62,357 nt of DNA from Pseudomonas phage 20Sep420. Shown piece after piece: positions 1 through 62,357 of this stretch; within the stretch, counting starts at the first letter, position 1; the number at the start of each line of letters is the position of its first letter. The notes under the pieces are model-generated. The model made no database searches and was not told the origin of the DNA. It saw only the letters and a list, made by a program, of their open reading frames with translations. The translations under genes were made by a program, and so were the position numbers. The stretch lies in the sequence record OQ319938.1. One strand, written 5' to 3'.

Positions 1-438
1 TTACCGCTCCGTAAATAGCTTGGCGTTTTTAACTCGGAACCGCATGACCACAAGGGCAGCGGGACGCATCGCCCCAGGCGGAGCTTGCAGGGACTTACCG
101 CGATCCAGATCATCGATGTAATCTAGGTTGTTGGTAAGGTGGATCGTTTGTCCTGCCTTGGCAGATTGAAGCGGTCGTTTGGCGGCTTCCAACATCGCCA
201 TCCGATTCGCTTCTTCCGTACTACGATCAGAGCCTGGGACGTATGCTTCACGAACCCCGGATACAGCCTGACCAATGCCCACTCGCCAATTGGAAACTGC
301 TTGTCCGGTGTCTACGGGCGTGGACCGAGCCAGGGCAAACAGCCCGGCTGTCGCGACCTCGATCTTCACCTTATTCACACGCTCGGGCAATGAGTTCGCC
401 CGGTCGTGCATCAGTTTCGCGAATTGGCTAAGGTTCAT
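1..438 (-). CDS. tail-module protein, 145 aa, lying between the GT chaperone frame and the tape measure gene
   Basis: Complete ORF with TAA at 1-3. Its ATG overlaps the stop of the upstream -1 frame (ATGA at 435-438). Position within the tail gene block. Confidence 0.4.
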   Translation of the reverse strand: MNLSQFAKLMHDRANSLPERVNKVKIEVATAGLFALARSTPVDTGQAVSNWRVGIGQAVSGVREAYVPGSDRSTEEANRMAMLEAAKRPLQSAKAGQTIHLTNNLDYIDDLDRGKSLQAPPGAMRPAALVVMRFRVKNAKLFTER

Positions 439-755
439 TTGTCACCAATCGTTTCTGCGTCCAATCTCATCACGACATTGATAAGTAGGGTCATGTCATC
501 CCCTTCAATACCGTGATCCCTGCAATACTGTGATATTGCTGTGTACGGGATTGGACCAAGCCCTCCGAACCCTACTGCCCTGCACGTCCCTAGCAGGTTG
601 TACGCCTCCAAATAGAAGACGGACGCCAAGTTGAGTTTGGGAGGGTTGGCAAGGTGCGGATCGAGTTCCTTCTTCAGCACCTTAGCCAGATTCACAAGTC
701 CTTCAAGTTCCTTTCCATACTTTCGCTGGAACTTTACGAACTCGATCAGTTTCCC
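435..755 (-). CDS. -1 frameshift extension giving a GT-like chaperone product
   Basis: I translated the -1 frame by hand and it is open from inside the G ORF down to the stop at 435. The slippery heptamer GGGAAAC lies on the minus strand at 755..749, immediately before the G stop codon. Confidence 0.45.
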   Translation of the reverse strand, partial: GKLIEFVKFQRKYGKELEGLVNLAKVLKKELDPHLANPPKLNLASVFYLEAYNLLGTCRAVGFGGLGPIPYTAISQYCRDHGIEGDDMTLLINVVMRLDAETIGDK

Positions 756-1162
756 GCGATTGCGTCTTCCTTGGCCTTCTGGAACACAGCGCGGTTCTTG
801 GCGACATAGCGGATCATGTCGAAGAAGTCCGGCAGCGCCACCAGCAGTTCGGTGATGACTTCCGGGGTGGCCTGCAACTGCTGGCCGTCTTCGCCGACGA
901 AACCTTCGCCGCGAATGTCCAGAACGATATGCTTGGCGTAGGCCGGAGCCAGGAGTTCAGCGAACTCTTCAGGCGGCATGTTTTCCAGGCGGTCCATGTG
1001 TTCCGCAGCAATCGCCGATTCCGCACGCAGATAGCCGTGGTTTCGGCCACCGGCGCGAGCAATCAGCACTTCGATGTTCGCCTCCTGGAAGGGAATCCAG
1101 ACGCCATGCGTTTCCGCATTGGCGTCGGTCTTGAAGGCGCTGAAGAGGGACTTTGTGGTCAT
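746..1162 (-). CDS. tail assembly chaperone (lambda G-like), acidic, 138 aa
   Basis: Acidic ORF directly downstream of the putative major tail gene. Its last sense codons are G GGA AAC followed by TGA. Confidence 0.5.
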   Translation of the reverse strand: MTTKSLFSAFKTDANAETHGVWIPFQEANIEVLIARAGGRNHGYLRAESAIAAEHMDRLENMPPEEFAELLAPAYAKHIVLDIRGEGFVGEDGQQLQATPEVITELLVALPDFFDMIRYVAKNRAVFQKAKEDAIAGN

Positions 1163-1178
1163 GTGCAGGTTCTCCGTA

Positions 1179-2696
1179 TTACTTCTTGGTCGGGGTGGGC
1201 AGGAATGCGAAGTAGCAATACTGCAAGGTGTAGTTCAGTTCGTTGCGAACCGCTTCCATGTCAATGGAAATCGTCACGGGAGTGTTCGGCTCGATGGCCG
1301 TGGCGCCATTGGACAGGCCCATCTTCGGCATATCGAACAGCACAGCGGTGTTGCGGCCCATCAGTGCAACCGTACCGCCAACGTCCGCATTCGAACGCAT
1401 GGCACGCACAGCGCGCAAGTCGAGGAAGTAGGCAGTGACTGAGCCGCCAACGTCGAAGGTACCGACGTTGATATCCAGGTTGCCTTCAACACCGATGGCC
1501 TTTACGCCAGTCATGTTGTTGTTGATTGTCACCGTCGCCTGGGTGGCGTAGGTGAACAGCGGTTCGGCTTCGCCTTCGACATGCAGCCACACGCGGTTGC
1601 TGGTGTTCGAGCCATTGAACATCGGGTAGGTGATCAGCGGCTTGCGCTCGCCTGCCTTGACGCCTTCCTGGCCGGTGCGGGTCTCTTCATCGCAGGCAAC
1701 GAATCCGAACTGAGCAGTCACCTTGTCGGCGCTCGGTACGGTAAGGGTGAACTCGTTCGCCATCGCGCCAGTGATGTAACGAGCCTGCGTACCATCCTTG
1801 TCGGCGCCCAGGGTCTGTTCCAGCTGGAACGAATGGAAACGCATGTCTTCGAACTTGTCCGGGTTGCGGATCGAGGTCGAGACGTACAGTTCGCAGGTCG
1901 AGTCGGCTTCGCTTGCCAGTGCATCGACTGCGCCCAGGATGCGATTGAAGGTGATGGTGTTGCCGCTGGCCGATGCCACACGTGCGAAACCCTGGAATGC
2001 CTTCAGTCCATGGATGTATACCCAATCGCCAGCCTGGATGATTCCGGTCAGGTTGGTGCCGTAGCCGGTGGTATCAGTCAGCGAGTAGATGCCATTGGCA
2101 ACACTCATGGTGGCTTCGCCCTTGGCCGAACGATGGCCGACGACCTTGATGTGCAGAGCGCGATTGGTACCGGCATTCGGAACTCCGACCTGACCAGCCT
2201 CGATCTTGAAGGTGATGGTCTTGGCAGCGGAATCCACATCGGTGACTTCGCGGACACCATCGGCGCCCGGAACGCCCGAATCCAGGACGATCAGCAGATC
2301 ACCCGGCGAGACCTGACCCACAGTGGATACCGTGACCACATTGTCCGTGAAGTCGGTGATCTGCGGGGTGGCGCCATCGTTGCGAAGCTCGAATACCTTG
2401 CGGCTGTCGGCCAGCAGGAAGCCTTCCATGAAGTCCTGGTGGTTGTGGCTAGTCAGGTCAGTGGTGTAGCCACCGGCCGCTTCCAGGTCGGTGATTTCGC
2501 CCTTGATACGCTGACGGCCAGAACCGATTGGGGTGCGGGTGGCGGTGGTGATCGTGGCGCCGAACGAGTCAATGCTGTTCGGTTCCAGAGGATTCCAGAC
2601 CGGATTGTCCGGCAGTTCGTTCAGGCACTTCTCGCGGGCATACGAGAGGCCGGTGATATCCGAACTGATGGTTTTCTGCGGGCAGTTGTTTGCCAT
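1179..2696 (-). CDS. major tail protein, 505 aa
   Basis: The ORF tool extends this frame to 2888, but the ATG at 2696 is preceded by a GAGGT Shine-Dalgarno sequence. It is the largest ORF between the neck genes and the G/GT chaperones, and downstream lies a siphovirus-type M-L-K-I/J tail tip. Confidence 0.45.
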   Translation of the reverse strand: MANNCPQKTISSDITGLSYAREKCLNELPDNPVWNPLEPNSIDSFGATITTATRTPIGSGRQRIKGEITDLEAAGGYTTDLTSHNHQDFMEGFLLADSRKVFELRNDGATPQITDFTDNVVTVSTVGQVSPGDLLIVLDSGVPGADGVREVTDVDSAAKTITFKIEAGQVGVPNAGTNRALHIKVVGHRSAKGEATMSVANGIYSLTDTTGYGTNLTGIIQAGDWVYIHGLKAFQGFARVASASGNTITFNRILGAVDALASEADSTCELYVSTSIRNPDKFEDMRFHSFQLEQTLGADKDGTQARYITGAMANEFTLTVPSADKVTAQFGFVACDEETRTGQEGVKAGERKPLITYPMFNGSNTSNRVWLHVEGEAEPLFTYATQATVTINNNMTGVKAIGVEGNLDINVGTFDVGGSVTAYFLDLRAVRAMRSNADVGGTVALMGRNTAVLFDMPKMGLSNGATAIEPNTPVTISIDMEAVRNELNYTLQYCYFAFLPTPTKK

Positions 2697-2700
2697 GGTA

Positions 2701-3114
2701 TTACCTCGCGGATTCGTACATGAAGTCGGTGATGAAGTTGGCCTGCGCGAATGTACTGTCGCTGCTGACTTCCATAATGCGCTGGTTGGAATACCCGACG
2801 CAGTTTTCGGTGTTGATCTTGGTAAACGCAGAGAGCAGCTTGTCGGCAAGCGCATATGCGTCAACAAAACCCCGGCCCGATGGCACACGCACTTGGGCCA
2901 TCAGGAAACCCACCGCCTCATAGCGGCGAACTCCATGGGCGCCAGTCAGTGACGTGGTGCCGCCGTCCATGTGCCGGATTGTAACCTTCAGCCAGGGTTC
3001 ATTTCCAGCCGGAATGCTCTCCTGAAGGTCATCGAACACCACCTTGTAGCCGGTCGGTCCCCATGCCTCCATCAACAGCCCCAGCATTTCGTCTTTGGCT
3101 TCCTGAGCGTTCAA
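2701..3114 (-). CDS. neck or tail-terminator candidate, 137 aa
   Basis: Small ORF between the head-tail connector genes and the major tail gene. The call rests on gene order only. Confidence 0.35.
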   Translation of the reverse strand: MNAQEAKDEMLGLLMEAWGPTGYKVVFDDLQESIPAGNEPWLKVTIRHMDGGTTSLTGAHGVRRYEAVGFLMAQVRVPSGRGFVDAYALADKLLSAFTKINTENCVGYSNQRIMEVSSDSTFAQANFITDFMYESAR

Positions 3115-3494
3115 TGCTTAACTCCAATGCCTATGATTACGCGAACGTCGGAAGGCTTCAACACTTCCTTCCATTCGATGCCCTTGATGACACCGCCGTC
3201 GCGAATCTTGGTGATTTCGTTGGTATCGAGGTCGAGCGGTGGGGCGCACAGGCAGACCTGCACGTCGCTGCTAAACATGTTCCCGGTTTCAACAGTTTCA
3301 CCAAAGCCCGAACCTTGATACGGTACGAATACGGCGTCCACTGTGGTCAGGACGACTTCTTGGTTTGTACTTCCGTTCCACGGCTTCGTAGGATCGATAG
3401 GGACAGACTTTATTCCCATCAGATCGACCTTCCTGCCATGCTTTTTGATGAGCCGCTTCGCAAGCTCATACTTCTTCATGTGGTTGGCATTCAT
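3111..3494 (-). CDS. head-closure or neck protein candidate, 127 aa
   Basis: Start and stop overlap the flanking structural genes. The call rests on position. Confidence 0.35.
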   Translation of the reverse strand: MNANHMKKYELAKRLIKKHGRKVDLMGIKSVPIDPTKPWNGSTNQEVVLTTVDAVFVPYQGSGFGETVETGNMFSSDVQVCLCAPPLDLDTNEITKIRDGGVIKGIEWKEVLKPSDVRVIIGIGVKH

Positions 3495-4000
3495 GCGCGG
3501 ATCACTCGCCCCTGGGAGTTGCAGCGAAACGGACCCATCAGAGTGTCGGCCTTCGGGAAAGGTGCGAACTGCATATAGGTGCCAACACCGGTAACGTTGT
3601 TGACGCCATACTTAACACGTTCCTCGATAGGCCCGACTTTCTCAGTACGCTCGGCCACAGCAAGGCCAGACGGATCGACGGTAGGCCGTAGCCACAGTTC
3701 ATCCTCACTCGCGGCCAGGGCATATTCCATTGCGGCGCGCTTCACTGCTTCCGGAATGCCATCCCAGGCATCACGCGGGAAAGCAAGGGCCTGGAACTCG
3801 TTCAGAACTTCGCCCTTCAAGCAGGACCAACGAACGCCGATATAATCGGTGCCGTTGACCAGTGCTGACTCTTTGTCTTCGGTCGGAAGGTTGGCCCAGG
3901 ATATGATGCCGCGCAGCTTGAAATACGCGTCCGCTTCAGCCACGCTAACGTAGCTGTTGCTGTCCATCATCCCCGTTCCGTCTTCAACGATCAGGCTCAT
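3491..4000 (-). CDS. head-tail adaptor (gp6-like), 169 aa
   Basis: First small gene after the head gene set. The N-terminal SYVSVAEADAYF-type sequence is typical of adaptor proteins. Confidence 0.4.
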   Translation of the reverse strand: MSLIVEDGTGMMDSNSYVSVAEADAYFKLRGIISWANLPTEDKESALVNGTDYIGVRWSCLKGEVLNEFQALAFPRDAWDGIPEAVKRAAMEYALAASEDELWLRPTVDPSGLAVAERTEKVGPIEERVKYGVNNVTGVGTYMQFAPFPKADTLMGPFRCNSQGRVIRA

Positions 4001-4167
4001 TCGAAGTTACCTCTGTGTCTTCTTTTGGTGGCTGAGGTTCCGGCTCCGGTTCAGGCTCGATCTTCTCGATTCGGCTTTTCCGATTCCAATAAAGGGCCGC
4101 CTGAAGGCGACCCTTTACAGTCTCTCGGCTACGCCACCCAGCGGTGCGCTTCACCATGAGGTCCCCC

Positions 4168-4782
4168 TTATGCTTGCGCCTTAAGGACTGGCACAGCGCG
4201 CTTCATTGCCATACGCGCCGCATCTACCGGAGCCGGACCAATGGCCTGCTGGATGATGCTCATGTTCAGGCCGGTCGAGCGCACAGCTTCCAGGGCTTCG
4301 GCACGTTCCATGCGGATTTGGTGCTGGCGGCGCTGGTAGATGGCATTCAGGTCCTCGCCGTCCTCGCGGTTCGCTTCCAGACGCGCCAGTTCGGCGGCAG
4401 CTTCATTACCTGCACGCTTGGCCTTTTCGGCAGCAGCAGCAGCGTCGGCCACTTCACGGCGCAGGGCTTCCAGACGCTCCTGGCGGTCTTCCTGCGGCAG
4501 GTCGGCGTCCTTGTGGTCGTGGGCAGTCGGCGGCGCCGGAATGTCCTTGGACGGCTCCTGGGCCGGTCCCTGGCCGTCTGCGGCAGCGGCGACAGCATCA
4601 GCACCGAAGGTGGCGGCAGTGGCACGGCTGAAGCCCGGCGCTTCCTTGTCGAGGTAGTCGCGGGTGACTTCGAAGCCGAGTGCTTTGGACAGCACGTCGA
4701 GGCGCGGCAGTCCGTCTTCGGTCCACAGCGCGTCGATTTCGGGCTTCAGCTTCAGCAGGGTTTCATGCAGTTGTGCGTTCAT
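4168..4782 (-). CDS. Ala/Glu-rich coiled-coil virion protein, 204 aa
   Basis: Low-complexity A/E-rich heptad-like sequence. Lies in the head module after the capsid and Ig-like genes. Confidence 0.45.
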   Translation of the reverse strand: MNAQLHETLLKLKPEIDALWTEDGLPRLDVLSKALGFEVTRDYLDKEAPGFSRATAATFGADAVAAAADGQGPAQEPSKDIPAPPTAHDHKDADLPQEDRQERLEALRREVADAAAAAEKAKRAGNEAAAELARLEANREDGEDLNAIYQRRQHQIRMERAEALEAVRSTGLNMSIIQQAIGPAPVDAARMAMKRAVPVLKAQA

Positions 4783-4807
4783 GGTGTTTTCCTTTGCAGG
4801 TAGATTG

Positions 4808-5272
4808 TTAGGCCGCTGTTACAGTCGGCCCGTCAACGTTGTATACGGTCGAGCCGACTTCGTTCTGGCCCTGTACCCGAAGGGTAATCTTCTTTCCGAT
4901 CTGTTCCTCCACAGGTGTCATGCTCGGGCCACTTACGTAGGTCGTACCATCAACCAACCAATCATAGCCTTCATTGATTGGCGGATCGCCTTCCCATGTG
5001 CCAGCGGTGACAGTCAGCGCTTCGCCAACCTTGCCAGTGCCGACAATCTTGGCCTGCGTGACCACAGTGGGCTTCTGCGGAGCCTTGGTGCCTTCCACAA
5101 TCTCGAATGTGGCGCCTCCGTGCAGGGAGTTGATGACACCAGTCACTCCTACGCCGAGACGACTACCCTGTTCGACAAGCCATCGTCCAAGATAACCCAT
5201 CTGACGCATGCGGAAATTACCCTGGTCGTCTTTGGCCCGGTATGTGAATTTGCGTACTCGTTCTTTCGCCAT
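4808..5272 (-). CDS. Ig-like domain head decoration protein, 154 aa
   Basis: C-terminal VGEALTVTAGTWEGDPP...YDWLVDG pattern typical of phage Ig-like (Hoc/Big-type) domains. Lies directly after the capsid gene. Confidence 0.5.
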   Translation of the reverse strand: MAKERVRKFTYRAKDDQGNFRMRQMGYLGRWLVEQGSRLGVGVTGVINSLHGGATFEIVEGTKAPQKPTVVTQAKIVGTGKVGEALTVTAGTWEGDPPINEGYDWLVDGTTYVSGPSMTPVEEQIGKKITLRVQGQNEVGSTVYNVDGPTVTAA

Positions 5273-5353
5273 TGTGTTCTCCGGAATTAAAAAGGGGGCC
5301 TAGCGCACTAGGCTCTAGACCCCCATAGGCTGCCTGCACTCAGCCTTACGCGA

Positions 5354-6370
5354 TTAGAACTCGCGGGTCACGTAGCGGACCATCTTGATCTGCTTGCGTT
5401 CCGGGAACACACGCTGCCAGGAGTTCGCCTGCTTGATCACGGCGTTCTTCGGGCCACCCTTCTCGGCCAGCGAGCCGACGTAGGCATAACCTGCCGGAGC
5501 CATGCACCATTCGACACGGTTGTACAGGATTTCCTGACCGCCACCGTGACCGGCGCTTTCGTCGCGTTCCACAGCCACCGGCACCGGAGCACTGCCCGAA
5601 CCGAAGCGGAAGGCACCTGCGCCGAAAATCCAGGTGTCGAAAATGCCGGTGGACTTGTCGTGCGGCATCGAGTCGTCCTCGATCACCAGCTTGCCCTGGA
5701 AGGTCGGGATCAGCACTTCGCCGCGTGCGTCCGGGATGAAGTCGATCAGGTTGTTCTTCTTCATGCGGGTCAGCACGACGCTGTGGACCATCATGACGCC
5801 CAGCTTCTTCTGCGCATCGCCCATGGTTTGCAGGGCGTCCAGGTAGCCTTCGGTCGTGAAGTTGGTCACACCATTCACGAAGCTTGGACCCGACACGTCG
5901 AGGGTCATTTCGTTCTGGATGTGGTTGGCGTCGGTCGGCAGTGCGTCGTTGGCGAACACGCCCTGCGCGGTGGCGATGAACAGCGCCTGCTGGCGGCGGG
6001 TCCAGTAGTAGGCCACGCGGGAAGCGATGGACTGCATCGGGTCCGAGCCGGCCAGGGTGCCGGACAGGTCCATGGTGGACCAGCTGAAGTTGCGGGACAG
6101 GCGCACCTGGACTTCATTCAGCGAGCCGGTCTTGCTCGGGGTGGACTTGTCAGCCGGGTCGTCGTTCGAGGTATTTTCTTCCTCGTTCGCCAGATCGCGC
6201 CACGACGGCTCATTGAAGGTCAGACCACCACCGGACAGCTTTTCCGACAGCACTGCATCGTTGCTGACGGCGCCGGAGCGGATCAGTTCCGAGAGTTCGG
6301 TGGTCAGGTTCTGGACGTAGGGGCCGAAGATTTCCGGCACCACTACGTCAGAAATGCGGGTTGTTGCCAT
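5354..6370 (-). CDS. major capsid protein, 338 aa
   Basis: Follows the scaffold gene in the canonical order TerS-TerL-portal-scaffold-MCP. Size is typical and a strong RBS is present. Confidence 0.55.
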   Translation of the reverse strand: MATTRISDVVVPEIFGPYVQNLTTELSELIRSGAVSNDAVLSEKLSGGGLTFNEPSWRDLANEEENTSNDDPADKSTPSKTGSLNEVQVRLSRNFSWSTMDLSGTLAGSDPMQSIASRVAYYWTRRQQALFIATAQGVFANDALPTDANHIQNEMTLDVSGPSFVNGVTNFTTEGYLDALQTMGDAQKKLGVMMVHSVVLTRMKKNNLIDFIPDARGEVLIPTFQGKLVIEDDSMPHDKSTGIFDTWIFGAGAFRFGSGSAPVPVAVERDESAGHGGGQEILYNRVEWCMAPAGYAYVGSLAEKGGPKNAVIKQANSWQRVFPERKQIKMVRYVTREF

Positions 6371-6493
6371 GTGATTTCTCCATGATGGGAGTTGAAAGTG
6401 TCGCGCCTAACCACATGGTGTGCGCGTTGGAACAGGGCTGGCTCATGCCATGCGCGGAACAGTAACCTGAACCAGCCCTGAAGTAAAGCCCGG

Positions 6494-7285
6494 TTACTTC
6501 ACCGGGGCAGTAGCGCCGATCTTGACGCCCGCCAGCTGGGCCAGCTGGTTGGCCTTCTCCGGGTTGTCACGAACCAGCGCAGCCTGCGCAGTCAGGTTCC
6601 AGCCCACCTTGGTGAACGGGTTGCTGCCACCGCCTGCGCCACCACCCGAACCACCGGCACCGCCGCCGCTCGATGCTTCCCACCAGTGGGAACGCTTCTG
6701 CTGAAGGTCGGACAGCCATGCTTCGGCGCCCAGGCCGTCCTTGGTGACGACCTGACCATCTTCGGTCAGTTCGAAGTGGTTCATGCCCAGCAGAAGGGCA
6801 TCTTCGATTGCTTCCTTGCGGAAGCCCTTGGTGTTCAGTGCTGCGTCACGGATCGCGCCGTGGATGGTGCGGGTGCGTTCCTTGGTCGTGAAATCGGCGA
6901 CCTGGGCTTCGCGTTCGGCCAGGGCAGTTCGTGCCGCAGCCAGATCACGTTCCAGCGGAGCAGTGACCTGCTTCAGCTTGGCCTGCACCAGCTGATCGAC
7001 GTTCTTGCCACCAGCTTCCAGTGCGTCCAGTTCGTCCTTGCGGTCGATCAGGGCGACGATATCGGTCAGTTCCATACCGGTTGCCAGCAGCGGGGCAAAC
7101 TGCTGCTTGGTCTTGCGGTGTTCGCCGCGCTCGGCGTTGAGTGCCTGCGTCAGCTTGTCGATATCGGCCTGGGACTTCATTCCCTCGATTCCGGTCAGCA
7201 GGAACGTACCGTCCGACTGTTCGGTGTAAAGGGAATGGTAGTGGGCCTCGATACCGTCGAGGTTGGGAACTTTGATCTTCAGCAT
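6494..7285 (-). CDS. scaffolding protein, 263 aa
   Basis: Coiled-coil-rich with a GGAGGSGGGAGGG linker. Lies between the portal and capsid genes. Confidence 0.5.
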   Translation of the reverse strand: MLKIKVPNLDGIEAHYHSLYTEQSDGTFLLTGIEGMKSQADIDKLTQALNAERGEHRKTKQQFAPLLATGMELTDIVALIDRKDELDALEAGGKNVDQLVQAKLKQVTAPLERDLAAARTALAEREAQVADFTTKERTRTIHGAIRDAALNTKGFRKEAIEDALLLGMNHFELTEDGQVVTKDGLGAEAWLSDLQQKRSHWWEASSGGGAGGSGGGAGGGSNPFTKVGWNLTAQAALVRDNPEKANQLAQLAGVKIGATAPVK

Positions 7286-7307
7286 GGTGGAATCACTCCG
7301 GTTGTGT

Positions 7308-8792
7308 TCAGGCTACATTGCCTGTTGGGGCCTTACCATCATTGGCAGGCTCCGGTGGTTTGGCGCTTTGGGCGGCTTTCGCCTTACGCGCCATCATCTT
7401 CTCGATCAGTGGGCCGAACTTTGAGTCCTCTTCTTCAAGCCGCTTCATTTCGGCTTCGAAGCTGAGGGAAGTCAGGCCGCGATCCTGAAGGATTTCGTGA
7501 ACGCTTTCCAGGGACAGGGGCAAGCCGCCATCCTGGATAGCCGACATGATATCAGCGAAATTGCGACCGTCCAGACTGAAATCGATGAACTCGGTGTTCG
7601 GGAGGACAGAAACCTCGTCCGGGTTCAGACCCATCCATGTGGCAATGCGACGAAGGATGTTTTCAAGACCCTCGGCAGCAGCCGTAGCCAGCTGATTCAG
7701 CGTAGCGGTTTGCGCGTTGTAGCGAGTAGCCATCGCCTTGCCGGACTCGGCCTGGGACTTGCTGTTCTGCACCAGTTCGCCGGACTTAACTTCCGCACGG
7801 CGGCGGTCGTTTTCGAGGGCGTTGCGCTGTTCCGACAAACCAGCATTGGTTACACCGATGTACTTGGCGTCGCCGGTAATGTCAACGTCAATACGCGAGC
7901 CAGCACCTGTACGGATAGCATCATCGTCATCATCCTTGCCCCGAACGCCACCCTTGACCACAAGGGTCTGCTGGGACTGGTAGTACAGGTTCTGTCGGTA
8001 GTCGGCCTCGCCCAGGTAAATGCCGATGCAGATATCCAGCAACGAACGCAGCGGCGGATCATCAATGTCCGACAGTGTGTCCTGGCCGTTGATGAACTCG
8101 AACGGCACGAAGTCGAGCGCCTGACCCATGAATACAGGAGCCGATCCGGCAGAGGCATTGAATTCCTGGTTGTTTTCGAACACGGCCTGGACATACTTGC
8201 CGCTGTCATCCAGCCAGCAAACGCGGTACTGCGGATACAGTTCCCAGCCGAAGTTGTCGAAGTTGAAACGCTGTGCGCTCTCATCCAGAACCACCATTCG
8301 CAGGCTGCTGTCAACGACCTTACCTTCGCGAACATTCCAGTTGGTGATCGATTCTGCACGGTACAGTGCGATATACGGGTCTCCGCCAGTCGGAGCGATA
8401 TCGGCCAGCAGACCCAGGCGACCGGTAATCAGCTGTTCGGTATTGATGCGGCGGTACAGTGCCTGCAACGACTCGCCCTGCGGGCTAGCACTCTCGCGCA
8501 GGTATTCCATACGCTCCGGCAGTCGGATCGTGGCTGGCTTCTGATGCAGCAGACCTACCAGCGAACGAACACCCTCGGTGATGTAGTCCGGCACTCGGGC
8601 GCGCAGCTTGTAGGCTTGGTAAGCCTTGTAGCCGCGTTCGCCCTTCTTCATACCGTCCAGTTCCATACCTTCGGTAGGCGGCAGATAACGGACACCGGAG
8701 TCCTTCACCTTGTCCGACCCTTCGTTGAAGTCACGAAGACTCTGCCACACGTCCTGGTACTTCAGATATTGGGGGTGCTTGTTGGTCAGCAT
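7308..8792 (-). CDS. portal protein, 494 aa
   Basis: Immediately downstream of the large terminase. Size is right and the C-terminus is acidic and helical. Confidence 0.6.
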   Translation of the reverse strand: MLTNKHPQYLKYQDVWQSLRDFNEGSDKVKDSGVRYLPPTEGMELDGMKKGERGYKAYQAYKLRARVPDYITEGVRSLVGLLHQKPATIRLPERMEYLRESASPQGESLQALYRRINTEQLITGRLGLLADIAPTGGDPYIALYRAESITNWNVREGKVVDSSLRMVVLDESAQRFNFDNFGWELYPQYRVCWLDDSGKYVQAVFENNQEFNASAGSAPVFMGQALDFVPFEFINGQDTLSDIDDPPLRSLLDICIGIYLGEADYRQNLYYQSQQTLVVKGGVRGKDDDDDAIRTGAGSRIDVDITGDAKYIGVTNAGLSEQRNALENDRRRAEVKSGELVQNSKSQAESGKAMATRYNAQTATLNQLATAAAEGLENILRRIATWMGLNPDEVSVLPNTEFIDFSLDGRNFADIMSAIQDGGLPLSLESVHEILQDRGLTSLSFEAEMKRLEEEDSKFGPLIEKMMARKAKAAQSAKPPEPANDGKAPTGNVA

Positions 8793-8795
8793 GGT

Positions 8796-10409
8796 TTACA
8801 TTCCGCTAGTCGTGCCGCCACGGGCACCCGTCTTGGTTGAAAGGACCATATACCGAACTTCGTCGGCCAAATGGTCTTCGGCGTCAGTGTCAACGTCATC
8901 GAGATTCTTTTCGTCTCTCGGCAACGCCCCCATCTGTTCCTTGTAGTATTTGCAGCTGTTGAATGCGAAGATACCCGGCTCCGTTCGAGGAATCGGTACT
9001 TCGATATCGGTACCCGGCAACTTACCCCACTTCACCTTGCTATTTTCCATTCGTGTTCGAATGGCAAGCCAGCCTTGTACGCGAGAACCTGGGGACTTAT
9101 CACTTCGGCGCCATTCAACGCCGTTGTAGGTTCGACCTCCAACACGTACCGGCTTGGCAAGGTCTGCTGCAATCGAGTTACCATTGATCATGTCCCAAAT
9201 GCTGTTGTCAGCCGGGCCAGGAACAACTCGGTGTTGGATATTCATCGCAAGCTCGCGCTCGACAATTCCCTCTGCGATCTTGGTGGCGAGAATTTGCAAT
9301 CCGGTGTTGGTCTTGCCATTCGTGCCGTACCACTCACCGATCCGGAACAGATCACCCTTGACCGTCGAGCGTAGCTTACCATCCGGAAGCAGAACGTCAC
9401 AGCCGTCGCTGATGGCCCACCAGCCGACGCTGAATGGCCTGGATGAGCCGTAGTCGAACGAGCGCGTGATGCGCCAGTGAGGCGGAATGGAGAAGGGTGG
9501 GATGATGTGAACCTTTTCGTCCCACACGCCATCGAACATACCGCCAGAAACAATGTCCCAAGAACCAAACAGCCACGCAGCGCGCAGGTTCGGGTCGGTG
9601 ATCGTTTCCAGTTCCGCCACGTATTCCGGCGTAAGGTACTTGTTCTCGCGGTAACTGCTGAACAGGTAGACCTGTAGCTTCGTTACCTCTTCCTCGCGCT
9701 GTGTCTGCGGGTTGAACACTTCAACCGTACGACGAAGCAGCTGTCCAGGCTTAACAGGATCGATGAAGCGCTTCTTCACTGCGCTGTGGCCGACACCATG
9801 TGGGTTCGTCGTAGCCACAACTTCGAGGGGAATCTTGGGCAGCAGTTCTTCGCGGGCATGCCGGTGATTGGCCTCCACGTAGACCTTGCGGCCCTCTGTG
9901 TCCATGATGCGCCCGTTGATGTAAACCGGGTAATCTTCTGGACGGAATGAGCATCGATTACAGCTCATCATCTTGTCGAACAAATCGAGGTTCGGCCATC
10001 GGGTAAGTTCGTTGTAACCGATGAACGGGAACTCCTGACCGTGGTATTCCCAATATGCTTCTTCGGTCTTACCAACACGGAACAGCAGTTCTTCGCCAGT
10101 GGGCCACACCCACTTATAGTCGGCCTTACCCGACATGAACTTAGCGCCGTCATTGAACTTGGGGAACAGTCGCAAGCTCTTGCTCACGATATCGTCCAGG
10201 TTCTTGTAGGCACGGTCCATGATCACGCCACGCCAGAAACGACCATATCCCTGGCCGACTCGCGCCCGGAAGCGCATCAGCTGGGATTCGGTCTTTCCAC
10301 CACCTCGCGACCCACCCAGCAGCATGATATGTGCCGGGCAGGACATGAAGAGGGTCTGTGAGCCTGGAAGTGGTTTCCAGACTACCTTTACATCAGGTTC
10401 GTGACGCAT
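8796..10409 (-). CDS. terL: terminase large subunit, 537 aa
   Basis: Walker A motif GGSRGGGKTE and an N-terminal ATPase region. C-terminal RNaseH-like nuclease region (DYGSSRPFSVGWWAI). Confidence 0.85.
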   Translation of the reverse strand: MRHEPDVKVVWKPLPGSQTLFMSCPAHIMLLGGSRGGGKTESQLMRFRARVGQGYGRFWRGVIMDRAYKNLDDIVSKSLRLFPKFNDGAKFMSGKADYKWVWPTGEELLFRVGKTEEAYWEYHGQEFPFIGYNELTRWPNLDLFDKMMSCNRCSFRPEDYPVYINGRIMDTEGRKVYVEANHRHAREELLPKIPLEVVATTNPHGVGHSAVKKRFIDPVKPGQLLRRTVEVFNPQTQREEEVTKLQVYLFSSYRENKYLTPEYVAELETITDPNLRAAWLFGSWDIVSGGMFDGVWDEKVHIIPPFSIPPHWRITRSFDYGSSRPFSVGWWAISDGCDVLLPDGKLRSTVKGDLFRIGEWYGTNGKTNTGLQILATKIAEGIVERELAMNIQHRVVPGPADNSIWDMINGNSIAADLAKPVRVGGRTYNGVEWRRSDKSPGSRVQGWLAIRTRMENSKVKWGKLPGTDIEVPIPRTEPGIFAFNSCKYYKEQMGALPRDEKNLDDVDTDAEDHLADEVRYMVLSTKTGARGGTTSGM

Positions 10410-10908
10410 TGTCGGTGTGCAACTCTTTTTGGTTGCTCATCGCAGACGATTCCCATGCGTCCACGTCGGTTGCAGTAGCCGGGGCAAACATCACGCCGCC
10501 CTTATGCGTATGCTCGACAGTGTTCTTTTCCATGCCTGCGATCTTGCCCAGGGCAACGAGCGCGGCAACACGGGCCGACTGAGACGAGCCTTCGCCGTAG
10601 TTGTTTGCTTCGCGCATGAGGCCAGCCTTCACGCGGCGACGCATAATCTCGGCTTCGTCTTCTTCGTCCTTCTCGGCTTCTTCAACGTCACGAATACGGT
10701 TCGCGACATACGGGTATGTCATGAACTGCTTCGCGAACGCCAGGGCATGATCACCCCCATAACCCAGGCGTCGGCACGCTTCAACTGCATCGTAGTCGCG
10801 CAGATATTGCTCGACAAAACGGTCCAGCATAATGCGTTGCGATTCATTCGGAGCAGGAACCATGCCCTGATCGAAGAAAACACCCTGGTAAGAATCACTC
10901 TTATCCAT
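10393..10908 (-). CDS. terS: terminase small subunit, 171 aa
   Basis: Overlaps the terL start by 17 nt. N-terminal region has HTH-like character (DAVEACRRLGY). Confidence 0.5.
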   Translation of the reverse strand: MDKSDSYQGVFFDQGMVPAPNESQRIMLDRFVEQYLRDYDAVEACRRLGYGGDHALAFAKQFMTYPYVANRIRDVEEAEKDEEDEAEIMRRRVKAGLMREANNYGEGSSQSARVAALVALGKIAGMEKNTVEHTHKGGVMFAPATATDVDAWESSAMSNQKELHTDNASRT

Positions 10909-10962
10909 TTCTAGGTTACGTCCGGAAGGAAACTGCCGGTAAGTTAAACGGCAGCTGACTGA

Positions 10963-11529
10963 TTAGTCAACTGCAATCGTGCCGTACCGTTCCTCCAACT
11001 GCTTCCATGCCGACTGGAAGAATGCCAGCCTTTCCTTGTCCTGCAAGCACGACGAGTAGTTCTCGGCGATGGTCAGGGCAGCGGTTTCAACGGGGACGGG
11101 GGCTGCATCATGTCCGCTGGCATTGTCGGCAATGGCGCGACCTTGCGCGGCGGCGTCGTGGAGCAGGCGGAAACCCCCAGGCAGAGCAGGAGTGTCAGCA
11201 GGGATGTAAATCGGAACTTGCTTTTCGATGACATGGGCTTCACCCTTGATGTACTGGATACGGTCACGATACTTCACGACCTCAACTTCAACAATCTTCT
11301 GCGCCTGTTCCGGCACGTCCTTGGCTGCGTTCTCCATAGCCACAATGGTGGCTTGGCGGGCGGCGGCGAGGTCCTGGGCTTCCTGGCGGCGGGCGTCCGA
11401 CACCCACAGGGCAACGGACAGAGCCAGGATCACCCACACGTACAACGGCAGGCCAATGAGCCAGCTGCCGAAGCGCTTCAGGTACAGCAACGCGAAAGCG
11501 CCCATTACAGGCGCTCCCGCTTGACCCAC
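10963..11529 (-). CDS. i-spanin (Rz-like), 188 aa
   Basis: N-terminal transmembrane segment followed by a periplasmic coiled coil. A lipoprotein ORF is embedded in the +1 frame. Confidence 0.6.
   Translation of the reverse strand: MGQAGAPVMGAFALLYLKRFGSWLIGLPLYVWVILALSVALWVSDARRQEAQDLAAARQATIVAMENAAKDVPEQAQKIVEVEVVKYRDRIQYIKGEAHVIEKQVPIYIPADTPALPGGFRLLHDAAAQGRAIADNASGHDAAPVPVETAALTIAENYSSCLQDKERLAFFQSAWKQLEERYGTIAVD
11073..11234 (-). CDS. o-spanin (Rz1-like) lipoprotein embedded in Rz
   Basis: Signal peptide with lipobox LLLCLGVSAC. Proline-rich mature part. Wholly embedded within the Rz frame. Confidence 0.55.
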   Translation of the reverse strand: MSSKSKFRFTSLLTLLLCLGVSACSTTPPRKVAPLPTMPADMMQPPSPLKPLP

Positions 11530-11813
11530 TTACGCCATGGCGCATAGTGGCCGATCATGAAAAACACACCAGCAATCCCATACAGCAGTGTGACGCCGGA
11601 CCATTTGATATCATGGGTACCCGACAGCAGAGAAAGCGTCAGGAAGGTAGACCCAATTCCCATGAGCATGAAACACGCCCCGAGAATGATATCGAAGGTC
11701 TTGCCGTACCCCCGTAGGCTTTGCGTGATCGGTCGTACGTCAGCAAGACCGAAAAGGGCAGTGATGAGGATCACCGCCAGCGAGGGGAGGGATGCGAGGG
11801 AGAGAATTGTCAT
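11505..11813 (-). CDS. holin-like membrane protein, 103 aa, three predicted TM segments
   Basis: ATGA overlap with the upstream membrane protein and AAGGAG RBS. Three hydrophobic helices. Lies between the endolysin and the spanins. Confidence 0.5.
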   Translation of the reverse strand: MTILSLASLPSLAVILITALFGLADVRPITQSLRGYGKTFDIILGACFMLMGIGSTFLTLSLLSGTHDIKWSGVTLLYGIAGVFFMIGHYAPWRKWVKRERL

Positions 11814-12181
11814 TGCGCGTTCTCCTTTCGGTTCGTAAACCGTTGCGCCAGTACCGAGAACATGGCAGGACCCCATGTCTGCGAGGAAAAGCCCAGTAAC
11901 ATCGCCATAGCAGCCTGGACGTTGGTATTGGGCCACTTATACCCGAAGAAATCGGGGATAATCACGATAAAGCCAACTGTGGTCATGGCTGACACAACAA
12001 AGGCTTTCAACAGTCGAATACGGGACTGGTAGTTCTTGTTCCACACACCGATGAAGCAACCGGCGAACGCAAACACGATGACGTGGACCGGCTGGCCCAG
12101 GAAGAAATCGTTGAACGACGGACTTATCGCCATGATCGCTGTAGCCAAGGTGATAAACTTGGCTTCAAACATGCTGTTCAT
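11810..12181 (-). CDS. membrane protein with 3-4 TM segments (holin or antiholin candidate), 123 aa
   Basis: Hydrophobic helices. Lies directly downstream of the endolysin gene. Confidence 0.45.
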   Translation of the reverse strand: MNSMFEAKFITLATAIMAISPSFNDFFLGQPVHVIVFAFAGCFIGVWNKNYQSRIRLLKAFVVSAMTTVGFIVIIPDFFGYKWPNTNVQAAMAMLLGFSSQTWGPAMFSVLAQRFTNRKENAQ

Positions 12182-12672
12182 TGTTCAAGCCCCGGCAGAT
12201 ATTTGGTCTTGCCTCCGATCTTGCGAGCATGAAGAACCTGACGACGATTGCGAGGGCCGAACGATACATGCGTCCAGCTGCCGAACTCCTCGATCAGCTG
12301 ATCGAATGGGAGACCCAGGCGGATGATTGCCTCGCACACTTCCTGCGAGGTCATGCCTTTGACGCGAATGTCGGCTGCTTGGCCCAGGCGATGCTGCGAG
12401 GTCTTGGAGCCACCAACGGCTTCATTGACCTTCTCGGAGCGGAATGCGCTGTTGATGATGATCGGCAGACCAATACTGTCCCGCAGGGGTTGCAGGATGT
12501 GGATTGCCAGTTGACGCAGATTCGCCAGTTCCGTGGCATTCGGGACGTTAGGTTCGTTCCGATTCGTTACCGTCAATTCCTTGACGCTGAAGTTGGCTGT
12601 AATTTGCTCGGACACAAAAAGACCCCGGCTGATGAATGCACACACGGTAAGCGTACGTTCAGCCGGGGTCAA
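12178..12672 (-). CDS. endolysin, peptidase M15 family (L-Ala-D-Glu peptidase)
   Basis: Zinc-binding motifs SQHRLGQAADI and WTHVS. The annotated ATG at 12672 sits inside a hairpin, so the true start may be the GTG at 12612. Confidence 0.65.
   Translation of the reverse strand: MTPAERTLTVCAFISRGLFVSEQITANFSVKELTVTNRNEPNVPNATELANLRQLAIHILQPLRDSIGLPIIINSAFRSEKVNEAVGGSKTSQHRLGQAADIRVKGMTSQEVCEAIIRLGLPFDQLIEEFGSWTHVSFGPRNRRQVLHARKIGGKTKYLPGLEQ
12616..12670 (-). terminator. hairpin plus T-run between the resolvase and endolysin genes (terminator or attenuator candidate)
   Basis: Perfect 12-bp inverted repeat GACCCCGGCTGA/TCAGCCGGGGTC followed by TTTTT on the minus strand. Confidence 0.4.
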
Positions 12673-12684
12673 GCGTGAAATCAG

Positions 12685-13149
12685 TCAACCCGCTTCGGGG
12701 CGCCACTTGTCAGTGCGAATGTAGAATCGCACAGTCGCCTCGAAGTGCTTCATGAAGTCTTCCTGGCTAATCTCGGCTCGCGCCTGGACGTAGCCATCGG
12801 AACCCCACACCGGCACGAACGTATACATCACGACATGCCAGTTGCGTTTGCCGTTCTGACGGTATATGACCACAGGATTACCGCCGAACTCCTTCGCAGC
12901 GACGCAGGACTGGTTCCACCACGTATTGATGGATAGGGTTTCCTGCCGCTTCACTTCGATGGCGTAACCGAAGGGATTGGTCAAGTCGCTACCACCAACA
13001 GCCGACTGGTTCTGATTGCGCTGGATGAGCGGTTTCACCGGGACCGGCACGCCTTCTTCGCGGCATACCCGTTCGACAATCTCGTTCATCCACGTGGCGA
13101 CTTCGCGTTCGCCATTTGCGCCCTTCTGGCGGATGTTGATTCGCTTCAC
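12685..13149 (-). CDS. Holliday junction resolvase-like PD-(D/E)xK nuclease (Hjc/RecU-like), 154 aa
   Basis: N-terminal KGANGEREVATW followed by D...EVK, which fits the Hjc-type GxxxERE...D...ExK pattern. Confidence 0.4.
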   Translation of the reverse strand: MKRINIRQKGANGEREVATWMNEIVERVCREEGVPVPVKPLIQRNQNQSAVGGSDLTNPFGYAIEVKRQETLSINTWWNQSCVAAKEFGGNPVVIYRQNGKRNWHVVMYTFVPVWGSDGYVQARAEISQEDFMKHFEATVRFYIRTDKWRPEAG

Positions 13150-13628
13150 TAGGCACCCCGATCCTTCAGCACCTTGACGATGTAGTCCAGGTCATCCTGG
13201 AACCATGCGCCCGCAACTGCGGTCATCGCCCCCTTATGAAGGACAACATCGAAGCTGGCCGAGGTAAGTCCGTTTTCGAAAGTAGCGCAGTTTGCACTTA
13301 CGCTCCCATTTCCGTGTCGGCGCTCCATAACCTTGTAGTCACGCCCGCTTGGGCATACCACAGTGAAGATATCGAGCAATGCCACAGGGGCATAAGGGGT
13401 CTTGCTCCCATCTTCCTTGCGCATAGCCTGGGCGCGCAACAGGCTGTCAATCGCCTCCTGCAAGTCCTTGTCGGCATCCTTACCGGCACCACGACCGCCC
13501 ATGACAAGCAGCTTCTTCACAGCATGCTGCACGCAGGGATCAGTGACCTTGAACAGGTCAAGGACGCGGTACACGTCGATGGAATCGAGGTGCCGCACAT
13601 CCTTGTGGTAGTGGGAGTGGGCGCTCAT
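13149..13628 (-). CDS. hypothetical protein, 159 aa
   Basis: ATGA-coupled to its neighbours. No recognisable motif. Confidence 0.5.
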   Translation of the reverse strand: MSAHSHYHKDVRHLDSIDVYRVLDLFKVTDPCVQHAVKKLLVMGGRGAGKDADKDLQEAIDSLLRAQAMRKEDGSKTPYAPVALLDIFTVVCPSGRDYKVMERRHGNGSVSANCATFENGLTSASFDVVLHKGAMTAVAGAWFQDDLDYIVKVLKDRGA

Positions 13629-14191
13629 GCGCCCTCCTCCACCGGCTCACCCGGTTCTTCGGTCGGAACGTCGCTGTTCCAGTCCATGTAGAAGTCATGT
13701 CGGAAATACTGGCCGGTGCTGACGATGTAGGCTTCGTAGCCGTCGCCGCACTTGGCATTCAGCATGGAAGCGACCTTCACGGCGGTGACAGCGTTGGCCT
13801 TCATCGCCATGGCACCCAGGGCATACTGCGCACCTGAGCCGAAGGCATGCTTGTTCTGCTGGTCCAGCTGGTACACGTCCGGATAGGCGCTGCCTTCGTA
13901 GCATTCCATCACGTGCATGCCGTTGTCGTCGGTCGTCATGACCACAGCGAGGAAGTCATCCTGGGCGGTAGTCGGGAACGCCTTGCGACCGCTCGGGATC
14001 AGTTCCAGGTTGTCCTTCATCCAGTCGATCACTTCGCTGACGAAGCGGCTCGAACCACACGTCGCGACGAAGTAGTTCTTCTCTCCGATGACCAACTTGG
14101 TCAGCTTGCTCTCCTTCACGATGTTGCCGTTGCTGTTGGTGGCTCGCATGTCAGCTGCGATCATGTGGCCGTCGTATACGATAACGCTCAT
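13625..14191 (-). CDS. HslV/proteasome beta-subunit-like Ntn hydrolase, 188 aa
   Basis: N-terminal MSVIVYDGHMIAADMRAT aligns with HslV [21 protein letters not shown]. Internal AFGSGAQYALGA aligns with the HslV IGSGGPYAQAA GSG motif. Ser2 would be the N-terminal nucleophile. Confidence 0.55.
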   Translation of the reverse strand: MSVIVYDGHMIAADMRATNSNGNIVKESKLTKLVIGEKNYFVATCGSSRFVSEVIDWMKDNLELIPSGRKAFPTTAQDDFLAVVMTTDDNGMHVMECYEGSAYPDVYQLDQQNKHAFGSGAQYALGAMAMKANAVTAVKVASMLNAKCGDGYEAYIVSTGQYFRHDFYMDWNSDVPTEEPGEPVEEGA

Positions 14192-14277
14192 GTGTCACTC
14201 CTTGGTTGGGATCGTCAGTATGCCATAGTAGGCAAAGAAAAACCCAGCCGAAGCCGGGTTCTTCAGGTGACGTTTAA

Positions 14278-14622
14278 TTAACGCCGAATTCGGAAAACGT
14301 CATCGTAGCCCTTCAGCTTCAGCACATCGATTTCGTCCAGATGGTCCAGGGCACGATTGCTGTACGGAAGAAGGGCTTCACCGGCAAGGCTCAGGAGGAC
14401 GTACAGCAGGAACAGGGTGTTGTAGACCGGCACGAAGACGTGGACCAGCACCGTCACCAGCAGGCCCAGGCTCAGGCGGCGTTCTTCCTTGATGTTGCCG
14501 TAGGCGATGAAGCCCATACACACGGCCATGATGGCGGCAGTCAGCAGGTAGACGCCGATGAAAGCGTAGCCTATTTCGGGGCTGATGAATGCAGCGAAGA
14601 TGCTGCGGAACAGGTCAAACAT
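14278..14622 (-). CDS. membrane protein, 114 aa
   Basis: Two or three hydrophobic helices. Confidence 0.5.
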   Translation of the reverse strand: MFDLFRSIFAAFISPEIGYAFIGVYLLTAAIMAVCMGFIAYGNIKEERRLSLGLLVTVLVHVFVPVYNTLFLLYVLLSLAGEALLPYSNRALDHLDEIDVLKLKGYDDVFRIRR

Positions 14623-14660
14623 GGTGTTTCTCCGGGTTGTGGTTGGTGGATGCTACAGGG

Positions 14661-14894
14661 TCAGGCGGTGCGGGTCCAGCGGTCTCCGCGCCGGTCGCAG
14701 TATACGTCGCCAACCAACAGGTTTTTGATCGCCTGATGGTCGAACCGGCTCGAATGAGCATGGATGGAAATCTCGTCTTCCGTCACCCGGAAAGGCGGTC
14801 GGTAGTAGTATCGCCCAATTGGTTTCATGCTGTTCGGATTGCTGACCGAACCTTCCCACTTCTGTGCGCGTACTTCGAGATAGAACGTCTTCAT
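14661..14894 (-). CDS. hypothetical protein, 78 aa
   Basis: Internal ATG preceded by an AGAGGT RBS, one nt after the upstream TGA. Confidence 0.45.
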   Translation of the reverse strand: MKTFYLEVRAQKWEGSVSNPNSMKPIGRYYYRPPFRVTEDEISIHAHSSRFDHQAIKNLLVGDVYCDRRGDRWTRTA

Positions 14895-14895
14895 A

Positions 14896-15186
14896 TCAGT
14901 ACCTCTTACGTGGACCCATTTGGGCGATGAGTTTAGCCATTTCTTCGCGTTCGCGTTGATGGCGGTTGAGACTGCAAATTTGTTTGCCCTTGTTTGGTGG
15001 GGCAAGTATCGAATCGATGGTCGTACATCCAGCCTTCAGTCTCGACAGGATCGTGGAGCGGTGTATCGTCACCCCACGGTCCTTCGCCATAGCCACAAAG
15101 GAGTTGACGGAGTAGTGACGGCCTTCGATCAGGTATCGGCCAGCCGTCTCATGCTTGTGTACGTCGATCTTTCGGAAGTTGGTCAT
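14896..15186 (-). CDS. hypothetical basic protein, 96 aa
   Basis: Compact ORF with overlapping start and stop codons. Confidence 0.45.
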   Translation of the reverse strand: MTNFRKIDVHKHETAGRYLIEGRHYSVNSFVAMAKDRGVTIHRSTILSRLKAGCTTIDSILAPPNKGKQICSLNRHQREREEMAKLIAQMGPRKRY

Positions 15187-15581
15187 TGTGCTGCGGTTTC
15201 GTAGATAACGCCACTGATACTACCGTCGTCATTCTTAATGTAGTATGACTGTTTCAGCTGTTCGGCAACATGCGGAGCGTGCTTGGCGACGATCCCCATT
15301 TCCATCATCTTCTGCCTCTCCGCCTCTTCCATCGCGATCAATTCGCGGGCTTCGTCAGGAGTCAGGCAGGTGCAGTGACTGCACGATTGTGCAACGATCA
15401 GCATGTCGTTACAGTCAGGGCAGAAGTGCCAACCCTGCTGTACTTCGTACGCAGCCAGGGTATCGATGCCATTCATCAGCTGTTCGTACCGTGCGATGTG
15501 CATGCGTGGCTTGGCCCCAGGCTCGCAATGCTGGTAGCCGCCGCACGGTACTGTGGTAATGGGAGGGGGCGGGGTGAACAT
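15183..15581 (-). CDS. Cys-rich zinc-finger protein, 133 aa
   Basis: The tool start at 15773 lies in an Arg-rich stretch that looks like shadow sequence. An ATG at 15581 has a GGAG RBS. Contains CPDCN...CSHCTC. Confidence 0.45.
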   Translation of the reverse strand: MFTPPPPITTVPCGGYQHCEPGAKPRMHIARYEQLMNGIDTLAAYEVQQGWHFCPDCNDMLIVAQSCSHCTCLTPDEARELIAMEEAERQKMMEMGIVAKHAPHVAEQLKQSYYIKNDDGSISGVIYETAAQ

Positions 15582-15634
15582 GAGGCAGGCTCCAATAGGA
15601 AAGCCCGCAGCATAGCGCCACGGGCTTCGGTAGG

Positions 15635-15820
15635 CTAGTCGGTAGGCCGGTGGGCCGCGTCGTAGATGACGGTGCAGAGCCAGATGACCACCAGGGCGAC
15701 CCCGCAGATCACGTAGCAGACGACGTAGCAGACGACGGCCACGACGGTGAACACCACCCACCACAGGAGCCACGCCGCCCCGCAGAGCGCCTTACAGAAC
15801 GAACGCCAGAGCCAGGTCAT
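15635..15820 (-). CDS. small hydrophobic membrane peptide, 61 aa
   Basis: Trp/Cys/Val-rich predicted TM hairpin. Its ATG is adjacent to the upstream stop. Confidence 0.35.
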   Translation of the reverse strand: MTWLWRSFCKALCGAAWLLWWVVFTVVAVVCYVVCYVICGVALVVIWLCTVIYDAAHRPTD

Positions 15821-16158
15821 CGGCGCACCCACTGCCCATCCGGGTCCGGTACCATGATTCCGTCCATGTCCAGGGAGAAGTAGGTCGGTTCTTCGGCGTC
15901 AGGAGCATCGATCAGCTGTTCCAGCAGCCAGTCGAAGGCACCATCCACGCTGCAACCGGCCTTAACCAAGTCCTTGGCCCGGTTGATCAGGTCTTCGGCA
16001 TCGGATACCGGTCCGACCTTGACCTTTGCATCCTTGTGGACGAGGCTCATCACACCGTCGGTTCGAGTGACCACATAGAAGCCAGCATGATCCACGGCTT
16101 CACTCAGGTAGCCATGCAGCTTGGCCCAATCGACAGTCAGGAGGTTTGCGGGTTTCAT
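15817..16158 (-). CDS. hypothetical protein, 113 aa
   Basis: ATGA overlap with the upstream gene. Confidence 0.45.
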   Translation of the reverse strand: MKPANLLTVDWAKLHGYLSEAVDHAGFYVVTRTDGVMSLVHKDAKVKVGPVSDAEDLINRAKDLVKAGCSVDGAFDWLLEQLIDAPDAEEPTYFSLDMDGIMVPDPDGQWVRR

Positions 16159-16355
16159 GGCTTCACCTGCACGTAGATGGAATTCAGAGTCTCGATACGC
16201 TTCAGCGTACCGTCTTCGTTGAAGTCCACCGACTTGACTCGGCTGGTGCGAAGACAGTCGCCAAGACCAATTCCGTCGCACTTGACGATGGCGAGAGGGG
16301 CCTTCAGTTCACGATGGATGAGGGCGGCGTCGGTGAATCGCTTGATGGGTTTCAT
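16155..16355 (-). CDS. hypothetical protein, 66 aa
   Basis: Compact ORF. Confidence 0.45.
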   Translation of the reverse strand: MKPIKRFTDAALIHRELKAPLAIVKCDGIGLGDCLRTSRVKSVDFNEDGTLKRIETLNSIYVQVKP

Positions 16356-16591
16356 GGCGTCAGTCTCACGTCGTCGTAGTTGGATGCAGCATTCAGGGCT
16401 TCTTCCAGGGTCATCAGCTGCTTCTCTACCAGCACAGCAGCCAGTTTGCCGAGCATGCGGCTGTTCTTCTGTGCCATGCCCAGGGCTTCTTCCATCTGGC
16501 CAGAGAACTCATAGGCCATGGGACTCGGCGTCAGCACGTCTTCCAGGTCACGTACGGCAGTGCGACCGTGATTCGTAACATACACCTTCAT
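16352..16591 (-). CDS. hypothetical protein, 79 aa
   Basis: Internal ATG with a GGAG RBS and ATGA overlap. Confidence 0.45.
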   Translation of the reverse strand: MKVYVTNHGRTAVRDLEDVLTPSPMAYEFSGQMEEALGMAQKNSRMLGKLAAVLVEKQLMTLEEALNAASNYDDVRLTP

Positions 16592-16863
16592 TATCGGTTC
16601 TCCAACACGTTCTCGGGCGTCGCGGTCTGCCCAGGTTGCATTTCGCTGGCCCACATGTCGTCATCGGACCCGCAGTTGACCCACATCCGGTGCTTATTGC
16701 ACAGCTGGGCCAGTTCATACAGGAAAGCACGCTCGCGAATCTCAGAACGGGCCTGTTCCAGGGGTGCGATCTGGTTCTTGATCATCAGCATTTCGTTTTG
16801 CAGCCGGTTAATCTCGGCCTCGACCGCTGCGAGAGGCATCTTGGGCGTGACGATGGTCGTCAT
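16591..16863 (-). CDS. coiled-coil protein, 90 aa
   Basis: Heptad-like sequence. Confidence 0.5.
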   Translation of the reverse strand: MTTIVTPKMPLAAVEAEINRLQNEMLMIKNQIAPLEQARSEIRERAFLYELAQLCNKHRMWVNCGSDDDMWASEMQPGQTATPENVLENR

Positions 16864-17036
16864 TGGATGTTCTCCGAGCAGAATGCCGAAATGATACAGA
16901 AAGCGATGGCCGAAATGATACTGACAATGATCAGCGGGACGTTTTCAACGCCGTTCTTCACCATTACGGACACAATGGCCCCGTAAAGGAACAGAGAGAC
17001 GCAAACGATGATGGTGATCGAGAGATTACGGTTCAT
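16860..17036 (-). CDS. small membrane protein, 58 aa, two TM segments
   Basis: Found by hand because it is shorter than 60 aa. ATGA overlap with the downstream gene. Confidence 0.35.
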   Translation of the reverse strand: MNRNLSITIIVCVSLFLYGAIVSVMVKNGVENVPLIIVSIISAIAFCIISAFCSENIQ

Positions 17037-17242
17037 TTTTCACCCCACAGCCAACGGAGGGCCAGCTTACCGGCCGAAATCTGCGTATAGCCGAAGAATC
17101 GGCTCTTATACGCCTGGAAAAAAGGATTGCGCTTGAATCGAATCGGGTAATGTACCAAATCGAAGTTCAGACGCCCAATTCGACCATCAATGATGGTCAG
17201 TCGTCCGTATTGATCCCGCCGAAAGAAGTTGTAAATACTCAT
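17033..17242 (-). CDS. hypothetical protein, 69 aa
   Basis: The internal ATG avoids overlap with the upstream gene. Confidence 0.4.
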   Translation of the reverse strand: MSIYNFFRRDQYGRLTIIDGRIGRLNFDLVHYPIRFKRNPFFQAYKSRFFGYTQISAGKLALRWLWGEK

Positions 17243-17244
17243 GT

Positions 17245-17478
17245 TTATGCCTTCGTGATGTAGTTTACGGTGATCCACGGGAAGGAAGTATAAGGACCGT
17301 TCCTGAATGCAGACGGAATGACCTTGATATGGGCCTTGATCCTGTAGAACGAGCCGAGCGGGCCAGTGTGGTCAAGGCTGACGGTCTGTCCGCCCACCAA
17401 AAGCAGGGAATCATCGGAAAGGCACAGCGTATCGCGGATGTGCCCGGCTACGGATTCCGGATCGAGGCTAATATTCAT
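17245..17478 (-). CDS. hypothetical protein, 77 aa
   Basis: ATGA overlap. Confidence 0.4.
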   Translation of the reverse strand: MNISLDPESVAGHIRDTLCLSDDSLLLVGGQTVSLDHTGPLGSFYRIKAHIKVIPSAFRNGPYTSFPWITVNYITKA

Positions 17479-17699
17479 GATTTGGTCCTCGGAATCGGGC
17501 CAACGAAGCCGTATACGTCGCCACGGAAGCGTTGATCGCTGCCCAGGTATGACCATCGGCCATCCATCCACATCAGAAACACGTCTTTCTGGAACGGGCG
17601 TCCCATCTGAAGGTCGTCAACGCGGCATGCGTACACGCCAATGTGATCAGGATGCGGCTCATACAGTACACCGGTCTCGTCAATGTACCAATTATTCAT
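17475..17699 (-). CDS. hypothetical protein, 74 aa
   Basis: ATGA overlap. Confidence 0.5.
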   Translation of the reverse strand: MNNWYIDETGVLYEPHPDHIGVYACRVDDLQMGRPFQKDVFLMWMDGRWSYLGSDQRFRGDVYGFVGPIPRTKS

Positions 17700-17989
17700 G
17701 ATTTGGCCTCAATATCGGCCCAAGAGAACGTGATTTCTGTGAATGCGCCCATTTCATCCTCCTCTGCGGGGTAGGCGGTATACTTCACCTTGAAGCCACG
17801 GGCTTCCAGCATGGCTACGATGTAGGCTACACGGTCGGCGTAGGGATCGTCGGAAATGTTATCGCCATGATCCAGGTCATGTTCGATTATCGTTGCCTGG
17901 GTAAGGTGCGTGGACTGCATGACATAGGCTTCAACTACGGCGTCGAAGGTCTTGTTGCGGGTCTCGATTGCATCAGCAGCGGTAAACAT
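17696..17989 (-). CDS. hypothetical acidic protein, 97 aa
   Basis: AAGGAG RBS. Confidence 0.5.
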   Translation of the reverse strand: MFTAADAIETRNKTFDAVVEAYVMQSTHLTQATIIEHDLDHGDNISDDPYADRVAYIVAMLEARGFKVKYTAYPAEEDEMGAFTEITFSWADIEAKS

Positions 17990-17999
17990 GGCTCACTCC

Positions 18000-18173
18000 T
18001 TAGTGAAGAGTTGGGTCTTTGGAAGGGAATGCCTCTTCAATGGCATCGGCGAGGTTGTCCCCATGCTCCGTGACCACAGAGTAGAGGAGTTGGTCCGACA
18101 GCGGGATTTCGGACATTACGAAATAGTTCCCGTCTTCGTCCTGGCAGACCTTGATGGTGGCGACAATGTTCAT
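18000..18173 (-). CDS. small acidic protein, 57 aa
   Basis: Found by hand. AAGGA RBS. Confidence 0.35.
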   Translation of the reverse strand: MNIVATIKVCQDEDGNYFVMSEIPLSDQLLYSVVTEHGDNLADAIEEAFPSKDPTLH

Positions 18174-18180
18174 GGTAGGT

Positions 18181-18333
18181 CCTTACAGGGTGAAGGGAGT
18201 GACGACCAGCAGCACCCACCAAATCAGCTGGCAGATGACGCGAAGGAACTGTTCGGTCGGGAACAGCTTGCTCAGAAGACGGGTGCCGACAATGCCGAAC
18301 AGAACAACAGCGATCAGGTAAACGATGGCAAAC
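18181..18333 (-). CDS. small membrane peptide, 50 aa, two TM segments
   Basis: Found by hand. Hydrophobic. Confidence 0.3.
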
Positions 18334-18515
18334 ATGAGGTAGTAACTCCGTAGTAGGTAGGTGAAGCATACAATGTGAAGGATGAACCTAAAATGACCGG
18401 GGGAGATTTTGGGGACCTATGGCTCACCCACCCCTAGTAATTATATGTACCCCACCCCATACGCCGAAAGGCCGACCCTTTCGGATCAGCCTTCATTCAT
18501 TCAGCGTTGGTTGTG

Positions 18516-18725
18516 TCAGCGTATGCGCTTGAACGTGTCTCCGTTATGATCGCTGATCGTATCGCCTACAGCCATATTCATAAGCTTGGCTATATCAGCA
18601 TCCATATCATCGGTAAGGCATACTTCAGTGATGAGCCATGCGGGTTGGTCCTGCTGGTCAATCACACGCCCATTCAGTGCCACCAGTTCCCATCTACGCT
18701 CCATGCGCTCCACGAAACGGCTCAT
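18516..18725 (-). CDS. hypothetical protein, 69 aa
   Basis: Compact ORF. Confidence 0.45.
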   Translation of the reverse strand: MSRFVERMERRWELVALNGRVIDQQDQPAWLITEVCLTDDMDADIAKLMNMAVGDTISDHNGDTFKRIR

Positions 18726-19036
18726 GCCTGCACATCATCCCAACCATGCGACGCAGGCTTAGTCACTTCGGGTTCCGGCTCCCACTCGGCAGCAAACACA
18801 CCCAGGTATTCCACCAATGCACCAGTATGGCCCGATGCACTGACCGCGCTACCGTCGCTAAATCGCGTACCGACATAGCGGCCCTTTCCCATGGTGGACT
18901 CGCAGTAGAAATGCTTTGCGTCTGCATCAAGGCCGGTGCACAGCACGTCGGTATCGGTGTGGGTGGCCTGCCCCATGGAAAGCAGCACAGCAGCCTGTGC
19001 GTAATTTTCGACGTTGGTAGCGAGATTGGTGTTCAT
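18722..19036 (-). CDS. hypothetical protein, 104 aa
   Basis: ATGA overlap. Confidence 0.5.
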   Translation of the reverse strand: MNTNLATNVENYAQAAVLLSMGQATHTDTDVLCTGLDADAKHFYCESTMGKGRYVGTRFSDGSAVSASGHTGALVEYLGVFAAEWEPEPEVTKPASHGWDDVQA

Positions 19037-19134
19037 GTCTTGTTCCTAATTAGTGGCTGGTAGGCGGTAGTGCCGTCCCAGTGAGTACATAATAGCACTC
19101 TTTTCCACCTTGTGCGTATCCGAACCTAAGATAT

Positions 19135-19371
19135 TTATCTACTATTCAGGATTCTAGCTTCCTCTTCCCAGGTCGCCTGGACTCGCTTGGCTGCTGTGTC
19201 TTCGCCAACATGGTTGAAGATTCCACACTTCACTACGCGCAACCCCTTGAACCGTGGATTGATTTTCAGACGCTCCACGGGCAGCGTTCCGGTGTACTCG
19301 ATCAGGGCGATGCGAGTATAGCCGTGTGCGTGCATGCCCGTAGGAACGGCTGTAAGTACGCGGTAGCTCAT
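19135..19371 (-). CDS. hypothetical protein, 78 aa
   Basis: Compact ORF. Confidence 0.5.
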   Translation of the reverse strand: MSYRVLTAVPTGMHAHGYTRIALIEYTGTLPVERLKINPRFKGLRVVKCGIFNHVGEDTAAKRVQATWEEEARILNSR

Positions 19372-19658
19372 CCTTCACACTCAATAAAAACAATCTGGCA
19401 CAAACCATAGGGACGAATCACATAGCCGTCGCCGTGGCTTTCGGTTTTGCATCGAATACCGGTAAGCCCAAGCTTGGCTTTGACCGCCTTGATCAATTCA
19501 CGCTTTGCGATACGGTCGGCACGTGCATAGGTTCCTACACCACCGTCATACCCATAATGAGTAAGCTCGGGCATGGTGACAGTTCCGCGCTTAACCCATG
19601 AGTAATTGGCTTCGCCAGCAAAGGTGTCGGTGTGTTCATAGCTGTATTTGATGCTCAT
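19368..19658 (-). CDS. hypothetical protein, 96 aa
   Basis: TAATG overlap. Confidence 0.5.
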   Translation of the reverse strand: MSIKYSYEHTDTFAGEANYSWVKRGTVTMPELTHYGYDGGVGTYARADRIAKRELIKAVKAKLGLTGIRCKTESHGDGYVIRPYGLCQIVFIECEG

Positions 19659-19861
19659 TACTTGGCCTTCCTGTCGATTACGGCACGAACAAAGCGGAAA
19701 TTCTCATTGCCGAGCGTCGCATTGTAGTAATTCAGACAGTCCCGGCAGGTGCGCCAGTGATTCGTGCTGGCGTAATACTTGGGATTCCCTGCGGTGTCGA
19801 GAATGTAGATATCGATCTTCGGGTTGGACTCGCGGTATTCCGGCTTAGTCTGAATTGCCAT
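19658..19861 (-). CDS. Cys-containing small protein, 67 aa (CRDC motif)
   Basis: Internal ATG with a GGAG RBS. Confidence 0.4.
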   Translation of the reverse strand: MAIQTKPEYRESNPKIDIYILDTAGNPKYYASTNHWRTCRDCLNYYNATLGNENFRFVRAVIDRKAK

Positions 19862-19936
19862 AAGAATCTCCTGTTTCACGTGGAACATGTTGCGGATAGG
19901 TGGATGCTCACTCATTGAATGAGCATCGGCCTAGCT

Positions 19937-20371
19937 TTAACGTGCGTAGAAGATATGGCCGTCGAATTCGTGGACGGTATAGTCCTGTTTCAGCGCGTCA
20001 TAGTCAATCTTGACGCTGATCCACGACGGCAAACCTTTATGGAAATCATACAACTCCTCGACCATATCATCCATACGTTCCTCGAAATCGTCGGTGTGGA
20101 TGATTTCGTGCGGATACCAATCACCGTTCCACTGGTGATCGCCGCCCATACCCTTCAGTTCGTCGGCGATTTCCTGCAACGCATTCAGTTCGTGCCACTC
20201 ATCCTGCATTCCCTCGAAATTGCCCACGTCCTGCAATGCGTACTCAAACGACAGGGTACTTTCCTGTTCGTCGTGGTGCGCTTCCAGTTCATCGCGCAGT
20301 TCGTCAATACGGTCGGTGATTTCTTCCATGCGAACCGAAGTGGAGAAGTCGATGGTGTGTTTAACGGTCAT
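19937..20371 (-). CDS. ArdA-like acidic antirestriction (DNA mimic) protein, 144 aa
   Basis: Very acidic. The C-terminal MVEELYDFHKGLPSWISVKIDYDAL resembles ArdA LIEECYDLRHLPDFIADHIDYEGI. Confidence 0.5.
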   Translation of the reverse strand: MTVKHTIDFSTSVRMEEITDRIDELRDELEAHHDEQESTLSFEYALQDVGNFEGMQDEWHELNALQEIADELKGMGGDHQWNGDWYPHEIIHTDDFEERMDDMVEELYDFHKGLPSWISVKIDYDALKQDYTVHEFDGHIFYAR

Positions 20372-20461
20372 TTGCGTGTTCCTAAGTGTTTGTGAGCCGA
20401 TGGGGTTATTATGGGGGTTGATTCTATGTTTGACAACCCCCGAACCTAAGATATTTAGGAT

Positions 20462-20869
20462 TTATTCAGCGTACTTTCGAGCTGTCGCGAGACATGCCAT
20501 GGAAGTCGGCATCTTACCCAAGCGGACAGTCTCGCGGACAAACCAAATACCCAGCGGCTCGCACACGTCATATGCGTACACACCGCCGTAATTCTCGCTG
20601 CACTCACTCCACACTTTCTGCACAGCCGGGTGGCACAGGGCGAGCATGCCCGTAATGAATTCGATCTGGCCGTAGCCCATACGGGAAATGATGGTTCCGT
20701 TTTGGCGCCCACCCTCATCGAGTGCCTGAATGGCGCCCATGCCAAGGTATGCGATATCGGCTGGATCAACCCGAAGTGCCGCAGCGCCAGCGGTCAATGC
20801 CTCACGTTCGGCGGAATTGGCTTCATACACACCGTTTGCAATACGTTCCAGAATATCAGCGTTGTTCAT
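20462..20869 (-). CDS. hypothetical protein, 135 aa
   Basis: Compact ORF. Confidence 0.5.
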   Translation of the reverse strand: MNNADILERIANGVYEANSAEREALTAGAAALRVDPADIAYLGMGAIQALDEGGRQNGTIISRMGYGQIEFITGMLALCHPAVQKVWSECSENYGGVYAYDVCEPLGIWFVRETVRLGKMPTSMACLATARKYAE

Positions 20870-20870
20870 C

Positions 20871-21068
20871 TTATATCTCGTTCATCGGAATGCACATATC
20901 ATGCGGGATTGCTTGGCAGTCGGACCAAGTGCGGTAAGTATCGGTTACATATTCGTCTCCTGTCAAGTGGTCGATCTGAATCACAGCGTACAAATTCGTC
21001 TGTGCGTAGCCGTATGCCATACCGGCCAACATGACCACACTAGCGCCGATAGCGGTCATGCTTCCCAT
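20871..21068 (-). CDS. small membrane protein, 65 aa
   Basis: N-terminal TM segment. Confidence 0.45.
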   Translation of the reverse strand: MGSMTAIGASVVMLAGMAYGYAQTNLYAVIQIDHLTGDEYVTDTYRTWSDCQAIPHDMCIPMNEI

Positions 21069-21202
21069 ACTGCGGTCCCCTTGGGCAGACGTGCGACGCG
21101 AAGGCTATTGCGGGCTGCGGCTCGCGCTTCGGATTCATTGGCACCGTAGAAGGTGAATGCGTATGCGTGGCCCGGTACGTGGATATTGTAACGCTTGCTC
21201 AT
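21056..21202 (-). CDS. small protein, 48 aa
   Basis: Found by hand. GGGAGA RBS. Confidence 0.3.
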   Translation of the reverse strand: MSKRYNIHVPGHAYAFTFYGANESEARAAARNSLRVARLPKGTAVWEA

Positions 21203-21217
21203 TTCGGTGTCTCCCTG

Positions 21218-21436
21218 TTAGTTAGTAGTGGTCGGCTTGTATGCGCGGCAGGCAGCACGTGCTTTGGTAAGGCTTGGGCCAAGATACAGCACCTTAAACC
21301 CATCTTCAGCGCGGGCAATGTAACCCATGCCCCGACCTTCAATGCGCGTTCCCTTGCCGTGAGTATCGTCCACATATCCGCAGCGGAAACCGTAGGGAGT
21401 TACGCTGCCGTTCTTATTCAGGATTTCATAGGACAT
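21218..21436 (-). CDS. first gene of the leftward middle operon, 72 aa
   Basis: GGAGACACC RBS. Confidence 0.5.
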   Translation of the reverse strand: MSYEILNKNGSVTPYGFRCGYVDDTHGKGTRIEGRGMGYIARAEDGFKVLYLGPSLTKARAACRAYKPTTTN

Positions 21437-21880
21437 TTCGGTGTCTCCTAGTCGGTGGCAGGTTTGCCGTTGCTCGATGAGTGTATTAAAGCACAGTTTC
21501 AGCCAAAAGGGTGAATGGATGCTGAATAAATCTTAGGGCCGAGATTCAGCGCTATGGAAAGGAACGGGCGCGCACGCGAATAGCACCATTAGTCCAGCCT
21601 GTCAACAAAACAGTTCGTGAATGAATTTGCTTAACGCCAGCCGAACCTAAGAGATACAGCTTGCATCATTCCCCGGCAACGAGTAGCCGGAAATATGAAC
21701 GGTTAATCGTTGTGAAATCGTGCCCGGACCGCTACGCGAGAAAGCGTAGCTTAACACGTAGTCGCTTAATGAAGGCTGAATGTTACATAGTAACCAATGA
21801 GAACCGTTCCTAATCGCTGTTTGGTGTCTCAAATGTTAATTCATCCGTTTTCGGGATTCAGGCACAGTCGGCCAGGACCC

Positions 21881-21951
21881 CATCCGTGTTTAACAGGGTG
21901 GTATCCCTATTTAACGGCCAAAAATCCAGCCATGGGTATCCGTATTTAACG
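21881..21951. repeat. three direct copies of ATCC(G/C)T(A/G)TTTAAC(A)GG (binding-site-like)
   Basis: Copies at 21881, 21899 and 21934. Confidence 0.5.
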
Positions 21952-21974
21952 GTTCAAAAATTGGCTCGATGCAG

Positions 21975-22095
21975 TAGCTACTAATTTTCGAAAAGATTTG
22001 CTGAAATTTCGTTAAGAGATTGGATTTTAAGTGGTTGATTTTAAAGAATTTAATATATAAAGAGATATAAAAGAGTATTAAGAGATATAAAACCA
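21975..22095. repeat. AT-rich iteron-like block with origin-like character
   Basis: Roughly 80 percent AT. AGAGATATAAAA occurs twice, GATTTTAA twice and AAGAGAT three times. Confidence 0.4.
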
Positions 22096-22118
22096 ACAAC
22101 TTTTACTTAGTGAGGGTA

Positions 22119-22352
22119 GGTGACAAAAAACGTGTCACAGTCAATGTAGGTGCGCGCACAGTACCCCCCACGTGACGTGCTAGACTTTTTGGTAGGTTAC
22201 GCAGAATGACCCACCCGTTACGCGTTCTCAGTCACCCACCCGCAAATCGCACATTTTCGACCTAGAATGTTAAAAAAGGCCGTTTTGTGACCTTGCGTCA
22301 CCTACCCACACTTGGCTTGACACGTGACACGGCGACTCGTAACATCACGTCA
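22119..22352 (+). promoter_or_regulatory. early promoter with a GTGAC/GTCAC operator cluster
   Basis: TTGACA at 22317-22322, a 17-nt spacer, and TAACAT at 22340-22345. Inverted repeats GTGACA-N7-TGTCAC at 22119-22138 and GTGAC-N5-GTCAC at 22287-22301. At least eight GTGAC/GTCAC half-sites lie in about 230 bp. Confidence 0.45.
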
Positions 22353-22367
22353 CTCACCCTCAACCAC

Positions 22368-23576
22368 ATGAGCCTGCACATGAGCGACACTGACACTCCC
22401 AAGAACAAGCGCACACTCAGTCGAGTTGACGCAGAAATCCTGAACATCACGACCAAATATAGATGGAGGGGTGGTAGTAATTCTTTCACCCGTGGAGAAC
22501 TGGCATACGGTCCTAATGAGATTGCCTTGCTGAAGCTACCTCCCGACTTCCAGAAGAACCGCGAGGCGGAGTCTCCTGTTTGGACCGCTCCGTTCCTTGC
22601 CAATGGTTCCCGCGTACGTGTGGTCATGGAGCGCGCCGAAGAGTTCCGCGTGTTCCCGGTGGACATTAACGAGGAACAGATCAGGTGGATTGCTACGGCA
22701 GTCCTGGCGGACGTTGACGCGGGCATGAGCCGTACTGAAGCGCGCCGTCGCCACATTGCGTGCGGATTCCTGGTCCCAGCGCTGTGGCTCACTAAGCTGG
22801 TTCCCGACGATGCGTACGATGCGCTGTACCACGACACTCAGAAGAAGATTGCACTGAGTGGCGTAGAGAATCCGGTGGCTGTTGCGGCCAAGCTCGACTT
22901 CGAGGAACTGTTGCGCGGGCTGTATCTGGCGGTCGATGCGCAGTTCGGGAAGGCTGGTGGTGACTTGCTTCTGGCGCTGCCCGCACGGTGCGCGAAGTAC
23001 CTGGAAGGCATCCGTACGCAGACCGGCACCCGCACGGCGCGTAGCGGGCTGGCTGCGGCGTCTGAGGGGCGCGCAGGCTCGGGCAAGGGCCTCACCCCGG
23101 CGCAGCGCCGGAAGCTCCTGGGCAAGCCGGTGTGGTCGATGCTGGCCGATACCGAGACCGACGCGAAGGCGCGTGCACTCGCCATTGCCACAGAGAGCGG
23201 GCCGATGGCTGGCATCAAGCCCAGGACGATGATTCGCATGCCGAGTGACGAGGCTATCCGCGAAGTCATCGAGAACATGAAGGACCTGGGCGCGCTTGGG
23301 CTGAAGAACACATCTTCGTACATCGTCCACAACGGGCACGTGCGCCATGTCGGGGTGGAGACTGACTCGACTACGATCATGCACTACATCGCGAAGCTGG
23401 CCGCTATCGTCAACAACCCCGGTGGCTGGGAAGAGTTCCGTGAACGCTGGATGGAAGAGGCCAAGCTGCGTGACCCCGATATTTCGTACGCGAAGCTGGC
23501 TGAAGTGATGCTGTGGCCCGATCTTCGTGTCGTGAACGAGGTCGATATGAGCATCGTGCAGGAGGTGATGGGCTAA
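22368..23576 (+). CDS. first early protein, about 402 aa, unknown function
   Basis: The tool gives a GTG start at 22287, but the promoter lies inside that stretch. In-frame ATGs are at 22368 and 22380. Confidence 0.45.
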   Translation: MSLHMSDTDTPKNKRTLSRVDAEILNITTKYRWRGGSNSFTRGELAYGPNEIALLKLPPDFQKNREAESPVWTAPFLANGSRVRVVMERAEEFRVFPVDINEEQIRWIATAVLADVDAGMSRTEARRRHIACGFLVPALWLTKLVPDDAYDALYHDTQKKIALSGVENPVAVAAKLDFEELLRGLYLAVDAQFGKAGGDLLLALPARCAKYLEGIRTQTGTRTARSGLAAASEGRAGSGKGLTPAQRRKLLGKPVWSMLADTETDAKARALAIATESGPMAGIKPRTMIRMPSDEAIREVIENMKDLGALGLKNTSSYIVHNGHVRHVGVETDSTTIMHYIAKLAAIVNNPGGWEEFRERWMEEAKLRDPDISYAKLAEVMLWPDLRVVNEVDMSIVQEVMG

Positions 23577-23644
23577 TTCATTAAGCATCCATACACGTGG
23601 GGCTAGGCATACTGGCCCCACATAACCACACGGGATTCCGCAAC

Positions 23645-23857
23645 ATGAAAGCTATGCTGAAGAAGGACGATCTGGAAGTCGGCAAGCCGTACCTTATGAT
23701 CCGCAACGCAAGTTTCGAATCCGTTCGCTACGGTATCGAAGTGAAGGAGGTTGACGGTACCCTGGTGGTACACGTGAAGAACCTCGAAGACGACTTCGAA
23801 ACCGACATTCTCATGACGAACGTGAACAGCGCTTGTCGCTTCATCGAATTCAACTGA
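23645..23857 (+). CDS. small early protein, paralog family member A, 70 aa
   Basis: Ends in NSACRF. Shares GxPYLM and CRF motifs with the three genes at 24612-25404. Confidence 0.5.
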   Translation: MKAMLKKDDLEVGKPYLMIRNASFESVRYGIEVKEVDGTLVVHVKNLEDDFETDILMTNVNSACRFIEFN

Positions 23858-23865
23858 GGTCCGAT

Positions 23866-24615
23866 ATGTCGAAGCACGATAGCAACATCACCGTACACGT
23901 TTGGGCGCCGGACATTCGCGCCAAGGTCGAGCAGGCCAAGCAGACCCTCGAACACTACGCCGTTGAGTACAGCACGGCCTACGAAGCATGGGAGACTCGC
24001 ATCTTCCGCGTCCGCAAGTGGCAGGACAAGCGCCGCAAGCTCAACTTCGACTACCTGTGGGCAAAGTGCGAGGCCAGGGTGCGTGACCGTCTGAAGGAAG
24101 AGGCCGAGATTTCGATGCGCGAGTGGCTGTCTGCGAGTGAGGCAGCTACCAGTGCCTACGCCAATCAAAAGCGTTCGTGGTTCCAGTTCCGCACTCCGCT
24201 GGATACTTACAAGGAAGTGTACGGCGTTGATGATCTTGGAGAAATCTACGATAGGAAGCTCGCTGTCATGAACGACCCGATGATTCTGAAGTTCAAGACT
24301 TTGGAAGAGTTCTTCAAGACGGTGAATTGCGCCTTCATTTACGCAAGCGAACTCCGCGAACACCTGGGTATCAGCAAGGAACTCGACCGGATGATCGTTC
24401 GTAGCAAATCGGATTACCGAATCCGCCGCTGGTATAAGCCGGACCTGGATACTCGCCGTGAGTGCAACATGCCGCCGACACGACATGACCACATGCGATA
24501 CTCTCGCGACGTGTACAAACTGCATAAGGCAGTGAACCAGGCCGGTTCACATATGATTAATGTGCCGGCCAGTATTCTCGCAGCTGTAAACACAATCAAC
24601 GGAGAAGAAGCATGA
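23866..24615 (+). CDS. hypothetical early protein, 249 aa
   Basis: GAGGT RBS. Has a helical charged N-terminal half. Confidence 0.5.
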   Translation: MSKHDSNITVHVWAPDIRAKVEQAKQTLEHYAVEYSTAYEAWETRIFRVRKWQDKRRKLNFDYLWAKCEARVRDRLKEEAEISMREWLSASEAATSAYANQKRSWFQFRTPLDTYKEVYGVDDLGEIYDRKLAVMNDPMILKFKTLEEFFKTVNCAFIYASELREHLGISKELDRMIVRSKSDYRIRRWYKPDLDTRRECNMPPTRHDHMRYSRDVYKLHKAVNQAGSHMINVPASILAAVNTINGEEA

Positions 24616-24875
24616 AGATCGAACGCAATGTACGCCCGGTGCCGCCGAGTATTTTGGTCAATGGGTGCCGTATCGGGGAACCGTACGCAATCTGCTACAA
24701 CGAATCCGGCGAACACGTACCTCTCGAAAGCCAGGAAATCGTGGTATTCATGAACTCCGATCAGGGATATCACTTCATGGTAAACCTGAGCAATAACTAC
24801 GTTCGCCGGGTTGATACACTCACGACGAAAATCCGACTGCGCAAGGTCGAAATCTCCATCAAGCTGGAAGACTGA
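24612..24875 (+). CDS. small early protein, paralog family member B, 87 aa
   Basis: MKIERN start. GEPYAICY, VNLSNNYV and a C-terminal KLED. Confidence 0.55.
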   Translation: MKIERNVRPVPPSILVNGCRIGEPYAICYNESGEHVPLESQEIVVFMNSDQGYHFMVNLSNNYVRRVDTLTTKIRLRKVEISIKLED

Positions 24876-24878
24876 ACA

Positions 24879-25142
24879 ATGAAGATCACCCGCAACTACA
24901 AGCCCGAAAGCCCGGTCATCGACCGCCTTCGACTGGAAGAGGGGATGAGCTACCTCATGGTTCAGTCCGCCGATGGCGTCATGTTTCGCAAGGAAAAGCA
25001 GATGCTGGTGTGGATCGCTCGCGACAAGCACGGCCCGATCTTCGTCAACCTGTCGTCCGGCTACGTGATGCCGATTGCTGAAGTCGGTGCAAGCTGCCGT
25101 TTCGTGAAGGTCGAAACCGAACTCAATGTGAAGGAGGACTGA
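24879..25142 (+). CDS. small early protein, paralog family member C, 87 aa
   Basis: MKITRN start. GMSYLMV, VNLSSGYV, SCRF and a C-terminal KED. Clear homologue of B. Confidence 0.55.
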   Translation: MKITRNYKPESPVIDRLRLEEGMSYLMVQSADGVMFRKEKQMLVWIARDKHGPIFVNLSSGYVMPIAEVGASCRFVKVETELNVKED

Positions 25143-25143
25143 C

Positions 25144-25404
25144 ATGGACCTCAAATTCAACCGCCCTGACCCGAAGCTGTTGATCGTTCGCGATCTTGTC
25201 AAGGGGAATGTCTATCGCAGATATGACCCAAGTGACGGTCGATGGAATCCGAGCGAGAGCTACTACATTGCATGTCGCGTCGGGCAGAGTTTGGACGTAT
25301 ATCTGACAAACCTTCGAAGCGGCGACCTGATGTTGGAAGAGGTTTCGTCCACTTGCCGCTTCGAACTTACTGAGGCTCATGTGGTCATCGGGGAGGGCGT
25401 GTGA
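25144..25404 (+). CDS. small early protein, paralog family member D, 86 aa
   Basis: GNVYRRY, TNLRSGDLM and STCRF. Confidence 0.55.
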   Translation: MDLKFNRPDPKLLIVRDLVKGNVYRRYDPSDGRWNPSESYYIACRVGQSLDVYLTNLRSGDLMLEEVSSTCRFELTEAHVVIGEGV

Positions 25405-25583
25405 TGGTCATCGACGGCAACGTGAGCAAGACCTACCACCTGGACCTCGAACTGACCGAATACGAAGCCCGCATGCTGATGGCACTGTTCCAGAATGCAG
25501 CAGGCGAAGGCGAACCGAAGGAAGCGAGGGCGATCCGCGAGGCTGTGTTTTCCAAGCTGTATGCTTTGGGAGCGCGTGTGTAA
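25401..25583 (+). CDS. hypothetical protein, 60 aa
   Basis: TGATG overlap. Confidence 0.45.
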   Translation: MMVIDGNVSKTYHLDLELTEYEARMLMALFQNAAGEGEPKEARAIREAVFSKLYALGARV

Positions 25584-25861
25584 TGAACGCACATCGTCAA
25601 CGCATCTACGACTACCTGACCGGCGACACTCACATCAAGTTGTCCAGGCGTGAGCGAGCCAAGTGCCGCCGCATGCAGGAGCGCCGAATCAACCGTAAGC
25701 GTGTGCATTTCCAACGCATGTACGTCACCCGCCCGATCTTGCGCAGTGACGGCAAGCATGAGTACACTCCGGACGCACCAGCCTACTACGGTGAACGCTA
25801 CCGACGTCCCCAGGTCCGCAAATATTGGGACATTGGCGACACCTTCGCATTGAATGCGTAA
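25583..25861 (+). CDS. basic small protein, 92 aa
   Basis: TAATG overlap. The tool frame began at 25379, but the ATG at 25583 is the one coupled to the upstream gene. Confidence 0.45.
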   Translation: MNAHRQRIYDYLTGDTHIKLSRRERAKCRRMQERRINRKRVHFQRMYVTRPILRSDGKHEYTPDAPAYYGERYRRPQVRKYWDIGDTFALNA

Positions 25862-26070
25862 TGATTTCCCAACGCCCAGGAGGGCATATGCACCCGACGA
25901 AAGATGACCACACCTATGAAGGCGGCGGTATTACCGACACCATCAAGGAAGACCGCGAGGAAGTCGCCAAGCGCAAGGAAGCACAGAAGAAGGCAGAACG
26001 CAGGTCCGCTTTCATTACCGCAGGACTGATCCTGTTGGCGATAACAGCGATTTACTTCGTCACCAAGTAA
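25861..26070 (+). CDS. tail-anchored membrane protein, 69 aa
   Basis: TAATG overlap. C-terminal TM segment AFITAGLILLAITAIYF. Confidence 0.45.
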   Translation: MISQRPGGHMHPTKDDHTYEGGGITDTIKEDREEVAKRKEAQKKAERRSAFITAGLILLAITAIYFVTK

Positions 26071-26141
26071 GTAGATTAAGCCCTGGTTCACAAGCCGGGG
26101 CTTATTCTTTGTCTATCAACTGACCACATGGAGTTCGCAAC

Positions 26142-26435
26142 ATGAAGTTGTTCGTCACAACCATCAGCGTCGTAAATACCAATTGGGGCTACTCGCGTAG
26201 CTACTCGGACTTCTCGAAGATCGATTCGGATAAGGCCGACTACCACTGCCTGAACGAAGTCAATGCGCAAAACCACGACTCCGACCTGGACAACGAATTC
26301 GTTAGCGATATCCCTTACGAATTCCAGCGCCAGTTCATTAACTTGAATTGGCATTCCCCCGAAGCATTCGTTGAATGGGCGAACTCGGTTCCGAACCTGC
26401 ATGCGTTCGTCACCCGCACGGAGGTTGAGGCATGA
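26142..26435 (+). CDS. hypothetical acidic protein, 97 aa
   Basis: Compact ORF. Confidence 0.5.
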   Translation: MKLFVTTISVVNTNWGYSRSYSDFSKIDSDKADYHCLNEVNAQNHDSDLDNEFVSDIPYEFQRQFINLNWHSPEAFVEWANSVPNLHAFVTRTEVEA

Positions 26436-26662
26436 TCCGTTTCTTGCAGGTTGTCCTTCTGGCCCTGCTGGTGTTCGCTGTATATGGCACAAGCAAATCC
26501 TACGAGCAGGCCAAGGAACGATCCCTTCGCGCACGTGAAGTCCAGTGCGACAGGTTGTCAGGTAAGGGCAACGCAGGTCTGTGCATCATCGAAGGCCGAC
26601 TTATCAACCTCGACCGTAGCGACTACCGCGAACAGGCAAGGAAGGCTCGCAATGAACGCTGA
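26432..26662 (+). CDS. small protein with an N-terminal TM or signal segment, 76 aa
   Basis: N-terminus FLQVVLLALLVFAVYG. Confidence 0.5.
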   Translation: MIRFLQVVLLALLVFAVYGTSKSYEQAKERSLRAREVQCDRLSGKGNAGLCIIEGRLINLDRSDYREQARKARNER

Positions 26663-27074
26663 ACAGGCAATGGTTGTGATCGAGCAGGCAGTCAAGGCCA
26701 AGATTCGCGACTACTTGATTCGGAAGTATGTCGGCTTCGATGCGATCTACCGCCCGAAGTCCATGGAACACATGCCGGTCCGAATGGCCGTGTGCCTCAA
26801 CGATATCGTGGTCATGGGTAAGACCATGAGCATCGGGACGACCGGCCCTAAGTTGCACAAGGTTATGATGCGGCTTGTTGAGCGAGGGGACATTGATTCG
26901 CGCGATCTTCGCTACTTTGTTCCACTGCCGTTAATCTGCGAATGGTTCGATGATGTTACATTGAGCCTCGAACGACAGGGACTGCCCTACTACGACGATA
27001 AGGTCGGAATGGAACAGGCTCGATTGAAGGCCAACGAACTGCGCGAAAAGCGTCGCGCCATGTGGAGAACGTAA
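26652..27074 (+). CDS. hypothetical protein, 140 aa
   Basis: Internal ATG of the tool ORF 26451..27074. Confidence 0.5.
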   Translation: MNAEQAMVVIEQAVKAKIRDYLIRKYVGFDAIYRPKSMEHMPVRMAVCLNDIVVMGKTMSIGTTGPKLHKVMMRLVERGDIDSRDLRYFVPLPLICEWFDDVTLSLERQGLPYYDDKVGMEQARLKANELREKRRAMWRT

Positions 27075-27361
27075 TGCATTTCGTAAAGACCCTTACCGTT
27101 GTCCGTATCATCCCGGCCCTGGACAGCATGATTCTGAGCCGTACATTCGTCGGCACCGGTAAGAATCTGGATGATGCTGACTTGGCCTGCATTCAGAACA
27201 TCCATATGAATTGGGACGACATTCGTTCCATCGCGCCGGGTCATCTGGAACCCGATGATATCGTCAACTCTCAGAGCGTCGCCGAATTGGTGTCGCTCAT
27301 CAATCGGAAGTGGGAGAACACCACTGCTTCCCAATACGGTTTTGCACTGAAGGACGCATAA
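27074..27361 (+). CDS. hypothetical protein, 95 aa
   Basis: TAATG overlap. Confidence 0.5.
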   Translation: MHFVKTLTVVRIIPALDSMILSRTFVGTGKNLDDADLACIQNIHMNWDDIRSIAPGHLEPDDIVNSQSVAELVSLINRKWENTTASQYGFALKDA

Positions 27362-27365
27362 CATA

Positions 27366-27557
27366 ATGAATATGGACCTCGAAAAGATCGCCAACATGAA
27401 GGAACTGCTGCGTGCGCAGATGGACGTGTACGCAGAACGTATCCGGATTCTCGAAAAGGTCCCTGGGGAGTTCCCCAAGGTGATGATCGAGACCTATCAG
27501 GAATTCATCCTGCATACAGGCAGGGTCCTGCAAGCTGCACACAACCCCCGACATTAA
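27366..27557 (+). CDS. hypothetical protein, 63 aa
   Basis: Compact ORF. Confidence 0.4.
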   Translation: MNMDLEKIANMKELLRAQMDVYAERIRILEKVPGEFPKVMIETYQEFILHTGRVLQAAHNPRH

Positions 27558-27574
27558 CCACAGGAGTAAGCTGT

Positions 27575-27871
27575 ATGAGCCGTAAGACCCCGAAGATCGA
27601 GAACCCGCGCCTGACGATGGGCGATGCCATGTCGTTCAAGTTCCGCGTGATGGGCAACCTCGCCAAGCGCTCGGATTTCGAAGACGATATCATCTTCAAA
27701 GTGTCCGGTCAGGCGAAATTCCGTGATAGTTCCTTCGCCATGATCCGTAGCAACAAGGATTCCGACGTGTGGCTGATCCTGTCGGCGAACTCCACTGCCA
27801 TGATCGACCTCATGGACCGCCTGCCCAAGCTGGCCGCGAAGAACGGCCTGACCATCCGCAACATCAAGTGA
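27575..27871 (+). CDS. hypothetical protein, 98 aa
   Basis: ACCACAGGAGTA-type RBS. Confidence 0.5.
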   Translation: MSRKTPKIENPRLTMGDAMSFKFRVMGNLAKRSDFEDDIIFKVSGQAKFRDSSFAMIRSNKDSDVWLILSANSTAMIDLMDRLPKLAAKNGLTIRNIK

Positions 27872-27876
27872 GCGCT

Positions 27877-28740
27877 ATGAAGAAGCCCAACACCAAGAAC
27901 CAAGCCATCCGCCGCTCCTGGGCGTACCGCAACCGCAACATAGATCCGTGCGTGATGAAGGCTGCGTGGCGCGATCTGCCAAAGGGGGTCGTGGTCATCA
28001 TCCGGATCAACGCCAAATACCATGACCGACTGAAAACCCTGTATTTCGGCGATGGTTCGTCGCTGCACTTCGCCTACAACGAAGACAACTACGTCCGCAC
28101 CGTGAAGACCGGCTTCAATGGCAATCCGGTTGAGCAGCGCCTGCACCACACCAACATGGGCCACGAAACCAAGTGGTTCATTCCGTTGGCCGAATCGAAG
28201 AATGAACCGGCGCCTGCATGGGAACTTCGTACTGGCAATGGAAAGATCGTCGGCATGATTGCCACGGAAGTGAAGAATCGTGCTGAAAACAACCGACTGT
28301 CCACCCAGGCCGAGATTATTCGTCAGCTGCGAGAGAAGAATGACGAGTTGGAGAACGTCCTGCGCACGCAGAAGGCTATCACCAAGGCATGCGAGAAGAT
28401 CGCGAATGATCGCGGCCATGTCATCAAGCGGCTGACACGTGCGCTGATCGAGCAGACGGATTCGGGCATCAAGCTGAAGGCCGCGCTGCACGCCATCACC
28501 GCCGAAGCCAACCTGATGGGACTGTTGTCCTGCCTTCGTCCGCCGAATTCGACCGTGACCACAGGTGATGCTGTGAAGCGCCTGATTACCGAAGGCGATA
28601 TCCACCACGGGCGAGCCAAGGCACTGTTCGAAGCCGCGAAGGCTGAAAGCGAGACGAATGGTTGCGAAGCCATCAAGGCCGCCCAGCAGGAAGTCCGCAG
28701 TGAGCGGACGAATGGCGCTCGCGCACCCTGGGATCGTTGA
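27877..28740 (+). CDS. hypothetical protein with a C-terminal coiled coil, 287 aa
   Basis: Internal ATG of the tool ORF 27769..28740. Confidence 0.5.
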   Translation: MKKPNTKNQAIRRSWAYRNRNIDPCVMKAAWRDLPKGVVVIIRINAKYHDRLKTLYFGDGSSLHFAYNEDNYVRTVKTGFNGNPVEQRLHHTNMGHETKWFIPLAESKNEPAPAWELRTGNGKIVGMIATEVKNRAENNRLSTQAEIIRQLREKNDELENVLRTQKAITKACEKIANDRGHVIKRLTRALIEQTDSGIKLKAALHAITAEANLMGLLSCLRPPNSTVTTGDAVKRLITEGDIHHGRAKALFEAAKAESETNGCEAIKAAQQEVRSERTNGARAPWDR

Positions 28741-28762
28741 TCCAGTAAGCTGTTGTTAAGGA

Positions 28763-28799
28763 GGACGGGTCTAGTATAGGCCCGTCCTTTAACGTATTT
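28763..28799 (+). terminator. weak intrinsic terminator candidate
   Basis: Hairpin AGGACGGG...CCCGTCCT followed by a T-rich stretch. Confidence 0.3.
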
Positions 28800-28810
28800 G
28801 GAGACATGAA

Positions 28811-29278
28811 ATGTCCGACTTGATCCACGCACGTATTACTTCGACGCAGAGCGCTATCATCGAGAAGTTCACTGAAGGGTTCGACAGCCCTTCCGACAAG
28901 GTAATTTGGTTCATGCCTCCTGGCATGGGAAAGAGTGCAGTTATGGAAGAGTTGCGCCGCAAGTACCTGGATGGTGAAAGCACCAACGGTAAGGTGGCTA
29001 CTCGGATCGAATGGGATGAACACGAACCGATTACAGCAGAGCTGCTTCAGGAATGGTGGGATGCTTTGAAAGAGCAGCCCGATGCTGTGATCGTCATCGA
29101 CAGCATTCCGCACGTACTGGACCTGAAGCGACAGTTGATGAAAGATGCCATCGAGAATGAAATGCGCTCGTTCCTTCCTACCATGATCGATGAGTGTAAG
29201 GCCCAGCTTTTCCCGGAGAAGCCGTGGATCGCCATGAATGATTGGCGCAACAACCGTCGAGGTAAGCGTAACCGTTAA
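28811..29278 (+). CDS. small P-loop NTPase, 155 aa
   Basis: Walker A FMPPGMGKSAV. Walker B-like AVIVIDSI. Confidence 0.5.
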   Translation: MSDLIHARITSTQSAIIEKFTEGFDSPSDKVIWFMPPGMGKSAVMEELRRKYLDGESTNGKVATRIEWDEHEPITAELLQEWWDALKEQPDAVIVIDSIPHVLDLKRQLMKDAIENEMRSFLPTMIDECKAQLFPEKPWIAMNDWRNNRRGKRNR

Positions 29279-29334
29279 TTCACAGTTCAGCTTAACGGAC
29301 GTATAGTACAACCATCAACTACGGAGTACGCGAC

Positions 29335-29559
29335 ATGCACACCAAGTACGACTTCTGCCTTTTCTACGATGGCCAGGATTACAGCATCACCGCAGGTATC
29401 GAACAGGACACCGATGGCAGTGGCCGTCCTCTGATCAGTGTTGAAATCGAGGATTCGGAAGAAGCATCGATCCTCGAACGTAAGGTTGGTCCGTCCCGTA
29501 TGCGTGACATGATTGTCGATGCGTACATGGAAATGGGCTTTGATGATCCCCGCGACTGA
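29335..29559 (+). CDS. hypothetical acidic protein, 74 aa
   Basis: GGAG RBS. Confidence 0.45.
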   Translation: MHTKYDFCLFYDGQDYSITAGIEQDTDGSGRPLISVEIEDSEEASILERKVGPSRMRDMIVDAYMEMGFDDPRD

Positions 29560-29569
29560 GGAACCCGCC

Positions 29570-29914
29570 ATGAAGAAGTCCAGCCGATTCGCCCTGTTGT
29601 TCTCCGCTGTGGTCATGTTCGGTAGCTGCGTTCCGGCCCAGCCAGCATACGCGCAAACCGCGCAGCAGATGCAGTATTGCGAACTGTTCGTCAGTGTCGC
29701 CGAGAAGACTGTCCATCAGCGTTACGAAGGTGTTACGATGCAGGAACTCCTGGACTACGCTAACGGGACCGACGTGTACCAGGATATCGTACCGATGATC
29801 CGCGAAGCGTACTCACTCCCGAAGGTGAACGGGCGCCAAGCGAGGGCCGGACAGGCATTCGAATTCGGTACGCGCATGTACGTCAAGTGCGTTAACATGA
29901 TGGTTCGGTTATGA
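29570..29914 (+). CDS. secreted or periplasmic protein with a signal peptide, 114 aa
   Basis: N-terminus MKKSSRFALLFSAVVMFGSCVPAQPAYA|Q. Confidence 0.5.
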   Translation: MKKSSRFALLFSAVVMFGSCVPAQPAYAQTAQQMQYCELFVSVAEKTVHQRYEGVTMQELLDYANGTDVYQDIVPMIREAYSLPKVNGRQARAGQAFEFGTRMYVKCVNMMVRL

Positions 29915-30144
29915 ACTGCGAACTGTGCGATCCGAATAGCAAGGACCCGCGCAGAATTTTCATGCAATGTTGGTGTGGAGTGAGGAACATGGAACAGGAA
30001 GGTTACGACGCATACGTCTCGATTCTGGCAAAAGGCTTTGAACCGTCATTCTTTCTCGGTATGCAGGCGTGCCCGTACCCTCTCGGTACGGATGACCGCA
30101 AGGCATGGATGAAGGGGTGGGGTAAGGCGAGGGAGGAAGCCTAA
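29911..30144 (+). CDS. Cys-rich small protein, 77 aa
   Basis: CELC...CWC. Confidence 0.4.
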   Translation: MNCELCDPNSKDPRRIFMQCWCGVRNMEQEGYDAYVSILAKGFEPSFFLGMQACPYPLGTDDRKAWMKGWGKAREEA

Positions 30145-30377
30145 TGGCATTCGACAACAAGACCATGCGGCGTGTGGTGGCGAACAAGCCTCACATCGCG
30201 TTGATCGATGGCTGGTGGCGGGTTAGCGCGATCCAGCTGAAGGGCAGGCGCTTCTCATCGGTGCCGACCTGGGCCGGAGATACCGCGCACGCCCGCTGGA
30301 ACGCAGCCCACCGGTTCATCCAGCCCTTGAACCATGCCCTGCACTGGTGCCCAACGTGCCACCAGCGGCGCCGGTAG
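30144..30377 (+). CDS. hypothetical protein, 77 aa
   Basis: ATG overlap. C-terminal CPTCH. Confidence 0.4.
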   Translation: MAFDNKTMRRVVANKPHIALIDGWWRVSAIQLKGRRFSSVPTWAGDTAHARWNAAHRFIQPLNHALHWCPTCHQRRR

Positions 30378-30453
30378 GCCCAGGTTCAGCGCCGCACAGG
30401 CAGAATGATCCCCGTACCCTAAGTGCGGGGATTTTTCTTACCGGAGATTCACA

Positions 30454-30876
30454 ATGGCATTGCTCAACCACTACACCAAAGCGCAGACTTACTTCGATAT
30501 CTTCAAGACTAATGGCTACCTCGCGCCAGCCGATCACAGCGATTTCCTGTACAACTGCACTGAAGCGCTGAAGCATATCAAGGGTCCTTACATCCGAAAG
30601 GATATGCTGGATATGATGGAAGAGGTTGTGCATGCCCTCGGAATTCCAGGCGCTATGTACGGCCACGCTCCTGGGTATCGCGGTAATGAACTGTTCCAAC
30701 TTGAACCGCGCCAGGGTGATGACTTCCGAGACACGAATGGTCGCTGGTGTCACGCATCCGATATGATCGGAGTAGTAATCAACTGGCGTGATGAGGAAGA
30801 CCTTGCATGGGAGCGCGAACAGGAGTACGCTGAAGCCTATCGTGAATCTCGGAAGCCCGAATATGCCAACTGCTAA
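30454..30876 (+). CDS. hypothetical protein, 140 aa
   Basis: Compact ORF. Confidence 0.5.
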   Translation: MALLNHYTKAQTYFDIFKTNGYLAPADHSDFLYNCTEALKHIKGPYIRKDMLDMMEEVVHALGIPGAMYGHAPGYRGNELFQLEPRQGDDFRDTNGRWCHASDMIGVVINWRDEEDLAWEREQEYAEAYRESRKPEYANC

Positions 30877-31300
30877 AGAACGACGTAATGAAATCGCTGA
30901 CCGATTGGAGAACCTGCGTAAGCGGGTTCAATGGGACACCGATTACAACACCCTCACCGACGCAATCAACGAACTGCGTAGCATCCGTGACAGGACATTC
31001 GCGACTGTGCCGAAGGGGACTCTGAAGCCGGGTAGCGCTACTTGGCACATTGTCCGTCTCCTGGAACGAACCGGTCGCGGCATGACCACAAAGGAGATTG
31101 GTGCCGAGCTAATTGGTGGCGGGTTCATCAAGTCATCCGATAGTCGCGACATGTCAACCTACCTCAACAACGCGAGGAAGGGAGGTGCCATCGTCAAGCA
31201 TCTGATCAAGTCCGAAAAGAACTGGTGGGGGTATGAAAGCACCTACGCCCTTCCGGGTGTCGAAGTTGAAGGGGAGCGCTATGTCAAACCTTTCCGTTGA
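30863..31300 (+). CDS. putative winged-helix DNA-binding protein, 145 aa
   Basis: Internal ATG. Helical region TTKEIGAELIGGGF... Confidence 0.4.
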   Translation: MPTAKERRNEIADRLENLRKRVQWDTDYNTLTDAINELRSIRDRTFATVPKGTLKPGSATWHIVRLLERTGRGMTTKEIGAELIGGGFIKSSDSRDMSTYLNNARKGGAIVKHLIKSEKNWWGYESTYALPGVEVEGERYVKPFR

Positions 31301-31628
31301 GGAACGTGACCGATACTGGTGGCTTCTGTTTGCCATCAGGGAATTAGGAGAGCATGTCTTTTCCGGCCACTCTCTGCTTGTGGACCGATACCGTGATCGG
31401 TGGCACCGGAATCCGACTGAGTTGCATCAGGACCTGTGCAGGATGGAAACGTTGTCCTGGATAAGGTTGCGTAATGCACATCGAACCATGTGGGAGCAGA
31501 AGGTAGATGGTGTAGTGAAGCATACTACTTTCGAAATCGACATTCGTTCGCATGGGTACATCCAGATGAATGAATCTCGACTGTGTACCTATCCAAGTAT
31601 TGCGGAAGAGTTCCTTCGTCGCGTATGA
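31281..31628 (+). CDS. hypothetical protein, 115 aa
   Basis: GGGGAG RBS. Confidence 0.45.
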   Translation: MSNLSVEERDRYWWLLFAIRELGEHVFSGHSLLVDRYRDRWHRNPTELHQDLCRMETLSWIRLRNAHRTMWEQKVDGVVKHTTFEIDIRSHGYIQMNESRLCTYPSIAEEFLRRV

Positions 31629-31656
31629 TTACTCCATCAGCTTAACGGAGTCAGTC

Positions 31657-31878
31657 ATGTACGCAGTAGCCAAGCACGGTAAGAACGGCAAGACCCTTTT
31701 CTTCGGCCCGGCCAACAAGGGTGCGCCCTGGCACCGCAACCCCGAGTTCGTCAAGGAATACCGCAGCGCCGATAAGGCAGCTGACGTAGCCGCCCGCTCG
31801 GGTGGTTGGGTGGTCGATTCGGATCATGCACGCTGGAACTGCGGCGAGCGGCAGGTTTGCACGGACATGCTCGGTTAA
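31657..31878 (+). CDS. hypothetical protein, 73 aa
   Basis: GGAG RBS. Confidence 0.4.
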   Translation: MYAVAKHGKNGKTLFFGPANKGAPWHRNPEFVKEYRSADKAADVAARSGGWVVDSDHARWNCGERQVCTDMLG

Positions 31879-31922
31879 GCTGGCGTTCGGTATCATCGCA
31901 TTCACATTCTCAGGAGACCCCC

Positions 31923-32183
31923 ATGTCCCGTTTCATCGAAATCAAAGGCCGTATGCAGGCCGACTTCCCCACCGACGAAGACTTCCTTCCTGATCTGATC
32001 CAATCCTTGCGGGACGAATACCCGTACTGCCATTCCAACGCCAAGCTCACTGATGGCGGAACCTGCTGGCAGGTCACGGTCATCCACAAGAAACCTGTTC
32101 CGCTGAAGGAAATCGTGGTAGCGAACATTCGCGGTCATGTCCAGGGCTGGTTCCATGCTTCCACCGGCACCAATGGTCGCTGA
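31923..32183 (+). CDS. hypothetical protein, 86 aa
   Basis: AGGAG RBS. Confidence 0.45.
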   Translation: MSRFIEIKGRMQADFPTDEDFLPDLIQSLRDEYPYCHSNAKLTDGGTCWQVTVIHKKPVPLKEIVVANIRGHVQGWFHASTGTNGR

Positions 32184-32185
32184 TC

Positions 32186-32539
32186 ATGAGTCGCGTTTCC
32201 AAGCTGAAGGATCGCTATCAGCGTGAAGTGATCCGCACGTTCCTGTCGATGGGGTTCTACCTCACCGTCAACAACGGCCATTTCGATATTTGCCGACGTG
32301 AGCGAGATTACGGTACGATCTGCGATGCCATGAAGTCGGCGTCAATCGACCGTATTACCCTGCACCGATTCAATGTGGTCAAGGTCGATCCAGTTGCAGT
32401 AGGCTGGGTTGAAATATCGCACGAAGGGGACCACAGGGACATGTTCGCCGATTACAGCCCGAGCATTTCGTTCATCATGGATAAGTTCGATGAAGCGATT
32501 CGCAACGAAGTAATCATCGACGCAAGGAAGCGCGCATGA
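32186..32539 (+). CDS. hypothetical protein, 117 aa
   Basis: Compact ORF. Confidence 0.5.
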   Translation: MSRVSKLKDRYQREVIRTFLSMGFYLTVNNGHFDICRRERDYGTICDAMKSASIDRITLHRFNVVKVDPVAVGWVEISHEGDHRDMFADYSPSISFIMDKFDEAIRNEVIIDARKRA

Positions 32540-32967
32540 AGATTGACGTTCGATTCCTTGTCGATCTGTGCAAGGTCAACGCCAGCAAAAGCAAAGACCC
32601 CTCCACCCAGGTGGGGGCGGTCATTATGCGTCCAGACGGTACGATTGCATCGGGCGGTCGTAACGGTTTTGAAATAGGAGCTAACGATGATCCGGCGCTG
32701 TTCCTTGACAGAAGCTATAAGCTCGCAAATATATTCCACGCAGAACACAACGCAATTCGGTTCGCACGGGAATCCCTCGCTGGATACTGTATTTGCGTTT
32801 GGCCGCTTCCACCCTGCGAATGCTGCATGGCACGAATCCATTCCGCTGGAATCACAGCCGTGGTTGCGCCCATTGTCCATGAGTTGAACCGTTGGTACGA
32901 TACTGGACTGCGCGCCAAACAATTCGCTTTGCAAAATGGGATTACTTATCGTGAATACTATCTCTGA
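32536..32967 (+). CDS. dCMP/cytidine deaminase (zinc-dependent)
   Basis: HAEHNAI (the H-A-E motif) and PCECC (the PCxxC motif). Confidence 0.7.
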   Translation: MKIDVRFLVDLCKVNASKSKDPSTQVGAVIMRPDGTIASGGRNGFEIGANDDPALFLDRSYKLANIFHAEHNAIRFARESLAGYCICVWPLPPCECCMARIHSAGITAVVAPIVHELNRWYDTGLRAKQFALQNGITYREYYL

Positions 32968-33259
32968 TCGTTTCGCGGGTCTCGACATTGATGCGATGGT
33001 CGAACAGATGGATGCCGAAGAGGAAAATCGGCCCAAGCCCATCCCCATCGAGAAAATCACCGAGCATTCTGCGGCCCTGGAAGCGGTGACTGCCGCCGAA
33101 GAGGCATGGCGGAATGCGATCCAGCAGCGCGATATCGCCCTGGCCGCGCACAACGAGGGTATTAAGCTCCTGCGCGTGCGCCTACAGCGCGCCCGTGACT
33201 TGGCCGACCAGCTTAAGCCTCGCCGACCGGTGGGCCGTCCAAGGCTCTACAAGCGTTGA
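32936..33259 (+). CDS. small protein with a C-terminal AT-hook-like motif, 107 aa
   Basis: C-terminal RRPVGRPRLYKR. Start uncertain. Confidence 0.35.
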   Translation: MGLLIVNTISDRFAGLDIDAMVEQMDAEEENRPKPIPIEKITEHSAALEAVTAAEEAWRNAIQQRDIALAAHNEGIKLLRVRLQRARDLADQLKPRRPVGRPRLYKR

Positions 33260-33312
33260 CGGCTCGCTGAACGTGCCGTAAGCTGTCCCCTCTTTTTCAC
33301 CGAGCCGACGCA

Positions 33313-33525
33313 ATGAATCCCGCCGTACAATTTCGTGAGCAATACGTCACATCCGGGGAAATCCAGCGCCGAGTCGGTATCTCACGTTCTGCTTTGACGC
33401 AGGCTGTGCAGGCGGGAAAGTTCCCCGCGCCGATGGACCTCGAAGAACGGCTTCATATTTGGAGCCGTGCTGAAGTCGAAGGAAACATCGCCGCATGGGC
33501 CAAGGCCCGCAATCAGAACAAGTGA
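33313..33525 (+). CDS. AlpA-like HTH DNA-binding protein, 70 aa
   Basis: The TSGEIQRRVGISRSALTQAVQAGKFP pattern of AlpA-type regulators and excisionases. Confidence 0.5.
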   Translation: MNPAVQFREQYVTSGEIQRRVGISRSALTQAVQAGKFPAPMDLEERLHIWSRAEVEGNIAAWAKARNQNK

Positions 33526-35926
33526 GCCGAACGTGTACCGACCGAATTGGGCCAATATCCCGCTGGAACTGCGAGAACGTGCGCAGTGGTGCTTCACCAA
33601 CCCGAACGCCGAAGATGGTCAGAAAAAGGCACCGCGTAAGCGCGGTGGTTATCGTGCCAGCAAGACCGATCCTTCGCATTGGATGACCTTCGAAGAAGCC
33701 TGTTTCAACGCCGAGCAGTTCGGCGGGGAAGTTGGTTTCTGCCTGAGCGAGTCCGATCCGTTCACCTGTATTGACCTGGACGTAAAGAACTCCAAGACCC
33801 ATCCGGACAAGCCCTGGATGTGGACGACTCAGAGCGACATGGATCGCCACTGGAAGATCGCACAGACCTTCGACAGCTTTACCGAACTGTCCGCTGGCGG
33901 GTTGGGTCTCCACATCTGGCTTTACGGTGATGTTGGCAAGGGCGCCCATTTCGGGCCGACCGAAGTCTACTCCCGTGATGCGTTCATCATCTGCACCGGC
34001 AACGTGGTACTCCCGCGACTCATGGCTGCGAATGATGAGTTGTTGTCGATCCTGTATAACGAGATTCGCGAACAGCAGGGCGCGGTCATGGGCTATGACA
34101 ACCTTGCCGAGGGCGAGGAAGTCAAGAGCGACGACGATATCTTCCAGATTGGCATGTCCGCACAGAACGCAGACAAGTTCAATCACCTGTGCAGCCTGAA
34201 GGTTGAAGACGCCAGTAAGTTTTATCCTTCCAATTCGGAAGCTGACCTTGCGTTGCTGTCGATCTTTGCCTACTACACGAAGTCGAACAATCAGGTGAAG
34301 CGGCTGTTCCGCTATTGCCCGCTGTCGCATCGTGAGAAGTCCCAGGAGAACGACGTTTACCTCGACCGTACCCTGGCTGGTATTCGCCGCAAGCAAGCGG
34401 AGAACGAAGCCAAGACTGCGTACGTCGATAAGGCGACGTTGAACATCCTGGACAAGCATGTTCGCGAGGCACGTATCGCGCAAGAGATTGCGAAGAACGC
34501 GACTCCGACCAGCCCTGTCCCGACCAACATTCCGCCAGTACCTCCTACCCCGGAACAGATCATTTCCGATCTTACCGAGATTCCGTTGCCGTCCTACGTT
34601 ACCGAACAGATGGCGATTGAATTCCCGACCGGGAACCTTGGGCTGTTGGCACGTTGGATGACCGCGACTGCGCAACGTCCCATCGGCGAGATTGGCATCG
34701 CGTCGGCCCTGGCGTTCTATTCCGGCCTGTGCGGCCTGAAGTTCTCCATCAACGATTCCGGCCTCAATCTCTACATTGTGGTCATCGGTCGCTCGGGTAT
34801 CGGTAAGGAAAACCTTCACAACGCAATCGGTCGTGTGTGCAACGAAGTGCGAGGTACGGCAGCGACAATCGATAAGCGATTCGACAGCCAGGACTACCGT
34901 TCGCGCCCTGCGATGATGAAGGAGATTGCTCATCGTCGCAGCTACCTGCACCTGTTCAACGAGTGGGGCAAGATGCTCGAATCGATGAACAATGACCGTG
35001 ACCACAATGCTGCGGATATCCGCCGCACTATGCTGTCACTGTTCCATAAGAGTGACGTTGGCTCGGTTGTCGGCGGCGCGGCATATTCGGACAAGGAAAA
35101 GAACGTTGACCTGAACGGCCCGGCTTCCTACGCAATGGTTGGCGAAACCACTCCGGACACGTTCTATGCTGCCATCAGCGGCAGCATGTTCGAAGATGGT
35201 ACGTTCTCCCGATTCCTGCACATCGAAACCACGGCCAACCGTGGCCCGCTGAATCCGAACAGGGCGCATCCATTCCCGTCGCAATTGCAGGAATCGATTT
35301 CCAGTATTTCGAACCTGTTCTCCGATGACGTGTATTCGGACTCATCGCGAATCCCGGTTTTGATCCTGGACGAAGCCCGCAATCGCTACACCGAGTTGGA
35401 AAACGAGTTCACGGATATCATGAACGCCAACCCGGATGACACTGCAACTACGATGATGTACACCCGTGCGGGCATTAAGATTCTTCGTATTGCGGCACTA
35501 CTTGCCGTGTCGAACAATCACTCCACTCCCCAGGTCAGCCTGTCTCAGATCGAGTGGGCTTACAAGCTGGTGAAGCTGGACATTGATCGCACCATGGCAC
35601 GTGTCGCCGCAGGTGAAATCGGCACCGGTGAAATGAACCGGATCAAGATGGTTCGTTCCTCTATGCGACTGGCCTTCAAGAACATCGCAATGTTCGACGC
35701 TCGCCATCGCAACCTGATCAAGGACGGATTGATTCCGCTGTCTGTAATCCGTCAGCTGTGTGTCAAGTCGATCAACTTCAAGGATAAGGGCAACCTGAGT
35801 CCAACGAGGATGGTAGACATGGCATTGAACGCACTTGTTGACAGCGGTGATGTTATCGAAGTACCAAAACCCTCTCTCATTTCGCAGTACAACTACACCG
35901 GCAAAGCGTTCGCGCTGAAGGATTGA
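33467..35926 (+). CDS. DNA primase: N-terminal prim-pol domain with a C-terminal P-loop (D5/SF3-like) domain
   Basis: CIDLD and GLHIW prim-pol motifs. Walker A-like VVIGRSGIGKE. Start ambiguous: GTG at 33467 or GTG at 33533. Confidence 0.7.
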   Translation: MLKSKETSPHGPRPAIRTSEPNVYRPNWANIPLELRERAQWCFTNPNAEDGQKKAPRKRGGYRASKTDPSHWMTFEEACFNAEQFGGEVGFCLSESDPFTCIDLDVKNSKTHPDKPWMWTTQSDMDRHWKIAQTFDSFTELSAGGLGLHIWLYGDVGKGAHFGPTEVYSRDAFIICTGNVVLPRLMAANDELLSILYNEIREQQGAVMGYDNLAEGEEVKSDDDIFQIGMSAQNADKFNHLCSLKVEDASKFYPSNSEADLALLSIFAYYTKSNNQVKRLFRYCPLSHREKSQENDVYLDRTLAGIRRKQAENEAKTAYVDKATLNILDKHVREARIAQEIAKNATPTSPVPTNIPPVPPTPEQIISDLTEIPLPSYVTEQMAIEFPTGNLGLLARWMTATAQRPIGEIGIASALAFYSGLCGLKFSINDSGLNLYIVVIGRSGIGKENLHNAIGRVCNEVRGTAATIDKRFDSQDYRSRPAMMKEIAHRRSYLHLFNEWGKMLESMNNDRDHNAADIRRTMLSLFHKSDVGSVVGGAAYSDKEKNVDLNGPASYAMVGETTPDTFYAAISGSMFEDGTFSRFLHIETTANRGPLNPNRAHPFPSQLQESISSISNLFSDDVYSDSSRIPVLILDEARNRYTELENEFTDIMNANPDDTATTMMYTRAGIKILRIAALLAVSNNHSTPQVSLSQIEWAYKLVKLDIDRTMARVAAGEIGTGEMNRIKMVRSSMRLAFKNIAMFDARHRNLIKDGLIPLSVIRQLCVKSINFKDKGNLSPTRMVDMALNALVDSGDVIEVPKPSLISQYNYTGKAFALKD

Positions 35927-35927
35927 C

Positions 35928-36722
35928 ATGAACAACAACGAATATATCGAACTGGCCCAGGTTACGAATACCATCGACTACAAGGACGGAATGGGTCGTT
36001 TCCTGGTGGCAGAAATCCTGGGCAACATCATCGAAGCTGGTGGCGCACTGGACGCGGTGAAGAAGTTCCAGTTCTACGGTCGTGAGACGGAAGAAACGCA
36101 GGGTCTGTTGGACGTGCAGACCCATAGCGCGATCTACAGCACCGATGACTGGTGCGACATGATCGACTTCAACAAGTTGTTCCCGAACCTCAGCCGCGAA
36201 AGCGCATTGAAGGTCTACCACGGTGTAATCGGCAAGATCACCGAAGCTGTGGAACTGGCCGAAATGCTGCGCGAATCTTTGCTGACTGGCGAACCGGTTG
36301 ACACCACCAACCTGATCGAGGAGGTTGGCGATGGCATGTGGTACGACGCCAGCATCGCTAAGGGCCTGAACACTCCACTGGAAGCCTTCCAGACGATCAA
36401 CATCGAGAAGCTGAAGAAGCGCTTCGGTGGCAAGTTCGATGCTCACAAGGCGCAGCAGGAAAACCGTGACCTGGACGCCGAGCGCAAGATTCTGGAAGGT
36501 GGCGTCGGCAACGATTTGCCTGCCCGTGTGCAGCGAATGCTCGCAGAGTATAGCGAACTCGGGAACAAGGCCCGCAAGCTGGCCGTGTTCATCAATAGCG
36601 ACATGTTCAAGACCCTTTCGGCAAATGAACAACAGCTGATGTATGACCAGCACCATGGTATGTGCGTATACATGAAGGCCCTGGATTCGCGCATCGAAAT
36701 CGCAATTGCGAACGAGGGCTGA
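35928..36722 (+). CDS. MazG-like nucleotide pyrophosphohydrolase, 264 aa
   Basis: LIEEVGDGMWY (an EExGD motif) and the helix HGVIGKITEAVELAE. Confidence 0.4.
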   Translation: MNNNEYIELAQVTNTIDYKDGMGRFLVAEILGNIIEAGGALDAVKKFQFYGRETEETQGLLDVQTHSAIYSTDDWCDMIDFNKLFPNLSRESALKVYHGVIGKITEAVELAEMLRESLLTGEPVDTTNLIEEVGDGMWYDASIAKGLNTPLEAFQTINIEKLKKRFGGKFDAHKAQQENRDLDAERKILEGGVGNDLPARVQRMLAEYSELGNKARKLAVFINSDMFKTLSANEQQLMYDQHHGMCVYMKALDSRIEIAIANEG

Positions 36723-36796
36723 ACAAGTCCAGCAGCCCTATTGTGGTCAGGGTAATTCCTGGCTACAGTAGGGCCACCTAACCACAGGAGTACGTC

Positions 36797-37207
36797 ATGG
36801 AACACGATCTGCCGAAAGAACTCTCCGACAAGTTGCAGGAATACCTGCGTGTGAACAAGGAAGCCGGTATCCTGGCCGATAAGGCTAAGAAATTGCGCCT
36901 CGAAATCGCGAAGATGGCTTTCCCGGACCCGCGTGAGGGCAGCAACACCCTTGCCCTGGGTAACGGCTACAAGCTGAAGGTGGAACACAAGATCAATCGA
37001 CGAATTGACGTGGCCGCGCTCACGATGTTCAAGGACACCTTCGAAGGGGCCGATATCAAGGTCGATGATCTTGTTCGCTACAAGCCAGAACTGACTGTCG
37101 GCAACTTCAAGAAGCTGTCGGAAGAGAAGCAGCGCATCTTCGGCCAGTGCCTGACCATCACTGAAGGCACGCCGACCGTCGAACTGGTCGAGCCGAAGGC
37201 GAAGTAA
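36797..37207 (+). CDS. hypothetical protein, 136 aa
   Basis: ACCACAGGAGTA RBS. Confidence 0.5.
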   Translation: MEHDLPKELSDKLQEYLRVNKEAGILADKAKKLRLEIAKMAFPDPREGSNTLALGNGYKLKVEHKINRRIDVAALTMFKDTFEGADIKVDDLVRYKPELTVGNFKKLSEEKQRIFGQCLTITEGTPTVELVEPKAK

Positions 37208-37273
37208 GCAAGCGTTCAGACTGAGGGTTGCATACTGTAACCCTCAACCCAACCACAACCAGGAGTTAGCAAC

Positions 37274-37516
37274 ATGGCACGTACCGCAACCAAGACCAAG
37301 GCCCCGACCGCAGTCCCGCAGACTGTGATCCACGAAATCAACGAGAAGGGGCAGCATCGCATCGTCGTGATCGGCACCCATTCTGACAAGGGCGAGTGGG
37401 TCGGACACACCGAAATCGCCTGCCTGGGCGCCTACCGCGCAACGACCGAGTTCTACAAGGGCGTCCTGCCGCAGGGCGTTTTCAAGACCGCTGGCGTCGC
37501 CTTCATCGCGATGTAA
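37274..37516 (+). CDS. hypothetical protein, 80 aa
   Basis: AGGAG RBS. Confidence 0.5.
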   Translation: MARTATKTKAPTAVPQTVIHEINEKGQHRIVVIGTHSDKGEWVGHTEIACLGAYRATTEFYKGVLPQGVFKTAGVAFIAM

Positions 37517-37523
37517 CCATCCA

Positions 37524-37599
37524 GCCGCCTTAGCTCAGTCGGTAGAGCAGCTACCTTGTAAGTAGACGGTCAGGGGTTCGAATCCTCTAGGCGGCACCA
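37524..37599 (+). tRNA. tRNA-Thr (anticodon UGU)
   Basis: I folded this by hand. 7-bp acceptor stem GCCGCCT/AGGCGGC, D arm GCTCAGTCGGTAGAGC, anticodon loop CTTGTAA, T arm AGGGGTTCGAATCCTCT, and CCA. Confidence 0.7.
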
Positions 37600-37610
37600 C
37601 TGGAACGGAC

Positions 37611-37841
37611 ATGAAGATCGAAACCAAGTTCTCCCTCGAAGATAAAGTAGTTGACGAAACTCGCACCTACGACTTCGAGAACGAAGGCGTCATCTACCGC
37701 ATCGAGTTCGAAAAGCGCGGAATCTTCTACGCAGTTCGCGGGAAGAATCGCAGCTGGCTCGCAAAGGAAGGTGCCCTTACGTTGAAGAGGGACTTCAAGC
37801 CCAATCTGCCGGTGGGTATGGAACCCGGTGAAATGGCATGA
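37611..37841 (+). CDS. hypothetical protein, 76 aa
   Basis: Compact ORF. Confidence 0.45.
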   Translation: MKIETKFSLEDKVVDETRTYDFENEGVIYRIEFEKRGIFYAVRGKNRSWLAKEGALTLKRDFKPNLPVGMEPGEMA

Positions 37842-38065
37842 GGTTTCTTAACCTCGACTACCACGGGGACGAAGTAGCCGACATTACCTTCAATGGTAAG
37901 CCGGTCCCCGCCAGTTTGGTCCGCATGGCGGATGACAAAACCGGCGAACTGTGCTTCTATGTACTGGATTCGCAGAAGCGTTTCCAGTACGACATGACCA
38001 CAAGGGATGCCAAGGTCCATACGGTCCAGGGCGTCGTTACAATCAACATCAAGGCGAAGCCATGA
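37838..38065 (+). CDS. hypothetical protein, 75 aa
   Basis: ATGA overlap. Confidence 0.45.
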   Translation: MRFLNLDYHGDEVADITFNGKPVPASLVRMADDKTGELCFYVLDSQKRFQYDMTTRDAKVHTVQGVVTINIKAKP

Positions 38066-38466
38066 ACCCCAACCCCGGAAACTTCCTCGAAACCGCAGCC
38101 AAGGAAAAGCTGGCCGATATGCCACTGTTCAACGGCTTCAGCGACATGGACTTTGGTCGCATGCTTGAACTCATGCAGCAGCCGGTGCGAGCCATCGATA
38201 CCTGCATGGGCAAGGAACAGCTGCGCACCGTGGCTCGGCAGATGCTGGTCCAGAACCTCGCGTTGCAGACCCAGGTCCGCAACCTTCAGATCGAAGTGCA
38301 GAACAACTCCCAGGCTTTCGAAGAAGCTTTCGAAGAACTGGACAAGGGCGTCGCCCTGATGACCGACTACAACGGCATCGAAGACCTCATGATGAAGCTG
38401 GCCGAAGAACAGGACATTGCTGCGGCGAACGCAGAAGTCCAGGGTCAGCTGGCACTGGAAGGCTGA
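38062..38466 (+). CDS. hypothetical protein, 134 aa
   Basis: ATGA overlap. Confidence 0.5.
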   Translation: MNPNPGNFLETAAKEKLADMPLFNGFSDMDFGRMLELMQQPVRAIDTCMGKEQLRTVARQMLVQNLALQTQVRNLQIEVQNNSQAFEEAFEELDKGVALMTDYNGIEDLMMKLAEEQDIAAANAEVQGQLALEG

Positions 38467-38468
38467 AC

Positions 38469-39416
38469 ATGACCAAGCCCTTCAAACCAATGAAGGCAAC
38501 GGACGCGGACCTGAGCAAGGTCCGCTTTCCGTGTGTCGTCATGCCGAAAATCGACGGCGTTCGCGGACTCAACATTGGCGGCGAAGCATTCTCCCGGACG
38601 CTGAAACCGATCCGCAACCACTACACCCGCAACTTCTTCAGCGATGAGCGACTGGAAGGTCTTGACGGTGAAATGGCGGCTGAGGCTCCGAACCATCCGC
38701 GACTTGTCAACCTGACTTCAAGTGCTACTTCGTCGCATGATGGCGAACCGTTCATCCAGTGGTGGATTTTCGACTACACCACGAACCCCGACCTTCCATA
38801 CCTCGAACGTCTGGACTTGGCCGAACGCCGCATTGAAGCGGTGAACAAGGTCACTCCGAAGTATCGCATGCACCTGCGGCTGGTTCCGTGGCGCCTGTGC
38901 AAGAACATGGAAGAACTCCTGGCTTATGAAGAGGAACTCCTGGACAAAGGCTATGAGGGTATCATCATCCGTGACCCGGATGGACGCTACAAGCATGGCC
39001 GCAGTACCGTTCGCGAAGGCGGATACCTGCGCGTGAAGCGATACGTCGAAGAACTCTTTGTGGTCACGGCTGTTGAGTGCGCCATGGAGAACACCAACGA
39101 AGCTACCGTGAATGAACTCGGCCATACCAAGCGCTCGACTGCCCAGGCTGGAATGGTACCGAAGGAAATGATCGGCAGGATTCATGGCAAGTGGGCGAAG
39201 GATGTTGAATGGAACGGTAAGGTTCTGTTCAGCAAGGATGAGCCAGTATTGATGGGGCCAGGGAACATGACCCACGACGAACGGGAGTTCTACTGGCGCA
39301 ATCAGCATCTGTTCATCGGCAAGCTGGGAAAATGCAAGACCTTCCCCATCGGTGTGAAGGACAAGCCTCGATTCCCACTGTTCCAAACATTAGTCAGCGA
39401 GGACGATATCGGTTGA
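38469..39416 (+). CDS. ATP-dependent DNA ligase
   Basis: Adenylation motif I PKIDGVRG (KxDG). EGIIIRDP and LRVKRY motifs. Confidence 0.75.
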   Translation: MTKPFKPMKATDADLSKVRFPCVVMPKIDGVRGLNIGGEAFSRTLKPIRNHYTRNFFSDERLEGLDGEMAAEAPNHPRLVNLTSSATSSHDGEPFIQWWIFDYTTNPDLPYLERLDLAERRIEAVNKVTPKYRMHLRLVPWRLCKNMEELLAYEEELLDKGYEGIIIRDPDGRYKHGRSTVREGGYLRVKRYVEELFVVTAVECAMENTNEATVNELGHTKRSTAQAGMVPKEMIGRIHGKWAKDVEWNGKVLFSKDEPVLMGPGNMTHDEREFYWRNQHLFIGKLGKCKTFPIGVKDKPRFPLFQTLVSEDDIG

Positions 39417-39466
39417 CAAGTTAGCATCAACCATGTAAGATAACCAAGCCCAACGGAGTAACCACA

Positions 39467-40189
39467 ATGGCAATCAGGCTGGAAACAGCATCACAGCAGA
39501 CAGCGAACAACGGGGTGAAAATCCTCGTACATGGTCGCTCGGGCATGGGTAAGACCGTGCTTTCGGCAACCCTGGGTCAGCGCACCATCATGGTGTCGGC
39601 TGAAGCTGGCGCACTGTCGCTGCAACGCAAGAACCTGGAACGCATTTACGGCGTCGGCAATCCGGATATCAACTACGACATGCACATCATCGTCGTTGAA
39701 ACCGTCTCCGACTTCCACGATGCGTACGACTGGATCATGAGCGAATATGGAAAGGGTTATGAGGCTGTCGCCATCGACTCCCTGTCCGAAATCGCCGAAA
39801 AGATCCTCGCCAATGAAAAGGCGAAGAACAAGGACGGTCGTATGGCGTACGGCAACGCTGCGGAAGAGATTGAGAAAATCGTCCGCAAGTTCCGCGACAT
39901 TCCGAACAAGACGGTCTACATGTCGGCGAAGACCGAAATGTTGGTCGATGGCAACGGCGGCGGGATGAAGTATTTCCCGATGATGCCGGGCAAGAAGACG
40001 GGTCAGATTCTTGACTACTTCTTCGACGAAGTGTTCTACTTCGACACGTACAAGCACGAAGACGGCAAGGTCTATCGTGTGCTGCACACCCAGGTGAATG
40101 ACACTTTCACCGCCAAAGACCGCTCCGGCGCGCTCGACGCAATGGAAGCACCGAACCTCTCCGCAATCATCCGTAAGATCAAGGGCTAA
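39467..40189 (+). CDS. Sak4-like (AAA_24) recombination ATPase
   Basis: Walker A GRSGMGKT. About 240 aa. Confidence 0.6.
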   Translation: MAIRLETASQQTANNGVKILVHGRSGMGKTVLSATLGQRTIMVSAEAGALSLQRKNLERIYGVGNPDINYDMHIIVVETVSDFHDAYDWIMSEYGKGYEAVAIDSLSEIAEKILANEKAKNKDGRMAYGNAAEEIEKIVRKFRDIPNKTVYMSAKTEMLVDGNGGGMKYFPMMPGKKTGQILDYFFDEVFYFDTYKHEDGKVYRVLHTQVNDTFTAKDRSGALDAMEAPNLSAIIRKIKG

Positions 40190-40194
40190 TAGCT

Positions 40195-41154
40195 ATGAAC
40201 TCCATTTTCTCCCGTGCTAACATCGCCGCTGACGAACGCTTCGACGGCCAGTCCACCTTCGATGGCAAGCCGCTGGACCCGCAGTGGTACGCTGTCTCCT
40301 TCCTGGAAACCAAGGTCGATACCCGCAACAACGGCGCCAGCAAGGTGATCGCACACAAGCTGGAAACCACTGGCAAGTACAGCCCCGGTCGCTGGCTGTT
40401 CCTGGACCTGTGCTTCGAAGGTGGCAACGAAGGCTACATGGCCCTGGGCCGCAAGATCGCTGGCTCGATCATGGAAGCCACGAACGTGGACAACCTGTCG
40501 CTGACCGGCGCCGAACTGGCTGGCAAGATGATGGCCGTCCGTGTGACCGTGCAGGAAAGCACGCAGACCAACGACGACGGCTCGAAGAAGCTGCGCAACA
40601 ACGTGGTGGGCATCATGCCGGTGTCCCAGCTGGAAGCGCTGCGCGCTGAACACGACGCCAAATTCGGCACTGCGGTGAAGACCTCCGGCAAGGCCAGCGA
40701 GCCGACCAAGCAGAACAGCACCCCGACCGGTACCCTGCCCCCGCCGTCCTTCGGTGGCGCTGCACCGGCCCAGGAAGCCCCGGCACCGGCTGCGGATACC
40801 GGCGTGGCCGAAGTCCCAGCAGCGTTCGCCCAGCAGCCGTGGAACAAGCCGGAAGAGGCAGCGGCTCCGGCCCAGGCTCCGGTCGCTCCCCCGGTCGAAG
40901 CTCCGGCTCCGGTTGCCGCTCCTGCCCCGGCCCCGACGTGGCAGACCGATGGCTGGACCCAGCACCCGAGCAGCGAGCCGCACTGCTACAAGGGCCAGGT
41001 CTGCAAGACCAAGGCCGAGGTCGATGCTGAACTGGCCGCTGCGCACGCCGCCACCCAGGCCGCTCCGGTCGCCCCGGCTGCACCGAGCGCTCCGGCTCCG
41101 GAAGCCACCCCTGCCGCTGGCGCCCCGCCGTGGGCCTCCGCTCCGGCTCCGTAA
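40195..41154 (+). CDS. putative ssDNA-binding protein with a Pro/Ala-rich C-terminal tail
   Basis: Globular N-terminal domain of about 160 aa followed by about 150 aa of PA-rich low complexity. Position between the Sak4-like ATPase and the nuclease. Confidence 0.4.
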   Translation: MNSIFSRANIAADERFDGQSTFDGKPLDPQWYAVSFLETKVDTRNNGASKVIAHKLETTGKYSPGRWLFLDLCFEGGNEGYMALGRKIAGSIMEATNVDNLSLTGAELAGKMMAVRVTVQESTQTNDDGSKKLRNNVVGIMPVSQLEALRAEHDAKFGTAVKTSGKASEPTKQNSTPTGTLPPPSFGGAAPAQEAPAPAADTGVAEVPAAFAQQPWNKPEEAAAPAQAPVAPPVEAPAPVAAPAPAPTWQTDGWTQHPSSEPHCYKGQVCKTKAEVDAELAAAHAATQAAPVAPAAPSAPAPEATPAAGAPPWASAPAP

Positions 41155-41174
41155 GAAACCGGCCTAAGTAAACG

Positions 41175-41203
41175 AAACCCCGTCAGCGATGGCGGGGTTT
41201 TTC
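41175..41203 (+). terminator. rho-independent terminator
   Basis: ACCCCGTC AGCGAT GGCGGGGT followed by TTTTT. Confidence 0.6.
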
Positions 41204-41214
41204 AGGATAAAGAT

Positions 41215-41427
41215 ATGAGCGATATTGTTGACACTGCCGCCGCAACCATCGAAATTCAGACCGATGCTGCAATCAGCCGCGTTCGCGGCGCAACCTTCGA
41301 AGTAGGCCAGCCCGGCGAATGTGACCTCTGTGGTTATGAGTTTTCCCGTGTCGTTGACCGAACCTACAATGGCGAACCTGTGAAGTCGTGCGGTGGGTGC
41401 CGCGACTTGTTCGCACTGGATAAGTGA
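41215..41427 (+). CDS. C4 zinc-ribbon protein (TraR/DksA-like), 70 aa
   Basis: CDLCG...CGGC. Confidence 0.45.
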   Translation: MSDIVDTAAATIEIQTDAAISRVRGATFEVGQPGECDLCGYEFSRVVDRTYNGEPVKSCGGCRDLFALDK

Positions 41428-42401
41428 TGGCGATTTACATCGCAGACAAAACCCTGGCAGCAATCAACCGCGTCATGACTGCTGACCAAGGTGGATCGTT
41501 CCGTGAGTGGGAAGGTAAGATCATGCCCCACATGGATGACGCATGGCGCGGTAGCGAGGAACCCTTCCGTAGCCACATGGGTGCTTCTCTGATCGGCGGC
41601 GACTGCGCCCGAGCGGTGTGGTTGTCCTGGCATTGGGTTACTCGACCGAAGTTCGACGGGCGCATGCTTCGTCTGTTCAATCGCGGACACATGGAAGAAG
41701 CCCGCTTCCTGGCTATGCTTCAGGCTATCGGATGCCATGCGGCTAATCAGGACGAGAACGGTAAGCAGTGGCGCATCAGTGGTGGGGGTGGGCACTTCGG
41801 CGGATCGGGTGACGGCAAGGCATTCGGACTGCCCGACGTGAACCACGGACAGGTCGTGTTGCTCGAATTCAAGACCCACAGCGAGAAGAGTTTCAACAAG
41901 CTGGCGGGCACTGGATGGAGTGCATACCTTGAAGACCTGTACGCTGGAAAGAAGGGCATGTTCAACGGCAAGGGTGTTCGCGAGGCGAAGCCGCAGCATT
42001 ACACTCAGATGCAGATTTACATGCGCAAGATGGGGTACGAAGTAACCCTGTATGCGGCGGTGAACAAGAACACCGATGAAATCTACATGGAACTGGTTCT
42101 GCTGAATCCGGAACATGCGGATCGGTACCTTGATCTTGCCGAGACACTGGTTCGCATGGAAGAGGCCCCTAAGCGAATCAGCAAGAACCCCGGTTGGTTC
42201 ACGTGCAAGTGGTGCGATCACCAACGGGTATGCCACAAGCTCGGCGGTGTTCCTGATCGCAACTGCCGCACATGCAAGTTCGCAAGTCCGATCATGGGCA
42301 ACGGCGAATGGCTGTGCAAGAAAACCGGGGAAATTCTCCCCAAGGAAAAGCAGTTCATCGGCTGCACTGAGTACATCGTCAACCCACTGATCACTGACTG
42401 A
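41424..42401 (+). CDS. Cas4-like PD-(D/E)xK exonuclease with Fe-S cysteines
   Basis: LLEFK (ExK), QMQIY (QxxxY), an N-terminal Cys, and C-terminal CKWCDHQRVC (C-x2-C-x5-C). Confidence 0.6.
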   Translation: MMAIYIADKTLAAINRVMTADQGGSFREWEGKIMPHMDDAWRGSEEPFRSHMGASLIGGDCARAVWLSWHWVTRPKFDGRMLRLFNRGHMEEARFLAMLQAIGCHAANQDENGKQWRISGGGGHFGGSGDGKAFGLPDVNHGQVVLLEFKTHSEKSFNKLAGTGWSAYLEDLYAGKKGMFNGKGVREAKPQHYTQMQIYMRKMGYEVTLYAAVNKNTDEIYMELVLLNPEHADRYLDLAETLVRMEEAPKRISKNPGWFTCKWCDHQRVCHKLGGVPDRNCRTCKFASPIMGNGEWLCKKTGEILPKEKQFIGCTEYIVNPLITD

Positions 42402-42402
42402 T

Positions 42403-44313
42403 ATGAAGCTCCGACACTACCAGCAAGACGGCATCGATTCGTTCATCAACTACTTCATGAATGGCGGTACGGGAAACCCGCTCATGTGCTTCCCGACAGG
42501 AACCGGCAAGTCCGTCATCCTGGCAGGTTGTATTCGTGAAGTCCTTAGCCGATGGGCGGGCACTCGAATCCTGGCGCTGGTGCATGTGAAGGAGCTGGTC
42601 GGGCAGAACTACCGCAAGTTTGAGCAGCTGTGCCCCGATGTGCACGGCGGTATCTACTCGGCAGGACTTGGCGAAAAGCAAACCGAAGGCACCGTCATTT
42701 TCGGTGGCGTTGCCTCCGTCGTGAAGAAGATGGACGACCTCATGGCGACAGGTCCGTTCCATCTTGTGTTCGTTGACGAAGCGCACATGATTTCGCCGAA
42801 CGATGAGACGATGTATCGGAAGATCATCGAGCAAATCAAGGCAAAGAATCCGGCAGTGCGAGTGATCGGCCTGACTGCTACTCCGTGGCGTCCTGGCCTT
42901 GGTCGTATCGATGATGAAGGTGGCTTGTTCACCGAGACCATCTGCGACTGGACTTCGATGGAGAAGTTCAATCAGCTGATTACGGAAGGCTTCCTGTGCC
43001 CGCTCATTCCGTTCAGCACTGAATTGGTCCTCAACGTCGATGGCGTGAAGACTCGCGGCGGCGACTTCGTAGAGAAGGATTTGCAGGATGCGGTCAACCG
43101 CGACGAAATCACCCGTGCTGCACTGACCGAGTGCTTGCAGTTCAAGGACAGCCGCAAGTCCTGGCTAATCTTCGGTGCCGGTGTGGACCACTGCCTGCGC
43201 ATCGCCGAAATGCTCAACGAAATGGGCGTCAGTGCGCGTGCCGTGTGGTCGTCTCGCAAGGTCAAGATGGTTGGACCCGATGGCCTTCCGGTGGTCGATG
43301 AAGAGACGAAGAAGTTCAAGTATCAGACCATCAGCTGCCCGGATTCGGAGCGCGATGCCGCCATTGCAGATTTCAAGCGCGGTGACTTCCAGGCCATCGT
43401 ATCGAACGGCATCCTGACCACAGGGTTCGATCATCCGCCCGTCGATATGATCGTCATGTTGCGTCCAACCAAGTCGGTTACGCTGTGGATTCAGATGCTG
43501 GGTCGCGGTACACGTCCGTTCGATCCCATGCTGGTCGATCCGATGGAAATCAACATCAACTTCTTCAATCAGGCCAAGCTCAACACCCTGGTGCTGGACT
43601 TCGCACGCAACACCAAGCGCCTTGGCTGCATCAACGATCCGTACATCCCGAACAAGAAGGGCAAGGGTGGTGGCACTGCACCGATCAAGGAATGCCCGCT
43701 GTGCATGAACAACGTGCCTGCGTCGGCCAAGGTCTGCCCAGGTATCAAGGTAACTACCAACGAGCCGTGCAACTACGAATTCCCTGTGGCTACGGCAATC
43801 GAGAACAAGGCAAGCGAAGAGGAACTGATTAAGGGGAACATCCCCGAAGTCAACATGTTTCGAATCGACCACATCAGCTATGAGAAATACAGGAATCCAG
43901 CCAAGGGGACCTCGCTCAAAATCTCATACTCATGCGGCAATAAAACGATCAATGAGTTCGTCTGCATTGAATACGCTGATGGCGCCAGAAAGATGGCAGA
44001 GCGGTGGATGCGCGAAAACCTTGTTGGCGGGTTCGCTGCGTCGAAGACGATTCTGACGGTCAACCAATTGCTGAACGATCTTACTCAGATCAAGACGCCA
44101 ACCCATATTCGTGTCGTAACGAATGAGCGCTATCCGCGAATCGTTGGCCGGTGCTGGGACGGCAGCGGATTCGGAACGGAAGCTGAACCGACCCCCATGC
44201 CAGCTATTGACGGTAAGGGGGATATCATGGAAACTTTATCTCAACAGGCAGCGGCCTTCTTCAACAAGCCGACAGCCCCTTCCACTTACGATGACGACGA
44301 CATTCCTTTCTGA
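42403..44313 (+). CDS. SF2 DEAD/DEAH-type DNA helicase (ResIII-like) with a C-terminal zinc ribbon
   Basis: LRHYQ start, Walker A FPTGTGKS, VFVDEAH, and CPLCMN...VCPG. Confidence 0.75.
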   Translation: MKLRHYQQDGIDSFINYFMNGGTGNPLMCFPTGTGKSVILAGCIREVLSRWAGTRILALVHVKELVGQNYRKFEQLCPDVHGGIYSAGLGEKQTEGTVIFGGVASVVKKMDDLMATGPFHLVFVDEAHMISPNDETMYRKIIEQIKAKNPAVRVIGLTATPWRPGLGRIDDEGGLFTETICDWTSMEKFNQLITEGFLCPLIPFSTELVLNVDGVKTRGGDFVEKDLQDAVNRDEITRAALTECLQFKDSRKSWLIFGAGVDHCLRIAEMLNEMGVSARAVWSSRKVKMVGPDGLPVVDEETKKFKYQTISCPDSERDAAIADFKRGDFQAIVSNGILTTGFDHPPVDMIVMLRPTKSVTLWIQMLGRGTRPFDPMLVDPMEININFFNQAKLNTLVLDFARNTKRLGCINDPYIPNKKGKGGGTAPIKECPLCMNNVPASAKVCPGIKVTTNEPCNYEFPVATAIENKASEEELIKGNIPEVNMFRIDHISYEKYRNPAKGTSLKISYSCGNKTINEFVCIEYADGARKMAERWMRENLVGGFAASKTILTVNQLLNDLTQIKTPTHIRVVTNERYPRIVGRCWDGSGFGTEAEPTPMPAIDGKGDIMETLSQQAAAFFNKPTAPSTYDDDDIPF

Positions 44314-44325
44314 GAGAACTGAGCA

Positions 44326-44517
44326 ATGGGCAAGAGCGACAATTACAAGGTGAAGTTCGTCAACGAGAAGAACGTGGAGTGCGTTGACGGACAACCGAAT
44401 TTCACCCGCAAAGCTGCGAAGCATCGTGCCAAGCAGCTGGCGAACAACAACTTCAAGCTGACGGATTTCGTCATCGTCCATCCGGACGGCCACGAAGAAA
44501 TCCTCAGTCTGGAATAG
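44326..44517 (+). CDS. hypothetical basic protein, 63 aa
   Basis: Compact ORF. Confidence 0.45.
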   Translation: MGKSDNYKVKFVNEKNVECVDGQPNFTRKAAKHRAKQLANNNFKLTDFVIVHPDGHEEILSLE

Positions 44518-45035
44518 TATTGCTGAGGGGTGGTCTTCGAGCACCGGGGCTGACGATCTCGCCAGCCTACGCGTAGCACCTACAGGGACTCAGTGCTAAG
44601 TCCTTAATGATCCACCAGCATGCGTCAGTGTCCCCGTAGACATGCACTGGCGATAGCGACGACAACATGACGGGTTTTCAACGATTTTACCGTCATGTGA
44701 TAGCACCCGTGGAAGACCGTAATAATTTGCGCGGGATGGTGGATAGAGCAGGAAAGTGGCGACCTTGCCAGAGTAGGTTGCCGGTGCGGTGTGTAGCTTA
44801 GGCGAAAGCAGTGGTTGTCCGGGGTGCGCCAAACACCCAACTTGATCTAAACGGGACAAGGGACATAATTGGGTTGCCGCCCTTCCATCAACGCAGGTTC
44901 GACACCTGCCACACCGCGCCCTTTAGAAAACACCTTGATTCCGCAACGCACTCCCTGATCTACGTGATGGGACATAGTGGGCAAGTCGGCAGGGTGTTTT
45001 CCAAAGGGGAACGTCAACGGGACTGGAACCCTTAT
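44518..45035 (+). ncRNA. candidate structured noncoding RNA or leader
   Basis: No credible ORF on either strand. Multiple perfect hairpins, for example ACATGACGG...CCGTCATGT. A tRNA T-arm-like GCAGGTTCGACACCTGC. Ends at a strong terminator. Confidence 0.35.
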
Positions 45036-45067
45036 GCCCGCCTAGTCTATGATTGGGCGGGCTTTTT
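45036..45067 (+). terminator. rho-independent terminator
   Basis: GCCCGCC, a 13-nt loop, GGCGGGC, then TTTTT. Confidence 0.65.
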
Positions 45068-45087
45068 ACATGACCACAGGAGGATGT

Positions 45088-45204
45088 ATGGAAGACCATG
45101 AGTGTCAAGAGTGCGGGCTGACAATCGGCGAAGGCGAGTACGAAGAGAACAACGGTGTATGCGACTTCTGCTTCGAAGAATTCGGCGAGGTCTACGATGA
45201 TTGA
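45088..45204 (+). CDS. zinc-ribbon micro-protein, 38 aa
   Basis: AGGAGG RBS at 45078-83. CQEC...CDFC. Overlaps the start of the downstream gene by 8 nt. Confidence 0.35.
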   Translation: MEDHECQECGLTIGEGEYEENNGVCDFCFEEFGEVYDD

Positions 45205-46177
45205 CGAACTGAAGTTCGTACAGGGTGCTGTCGGTAAAACCGACATGCTGGCGCAGATGACCCACTTCTGCATCGAGAACCGGCAGATCAGGGCAACCAA
45301 TGGCCGCATCACGATTGGCGCACCGATTGCGTGTGATCTGACTGTGAAGCCGAAGGCCGACAAGTTCGTGGCTGCGATCACCCAGGCCGAAGGAACCGTG
45401 TCGCTGACTGTGAATCAGGCCGGTAAGCTGGTCGTAAAGTCCGGGCGCATGAATGTTCGCATCGACTGCCTGACAGAAGACTTCCACTACCCGCGCCCCG
45501 ATGGCATCGCCCGACAGATCGACGGGCAGGGCCTGCGGAAGGCCCTGGATACGCTCAGGCCGCTCGTTGCGGAGCGCCGGGCACCGCAGGAGTGGGCGAA
45601 GGGCGTGCTGCTTCGTGGGGCCTCTGCGTTCGCCACGAACGGGCATGCGGTCGGCCAATACTGGATCGGCACCGAATTCCCTGGGGAAGTCGTGATCCCG
45701 CTGGATACTGTGGCCGAAATCCTTCGCATCAAGGAAGCGCCCAAGCACGTCCAGATCGATAACAGCAGCATGACCTTCCATTACGAAGGTATGAAGTGGG
45801 TGCGTACTGCACTTCTGGCTGCGCGATGGCCTGAGAACTCTGCTATCGAAGCCATGTTCGCCAAGGAACGGGGCAACTACGTGCCGATTCCGAAGGAGGC
45901 GTTCGAGACCGCGAAGAAGCTGAAGAAGTACATCGAAGACGATGGGTTCTTCTACATGGATCGCGGCGAATTCCGAAGCCACCTGGGCGGGGATGAAGGC
46001 GCTACCATCGCCATCGACTTTGCCCCAGGACTGTTCCGTCTGAAGTTGCAGGACTTCCTTGATATGGAAGAATACGCAACCGAAATGGAATTCAATGAGT
46101 GGGGTAACAACGTTCCGCTGTACCTGCGCGGTGGGATGTTCCGGGGAGCGGTGCAGACCGTAAACCCGAATTTCTAA
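45197..46177 (+). CDS. sliding clamp (DnaN-like) processivity factor candidate, 326 aa
   Basis: The N-terminal domain pattern resembles the beta clamp (NGRITIGAPIA...GKLVVKSGRMNVRIDCLTEDFHYP). Adjacent to polB. Confidence 0.4.
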   Translation: MIDELKFVQGAVGKTDMLAQMTHFCIENRQIRATNGRITIGAPIACDLTVKPKADKFVAAITQAEGTVSLTVNQAGKLVVKSGRMNVRIDCLTEDFHYPRPDGIARQIDGQGLRKALDTLRPLVAERRAPQEWAKGVLLRGASAFATNGHAVGQYWIGTEFPGEVVIPLDTVAEILRIKEAPKHVQIDNSSMTFHYEGMKWVRTALLAARWPENSAIEAMFAKERGNYVPIPKEAFETAKKLKKYIEDDGFFYMDRGEFRSHLGGDEGATIAIDFAPGLFRLKLQDFLDMEEYATEMEFNEWGNNVPLYLRGGMFRGAVQTVNPNF

Positions 46178-46228
46178 ACAGCAGTAAGCCGCTACGTCCC
46201 GGCAATAGGACTTTATTGGAGAAGTAAA

Positions 46229-48436
46229 GTGGGACTGTTTTTCGAGACACCTGAGCGAAAGAAAACCATCAAGGTCCAGCCTCCGGAGCCAGTGTGGCTA
46301 CGGGATGACTACCTTCCGAACCTGGAAGAGGCCCGCACCCTGAAGGACGTTTCGTTCCTTCCGGAAGCCGAACTGTGGATGAGCAAAGCCCCGCTCATCT
46401 TCGATATTGAGGTTATGCCGAACTACGTCGAGTTCGGATTCATGGACGATGATACGGGGCGCGTTTACGTGGAAGAGTCCTCGCCGACAGGGGACGACCC
46501 GTTCTGTAAGAACATCAATTGGGACAAGCTCGAATGGGTGATGAAGAATCGTCTCACCATCGGCTTCAACTCCAAGTCGTTCGACTTGCCGGTAGCGCTG
46601 GTTGGCCTGCATCACCGTCGTATTGAGGCAATGCGCGAAGCTACCAAGATGCTGATTGAGGATGACATGCGCGTGCATGAAGTCCTGGCGCATTTCGGTA
46701 TCGATCCGAACCAGCTTGATCTGTTCGACCATATCGACTTGATCGAAGTGGCGCCGCTTGACGGCTCGCTGAAAATCTACGCCGGTCGAATCATGATCGA
46801 GAACATGATGGACTTGCCGTTCCTTCCGAACCGCTGGCTTTCCAGTGACCACAAGTCGATCATCCGCTACTACAACATTGCGCGAGACTTGCCATCCACG
46901 CGTGCGTTGTTCAACGTGCTGAAGCCGCAGATGGAACTGCGTGTGAAGATGAGTGCTGAATACGGCATTGACCTTCGCAGCAAGTCCGATGCGCAGATCG
47001 CAGAACACGTCATTAAGCATGAACTGCGCAAGATTCTCGGCAAGGTGCCGAAGCGGGCAGAGATTCCCGCAGGTACGCGTTACAAGTACGAAGCGCCGGA
47101 CTACTTGCAGTTCACCTATGGTCCGTTCATCAACGCCTTCAATACCATCAAGAACGCCGACTTCTACATCACGGAGTCGGGCGGATTTGAAATGCCGAAG
47201 GAGATTGCGGACCTCGTTCTCGAACTAAATGGCCTGGGCTTCACGATGGGTCTGGGTGGTCTGCACAGCACTGAGTCCTGTGCGGCGCATCGGGATGACG
47301 GCGAATACCAGCTGTGGGACTTTGACGTTACATCCTACTATCCATCCATCATCCTGCTGCTGAAGCTGTTCCCGCCGAAGCTCGGCGAAGCATTCCTACA
47401 CGTTTACCGCAAGCTGGTGAACGACCGAGTGAATGCGAAGAAGAATGGCATGACGATCATTGCTGACAGTCTGAAGATTGTTATCAATGGATCGTTCGGT
47501 AAGCTCGGAAGCAAGTGGTCGTCCTTGTATGCACCGCTTCTGATGATTATCGTCACGATCACCGGACAGCTTTCGCTGCTGATGCTCATCGACATGCTGA
47601 ACCAAGTCGGCATTCGCACGGTATCGGCCAACACCGATGGTGTGGTCATGAAGCCACATAACAGCCAGATCGCGGATATGCACGCAACCATCAAGGAATG
47701 GGAACGTCGCACGAAGTACCAAATGGAAGGCACCCGGTACATGGGCCTTTACTCCCGCGACGTTAACAACTACTTCGCAGTTAAGGCAAAGTTCTGCAAG
47801 GAAACTGGTGACTTCATTCGTGAGATCGATGGCGCTAAGACCAAGGGCGCGTACTACAACGCATTGTCATCAAAGAACGCATCCGACCAGCTGAAGAAAA
47901 ACCCAACAAACATCATCGTGTCAGAAGCTGTGGAAGCCTACCTGACCACAGGGAAGTGGGTGCGTGAGACTATCGAAGAGTGCGACGATATTCGCAAGTT
48001 TGTGACTGTGCGCTCAGTCAAGGGTGGAGCTGTCTACCTCACGAACTATGATCCGCCGAAGCACGCCAGCAAGATGGCCCTGATCGAACAGGCAGGATTC
48101 ATCGTCAGCAGCGAGAACGGAATGATTACTCATCCCGACTTCATGCAGGACGGATTCCCTTCGACGGTGTTCACCCTAAACGACGCCTACAACAGGGCCT
48201 TCAAGGCGCTCTCATCACACGACACGGAGTACCTGGGTAAGTCGATCCGCTGGTATCAGGCGAAGGCTGCGCTCGGCTCCCTGGTGAACGCATCGTCCGG
48301 CCACGCAGTACCGGATTCGGAAGGTGCCAAGCCGCTAATGAGCCTCCCCAAGTCGTTGCCGTGGGACTTGGATAAAGAGTGGTATGTCGCACGTGCTGAA
48401 CGAGTTCTGAAGGAGATTGGCATTGTCCTTGACTGA
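46229..48436 (+). CDS. family B DNA polymerase with 3'-5' exonuclease
   Basis: Exo I FDIE. Motif A DFDVTSYYPSII, motif B KIVINGSFGKLG, motif C SANTDGV. GTG start with a GGAGAAG RBS. Confidence 0.8.
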   Translation: MGLFFETPERKKTIKVQPPEPVWLRDDYLPNLEEARTLKDVSFLPEAELWMSKAPLIFDIEVMPNYVEFGFMDDDTGRVYVEESSPTGDDPFCKNINWDKLEWVMKNRLTIGFNSKSFDLPVALVGLHHRRIEAMREATKMLIEDDMRVHEVLAHFGIDPNQLDLFDHIDLIEVAPLDGSLKIYAGRIMIENMMDLPFLPNRWLSSDHKSIIRYYNIARDLPSTRALFNVLKPQMELRVKMSAEYGIDLRSKSDAQIAEHVIKHELRKILGKVPKRAEIPAGTRYKYEAPDYLQFTYGPFINAFNTIKNADFYITESGGFEMPKEIADLVLELNGLGFTMGLGGLHSTESCAAHRDDGEYQLWDFDVTSYYPSIILLLKLFPPKLGEAFLHVYRKLVNDRVNAKKNGMTIIADSLKIVINGSFGKLGSKWSSLYAPLLMIIVTITGQLSLLMLIDMLNQVGIRTVSANTDGVVMKPHNSQIADMHATIKEWERRTKYQMEGTRYMGLYSRDVNNYFAVKAKFCKETGDFIREIDGAKTKGAYYNALSSKNASDQLKKNPTNIIVSEAVEAYLTTGKWVRETIEECDDIRKFVTVRSVKGGAVYLTNYDPPKHASKMALIEQAGFIVSSENGMITHPDFMQDGFPSTVFTLNDAYNRAFKALSSHDTEYLGKSIRWYQAKAALGSLVNASSGHAVPDSEGAKPLMSLPKSLPWDLDKEWYVARAERVLKEIGIVLD

Positions 48437-48641
48437 CGAAATCGGCGTGCGTAAAGTATGCCTCGTTGTCACCGACACGCAGATTGTAGCGCTGGCAGCG
48501 GCAGTAGCTGCCGCCACCGCTCAGTACGCAGCGTCGGCTCGCTGTTCCAGCTGTTCCCAGCCTGACCGGGACCGGCTCAAAGCGAGAAGCGAAAGCTTAC
48601 GGAAGCTGTACGAAGACTTAACTTCCGAAGAAAGTAGTTGA
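48417..48641 (+). CDS. hypothetical Ala-rich protein, 74 aa
   Basis: Overlaps the polB end. Weak. Confidence 0.3.
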   Translation: MALSLTDEIGVRKVCLVVTDTQIVALAAAVAAATAQYAASARCSSCSQPDRDRLKARSESLRKLYEDLTSEESS

Positions 48642-48735
48642 CAGACGCGAAACACCTCTCTAAGATTCAAGTCCTCGGAACAACATCGTTCCCAACCCCG
48701 GCGGAATAAACCGCCACCTGCAAACGGAGTTACAC

Positions 48736-49140
48736 ATGAGCCAGTTCACCATCGCCCCCGTCGCAATCCCGCAGAAGTCGGTCTCCATCGCCCCGCGTGA
48801 CAGCCAGTACCCGGTCAACGAAATCATCGCCGCTGGCCTGGGCAACGGTTTCGCCGTCGAACTGCGCGACAAGGACGGCAACGTGCCGGAAGGCGAGGCC
48901 CTGAAGAAGCTGACCTCGCAGAAGCAGTCGCAGTTCAGCCAGCTGGCCGCGACCCGTGGCGTGACCTTCACCACCCGCGCCCTGGACGAAGCCTCCGCCG
49001 CTGCCTTCGGCGTTACCCTGCCCGCCCTGGGCGTGTGGTACACCAAGGCCGAGCGCGCCGAGAAGAAGACCAAGGCCGTCCCGGCTGTCCCGGCCGCTCC
49101 GGAAGCCGACGCCGGTGTCCCGGAAGTCCCGACCCTGTAA
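48736..49140 (+). CDS. hypothetical protein, 134 aa
   Basis: Strong RBS ACGGAG. Followed by a terminator. Confidence 0.5.
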   Translation: MSQFTIAPVAIPQKSVSIAPRDSQYPVNEIIAAGLGNGFAVELRDKDGNVPEGEALKKLTSQKQSQFSQLAATRGVTFTTRALDEASAAAFGVTLPALGVWYTKAERAEKKTKAVPAVPAAPEADAGVPEVPTL

Positions 49141-49165
49141 GTGCCGGCCTAGCGCCAAGCGATAA

Positions 49166-49195
49166 GAAAAAGCCCCCGATTTCGGGGGCTTTTTC
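49166..49195. terminator. bidirectional intrinsic terminator at a convergent junction
   Basis: AAAAAGCCCCCGATTTCGGGGGCTTTTT. Confidence 0.7.
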
Positions 49196-49199
49196 TTGC

Positions 49200-49409
49200 T
49201 TAGGATTCGGTGGTCGGTTCGGGCTGCGGTTCGGCCCTGGTCACAGTGAAGGTGTAGACCTCGCCCAGTTCCTGCTGGTTGGCCTCATCCTTCGGCACGC
49301 GAATCTGGAACTGCGGGTACGTACCATTGGTCGGAACGTAGGTCAGCATTGCGGTTCCACTGAACATGGTGTCGCGGTAGTCCTGGGTCAGCCGGGCTTG
49401 GAATTGCAT
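49200..49409 (-). CDS. hypothetical protein, 69 aa
   Basis: Last gene of the tail-fibre operon. Confidence 0.4.
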   Translation of the reverse strand: MQFQARLTQDYRDTMFSGTAMLTYVPTNGTYPQFQIRVPKDEANQQELGEVYTFTVTRAEPQPEPTTES

Positions 49410-49448
49410 GGTGGTTCTCCTTCAGGTTGGTACTGCTAGTGTGGTCAT

Positions 49449-50156
49449 CTAGTGACCGGTTACATCGACGTAAATAAATGCGCCGTTTTGAATGATATTC
49501 TGTGGAGTAGGCATTCGTATTTCGCCCTTTGACGGACTGAAAACATAGATGCCCCCGCCTGGGTTGTATACGCCATCGCTGGTGGCCCCATACCAGTAGC
49601 TGAGAGTTCCAGTTCCGAGAGGGCGCGAGTATCGTGCCGATTGAATAGCTGCGATCTGGCGACCTGGGGGAATTGTGAAGCCTTCGTTGCCTGGGAATGT
49701 GCCGACATTGACGCTTCGCTGGGATACGCCAACAACCCGCATCGGCTTACTTCCGCTACTGTATGCGTGAGAACCGTCAGGTAGATACAGTTCAATCCCT
49801 GAGTTTGTGCCAGTCGGAACGAATGAGTCATACACCCACAACCGTCCAGCGACTCGGTTAGAGAAAGCCGATAGTGCCCGGACTAGCCAGTTCCCATTTC
49901 CCTCGTTGACCAGCTGCATGCCCACAGAGGGCACTGAATTGTTCGCGCCACCGTAGTTGCCTAGGTGTGACACCCAAGCTACCATGGGTGTGTTCGCCTG
50001 GAATCGAATATGAGTCTCACGGGTAACGAAATTACCCGACTGCCACACAACTGCCCCGGTGTCGTTGAAATCAATCCGGTGCCTCAAATGGAATGCCCGG
50101 AAGTCAGCACTAAGCTGTGCATATCCGGTTTCAGTCCACGCTTCAAATCCGCTCAT
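49449..50156 (-). CDS. tail fibre or receptor-binding associated protein, 235 aa
   Basis: Gly/Ser/Asn-rich, beta-rich. Lies downstream of the J-like gene. Confidence 0.45.
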   Translation of the reverse strand: MSGFEAWTETGYAQLSADFRAFHLRHRIDFNDTGAVVWQSGNFVTRETHIRFQANTPMVAWVSHLGNYGGANNSVPSVGMQLVNEGNGNWLVRALSAFSNRVAGRLWVYDSFVPTGTNSGIELYLPDGSHAYSSGSKPMRVVGVSQRSVNVGTFPGNEGFTIPPGRQIAAIQSARYSRPLGTGTLSYWYGATSDGVYNPGGGIYVFSPSKGEIRMPTPQNIIQNGAFIYVDVTGH

Positions 50157-50459
50157 TTAAGCCCATCCGTAATAAACTAGACACGGTACAAGTTGGTATT
50201 GTGGAACACCATCACCGCGAGTATCGGCACCCCAAATCATACGACCGTTTTCATATCGAATCTGCGGCAGACGCAAGTCCCAATTTGCAGGAGGGACGAT
50301 TACATAAATGAAATCGCCATCCAGTTTTGTGACTGGTATGGAATTACCGTGGACGCTATCTGTCCAGGCCATCCCTGTTAGACCACCCGTTCGGGTGGTC
50401 ACATCCAGTTCCAGGGTTCCGCCGCCATCAAAGCACTGAAGACCAGTGGGCATCACCAA
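50157..50459 (-). CDS. tail fibre associated protein, 100 aa
   Basis: Its start overlaps the J stop. Confidence 0.45.
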   Translation of the reverse strand: MVMPTGLQCFDGGGTLELDVTTRTGGLTGMAWTDSVHGNSIPVTKLDGDFIYVIVPPANWDLRLPQIRYENGRMIWGADTRGDGVPQYQLVPCLVYYGWA

Positions 50460-53400
50460 ACTCCCATTCGAACGCGAAGGACGCCGTTGCCATCATACAC
50501 GCGCCAGTTGCCATCCGAAAACTCCGTTCGTGCGCCGCCTTCCGGTTTGCTGATGCGGAACACGTCAGCGATAACGTCGAAGGAGGAAACGGTATTCTGC
50601 ATGGAGAGCTTCAGACCAGCAATGCGGTTGTCAGTCCGCATGTTGATTTCCCAGGAAGCTCGGGATTCCAAACCACCAGCATTCCAACCTGATGGCTTGG
50701 TCTGCGCTTCGGGAGATTCTTCAAGCATCGGTTGGACCCATCGCAGGAATGAATTACCTGCTTGTCCTGCCCTACTCTTGAAGATGACACGAGCATAAGC
50801 TGTACCGGCTGGAGCCTTACCGCGAACGTAAGGACGAACGTATCCGGGAAAACCACCGCCGCCAGGAGGGGTAATCTCGGAAGTGCTCATTATTCCCAAC
50901 GTATGATCATCCCATCGCTTCCATTCGATAGTGATTTGAGCGAAGCGAAGAGAGCCTGACACATAGGCCGAAACCATGTAGTCATTGCCTTCCTTAACCG
51001 GAACATCGAGCCAACTCCACACGCTACCAGCCTTATTCAATACACCGGCCTGAATCAGCGCGAAGCATCCGTAAGGGATACCACTATCGTTATACCACTG
51101 TCCCTGATAGTTGTTATAACCCGTGACGCCATCAGGGGACCAACCTCCCATTCGATTTGCAATAGCTGTACCGTCAGCGAAGCTAGCGTTTTGCATCAGA
51201 TTGGTATTGCCGACCGTGGAAACGCTAGCTTCAATGCGCTGGACAACACTAGCGTCAGCCTTACCGTCAACGGACGCTACAACACCATCGACTCGCTGGG
51301 AGAGGGTAGTGGTCGTGTCCTTCGTCTGCTTGATATCGGACTGCATCTGCGTCCACACGGACGAGTTGAAGTCACCCATCTTGGTATTCAGCTGGGTAAT
51401 GGCCTGTGCGTTGGCACTGGCGACACCTTCAACGGTCTGAACCCGTGTGGTCAGGCCGCTGACAGCACTTGCAGTCGCATCAATAGCAACAGCATTGGTG
51501 ATATCGTATGCCGAAATACTGTCGATTCGAGTAACACCGCCATTCGGGTACTGGTATACCTCGATCATGTACCCATTGGTGCCACCTGGGAACGCATCGA
51601 AGTCGTAGTTCTTAGTATCGAATGCCGCACCGACGTTGAACGTGTTAGTACGATCTTGATATGCGGTCTGGTTCGCAGTGTTTCGACGGTTAAGTCGAAC
51701 CATGATGTTGCCAGTGCCGCTAACGCCACGCGCCCGGATGACCACACGAATGCGGCGAGTGTTGGCTTCCAGGGCCTGCCACTTGGCATTGTTCGCACGG
51801 ATACCCGGATTCGCAGCAGTGGACTTGTTCAGTTCCACACCCGGTCGGCCATCACCGTAAGTCGCATCCCACTTGACACCGGCATTGTTCTGCCCGTTCA
51901 TTACCCACGGAGCAAGCCCACCGTCGAACCCTGGGTTGACGATCAGGTTGTCGCCCATCGACAGGAAACCATTCATGCTGGTTTCAAGGGTGGTGATCTG
52001 CTGTGCCTGCGCGTCAACCTTGTTACCAACACGCTCGACTTCGGTCGTAAGGCTGCTTACCGCATTCGCTGCGGCAGTAGCGTCCTGTTGTGCCTTCTCT
52101 GCGTCGGTAATGTCCTCGTAGGTCAAGTCGTCAACATCGATCAAGATGCCGTTTTCGCGACCAGATGCCGGGACACCCAGGAACATGCGCCACCGGTCAG
52201 CAGCACCGCTCGTTTCCATGACGTTCTGGACACGAACCCACTGACCCTTCGATGCCACAAGCGTCGAAAGGTTGATGTTTGCTCGCGGCCAATTGGACGA
52301 TGTGCCGTTAGCATCTTGGCTATGCCAGCCACAACCGAATGTGGTTGTGGTCGGATCAGCACTATCCGAACGCAGTCGAATGTAATAGGTCACTCGAATG
52401 CGACGACGCGCCTGTACTGGAATGTACTCCCCAATGTAAAGGTCTGCGTTCGAAGAATTGCCTTGGGCAATGCTGATACCAAGACCAATCTTTCCTGTTC
52501 GACGCGAAGCTGCCCGATAGGTAAAGGTCGTGCCACCAGCCTGTGCGCCGGTAGCTTGCTCGCCATCAGTACCCTGTTCGAACGAACCCATCGGGAACAG
52601 GTTGTTGCCACCATTGATGACAACTCCGACCTGCGAGTTAAGCTTTACTATGTTCTGCGCGTTGGCATTGGTCGTGTCGCCAATGGTCTTGACGCTAGCC
52701 TGCAAGGAACTGATCGCACCGGCGTTGGCATCAATCCGACCTTCCTGGGTGATATCGAAGGCTTCGAATCGGTCAATTGCGATTGCCGTACCAATAGCGT
52801 TGTCCGCGCCCAGGTGCAATTCGCCCATGATTTCATTGCGATCATCGCCAATAGGATGCACGACGGTGAAACGCTGCCAATCCGGGGTTACGGTAACGAA
52901 CTGGTCGTTATTACTTTCACCGGCACCGCTACGAACGCGAAGACGGATAAGCAGTCGAGAATTCCCACCAGTCAAGCTACGAGCAATCACGGTCTGCTGA
53001 ATGCGACGACCCAGCGGGCCAACTTCAATGCTGGTCCATGTACGCAGGTTGGATGCGACGGCAGCACTCACGGTGCCAGTAATGCGTTCCATTTTCAGGG
53101 CGGAACCCTGCTGACCACCACCGGATACCCAGGTCACATTCGAACCAGTGATAGCAGCCCACGGGTCGATCCCGTACATAAATGTCGGGTTCTGCCACAT
53201 GTTGCTGCCAGAACCAATGAGGGCGATGTTCGACTTGGCAGTCAGCGAAGTGACGGATTCCGCCATCGACTCGACCTTACCTTCCGTCTCGGCGACACGT
53301 GTGGTCAGGGACTGCACAGCTTCCGCTGCTGCGCTGGTAGCAGCCGACAGGCGAGCGTTGTCGCCTTGCTGCATCGGAACACCGCCAAGCAGGCTGAAGG

Positions 53401-56400
53401 GCATGTTGACGTACACACCGTCGCGGGAGCCGGACGTACCACCGGACTGAGTGTTCGGCGAAACCTGATACAGGCCATTGCCGCCGCTCAGAAGTTTGCG
53501 ACCAATCAGCGCGAACATATTCGGGCCGAGTGCAGAAACGTCCTGAGCAGCCATGCCAGCATCGATCAAGTTGGCTCGCATCTTGATCACATTGGCATCT
53601 GTGGACGTACCGATGTTGCCAAACGCATCCGAAGTGTAGATCAGGAACCACGTATTCGGAGTCATCGCGTCATACCACGCGTTGAATCGAATGGCGTTGT
53701 TTACCAAGTCACCATAGGTGTCGAACACCTGGGTATCGGCAAAGGTGTTATCGGTCTTGATCGTAGCGACTCGGATGCCGCGAGAAGCGCCAAGGCCCGG
53801 ATATGCGCTGCCATTCGCACGGTACACGCCGGACGAACGAGGGGCACCGGACGGCGACGAGCTAATCGAGGAACTCGCAATCACGCTGTAATTAACAGCG
53901 TCGCCGATGTTGCTATTCAGCTTAGTCACCGACTGAGCTGTGGATTCTGCCTTTCCTTCTACATTGGTAACACGAAGGGTCAGCGCTTCGAGGGCCGCAG
54001 CGCTGGCCTTGTCGCCCACGATGGCCGTCAGGGAATCGATGCGCTGGCCCAGGGCTTCGTCAGCACTCACCATAGCCTGCTGAAGCTGCGTCACCGACGC
54101 CTCGCTGGCTACCTTGCCGTTACCGGCTGGCATGCGTGCTGTGAGAGCCTGGATGGCCTGTGCGTTGACCCTATCGCCGTCGATACGTGCGTTCTTCTCC
54201 GACGCGATGAGGCCCTGCTGTACGCCAGCAACATCGCTGCCTTCATAGTCGCCGCGCATCTGCACACCGAGCGTCTCACGCTTCAGTGCCTCGGTAGTAT
54301 CAGCTGCGATTCGAGCCTGGGCCTCTTCCTGCACCATAGCCACAGAGGCGCCGGGAGTCGGGCGACCGATAGCAATCCAGTCGAACTCGATGCTGTTGGT
54401 ATCAGTCTGCTGCCCGGTGAAGGTAAAGCGGATGGCACGGATCGGCGAACCGCTGTTCCAGGGAAGGTCAGCGTGTTCGATGTTGCCGATGCCGTTGGAG
54501 TTCCATGTCGGCTCAGTGATAGTGACCGACTTTGCGTCATTCCAGTTCTGATCCGCCTCAGTGATCCAGCGGACAAGGCCGAGCCACTGCGGATTACCCT
54601 TGCGGCGAACGCGAGTCTTGATGAAGCGATAGGCAGCACCATCGACCGAGATAACCGGCGACTGGATACCAGTGTTCTGACCAGAAGTGTTGTTCGCCGG
54701 ACGCAGCCAGCCGTCAACAATCGTCGGGGTTCCGTACACGCCGGACCATCCCTCGACAGTCTTGTCGAAGTACCACATGCTGTTCGGGGCCTGATCGAAC
54801 TGTTCGCCGCTACCAGCACTGATGCTGGAAATCATGCGGGTCAGATTCTCAACGTCAGTCTCACGGGCTTCCTTCTCTTCCGTGATCTTGGTCGTCAGGT
54901 TGACTTCGGTATTCAAGTCACCCGCAACACGGTCCAGGATTTCCTGCGCAAGGCCGTTGGTATTCTGTGCGATCTGACCAGCCTGCTGGCTGATGGCGTT
55001 CGCGTTCTCAGTGATACGCTGACCCAGGGCATCGTTTACAGCCTTCAGGTCTTCAGCGGCCTTCTTTGCGGTTTCAATGTCACCGTCGATTCGGTCGTTG
55101 ATTTCCTTTTCAAGATCGGTCTTTACGTTCTCAACACCGGAAATCGCATTATCGACGTTCTCGCCGATATCAGCGCGAAGCGTCTTGCTGAAGTAGCGCA
55201 TACCGCCCGACAGTTCGCCGGAAGTGTTGCGCGAACGGCAAGCGAAGGTCCACAGGCCAGCAGGCGGCAGGACTGCCTCAACGGCGCTGGTGAAGAAGCC
55301 GTCTTCATCGCCCAGCGGAATCATGCTGTCCCACACCGGAACGCCAGTGGTGGCGCCAGCGATGTATCGAATCTCAACGCCATCGAAGTCCGGGGACATG
55401 GTGGTCGTCTGGAAGCCCCAGGTATAGCGACGGATGCCGCCAACCTTGTCCTCTACATCGAACAGGTCAACCAGCGCCGGACCGCCGCCCATCGTCTGCG
55501 GCAGGTATTCGATGCGAGCGGGCTTGCCCGGTACACCGCCAATGCTGTTCGGCACGACAACAAACGTATAGGTCTGCAAGTAGTCGAGGCGGAACGTGTG
55601 GCTACGGGTTGTCAGGTTCGACCCTACCTGCGTAAGGATGCCGTCCGGGCCAGCCATGTATACGTTGCAGTCACGCACATTGCCAACCACTTCCCATGTC
55701 AGCTGACATTCGGTGAAGCGGGTGTTGCCCTGGATCACCTGATAGTCGTTCGCCAACAGGTTCTGAACCTGCGGATCGGTCAGCGACGAAGCATTGTCCG
55801 GGCGCTGATACTGGCCGCGATAGACGTAGTTCCAGAATTCCGGACCTTCCCATACGACAGCGACCTTAGCCAGCTGATCGAAGTCCGGATCGATGCTGAC
55901 CACACGAACCGGGTAGCCCGGAGTCGCCTTGAAGTCGTACATCCAGATGAAGTTCGGTGCCTGATCCGCAGTCGGGAACGGCATGTCGCTCGGCCACACG
56001 TCGCCGGTAGCGCCCGGACCCTGGCGCAGGATCAGCGTGTTCGAAGTGCCGGAGAACGGCTCAACGTGGAAGATGCGGCACACACGCTCGCCCAGCGCAC
56101 GAACACCCAGGAACGGGGTCGGGAACTCCGGCACCGGCTCATCCAGCACGATCTGCACGCGACCGCCGCTGATGCGCGTAGCGGACACCACGCGGCCACC
56201 GAAGCCCCACTGCGTCAGGTCATGCTGAAGCATCAGCTTGTCCATGCGCTTGTAGCTCAGTGCCTCGGCAGCAGTGCCGTAACTGATATCCTTGTACTGG
56301 AACAGGGACTGGCCCAGGAAGTAGCGCGCCAGAGTAGCGGCGTGTTCCGGATCGGTAACACCCTCGCCGGTCAGCGTAGCCGGATTGATCGGGTCGATGG

Positions 56401-58111
56401 TCGAGGTCGGCGACTTGACGCGAACGGTTTCGGTCTTGTCGGTGGTCTTGTTGTAGTAGGTGTATTCGATACCGTCAGCAGCATTCGCCAGCGTGTACGA
56501 CACTTCGAACGAAGCATCGGTCATCGTCGCCATGTTGACGACACCGGTAAACGGCTGGTCTTCTGCTGCCCAGGTAGCGGCCCACTTTCCGCCAGCTGTG
56601 GTCATCTGTCCCATAGCCACATTGGCAATGGACTGGATGACGTTCTCATGGCTGCGCTTGTCGGTGATCCAGTGGCGGTACTCGAACTTGTGTTCGGCAC
56701 AATGCAGCATGAAAGCCTTCAGGCTCTCAATGTCGATTTCTTCATCGGGCAGGCCCATGCCCGCCAGCAGTTCGCCGTCGTCGGAGTAGATGCCGCGCAG
56801 GTACTGAAGAATCTGTGCGCCTGGGTTCGAGGTCGTCTTCGTCTCCCAGGTCGTGCCGTTCCACACCGGAGTCGGCTTTGCCGTTGCGTGAGTGGTCAAC
56901 TCATTCGGTGCACCGTTCAGCTGCCCCGACGCCTTCATGTTGATGCCGATACGCGGGATGAAGCTGTAATCAGTCGGGTCCGGTCGGGCCGTGATGATCG
57001 AAGTCAGCTGGAAGGACTGCTGGTCACTGTTGCCGGTGCTGTTGCGACCCAGGGCCTGCACTTCAATATCGTACATGCCTTCCGGAACTTCGAAGCGATA
57101 TTCGGTGCGGTGTTCCTTCTTATCGATATTACGAATCGAATAGTCGCGCTGGGTCCAGTCGTTCGTACCGGTCGGACGGTAACGGATGCGGATGGTTTCC
57201 TGGTTGTACGAATCCTTGCCCTTTCGGGTAACACCGTACAGCGTCCACGCGACACCAACAGAGAACATGATGGTGTTCGCGCCAGTGGTTCGATTGATGA
57301 CAGGACCCGGAGTGCCCTTGTCATCAGCCGACAGCTTACCACCCGGAAGCTCGAAGGTATTCGTCAGCATCGGAATATCGACCGACGGCATACCGCTGAA
57401 ATTGTTGTGGTAGACCTTCACGTCCTGATAATCGGACAGCGGCGTGGTGCCGTTCATGAAGGGTCCGACACTGTGGACGTTGAAGCCCGGCGTCAGGATC
57501 ATGTCCAGGTACTGATCGTCACCCTGGAAGTAACCATACGGGCGAGACAGCACGTCCGGGGAAATCTTCACGTCTTCGCCGAACAGCAGGCCGAACGGCT
57601 CATAGGGCCGCATTCGGTTGTTCGTACCGTTCAGCGAATTGAGCCGTGATGTGTCCTGGGCAGCAGGTGTCTCCTGCTTCGGCCCCAGCACCTTCTGGAT
57701 CAGCATTGCGCCTACCATGTAGACGGCTGTCGCGGCCAGGGTAGCGGCCATCGAACCCATACCAGCGGCCATCGCGGCGCCGTACACGGAGAACGCAGCC
57801 GCAGCGCCGATGCCGAAGGTGAAGACGGTCAGCGCGACCATTGCGACGATCATCAGAACCGACTTACCGGCTACGTCACCGCGCAGTTCGATCAGCTGTC
57901 CGTCCTTCGGGAAGGTGGTGAACCAGTCCTGGCGCTCCACAACTTCACCGTTTACAACGGCAACCCACTTGCCTTCATCGAGACCCGGCACATGGCGATT
58001 CAGGAAGGCATAAAGCGATTCCCCCGGACGCAAGTCCAGGGGAACATTCTTCTGCCCTGCCAGCGCAACCGGGTTCGGGGTCAGGATGAAGCGGGATTCG
58101 TTGTGATCCAT
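50453..58111 (-). CDS. fused tail-tip assembly protein I and host-specificity protein J-like central fibre, 2552 aa
   Basis: N-terminus has a lambda gpI-like architecture: a ubiquitin-like region, then a Gly/Ala-rich hydrophobic segment. Then a J-like body with repeated SLTTRV..EGK..SxAxSVTxL linkers and beta-rich domains. Confidence 0.75.
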   Translation of the reverse strand: MDHNESRFILTPNPVALAGQKNVPLDLRPGESLYAFLNRHVPGLDEGKWVAVVNGEVVERQDWFTTFPKDGQLIELRGDVAGKSVLMIVAMVALTVFTFGIGAAAAFSVYGAAMAAGMGSMAATLAATAVYMVGAMLIQKVLGPKQETPAAQDTSRLNSLNGTNNRMRPYEPFGLLFGEDVKISPDVLSRPYGYFQGDDQYLDMILTPGFNVHSVGPFMNGTTPLSDYQDVKVYHNNFSGMPSVDIPMLTNTFELPGGKLSADDKGTPGPVINRTTGANTIMFSVGVAWTLYGVTRKGKDSYNQETIRIRYRPTGTNDWTQRDYSIRNIDKKEHRTEYRFEVPEGMYDIEVQALGRNSTGNSDQQSFQLTSIITARPDPTDYSFIPRIGINMKASGQLNGAPNELTTHATAKPTPVWNGTTWETKTTSNPGAQILQYLRGIYSDDGELLAGMGLPDEEIDIESLKAFMLHCAEHKFEYRHWITDKRSHENVIQSIANVAMGQMTTAGGKWAATWAAEDQPFTGVVNMATMTDASFEVSYTLANAADGIEYTYYNKTTDKTETVRVKSPTSTIDPINPATLTGEGVTDPEHAATLARYFLGQSLFQYKDISYGTAAEALSYKRMDKLMLQHDLTQWGFGGRVVSATRISGGRVQIVLDEPVPEFPTPFLGVRALGERVCRIFHVEPFSGTSNTLILRQGPGATGDVWPSDMPFPTADQAPNFIWMYDFKATPGYPVRVVSIDPDFDQLAKVAVVWEGPEFWNYVYRGQYQRPDNASSLTDPQVQNLLANDYQVIQGNTRFTECQLTWEVVGNVRDCNVYMAGPDGILTQVGSNLTTRSHTFRLDYLQTYTFVVVPNSIGGVPGKPARIEYLPQTMGGGPALVDLFDVEDKVGGIRRYTWGFQTTTMSPDFDGVEIRYIAGATTGVPVWDSMIPLGDEDGFFTSAVEAVLPPAGLWTFACRSRNTSGELSGGMRYFSKTLRADIGENVDNAISGVENVKTDLEKEINDRIDGDIETAKKAAEDLKAVNDALGQRITENANAISQQAGQIAQNTNGLAQEILDRVAGDLNTEVNLTTKITEEKEARETDVENLTRMISSISAGSGEQFDQAPNSMWYFDKTVEGWSGVYGTPTIVDGWLRPANNTSGQNTGIQSPVISVDGAAYRFIKTRVRRKGNPQWLGLVRWITEADQNWNDAKSVTITEPTWNSNGIGNIEHADLPWNSGSPIRAIRFTFTGQQTDTNSIEFDWIAIGRPTPGASVAMVQEEAQARIAADTTEALKRETLGVQMRGDYEGSDVAGVQQGLIASEKNARIDGDRVNAQAIQALTARMPAGNGKVASEASVTQLQQAMVSADEALGQRIDSLTAIVGDKASAAALEALTLRVTNVEGKAESTAQSVTKLNSNIGDAVNYSVIASSSISSSPSGAPRSSGVYRANGSAYPGLGASRGIRVATIKTDNTFADTQVFDTYGDLVNNAIRFNAWYDAMTPNTWFLIYTSDAFGNIGTSTDANVIKMRANLIDAGMAAQDVSALGPNMFALIGRKLLSGGNGLYQVSPNTQSGGTSGSRDGVYVNMPFSLLGGVPMQQGDNARLSAATSAAAEAVQSLTTRVAETEGKVESMAESVTSLTAKSNIALIGSGSNMWQNPTFMYGIDPWAAITGSNVTWVSGGGQQGSALKMERITGTVSAAVASNLRTWTSIEVGPLGRRIQQTVIARSLTGGNSRLLIRLRVRSGAGESNNDQFVTVTPDWQRFTVVHPIGDDRNEIMGELHLGADNAIGTAIAIDRFEAFDITQEGRIDANAGAISSLQASVKTIGDTTNANAQNIVKLNSQVGVVINGGNNLFPMGSFEQGTDGEQATGAQAGGTTFTYRAASRRTGKIGLGISIAQGNSSNADLYIGEYIPVQARRRIRVTYYIRLRSDSADPTTTTFGCGWHSQDANGTSSNWPRANINLSTLVASKGQWVRVQNVMETSGAADRWRMFLGVPASGRENGILIDVDDLTYEDITDAEKAQQDATAAANAVSSLTTEVERVGNKVDAQAQQITTLETSMNGFLSMGDNLIVNPGFDGGLAPWVMNGQNNAGVKWDATYGDGRPGVELNKSTAANPGIRANNAKWQALEANTRRIRVVIRARGVSGTGNIMVRLNRRNTANQTAYQDRTNTFNVGAAFDTKNYDFDAFPGGTNGYMIEVYQYPNGGVTRIDSISAYDITNAVAIDATASAVSGLTTRVQTVEGVASANAQAITQLNTKMGDFNSSVWTQMQSDIKQTKDTTTTLSQRVDGVVASVDGKADASVVQRIEASVSTVGNTNLMQNASFADGTAIANRMGGWSPDGVTGYNNYQGQWYNDSGIPYGCFALIQAGVLNKAGSVWSWLDVPVKEGNDYMVSAYVSGSLRFAQITIEWKRWDDHTLGIMSTSEITPPGGGGFPGYVRPYVRGKAPAGTAYARVIFKSRAGQAGNSFLRWVQPMLEESPEAQTKPSGWNAGGLESRASWEINMRTDNRIAGLKLSMQNTVSSFDVIADVFRISKPEGGARTEFSDGNWRVYDGNGVLRVRMGVW

Positions 58112-58494
58112 GAGTAATAGCCTTCGATTCTCAATCGGGCTGATGCCAGGTCTCGAACGCGGGTAGTGATACTCCCGACTAATTCATCCTGTGCATGCAG
58201 AATATAAGGTTCGTTCGCGAGGAAGAAGTAAACACCAACATGGCTAAACTTCTTATTCGGGAATTCGCTCATCAATACAAGATCACCATCTTGCGGAGCG
58301 TCCGTCTCGGTCACGTATGCGCGTGAAAGTTCACCCAGCCGCGCTTGGCCGATTCTACCACGCGGGCGCCGAGACGGAAGAACGATATCCCGCCCGAATA
58401 GCTCGGCCTGCACCTTGACCACAAGGTCCGCGCAGTCGAACGTCTTCGGGCAGTATGGCAAGCCGATAAACGGCGTCACCTGGGACAGTTTCAT
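58081..58494 (-). CDS. tail assembly protein K-like, NlpC/P60 domain
   Basis: Cys in DCADLV, His in HVGVYF, and a second His. Position before the I/J gene. Confidence 0.55.
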   Translation of the reverse strand: MKLSQVTPFIGLPYCPKTFDCADLVVKVQAELFGRDIVLPSRRPRGRIGQARLGELSRAYVTETDAPQDGDLVLMSEFPNKKFSHVGVYFFLANEPYILHAQDELVGSITTRVRDLASARLRIEGYYSWITTNPASS

Positions 58495-58958
58495 CAGTGA
58501 ATGCCCGGCGCGTAGAACGGGGACATACGGCGCTTCACTGCCTGCTGATTCGCCAGATACTTGAAACCGCAGCGAGCCGTAATCAGCTGCATATTCGCGG
58601 TAAGGTTCGTGATCGGCAGATTGAAGCGGAAGGCTTCGACGTTCGGGGTATTGCGGCTGGTGATGATGATTCGAGCCTTCAGGATTTCGTTCGGGCCAAG
58701 GGCCTCGATATCCTGCATCATGTCACGACCAACGTTGTCGATTTCGAGAGTGGCTTCCTGCATACCACTGTCGTTGTCGGACGGCTGGCGGAAACGGAAC
58801 GGGTAGCCGATATACTCGTTACCCTGGTGCGTCCAGTTCTTGTTGTCGTTCACCAGTCGGAGAACGGTCGGATCGACAGGTGAACGAACTTCCAGCAGCA
58901 TCAGGATGCCACCTTCGTGATCGTTTACCTTCTGCAAGTTTTCGAGGAACGTAGCCAT
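58494..58958 (-). CDS. minor tail protein L-like, 154 aa
   Basis: ATGA overlap with the M-like gene. Position. The tool ORF extends to 59006. Confidence 0.4.
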   Translation of the reverse strand: MATFLENLQKVNDHEGGILMLLEVRSPVDPTVLRLVNDNKNWTHQGNEYIGYPFRFRQPSDNDSGMQEATLEIDNVGRDMMQDIEALGPNEILKARIIITSRNTPNVEAFRFNLPITNLTANMQLITARCGFKYLANQQAVKRRMSPFYAPGIH

Positions 58959-59320
58959 CAGCCTTCCATATATTCGATAGTGACGGTTCGCATGAAGGAG
59001 AACCATGCGGATGAGGTCGGAACCTTTGATCCGATATCACCCTCTTTGAATCGGGCGTTTCGAATGAGCGTCTTCGTACCCGGATGGACGAAATCGAAGA
59101 ATCCGATCCGGCCAATTGTGGTCATGTACCACGTCATGAACTCATCGTGATCCGCAGCGCGCTTGAAGTACAGCGTGCATTTGACCTCAATAATGACACG
59201 GGAGTTTTTGATGCGCTGCACCGGATAGCTGCGGTCCATGTCGGTTCGCAGCACACTCGGAAGCAGTTTTTCGTCGTAATTGTCGGCGAGCATAATCGCC
59301 GACTCAGGAAGCGTTGCCAT
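58958..59320 (-). CDS. minor tail protein M-like, 120 aa
   Basis: Directly after the tape measure gene. Confidence 0.4.
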   Translation of the reverse strand: MATLPESAIMLADNYDEKLLPSVLRTDMDRSYPVQRIKNSRVIIEVKCTLYFKRAADHDEFMTWYMTTIGRIGFFDFVHPGTKTLIRNARFKEGDIGSKVPTSSAWFSFMRTVTIEYMEG

Positions 59321-62300
59321 TATCCCACCGCTGGTTTAAGGCCAAAGGTATTCTTCGCTGCGGTATACACCGGGCCACTGCGGTTGGCGAACTGGTTCGC
59401 GACTTCACCGGCAGCTGCCTTCAGGAAAATATCGATGTTCATATTACCGTTCGCGTCGGTGTTGGCCTGTGCATCAGCATCCTGCTGACCGTCAGCACCA
59501 TATACGTTCACAGTAACAGAACCGTTCGTGTTGCCAGCGGCCTTTACGCCAAGGCGACCGGACGAATCACGGGCCAGGGGCATGATTGCTTCAGCGCCCT
59601 TTTCCGCCATCGAGCCATTGTGGTCGAACACGCCGCCGTTAGCAAACTGGAAAGTGCGGTATCCGTTGACCACACGGTTGCTGCTGTCGGACAGGCCGGT
59701 ACCACCAGCGAACACGTTACCGTTGAACGATTTCTTGTTCGAGCCTGCGGTGCTGATGGACTGGTTCACTGCCATGCCCATGCCACCACCGGGGAACAGC
59801 GAGCCGATAATACCAGCGATGGCTTTCTGTGCCGCAATTCTAGCGAGGTCGGCAATGATGCTGCGAGCGAAGTCCGAGAACGAGAACTTGCCAGTGGTCA
59901 CGAAGCGCACGAACGCATCTTCGGCACCCTTGAACGCATTGCTCATCAGGTCCTTCGTCTGACGTGCGCCATCGGTCATGTTCCGCACGTACTCATTGGT
60001 AGCCGCTCGCCAACCAACAGTCCAGTCGTCACGCATCGAAGCCAAGTCCGCCTGATGCTGACGTTCGTTTTCCAGGCGACGACCGTACTCTTCCTTGATG
60101 CGCTCAGTCTGAGCAAGACGCTCGGCCTCATCCTTAGCCACATTGGACTGGCGCAGCTTGTCGAGTTCGTCGGCGTACCACTGGTCGATTTCCAGTCGTC
60201 GGCGCATGCGGTTCATCGCATCGCTGTCGGCTGTCATCCCAATGATTTCCATGCGGTTCGCGTTGTTCTGATTAGCTGCCTGGGCACGCAGTGTGTTGTC
60301 CAGGCGAATCATTCGTTCCTTGACAGCAGCCTCTCGTTCCAGGGCGGCCTTCTTCTCGCCGGACAGCTTCATCGCTTCCATTGCGGAGCGAATCTCATCC
60401 TGGCGGGACTTGGACAGCTTGTTGCCCATTTCGGCGAGGTACGCAGTGGCTTCAGCAAGCAGTCGCTCGCTCTCGGTCAGCTGCTTGTCCGTTTCAAGGC
60501 GAGCCTCGTTCAGGACGTTCTGCTTCTTCAGGCGGTCGAGCATCGACTGACTGCCGTCGCTCGGACCCTTCGGAGTCTTTTCCTTGTTCTTGGCATCATA
60601 AGCAGCCATCAGCGCATTGATGCGCTTCTGCGCCTCGATGCCTTTAAGACCTGCCTCTTCAACCAGTTTCTTTACCTTGGCCTCTTCCATCTGTCGAGCG
60701 ACGGACTTGTCCAAAGTGGCGCTGTACTCGCGCAGAGCGTCCTGGCCCTTGATGCGGGCAATGCGCAGTTCTTCTTCTGCCTGTCGGTTGGCTTCAATCT
60801 GCGCACGATTCTCCGCGTATCGCTTACGCAGATCATCCAGTCCATCGCCTTCAGTCACACCGAAGTAGTCAGACGCACTTCGTCCGAGCGCACCCAGCTG
60901 ACCGAAATTGCGCTTGATCCCCTCTCCCATTTCCGCACGCTTGGCACGGTCAACTTCCTGGGTGTAGGCAATCACGTCGCCAATCATCGACCCCCAGAAC
61001 TTTCCGTGCACCGTAGCCGCATTGACCACAGTAGCGGTGAAGTCGCCTACTGAAGTCGTTGCGTCAGACACCCACTTCTTAGTGTCCTCCCACAGCTGCT
61101 TGCCAGGGCCTCGCGCATCCTCGATAGCCTTCGAAACCTTGTTCTGATGGTCGAGGTAGATTCGCAACGCTTCGGTAACTGCCTGCTGACCCTTACCTTC
61201 GGCTTCGAGCGCACGCACTCGCTCCCACTGAGCAGCCGACAGGAAATGTTCCTGCTGGTTCAGCTGGTCCAGAGCCTGTACCGGATCGCGTGCGATTCGT
61301 TCGTACTTCTCAACGATATCATCAAGGGCGGCACCAGTTGCAGCACCGAATCGCGCTGCTGTTACACTGGCTTCCTTGAACATTTCGGAACTGATGCGAC
61401 CGCTACGTGCGATGGCGGTCATCGCTTCGGCGCCACGTGCGAACGAAGTACCAGCGTCCTTGCCGATGGCCGAAGCCAAGTCGTCAAACGACTCCTTCGT
61501 CACACCAACCCAATTGTTTGTCTCGCGCAGAGCAACGTTGAAATCCTTGCTCATGGAGACATAGCGATCCATCGCCAAGTAACCAGCCACCAGCGCGGCA
61601 GTCACAGCGACAATCGGGTTAGCCAGGAATCGGGCCGACATGATCGCGATCTGCTTCGCCAGCTGACCAAGGCTGACGTTCATCATCTGCGCAATGCCGT
61701 ACAGCTGCGCACCCTGCTGGATGAACACAGTCATCGGGCGCTGACCGGATGCGAGGCCGACTGCAATATCCTGCAACTGATACGATACGTTGACCATATG
61801 CATGCGGTTGGCTTCCGCAGCACCGGACAGCTTCTGCTGTTCCTTCGTGAAGTTGGCTGTCTCACGCGAAGCATTCTGACTCGCGGTGTTGACCTGGGCT
61901 GTGGCCTTCGCTGCACGCTCCTGTGCGTTCGCCCGGCGCTCGATGGCCTGGGACAGCTTGTCCTCAACCTGGGCCTGCTGCGCGGCCAGCGTGGCGGCTT
62001 TCTGAGCCTCCGTGGCGGCTTTCGCCTGCAACAGCTGGGTCCGAGCCGTCTCAGTCGCGACCTTCTGTCGAGCAAGCAACAGCTTCTGTTCGGATTGCAG
62101 CGCACGCGCCTGCGCTCCACTAAGGGTCGAAGCACTGGCCGCTGCATCGCGCTGCGACTTAGCGAGGTTCGCCGACGCTGTGGCAAGGCCGGACTTTGCC
62201 TTTTGGAACTCGCCTCGCGAAACAAGGCGCAGGGCGTCCTGCAAGCCCTTTGTGGACTTCGCGGCTTGGTCAGCAGCAATGCCAAGCTGCTGCATGTTCT

Positions 62301-62355
62301 TGGTAGCGGTCGTGGTACCCTGATCGCGTACCTGAATGTCAATAATATCGGCCAC
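59320..62355 (-). CDS. tail tape measure protein, N-terminally truncated by the window edge
   Basis: More than 1011 aa, highly alpha-helical and coiled-coil, Ala/Gln/Glu-rich. Upstream of the M-L-K-I/J genes. The start at 62355 is merely the first in-frame GTG in the window. Confidence 0.75.
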   Translation of the reverse strand: MADIIDIQVRDQGTTTATKNMQQLGIAADQAAKSTKGLQDALRLVSRGEFQKAKSGLATASANLAKSQRDAAASASTLSGAQARALQSEQKLLLARQKVATETARTQLLQAKAATEAQKAATLAAQQAQVEDKLSQAIERRANAQERAAKATAQVNTASQNASRETANFTKEQQKLSGAAEANRMHMVNVSYQLQDIAVGLASGQRPMTVFIQQGAQLYGIAQMMNVSLGQLAKQIAIMSARFLANPIVAVTAALVAGYLAMDRYVSMSKDFNVALRETNNWVGVTKESFDDLASAIGKDAGTSFARGAEAMTAIARSGRISSEMFKEASVTAARFGAATGAALDDIVEKYERIARDPVQALDQLNQQEHFLSAAQWERVRALEAEGKGQQAVTEALRIYLDHQNKVSKAIEDARGPGKQLWEDTKKWVSDATTSVGDFTATVVNAATVHGKFWGSMIGDVIAYTQEVDRAKRAEMGEGIKRNFGQLGALGRSASDYFGVTEGDGLDDLRKRYAENRAQIEANRQAEEELRIARIKGQDALREYSATLDKSVARQMEEAKVKKLVEEAGLKGIEAQKRINALMAAYDAKNKEKTPKGPSDGSQSMLDRLKKQNVLNEARLETDKQLTESERLLAEATAYLAEMGNKLSKSRQDEIRSAMEAMKLSGEKKAALEREAAVKERMIRLDNTLRAQAANQNNANRMEIIGMTADSDAMNRMRRRLEIDQWYADELDKLRQSNVAKDEAERLAQTERIKEEYGRRLENERQHQADLASMRDDWTVGWRAATNEYVRNMTDGARQTKDLMSNAFKGAEDAFVRFVTTGKFSFSDFARSIIADLARIAAQKAIAGIIGSLFPGGGMGMAVNQSISTAGSNKKSFNGNVFAGGTGLSDSSNRVVNGYRTFQFANGGVFDHNGSMAEKGAEAIMPLARDSSGRLGVKAAGNTNGSVTVNVYGADGQQDADAQANTDANGNMNIDIFLKAAAGEVANQFANRSGPVYTAAKNTFGLKPAVG

Positions 62356-62357
62356 GA

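Follow-up and report, generated by a model that had tools for sequence, protein, structure and literature searches.

UP elements are found at strong sigma-70 promoters, as in rrnB P1, and the early promoters of T5 and T7 possess AT-rich upstream blocks. In the middle promoters of T4 the MotA box is centred near -30, where it replaces the -35. An exactly conserved 12-mer typifies a specific protein site more than it does a degenerate A/T tract. The T4-type phages also carry promoter-early stem-loop (PeSL) cassettes (Arbiol et al., 2010, PMC2839356; Comeau et al., 2014, PMC4122927). Their layout comprises an upstream stop codon within AT-rich sequence, a promoter of sigma-70-like type and a poly-G/poly-C stem-loop situated in the -35 to -10 interval (PMC2839356).

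The repeated box described here occurs in a Bixiavirus-like siphophage and shares features with each of these systems. It is real and conserved, and is a fairly ordinary phage regulatory repeat rather than a new promoter type; no new class of mechanism is indicated by it.

Sequence and conservation of the box

The window, which is the whole 62,357-nucleotide stretch of DNA analysed, contains exact matches to the 12-mer TCTTAGGTTCGG at three sites only, each of them minus-strand: 19120-19131, 20440-20451 and 21641-21652. Dinucleotide shuffling gave a mean of 0.01 expected matches, with three or more in none of 100 shuffles. When two mismatches were allowed, extra matches appeared only at chance level, and the probability of three random sites clustering within 2,532 bp is ~0.005. 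A sequence-only reading of this region had proposed three minus-strand copies of a longer element and a partial copy on the plus strand, and all four sequences were recovered in place:

19120-19150, minus strand: copy 1 of the box, CCTGAATAGTAGATAAATATCTTAGGTTCGG
20440-20470, minus strand: copy 2 of the box, GCTGAATAAATCCTAAATATCTTAGGTTCGG
21641-21660, minus strand: copy 3, partial, GCTGTATCTCTTAGGTTCGG, in the non-coding leader
21521-21537, plus strand: inverted partial copy, GCTGAATAAATCTTAGG, inside the conserved leader hairpin GCTGAAT...ATTCAGC

An HMM built from all copies identified no further significant copy in the window. Copies 1 and 2 are identical at 25 of 30 bases and have a common layout, in which CTGAATA is followed by five variable bases and then by the 18-mer TAAATATCTTAGGTTCGG. 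Both contain the stop codon of the ORF upstream of them (TAA at 19137-19135 of a 78-aa ORF in copy 1, TAA at 20464-20462 of a 135-aa ORF in copy 2), and stop codons are present in all three frames within the stretch of each full copy. Copy 3 retains (TATC)TCTTAGGTTCGG only. The plus-strand copy has the exact 12-mer GCTGAATAAATC in common with copy 2, and its overall match is weak (nhmmer E=0.31). In minus-strand orientation, the AT-rich part of this copy lies at approximately -56 to -47 from an extended -10, TGcTTTAAT (21490-21485). The copy belongs to the conserved leader hairpin.

Related phages also carry the motif. The box was found at the same places in the Stenotrophomonas phages BUCT627, BUCT548, BUCT626 and Bhz55 and in the metagenome contig L073, the one true relative in a metagenome scan. 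Variable columns amount to 2 of 36 in the box against 44 of 156 in other intergenic DNA (Fisher p=0.004), in a set of only six closely related genomes whose short divergence time could partly explain the conservation. Copy 1 of Bhz55 has a single change, C to A. Searches of IMG/VR returned 35 single chance matches to a 15-mer and, when protein-guided, no relatives; papers on these phages make no mention of the motif.

Candidate promoters and the early region

Several predicted promoters and hairpins are present in the region:

19089-19097, minus strand: extended -10 of P1, TGcTATTAT, 25 nt downstream of copy 1
20408-20436, minus strand: P2, TTGTCA, 17-nt spacer, CATAAT, at 10 of 12 consensus positions
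20413-20441, minus strand: stem-loop of P2, GGGGGTTG, 13-nt loop, CAACCCCC, spanning the -35 to the -10
21577-21605, minus strand: P3, candidate leader promoter by sequence reading, TTGACA, 17-nt spacer, (TGc)TATTCG
18440-18505, minus strand: related cassette without the 12-mer, GCTGAATGAATGAA, with stops in all three frames

Both full copies end 3 nt before a -35-like hexamer, and the -10-like hexamers reported after them were confirmed, TATTAT 25 nt downstream of copy 1 and CATAAT 26 nt downstream of copy 2, as was the TTGTCA-17 nt-CATAAT arrangement after copy 2. The P1 hexamer TATTAT (19094-19089) has TGc in front of it and is TAATAT in two relatives. Its -35 is weak (CGCACA, 19116-19111, TGCACA in relatives; 3-4 of 6 consensus positions; 16-nt spacer) and aligns with TTGACG of BUCT603. 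In independent support of P1, its core CCTAGAnAAnnGTGCTATTATGTACTCACTGGG recurs in this unrelated Stenotrophomonas phage. There the core comes after a consensus -35 (TTGACG) that has T-rich sequence upstream of it, and the first rightward gene follows. A homologous promoter in the non-coding leader of Siara, CM2 and Yut1 retains ATAAATAT, an 11-mer, with an unchanged distance of 25 nt to TAATAT. A 6-bp stem, GAGTGC/GTACTC (z = -1.65), brackets the -10 of P1.

For P2, the -10 CATAAT (20413-20408) is invariant in five genomes and the -35 TTGTCA, which is TTGCCA in relatives, has 5 of 6 consensus positions. Relatives retain both hexamers, whereas 8 of the 13 spacer/loop positions are changed. The stem-loop has an 8-bp G5TTG/CAAC5 stem (MFE -22.2 kcal/mol, z = -2.9) with arms that are conserved and a loop that is variable among relatives. 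P2 is predicted to drive an acidic ArdA-like gene (20371-19937), the product of which has 38 D+E in 144 aa. The ArdA-like call is putative, being based on the annotation of phage Siara, tblastn matches to annotated ArdA-like genes and acidity, and was unconfirmed by Pfam and by a PDB sequence search.

P3 lies upstream of the first early ORF (21436-21218), and its block TGCTATTCGCG is conserved in Bixiavirus, Bhz55, Siara and CM2. The end of copy 3 is 35 nt from the -35 and 58 nt from the -10 of P3, with no -10 at the 25-26-nt spacing. Copy 3, which had been grouped with the promoter elements, is followed by no promoter at the same spacing and is missing from Bhz55, which retains P3. The 18440-18505 cassette has a terminator-like hairpin, with TATAAT (18445-18440) between G-rich and C-rich arms. 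A promoter-pattern scan of the region gave no excess over shuffles (5 sites vs 6.3), so that these promoters are argued for from their conservation and spacing.

By homology, the region corresponds to the left-end ("leading"), terminal-repeat-borne genes of relatives. The terminal repeat of Siara (annotated from PhageTerm) covers 1-2528 and ends just past the ArdA-like gene, in a hairpin, and Bhz55 has an exact 4,080-bp terminal repeat that spans both copies 1 and 2 and ends in a cassette homologous to 18440-18505. Given this homology to the leading end, these genes are taken to be early, not middle as in the sequence-only reading. Its description of the promoters as phage-specific is likewise unsupported, since no phage RNA polymerase gene is present in the annotation of the relative Siara, the cores look like host sigma-70 promoters and the box is upstream of the -35. 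What survives of its claim for promoters dividing the genes into units is that copies 1 and 2 adjoin conserved -35/-10 pairs at the starts of small units; the box itself is not a core promoter. Among ten early ORFs, no DNA-binding Pfam or PHROG family was found, and none of the early ORFs was recognised as encoding a MotA/AsiA-like protein.

A proposed upstream promoter module and the alternatives

The explanation that we favour, with a little better than even confidence, is that the box forms an upstream module (approximately -56 to -39) of host-polymerase sigma-70-type early promoters at the leading, probably terminal-repeat-borne end of the genome. Each full box has its start at the stop codon that ends the upstream gene. 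Its AT-rich block, (A/C)TAAATAT, lies at approximately -56 to -49, where the alpha subunit of RNA polymerase contacts UP elements, and the invariant CTTAGGTTCGG at approximately -49 to -39 closes the box 3 nt ahead of the -35 hexamer. From conservation and position we infer that transcription starts at these sites and that the box acts on it, raising or tuning initiation at P1 and P2. The 11-12-mer would probably be read by a protein, for which the alpha subunit of the polymerase, a host factor and a phage factor made early are the candidates. The distal half of the box is 9/11 A/T; the proximal half, AGGTTCGG, had no match by eye to the UP-element consensus (A/T tracts from -59 to -38), and the whole agrees by eye with the E. 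coli consensus at ~6 of 14 specified positions, poorly in the G/C-containing half.

It is possible that the box is an activator-binding site. That the invariant 11-12-mer is the site of a lineage-specific regulator, be it an early phage protein or a recruited host factor, is a more specific proposal which we hold only tentatively and consider rather unlikely. If true, such a regulator would turn on or shut down, in a co-ordinated way, the promoters of the leading genes carried by the terminal repeat, the anti-restriction gene among them. The -49 to -39 position would be a swappable specificity module in front of sigma-70 promoters that are ordinary in other respects, with a different conserved 11-mer, TYGGTAGAACC, in that place in the homologous promoter of Siara-type phages.

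A different origin for the repeat would be as a recombination linker or cassette relic, the shared flank of small promoter/stem-loop cassettes that have undergone duplication and moved between intergenic sites. The identity of the copies would then come from recent duplication or gene conversion, and the main effect, as with PeSLs, would be homologous exchange or deletion of early gene modules, not the binding of a factor. This overlaps in part with the promoter-module explanation, and we think it has a small though appreciable chance of being correct. The copies are same-strand direct repeats flanking ORFan genes, in an architecture that fits the PeSL description. Bixiavirus and Bhz55 carry the copy 2 cassette (~70 nt), which Siara, CM2 and Yut1 lack between their homologous genes, the P1-type promoter is found in the leader of Siara-type phages versus between genes in Bixia-type phages, and gene content from the ArdA-like gene to copy 1 differs in Bhz55 and L073. 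However, the homology breakpoints with Bhz55 and L073 (19371 and 19885) are away from the boxes, so that the swapped genes (19371-19885) are not bounded by them. What the copies share breaks off exactly ahead of the -35, and their core promoters are different, which indicates that whole cassettes were not simply duplicated, and there are only three to four copies, compared with ~50 per genome for PeSLs. Conservation across genomes is also above that of the flanks, pointing to selection on the sequence itself.

We regard as improbable a role for the box at the RNA level, in early transcripts that read through it, either as an RNase processing/stability site where each upstream cistron ends or as a nut/boxA-like antitermination signal in front of the stem-loops. 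The full copies do all lie at the 3' end of a cistron, and a stable stem-loop (z = -2.9) comes after copy 2. By eye, a likeness to the lambda boxA, CGCUCUUA, is seen for CUCUUA of copy 3 and for AUCUUA of copies 1 and 2. In addition, pairing with G-U wobbles is possible for CUGAAU and GUUCGG, which form either end of the 31-mer, and the leader hairpin loop CCUAAGA is complementary to UCUUAGG. The three copies nevertheless have no fold in common (z = -2.9, -1.65 and +0.11), the proposed stem would not survive the single C to A change of copy 1 in Bhz55, no boxB-like hairpin is found at a fixed distance, copy 3 is upstream of the nearest recognisable promoter and Rfam has no match. A lambda-type nut site in particular was rejected: the boxA resemblance reaches 5-6 of 8 positions, the 8-bp stem with its 13-nt loop is present in copy 2 while copies 1 and 3 have none there, and copy 3 is upstream of P3, not downstream of a promoter.

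There is little likelihood that the box is functionally neutral, a local-duplication remnant in AT-rich intergenic DNA that seems conserved through closeness of relatives: all carriers are indeed <= ~15% diverged, the box is absent from Siara, CM2, Yut1, IMG/VR and host genomes, and copy 3 is dispensable in Bhz55, but the box is significantly less variable than neighbouring non-coding columns, its spacing to the -35 is the same in two otherwise different promoters, and in Siara-type phages the 11-mer TYGGTAGAACC is kept in this place, followed by 14-16 nt that diverge.

A number of other identities were considered and rejected. A -10 inside the box (TATCTT) lacks any -35 at 16-18 nt upstream, and a plus-strand promoter in the box was discounted, the TTGACA at copy 2 (TTGGCA in relatives, by reading) having an 11-nt spacer that brings it too near any -10. 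The annotation of a tRNA-Leu(aag) over copy 2 in Bhz55 corresponds to an ARAGORN call obtained in Bhz55 only and not in the window, with no Rfam match at E<=10; no known RNA family was found with Rfam, and the leader fold is not significant (z = -0.78). The repeat ends of Siara and Bhz55 are both away from any box, and a terminal-repeat boundary or packaging signal was rejected on this basis. As for a host-derived site, the 18-mer with two degenerate positions had 11 scattered matches in 185,579 species genomes, none of them in Xanthomonadaceae. No convincing match to IHF, Fis, CRP-like, sigma-54, FliA, ECF or pho-box sites was seen by eye against their consensus sequences.

As a promoter module, the box would provide a promoter map for the first-expressed genes of these Stenotrophomonas maltophilia phages, which are therapeutic candidates. 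Their early region is annotated wholly as "hypothetical", and one of the promoters would stand ahead of the putative anti-restriction gene. It would also offer a handle on the boosting or timing of early transcription, on the question of a specific binding factor and on a possible part for PeSL-like cassettes, until now described from T4-type myoviruses, in the variable early regions of unrelated siphophages.

Comparison with known systems

Like the T4 MotA box, the box described here is short and conserved, precedes a sigma-70 -10 and is a possible activator site. In contrast to the MotA box, it ends at approximately -39 with a -35-like hexamer present, and its genes are in the earliest region. 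As it is not near -30 and does not replace the -35, a T4 MotA-type middle promoter was rejected.

With UP elements, the box shares a position directly upstream of the -35 (approximately -56 to -39), an AT-rich distal half and an association with putative promoters at the leading end of a phage dependent on host RNA polymerase. It differs in its proximal half, which is not A-rich and is off the UP consensus.

The PeSL cassettes differ from the present units in several respects. They belong to T4-type myoviruses and occur at ~50 per genome, concentrated in hyperplastic regions, whereas this Stenotrophomonas siphophage has three copies and one weak inverted copy. The repeated part here is the segment upstream of the -35 with its G/C-containing 11-12-mer, not the promoter and stem-loop, and the observed replacement breakpoints are away from the boxes. 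On the other side, the unit is intergenic between small early ORFan genes. In copies 1 and 2 the upstream stop lies in AT-rich sequence ahead of the -35, a promoter of sigma-70-like type comes next, and the 3' end carries a Shine-Dalgarno sequence with a start codon. The stem-loop of copy 2 has poly-G/poly-C arms and lies between the -35 and -10, and that of copy 1 surrounds the -10. In layout, and leaving terminator or mini-circle activity outside the likeness, the box units resemble PeSL cassettes in how they appear to be built.

Copy number and conservation of the box

The 5-kb region around the box, a repeat of about 30 nt, shares 92% identity with the Stenotrophomonas phages BUCT627 and BUCT548 (Beaumontvirinae, Bixiavirus), with BUCT626, Bhz55, Siara, CM2 and Yut1 as more remote relatives. 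At 62,357 bp against 62,354 bp for BUCT548, the window is of whole-genome size. The sequences quoted in the earlier sequence-only reading were all located at the coordinates given there. The copies lie at:

19120-19150, minus strand: copy 1
20440-20470, minus strand: copy 2
21641-21660, minus strand: copy 3, partial
21521-21537, plus strand: inverted partial copy

Copies 1 and 2 are identical at 25 of 30 bases (CTGAATA, five variable bases, then TAAATATCTTAGGTTCGG); no other non-coding repeat family in the window is convincing. Exactly three occurrences of the 12-mer TCTTAGGTTCGG are present, always on the minus strand, compared to a mean of 0.01 in shuffled sequence (0/100 shuffles reached three), and clustering of three random sites within 2.5 kb has a chance of ~0.5%. 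Relaxed matching of the 12-mer yielded extra matches at chance level only, and a profile from all known copies gave no other significant match in the window. The supposed truncated plus-strand copy scored weakly by profile (E = 0.31), although it has an exact 12-mer, GCTGAATAAATC, in common with copy 2.

All three minus-strand copies were identified at equivalent places in BUCT627, BUCT548 and BUCT626; Bhz55 and a metagenome contig of 1.6 kb carry copies 1 and 2 as well. In five-genome alignments, 2 of 36 columns of the 18-mer were variable compared to 44 of 156 other intergenic columns (Fisher p = 0.004). The box was not found in Siara, CM2 or Yut1. Scans of IMG/VR and of bacterial genomes returned scattered single matches, read as chance, which argues against the box having been borrowed from a host site.

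A different motif, GTAAGC(T/C)G, opens several intergenic gaps directly after the stop codon in the plus replication arm (27558-46230; for example at 27565, 28746, 33277 and 46184) and may represent a second intergenic motif family.

Candidate promoters beside the box

The earlier suggestion that the repeat is promoter-associated was borne out, with copies 1 and 2 each ending 3 nt before a -35-like hexamer. The two units contain the following features:

19137-19135, minus strand: stop codon TAA of the upstream gene, within copy 1, where the box begins
19094-19089, minus strand: -10 of candidate promoter P1 (extended -10 TGcTATTAT, 25 nt beyond copy 1)
20464-20462, minus strand: stop codon TAA of the upstream gene, within copy 2, where the box begins
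20436-20408, minus strand: candidate promoter P2 (TTGTCA, 17 nt, CATAAT), after copy 2

In both copies the box stretch carries stop codons in all three frames. The P2 interval from -35 to -10 is covered by an 8-bp stem (GGGGGTTG/CAACCCCC; z = -2.9), and relatives retain the hexamers (TTGCCA, CATAAT) while the loop between them differs at 8 of 13 positions. The -35 of P1 (CGCACA; relatives have TGCACA) is weak and separated by a 16-nt spacer from the -10, which a 6-bp stem brackets. The P1 core CCTAGAnAAnnGTGCTATTATGTACTCACTGGG recurs in the unrelated 45-kb Stenotrophomonas phage BUCT603 (880-1010), ahead of the first rightward gene, where the core promoter and start region GGTGCTATTATGTACTCACTGGG lie behind a T-rich upstream tract and a TTGACG that resembles the consensus. 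This recurrence independently supports P1 as a real host-type promoter, and the sequence match suggests a promoter type common to S. maltophilia phages. No phage RNA polymerase gene is present in the well-annotated relative Siara, and the proposal of phage-specific promoters found no support.

Copy 3 comprises just the 12-mer and the four bases before it. A gap of 35 nt separates it from the -35 of the downstream leader promoter P3 (21605-21577; TTGACA-17-(TGc)TATTCG), which Bhz55 retains without copy 3. No -10 occurs at the 25-26-nt spacing from copy 3; the 12-mer by itself does not track a -10. The plus-strand copy sits in a hairpin of the almost 100% conserved leader and, in minus-strand reading, its AT-rich part falls at ~-56 to -47 from an extended -10, TGcTTTAAT (21490-21485). 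Overall, the AT-rich half thus accompanies a -10 motif at a fixed distance at four sites. Siara, CM2 and Yut1 have a homologous promoter in the non-coding leader, consisting of ATAAATAT, an 11-mer, 25 nt and TAATAT; this 11-mer (TYGGTAGAACC) differs from that of the box, yet is conserved among them.

The 5' leader (21437-21582), downstream of the TGCTATTCG promoter, has almost 100% identity across Bixiavirus and Bhz55 and is better conserved than adjacent coding DNA. The fold predicted for the leader did not reach significance (z = -0.78).

Early region and predicted genome end

The genes of Siara form two arms that point outward from the ends of its genome. Minus-strand genes of the window extend leftward from 21436 and plus-strand genes rightward from about 22290, with an 850-bp non-coding stretch between them. 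Downstream of copy 2, the gene at 20371-19937 is a homologue of the Siara "ArdA-like antirestriction protein", which is the last gene within a 2,528-bp terminal repeat (PhageTerm-based annotation). The window protein is very acidic (D+E 38/144 residues), and its ArdA assignment was not confirmed by Pfam or PDB sequence searches. In the Bhz55 record, with both ends present, an exact direct terminal repeat of 4,080 bp (1-4080 and 61961-66040) takes in both copy 2 and copy 1. It terminates with a 77-nt tandem duplication of a cassette made up of terminator hairpin and TATAAT, homologous to window 18440-18505; a reading of the box as terminal-repeat boundary was rejected on this basis. Homology to position 1 of the Siara and Bhz55 records would put the physical left end of the phage near 22,095-22,125, and the three copies ~0.45, 1.65 and 3.0 kb away from that leading end. 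These are thus early genes, and their description as "middle" is unsupported, the region being homologous to the terminal-repeat early region of Siara and Bhz55.

A number of other features were observed here. Repeated units of AAGAGATATAAAA occur in a very AT-rich block (21990-22125) that overlaps the predicted left end. Three direct repeats of ~18 nt (21882-21962; minus-strand reading CCGTTAAATA(C/G)GGATACC) lie 150-250 nt inside it, in the only non-coding stretch at ~90% identity in all relatives, Siara, CM2 and Yut1 included, and could be a terminase-recognition or replication site. At ~19868-19930, directly after the ArdA-like gene, is a hairpin, GATGCTCA...TGAGCATC, the homologous spot in Siara being the terminal-repeat boundary, followed by a near-palindrome, GTTCCACGTGAAAC, which is perfect in Siara. 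Together with more CACGTG and GTGAC sites (22120-22350) around the plus-arm promoter TTGACA-17-TAACAT (22317-22345), these may form an operator set. Between this hairpin and a 78-aa gene, 19371-19885 is a hypervariable early-gene slot, with different small genes in the window, Bhz55 and the metagenome contig.

Interpretation and comparison with known systems

The box is a genuine promoter-upstream repeat, conserved and restricted to one lineage, in the region presumed to be expressed earliest. Judged from sequence, the most economical reading, and one towards which we lean, is that it serves as upstream module, at about -56 to -39, in early promoters of sigma-70 type. Its AT-rich half would occupy the site at which UP elements interact with the alpha subunit of the polymerase, and the invariant 11-12-mer, abutting the -35, is probably read by some protein. 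No DNA-binding family was recognisable among ten early ORFs. The G/C-containing half matches the UP consensus poorly. As a generic promoter scan showed no enrichment in the box region, the argument for an upstream module rests on spacing and phylogenetic footprint. It seems rather unlikely that the 11-12-mer is recognised by a regulator particular to this lineage that acts on the leading-end promoters.

A tRNA-Leu(aag) in the Bhz55 record (L005 6371-6460) covers copy 2 on the opposite strand and is reproduced by ARAGORN. It has no Rfam match, no call in the window and an unusual anticodon position; the tRNA reading was rejected, and the public entry is most likely a false-positive call. The geometry of the T4 MotA box is not that of this element, and a nut site was also rejected.

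In promoter-early stem-loop (PeSL) cassettes of T4-type phages, an AT-rich stretch holds an upstream stop codon and precedes a sigma-70-like promoter; a stem-loop, often poly-G/poly-C, lies between the -35 and -10 of this promoter or overlaps them, and a ribosome-binding site comes next (PMC2839356; PMC4122927). The box unit as a whole agrees with this published layout. However, there are 3-4 copies here compared to about 50, and the boxes do not clearly coincide with recombination junctions: lineages differ by an indel of the copy 2 cassette and in the context of the P1-type promoter, while the swapped genes at 19371-19885 have no boxes at their bounds. The element is therefore PeSL-like in build rather than a member of the PeSL family.

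Follow-up and report, generated by a model that had tools for sequence, protein, structure and literature searches.

Compared across related phages, the gap at 44518-45067 (+) of the window, by which we mean the whole 62,357-nt stretch of DNA analyzed here, is non-coding and conserved, has a covarying secondary structure on its + strand, and includes a module descended from a tRNA. We put a probability of roughly 0.55 on the reading that it specifies a new phage non-coding RNA (ncRNA) with an embedded tRNA mimic, in a context analogous to that of GOLLD and ROOL. The original prediction for this gap had offered a structured ncRNA, an origin or primer site, or a long regulatory leader. Conservation at the same genomic position, compensatory pair changes and strand-specific G.U pairs favor the phage-encoded structured ncRNA, and the other two proposals fare poorly.

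The locus and its coding status

The gap starts directly 3' of the stop codon of a 63-aa ORF. This ORF and a helicase gene (DEAD/ResIII/Helicase_C) lie on one side, and a 38-aa zinc-ribbon micro-ORF, a clamp gene and PolB lie on the other. The micro-ORF, which is annotated in BUCT548, BUCT627 and BUCT626, overlaps the clamp gene and falls outside the RNA. In a crude greedy ORF map, the gap is the largest but, contrary to what had been claimed, not the only one over 100 nt, as others measure 120-250 nt. Translated similarity of the gap between lineages is short and appears in every frame on both strands, and no ORF across the gap was found to be conserved between the homologous phages of the different lineages. 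We thus judge the 550-nt gap to be non-coding, as had been predicted. Shuffled sequence contains promoter-like sites at least as often as the gap does. A number of GenBank entries carry spurious small CDSs, or a “tRNA-Trp” or “tRNA-Pseudo”, within the RNA.

Secondary structure of the RNA

The gap had been described as hairpin-rich, and its + strand indeed folds better than shuffled sequence, at -215 kcal/mol with z = -3.26 relative to dinucleotide shuffles (0/100 as good), vs. z = -1.84 for the - strand. We place the RNA on the + strand because of this better fold, because G.U pairs account for 105 of the 672 predicted pairs (several of them invariant), because the orientation matches that of the flanking genes, and because a terminator closes the unit. 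The features of this strand are:

44518-44609, +, leader, with hairpins at 44529-45, 44546-67 and 44567-76 and the hairpin Ld
44586-90/44599-603, +, stem of Ld (GGACT/AGTCC), with loop CAGTGCTA at 44591-98
44610-44744, +, four-way junction, in which P1 (44610-17/44737-44) closes Pb, Pc and Pd
44623-52, +, Pb, with loop UCCCC...ACAUG and CAGTG/CACTG inside
44665-98, +, Pc, with the 9-bp stem ACATGACGG/CCGTCATGT at 44665-73/44690-98
44706-35, +, Pd, with loop GAAGACCGUAAUAAUUUG
44745-44757, +, junction J, AGAGCAGGAAAGT
44758-44782, +, Pe, with stem GGCGACCU/AGGUUGCC and loop UGCCAGAGU
44786-44917, +, tRNA-derived module, with acceptor, D arm, T arm, Levitt pair and an insert for the anticodon arm
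44786-93/44910-17, +, 8-bp acceptor stem, then U8 A9
44796-809, +, D arm with a 4-bp D stem, and GGCGAAAG in the D loop/stem at 44801-08
44811-14/44885-88, +, 4-bp anticodon-arm base, GUGG/CCAU
44815-84, +, branched 70-nt insert that replaces the anticodon arm
44822-26/44834-38, +, stem GGGTG/CACCC of an insert hairpin, with loop CGCCAAA at 44827-33
44871-82, +, insert hairpin GGG-N6-CCC
between the anticodon-arm base and the T arm, +, variable loop CAAC
44893-909, +, T arm, with T loop TTCGACA at 44898-904 (UUCGA, G53:C61 pair)
44919-45008, +, H3, with basal stem CCCUUUAGAAAACACCUUG/CAGGGUGUUUUCCAAAGGG of 19 bp with one A.C mismatch
45005-45035, +, probable decayed tRNA-Ser, a 5' GGG fused to remains of the variable arm, T arm and acceptor 3' half
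45036-45067, +, intrinsic terminator, with a 12-pair stem (45036-45062) including 8 G-C pairs, and a T5 tail
45070-78, +, 9-mer ATGACCACA, found 3' of the terminator in all lineages with that arrangement
45078-83, +, ribosome-binding site (RBS) AGGAGG, preceding the micro-ORF ATG
45088-45204, +, zinc-ribbon micro-ORF, with its ATG at 45088

Every sequence feature listed in the original prediction is present, and the coordinates given for them were right with the exception of one segment, which belongs to the T arm. The stems GGACT/AGTCC, CAGTG/CACTG and GGGTG/CACCC and the perfect 9-bp stem are those of Ld, Pb, the insert and Pc, respectively. The terminator GCCCGCC...GGCGGGC-TTTTT ends at 45067, and the micro-ORF RBS follows 10 nt later. 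Comparative folding with related phages, which had been suggested as a check, revealed strong covariation in both the tRNA-like module and the 5' domain, as well as compensatory changes in H3.

Aligning the 5' domain with MAFFT alone left several helices out of register and gave a poor RNAalifold consensus, so we relied on per-lineage folds and a hold-out covariance model. Independent minimum free energy folds returned the same four-way-junction architecture in nine lineages. A covariance model built without Bixiavirus, the lineage of the window, found the four-way-junction stretch with 34.8 bits (E = 1.3e-7) and had no match in control loci, while the hold-out model R1 missed L013, a lineage without Pc. 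Across the 5' domain, both partners differ in 31 of the 46 pairs while 96.4% of cells are paired, and covariation was 0.56 vs. 0.19 when shuffled (alignment A6 had been fitted to the model).

The leader opens with a conserved motif, GGGKNGRYC. Ld occurs in all lineages, with its loop CAGYGCKA kept and its stem differing (GGACU/AGUCC, GGGUC/GACCC, GUC/GAC, AGAAUA/UAUUCU or AGAACA/UGUUCU). The AGCA of J (44747-50) is complementary to UGCU in the Ld loop (44594-97), forming a candidate pseudoknot. The two sides covary, being UGCU:AGCA in Bixiavirus and L013 vs. CGCG:CGCG in all other lineages; since this amounts to one evolutionary event, it is only suggestive of a pseudoknot between the Ld loop and J. 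In the Pe loop GCCA is invariant, with GCCANA kept in 17/17 sequences, and the Pe stem covaries (GCUCCCU/AGGGAGC, GCCCCAU/AUGGGGC, CGCACCC/GGGUGCG and GCACC/GGUGC). Pairing between CCCC in the Pb loop and GGGG in the leader may also be possible; both sides are nearly invariant. Two other candidates were discarded. Kissing of the anticodon-like loop (CAAA/UAAA) with the Pd loop (UUUG/UUUA) showed inconsistent covariation once L013, L017, L018 and L019 were added, and AGGAAAGU in J, considered as an RNase P CR-I motif, is a chance occurrence absent from most lineages.

Toward the 3' end, in 12 lineages H3 has 16-17 of 17 positions paired; it shows compensatory changes, and the position of its mismatch is conserved. 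The apical part of H3 (44938-89) is variable and is swapped between lineages as a module. The 3' strand of H3 ends at +1 of a tRNA-Ser in relatives, where tRNA-Ser, tRNA-His and tRNA-like modules are found directly 3' of the RNA. Where the window has 45005-35, L017, L019, Bhz55 and L025 have an intact tRNA-Ser(gct), to which this stretch can be aligned; on this moderate evidence, it is probably a decayed tRNA-Ser. The terminator is conserved in Bixiavirus, Salva, L013, L017, L019 and L025, and would end the predicted helicase-RNA transcription unit.

The tRNA-derived module

The segment GCAGGTTCGACACCTGC, which had been noticed as shaped like a T arm, is real but lies at 44893-44909, and belongs to a complete tRNA-derived module that has the acceptor, D and T stems, a UUCRA T loop and the 15:48 Levitt pair (G15:C48). 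Among the 21 pairs of the module, eight changed on both sides and 99.7% of cells are paired. The covariation is 0.455, vs. 0.138 in shuffles (0/500) and ≤0.10 when slid. In alignment A3, L017 and L019 have A:U in place of G:C as the Levitt pair. Stretches of 22 nt in the D arm and 11 nt in the T arm are invariant in the first 11 sequences compared; the more distant relatives L013, L017, L019 and L025 have different D and T loops. N73 is paired with N-1 in 15/15 sequences, using four pair types. Between the 5' domain and the module lie just 3 nt, GGU, which are able to lengthen the acceptor helix (to 11 bp in the window), and in most lineages the acceptor stem is 1-4 nt from Pe/Pf and 1-5 nt from H3.

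The window copy lacks the standard 5-bp anticodon stem bearing a 7-nt loop with U33; its CGCCAAA loop has G at the U33 position. The shortest orthologues have anticodon stems of 8 bp with G33 (Siara) and 7 bp with A33 (L019), and the “anticodon” varies among orthologues (CCA, CUA, UUG and GGC). After position 73, the module has GCCC rather than an encoded CCA, which the real phage tRNAs (Thr, Ser), including the tRNA-Ser orthologues, do encode. Without a 5-bp anticodon stem, U33, an encoded CCA or an unpaired position 73, the module should thus be unable to decode. The apical loop CGCYAA is common but not universal (UUGGCGC in L018 and AAUUGAC in L019), so no single recognition loop can be named. 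Orthologues from L019 (51.3 bits), L021 (Siara-type, 46.4 bits) and L017 (33.4 bits) score above the Rfam tRNA threshold of 29 bits, and ARAGORN reads orthologues as tRNA-Trp or tRNA-Gln. For the window copy, there was no RF00005 match at E ≤ 10 in either 1001 nt or 151 nt, and no ARAGORN call.

Distribution among phages

The RNA locus is common to every Stenotrophomonas Beaumontvirinae phage examined and to seven uncultured relatives. In the genomes of ten named Stenotrophomonas phages (13 records in GenBank/RefSeq) and in seven uncultured contigs, the unit occupies the same place, with the helicase and 63-aa ORF on one side and the clamp and PolB genes on the other. It was not found outside these phages and relatives in the collections searched, and by that measure is restricted to one clade of Stenotrophomonas phages. 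IMG/VR, JGI metagenomes and GTDB genomes contained no exact match to the D-arm 21-mer. The gapped motif GCCANA...GTAGCTTA...AGCNGTGG returned 37 loci from these three collections; one (L025) was a true relative, and the others were chance matches or ordinary tRNAs. Searching IMG/VR for the locus by its clamp gave no match, and using the divergent versions from L017 and L018 as blastn queries added no further GenBank phages.

Clamp proteins of the lineages bearing the RNA are only 52-61% identical. The family amounts to ~8-9 independent lineages, so several of the covarying positions reflect few events only. In Siara, Bhz55, cm3, Yut1/4, L020 and L021, a tRNA-Ser and a Band_7 gene of 810 nt come after the RNA core, ahead of the terminator and clamp. 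Modules are swapped, gained and lost between lineages, with Pc missing in L013 and the tRNA-Ser decayed in the window, so constraint could be relaxed in some parts of the RNA.

Comparison with known RNA families

The Rfam covariance-model scan that had been recommended matched no family to the gap, and the earlier judgment that tmRNA, RNase P RNA and 6S RNA do not fit agrees with the absence of a match even at E ≤ 10. Hits of 12-14 bits to anti-hemB, mir-241, KDPG-aldolase and SNORA11 are at chance level. GOLLD and ROOL gave no match in the whole window at gathering thresholds, in 44300-45300 at E ≤ 10, or in seven related loci, and the gap had no riboswitch, T-box or other Rfam cis-regulatory match. 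ARAGORN found no tRNA or tmRNA in the gap, and there was no match to the Rfam tmRNA clan at E ≤ 10.

The module resembles tRNA (RF00005) in its acceptor stem, U8, 4-bp D stem, T arm with UUCGA and Levitt pair. It differs in the 4-bp base with its 70-nt insert, the G or A at 33, the conserved -1:73 pair and the lack of an encoded CCA; real tRNA-Ser or tRNA-His genes adjoin it in relatives. The T4 stable RNAs (species 1 and 2, rnaC/rnaD) are small RNAs of about 120-140 nt and of unknown function, encoded in the T4 tRNA cluster and co-transcribed and co-processed with phage tRNAs. They are likewise phage-encoded and have tRNA neighbors, but are without a large 5' domain. In tmRNA, an acceptor and T arm are also embedded in a larger structured RNA. 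However, the window RNA lacks the tag ORF, pseudoknot ring, G3:U70 and CCA of tmRNA, and its insert is only 70 nt.

GOLLD and ROOL are large ornate phage or prophage RNAs near tRNA islands, and in GOLLD a linker sometimes includes covalently attached tRNAs (PMC12286853). They share with the window RNA a multi-helix structure of several hundred nt, a location in or beside tRNA islands, and a variable periphery around a conserved core. In contrast, their helices and conserved loops are different, and the window RNA is smaller than GOLLD and found in one clade rather than broadly. YrlA is a bacterial Y RNA with a tRNA-mimicking module tethered to Ro60 (PMC4201824). Like the window module, that of YrlA is non-decoding, conserves a D arm, T arm and acceptor-like stem with an altered anticodon arm, shows covariation of the Levitt pair, and has its acceptor helix continued by further helices (PMC4201824). 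The GGCGAAAG of the window D loop/stem happens to fit the YrlA motif GNCGAAN0-1G, but it is placed elsewhere and is replaced in L013, L017, L019 and L025. The window RNA also differs in having no Ro-binding stem, no Rfam match and an extra 270-nt 5' domain. No Ro60/TROVE gene lies within 4 kb of the RNA or appears in the annotations of these phages. The Siara annotation lists neither Ro60 nor RtcB, and also lacks a CCA-adding enzyme and an RNA ligase; no partner protein is encoded nearby.

Proposed mechanism and alternatives

As to the transcription, ends, processing, partner and function of the RNA, we infer the following. The gap would encode a + strand ncRNA of about 490-550 nt with ~13 conserved helices, arranged as the 5' domain (Ld, the P1-closed Pb/Pc/Pd, and Pe), the tRNA-derived L-shaped module, H3, the decayed tRNA-Ser and the terminator. 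The helicase transcription unit would end in this RNA, whose own 3' end would be set by the terminator in the window phage, and in relatives by RNase P cleavage of the tRNA-Ser adjoining H3. Purifying selection acts on the elbow (D and T arms, U8-A14 and G15:C48) and on the 8-bp acceptor stem, with the anticodon arm rebuilt. The module is most likely a tRNA mimic displayed on an RNA scaffold. Its elbow and acceptor may recruit a host reader of tRNA shape, such as RNase P, modification enzymes, or a tRNA-directed nuclease or sensor, and the 5' domain may supply specific activity or assembly. A more speculative proposal, which we regard as rather unlikely, is an undescribed class of ornate phage RNA of ~500 nt in which a scaffolded, remodeled tRNA would act in trans as a decoy or sponge for an immune nuclease or sensor, as a hijacker of a tRNA-processing enzyme, or as a ROOL/GOLLD-like self-assembling particle.

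It is possible, though on balance we doubt it, that the locus instead yields a polycistronic precursor cut into independent small RNAs (a ~270-nt 5'-domain RNA and a ~130-nt tRNA-like RNA), with the module mainly a processing signal and with cuts by RNase P 5' of the module, by RNase Z or E 3' of it, and by RNase III in H3. mascRNA/MALAT1 and the T4 stable RNAs are precedents for such use of a tRNA-like module, and the stack of acceptor and T arm in a tRNA is a determinant for RNase P. That stack is the best-conserved part here, the 17-19 bp duplex of H3 is long enough for RNase III, and a genuine tRNA-Ser lies directly 3' in relatives. Another tRNA-like module, that of M. smegmatis YrlA, is cut by RNase P in vitro (PMC4201824). 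However, the -1:73 pair is conserved and covarying, within a helix of 11 bp in the window, which would be unexpected if 73 were a free discriminator. The spacers of 1-4 nt between Pe/Pf and the acceptor and of 1-5 nt to H3 leave little single-stranded leader, and the module encodes no CCA, unlike the real phage tRNAs (Thr, Ser). The decayed tRNA-Ser at 45005-35, the failure of the window module in tRNA detectors, its tRNA-Pseudo label in the BUCT627 record, and the gain, loss and swapping of modules might also suggest a decaying tRNA gene cluster, i.e. pseudogenes and spacer of an ancestral tRNA island with no present function. We consider this very unlikely, as neutral drift would not yield compensatory double changes that keep 96-100% of pairs at 52-61% clamp identity, nor would it fit the 22 nt of D arm and 11 nt of T arm invariant in the 11 sequences first compared, or a 5' domain that is not tRNA-like yet equally constrained.

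A cis-regulatory leader or attenuator, controlling terminator read-through toward the zinc-ribbon, clamp and PolB genes, would make sense of a strong terminator 20 nt 5' of the micro-ORF start codon and 10 nt 5' of its RBS, and of the 9-mer conserved between terminator and RBS. However, the tRNA-Ser and the 810-nt Band_7 gene intervene in the Siara-type relatives and separate the core from the terminator and clamp, so the RNA core is not tied to a clamp leader. No riboswitch or T-box family matched, and a non-exhaustive look saw no alternative anti-terminator pairing, making such a leader more improbable again than decay. The least probable of these readings is an element acting at the DNA level between the helicase and polymerase modules (a replication origin, or a single-strand initiation or primer site). 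Its location inside the replication module, its many hairpins and a local GC skew of 0.067 (44-46 kb), the highest positive value in the window, would suit such an element. However, iterons are absent (there are only two chance-level two-copy repeats), the GC content is 0.56 with no AT-rich stretch, and the cumulative skew does not change sign here. The conserved G.U pairs, some invariant, would become A.C mismatches on the complementary strand, and the core, a homolog of tRNA genes, points the same way as the real tRNAs and as transcription.

Implications

Large ncRNAs supported by covariation are rare, and the phage examples GOLLD and ROOL are without known function. The RNA described here is compact and occurs in cultured, sequenced lytic phages of the clinically relevant Stenotrophomonas maltophilia, and its natural variants (short or long inserts, with or without Pc, with or without tRNA-Ser) are ready-made structure-function experiments. 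In practical terms, GenBank records place spurious small CDSs, or tRNA labels, inside the RNA. A tRNA gene has been turned into a non-decoding structural module, which bears on the origin of tRNA mimics such as those of YrlA and tmRNA, and on why phages carry tRNA-like genes while their hosts deploy tRNA-cleaving defenses.

A non-coding gap between the helicase and clamp genes

The source phage is a Stenotrophomonas siphophage (Beaumontvirinae, genus Bixiavirus). No credible gene was found from 44518 up to the ribosome-binding site at 45078-45083, and no ORF in the gap is conserved between lineages, in line with the original prediction of a hairpin-rich stretch without a credible ORF. All the stems that it named are present, as is the terminator, and the segment that it likened to a T arm belongs, as one of the arms, to a cloverleaf-like module.

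Features of the locus (plus strand)
44313: end of the helicase gene
44326-44517: 63-aa ORF
44586-44603: leader hairpin Ld, loop CAGYGCKA in all lineages, stem variable
44610-44617/44737-44744: helix P1, closing a three-hairpin junction
44623-44652: helix Pb, loop beginning UUCCCC
44665-44698: helix Pc
44706-44735: helix Pd, loop GAAGRCCGUAAUWAUUUG
between the P1 junction and Pe: junction J
44758-44782: helix Pe, with GCCA in every loop
44786-44917: tRNA-derived module, with an 8-bp acceptor stem (GCGGUGUG/CACACCGC), U8 A9 between this stem and the D arm (GCUU-AGGCGA-AAGC), a 4-bp helix GUGG/CCAU at the expected start of the anticodon stem, and the variable loop CAAC
44827-44833: hairpin with loop CGCCAAA, in the insert of the module
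44871-44882: covarying hairpin GGG-N6-CCC, in the same insert
44893-44909: T arm of the module, GCAGG-UUCGACA-CCUGC
44919-45008: hairpin H3, basal duplex 17-19 bp
45036-45067: terminator
45078-45083: ribosome-binding site
45088-45204: 38-aa zinc-ribbon micro-ORF (ATG 45088; CxxC...CxxC), overlapping the clamp start by 8 nt
46229: start of PolB

Translated similarity between lineages comes only in patches of 10-48 aa, in all frames and on both strands. Indels between lineages have lengths that are not multiples of three, entire modules are swapped, and the small CDSs annotated within the region of Salva, Yut1 and Yut4 are not conserved. Public annotations inside the RNA (L001 1985-2115, L004 2375-2981, L008 987-1106 and L009 2809-2887) are probably wrong; they comprise a "tRNA-Pseudo-TCC" in BUCT627, three small CDSs in Salva, a single CDS in each of Yut1 and Yut4, and a "tRNA-Trp" in Siara that has an 8-bp anticodon stem and G33 and is without CCA.

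The gap is kept in the same place in BUCT548 (95% identity over the gap), BUCT627, BUCT626, Salva, Siara, Bhz55, cm3, CM2, Yut1 and Yut4. Uncultured relatives were found by a clamp protein search followed by contig look-ups, and each carries the RNA unit (clamp identity 80% for L013, 61% for L017, 59% for L019, 58% for L018, 53% for L020 and 52% for L021), as does L025, added by motif scan. L025 aside, motif scans of IMG/VR, JGI metagenomes and GTDB genomes, together with blastn using divergent versions, returned no further relatives, and the element is therefore confined to one clade. Clamp relatives of about 40% identity and Queuovirinae have a DpdA-like gene at the RNA position instead, alongside queuosine-pathway genes where the contig reaches far enough. 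In the Queuovirinae-type loci L011, L012 and L062 (clamp 35-40%), a 7-deazaguanine cluster (QueC/QueD/FolE/DpdA-like) upstream of the clamp replaces the RNA island, and the two appear to be alternative cargoes of one genomic position.

The neighbourhood has other recurrent elements. BUCT548, BUCT627 and BUCT626 all have the micro-ORF conserved and annotated, and L013 and L017 have related small ORFs ahead of the clamp. A 9-mer that lies after the terminator and before the micro-ORF ribosome-binding site, ATGACCACA (45070-45078), is constant amid varying flanking bases in Bixiavirus, Salva, L013, L017, L019 and L025; it may serve the clamp/PolB unit as promoter or operator. Siaravirus-type loci (L005, L006, L009, L020, L021) have a Band_7/SPFH membrane-protein gene of ~270 aa after the RNA island and tRNA-Ser and before the clamp, which is not in the window's genus.

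A shared fold of the 5' domain

When nine divergent lineages were folded independently (MFE), a single architecture emerged for the 5' domain (44518-44782), and compensatory changes occur here, in the tRNA-like module and in H3, as expected of the structured ncRNA that had been one of the options proposed. A hold-out covariance model (172 positions, 46 pairs), built from Salva, Bhz55, Yut1, Siara and L021 only, recovered window 44609-44786 at 34.8 bits (E 1.3e-7), BUCT548 at 29.4, L018 at 49.6, L017 at 35.8 and L019 at 27.0 bits and, with filters off, BUCT627 at 20.7 and BUCT626 at 17.4 bits. L013, which is without Pc, was not recovered. Elsewhere in the window and in control loci nothing was significant (two noise matches, E>0.3). 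In the alignment 96.4% of cells are paired, both sides change in 31/46 pairs, and covariation is 0.56 vs. 0.19 shuffled (0/500) and <=0.11 slid, figures that overstate independent events because the alignment is model-fitted and the lineages are few. Nucleotides 4-7 of the Ld loop complement a 4-mer in J, as UGCU/AGCA in Bixiavirus and L013 and CGCG/CGCG elsewhere, a candidate pseudoknot with one double change behind it.

A tRNA-derived module that does not decode

The module alignment (15 distinct sequences, 21 pairs) has 99.7% of cells paired and both-side change in 8/21 pairs, with covariation of 0.455 vs. 0.138 shuffled (0/500) and <=0.10 with partners slid. No variation occurs at U8, A14, G53:C61 or the T-loop UUCGA (positions 54-58), and most lineages have G:C as the Levitt pair 15:48, with A:U in L017 and L019. 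The acceptor stem is truly 8 bp, since the -1:73 pair occurs as G-C, A-U, U-A and C-G; in the window copy the helix is extendable to 11 bp. Against a threshold of 29 bits, the Rfam tRNA model scores L019 at 51, L021/Siara at 46 and L017 at 33 bits. ARAGORN calls these orthologues tRNA-Gln(uug) or tRNA-Trp(cca), and for the BUCT626, Bhz55, cm3 and CM2 copies it gives tRNA-??? and an anticodon of four bases. In the window, the copy does not pass the tRNA model.

No copy of the module can be a normal decoder. The shortest orthologues have an anticodon stem of 7-8 bp, with position 33 occupied by G or A; the branched insert of the window copy (44815-44884) is 70 nt long; the "anticodon" varies among orthologues (CCA, CUA, UUG, GGC); and the module encodes no CCA, in contrast to the genuine tRNA-Ser genes of these phages. 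CGCYAA is a common loop motif, though not one shared by all. The anticodon-arm insert comes as at least three alternative cassettes and an insert-free form, whose distribution departs from phage phylogeny. The sole ARAGORN match in the window is a genuine tRNA-Thr(tgt) (37524-37599, 67.8 bits), in the replication module ~7 kb upstream of the gap and also present in Siara; going by its 76-nt span it probably carries an encoded CCA, unlike the tRNA-like module.

The H3 hairpin and downstream modules

In 12 lineages, 16-17 of the 17 positions in the H3 duplex form pairs; compensatory changes occur, and a single mismatch sits at a conserved position. Its apex is swappable: that of the window (44938-44989) is 87% identical to Bhz55, cm3 and CM2, of a different genus, and BUCT548, the window's nearest relative (95%), has a Yut1-type apex instead. 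RNA modules have evidently been exchanged between genera by recombination. In relatives, +1 of an intact tRNA-Ser(gct) lies directly at the end of the H3 3' strand; window 45005-45035 aligns as a probable decayed tRNA-Ser, and the terminator comes next.

Salva, L017 and L025 have a ~200-nt conserved non-coding module between tRNA-Ser or H3 and the terminator (L004 about 2700-2990; L017 about 3415-3700; L025, reverse complement, about 370-560), including ...GGAAGGCGG..AAGCCGCA.CGTTAAACCGC.GGCAGGAAACCAACTCAGCCGGG.ATACGTGCGT...; it has no Rfam match and is not in the window. At about 3680-3800 in L013, a single acceptor-like stem closes an element with two T arms in succession (ACCGG-TTCGATT-CCGGT, GAGGG-TTCGATT-CCCTC), and at about 2855-2950 L021 has a long hairpin after tRNA-Ser with an internal T-arm-like loop (ACGG-TTCAACT-CCGT).

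A proposed scaffold-displayed tRNA mimic and its rivals

The gap holds a non-coding, plus-strand, multi-helix structure under selection, whose core descended from tRNA. The plus-strand fold has -215 kcal/mol and z = -3.26 vs. dinucleotide shuffles (-1.84 for the minus strand). G.U accounts for 105/672 predicted 5'-domain pairs, some invariant (e.g., at the base of the anticodon-arm helix and two in Pd), and these would be A.C mismatches on the other strand. A DNA origin, among the replication elements first suggested, is unlikely: no iterons, AT-rich stretch or skew switch was found at the locus. The unit shares the orientation of the flanking genes and genuine tRNAs and is closed by the terminator. 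The long regulatory leader also suggested, here of the clamp operon, is improbable. So is decay of a pseudogene.

The RNA would form the last part of the helicase transcription unit, with its 3' end at the terminator in the window and, in relatives, at an RNase P cut at tRNA-Ser that would leave H3 as terminal hairpin. The leading alternative, which we consider possible but doubtful, is a precursor that RNase P and RNase III would cleave into two products, a 270-nt RNA and a tRNA-like RNA of 130 nt. Selection would act on the elbow and closed 8-bp acceptor stem rather than on the anticodon, and the Pe, acceptor and H3 helices adjoin with hardly any linker. For these reasons we favor an integrated RNA (probability about 0.55), in which a scaffold displays a tRNA mimic that would recruit a factor recognizing tRNA shape.

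Relation to known RNAs

The gap has no Rfam match, even at E<=10, and the earlier finding that tmRNA, RNase P RNA and 6S RNA do not fit was correct. The module shares descent with tRNA, although the window copy lacks three defining features as well as a model match. YrlA and the tRNA-like domain of tmRNA are likewise non-decoding mimics embedded in larger RNAs, but neither model matches, Ro60 is absent here, and so is a tag ORF. GOLLD and ROOL are alike in context, as large phage RNAs beside tRNA islands, and GOLLD sometimes carries tRNAs (PMC12286853); again there is no model match. The D loop/stem GGCGAAAG (44801-44808) fits the GNCGAAN0-1G motif of Ro60-binding Y RNAs (PMC4201824). This fit is probably coincidence, because the motif has a different structural place in the window and GGCGAAAG is not conserved in L013, L017, L019 and L025.

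Given the tRNA descent, the YrlA/tmRNA-like design, the GOLLD/ROOL-like context and the lack of a model match, we file the gap RNA as a new family of a known kind of RNA, outside all catalogued families and not categorically new. The feature is real and well-supported, a candidate new structured ncRNA with an embedded tRNA mimic that occurs only in Stenotrophomonas Beaumontvirinae-like phages.
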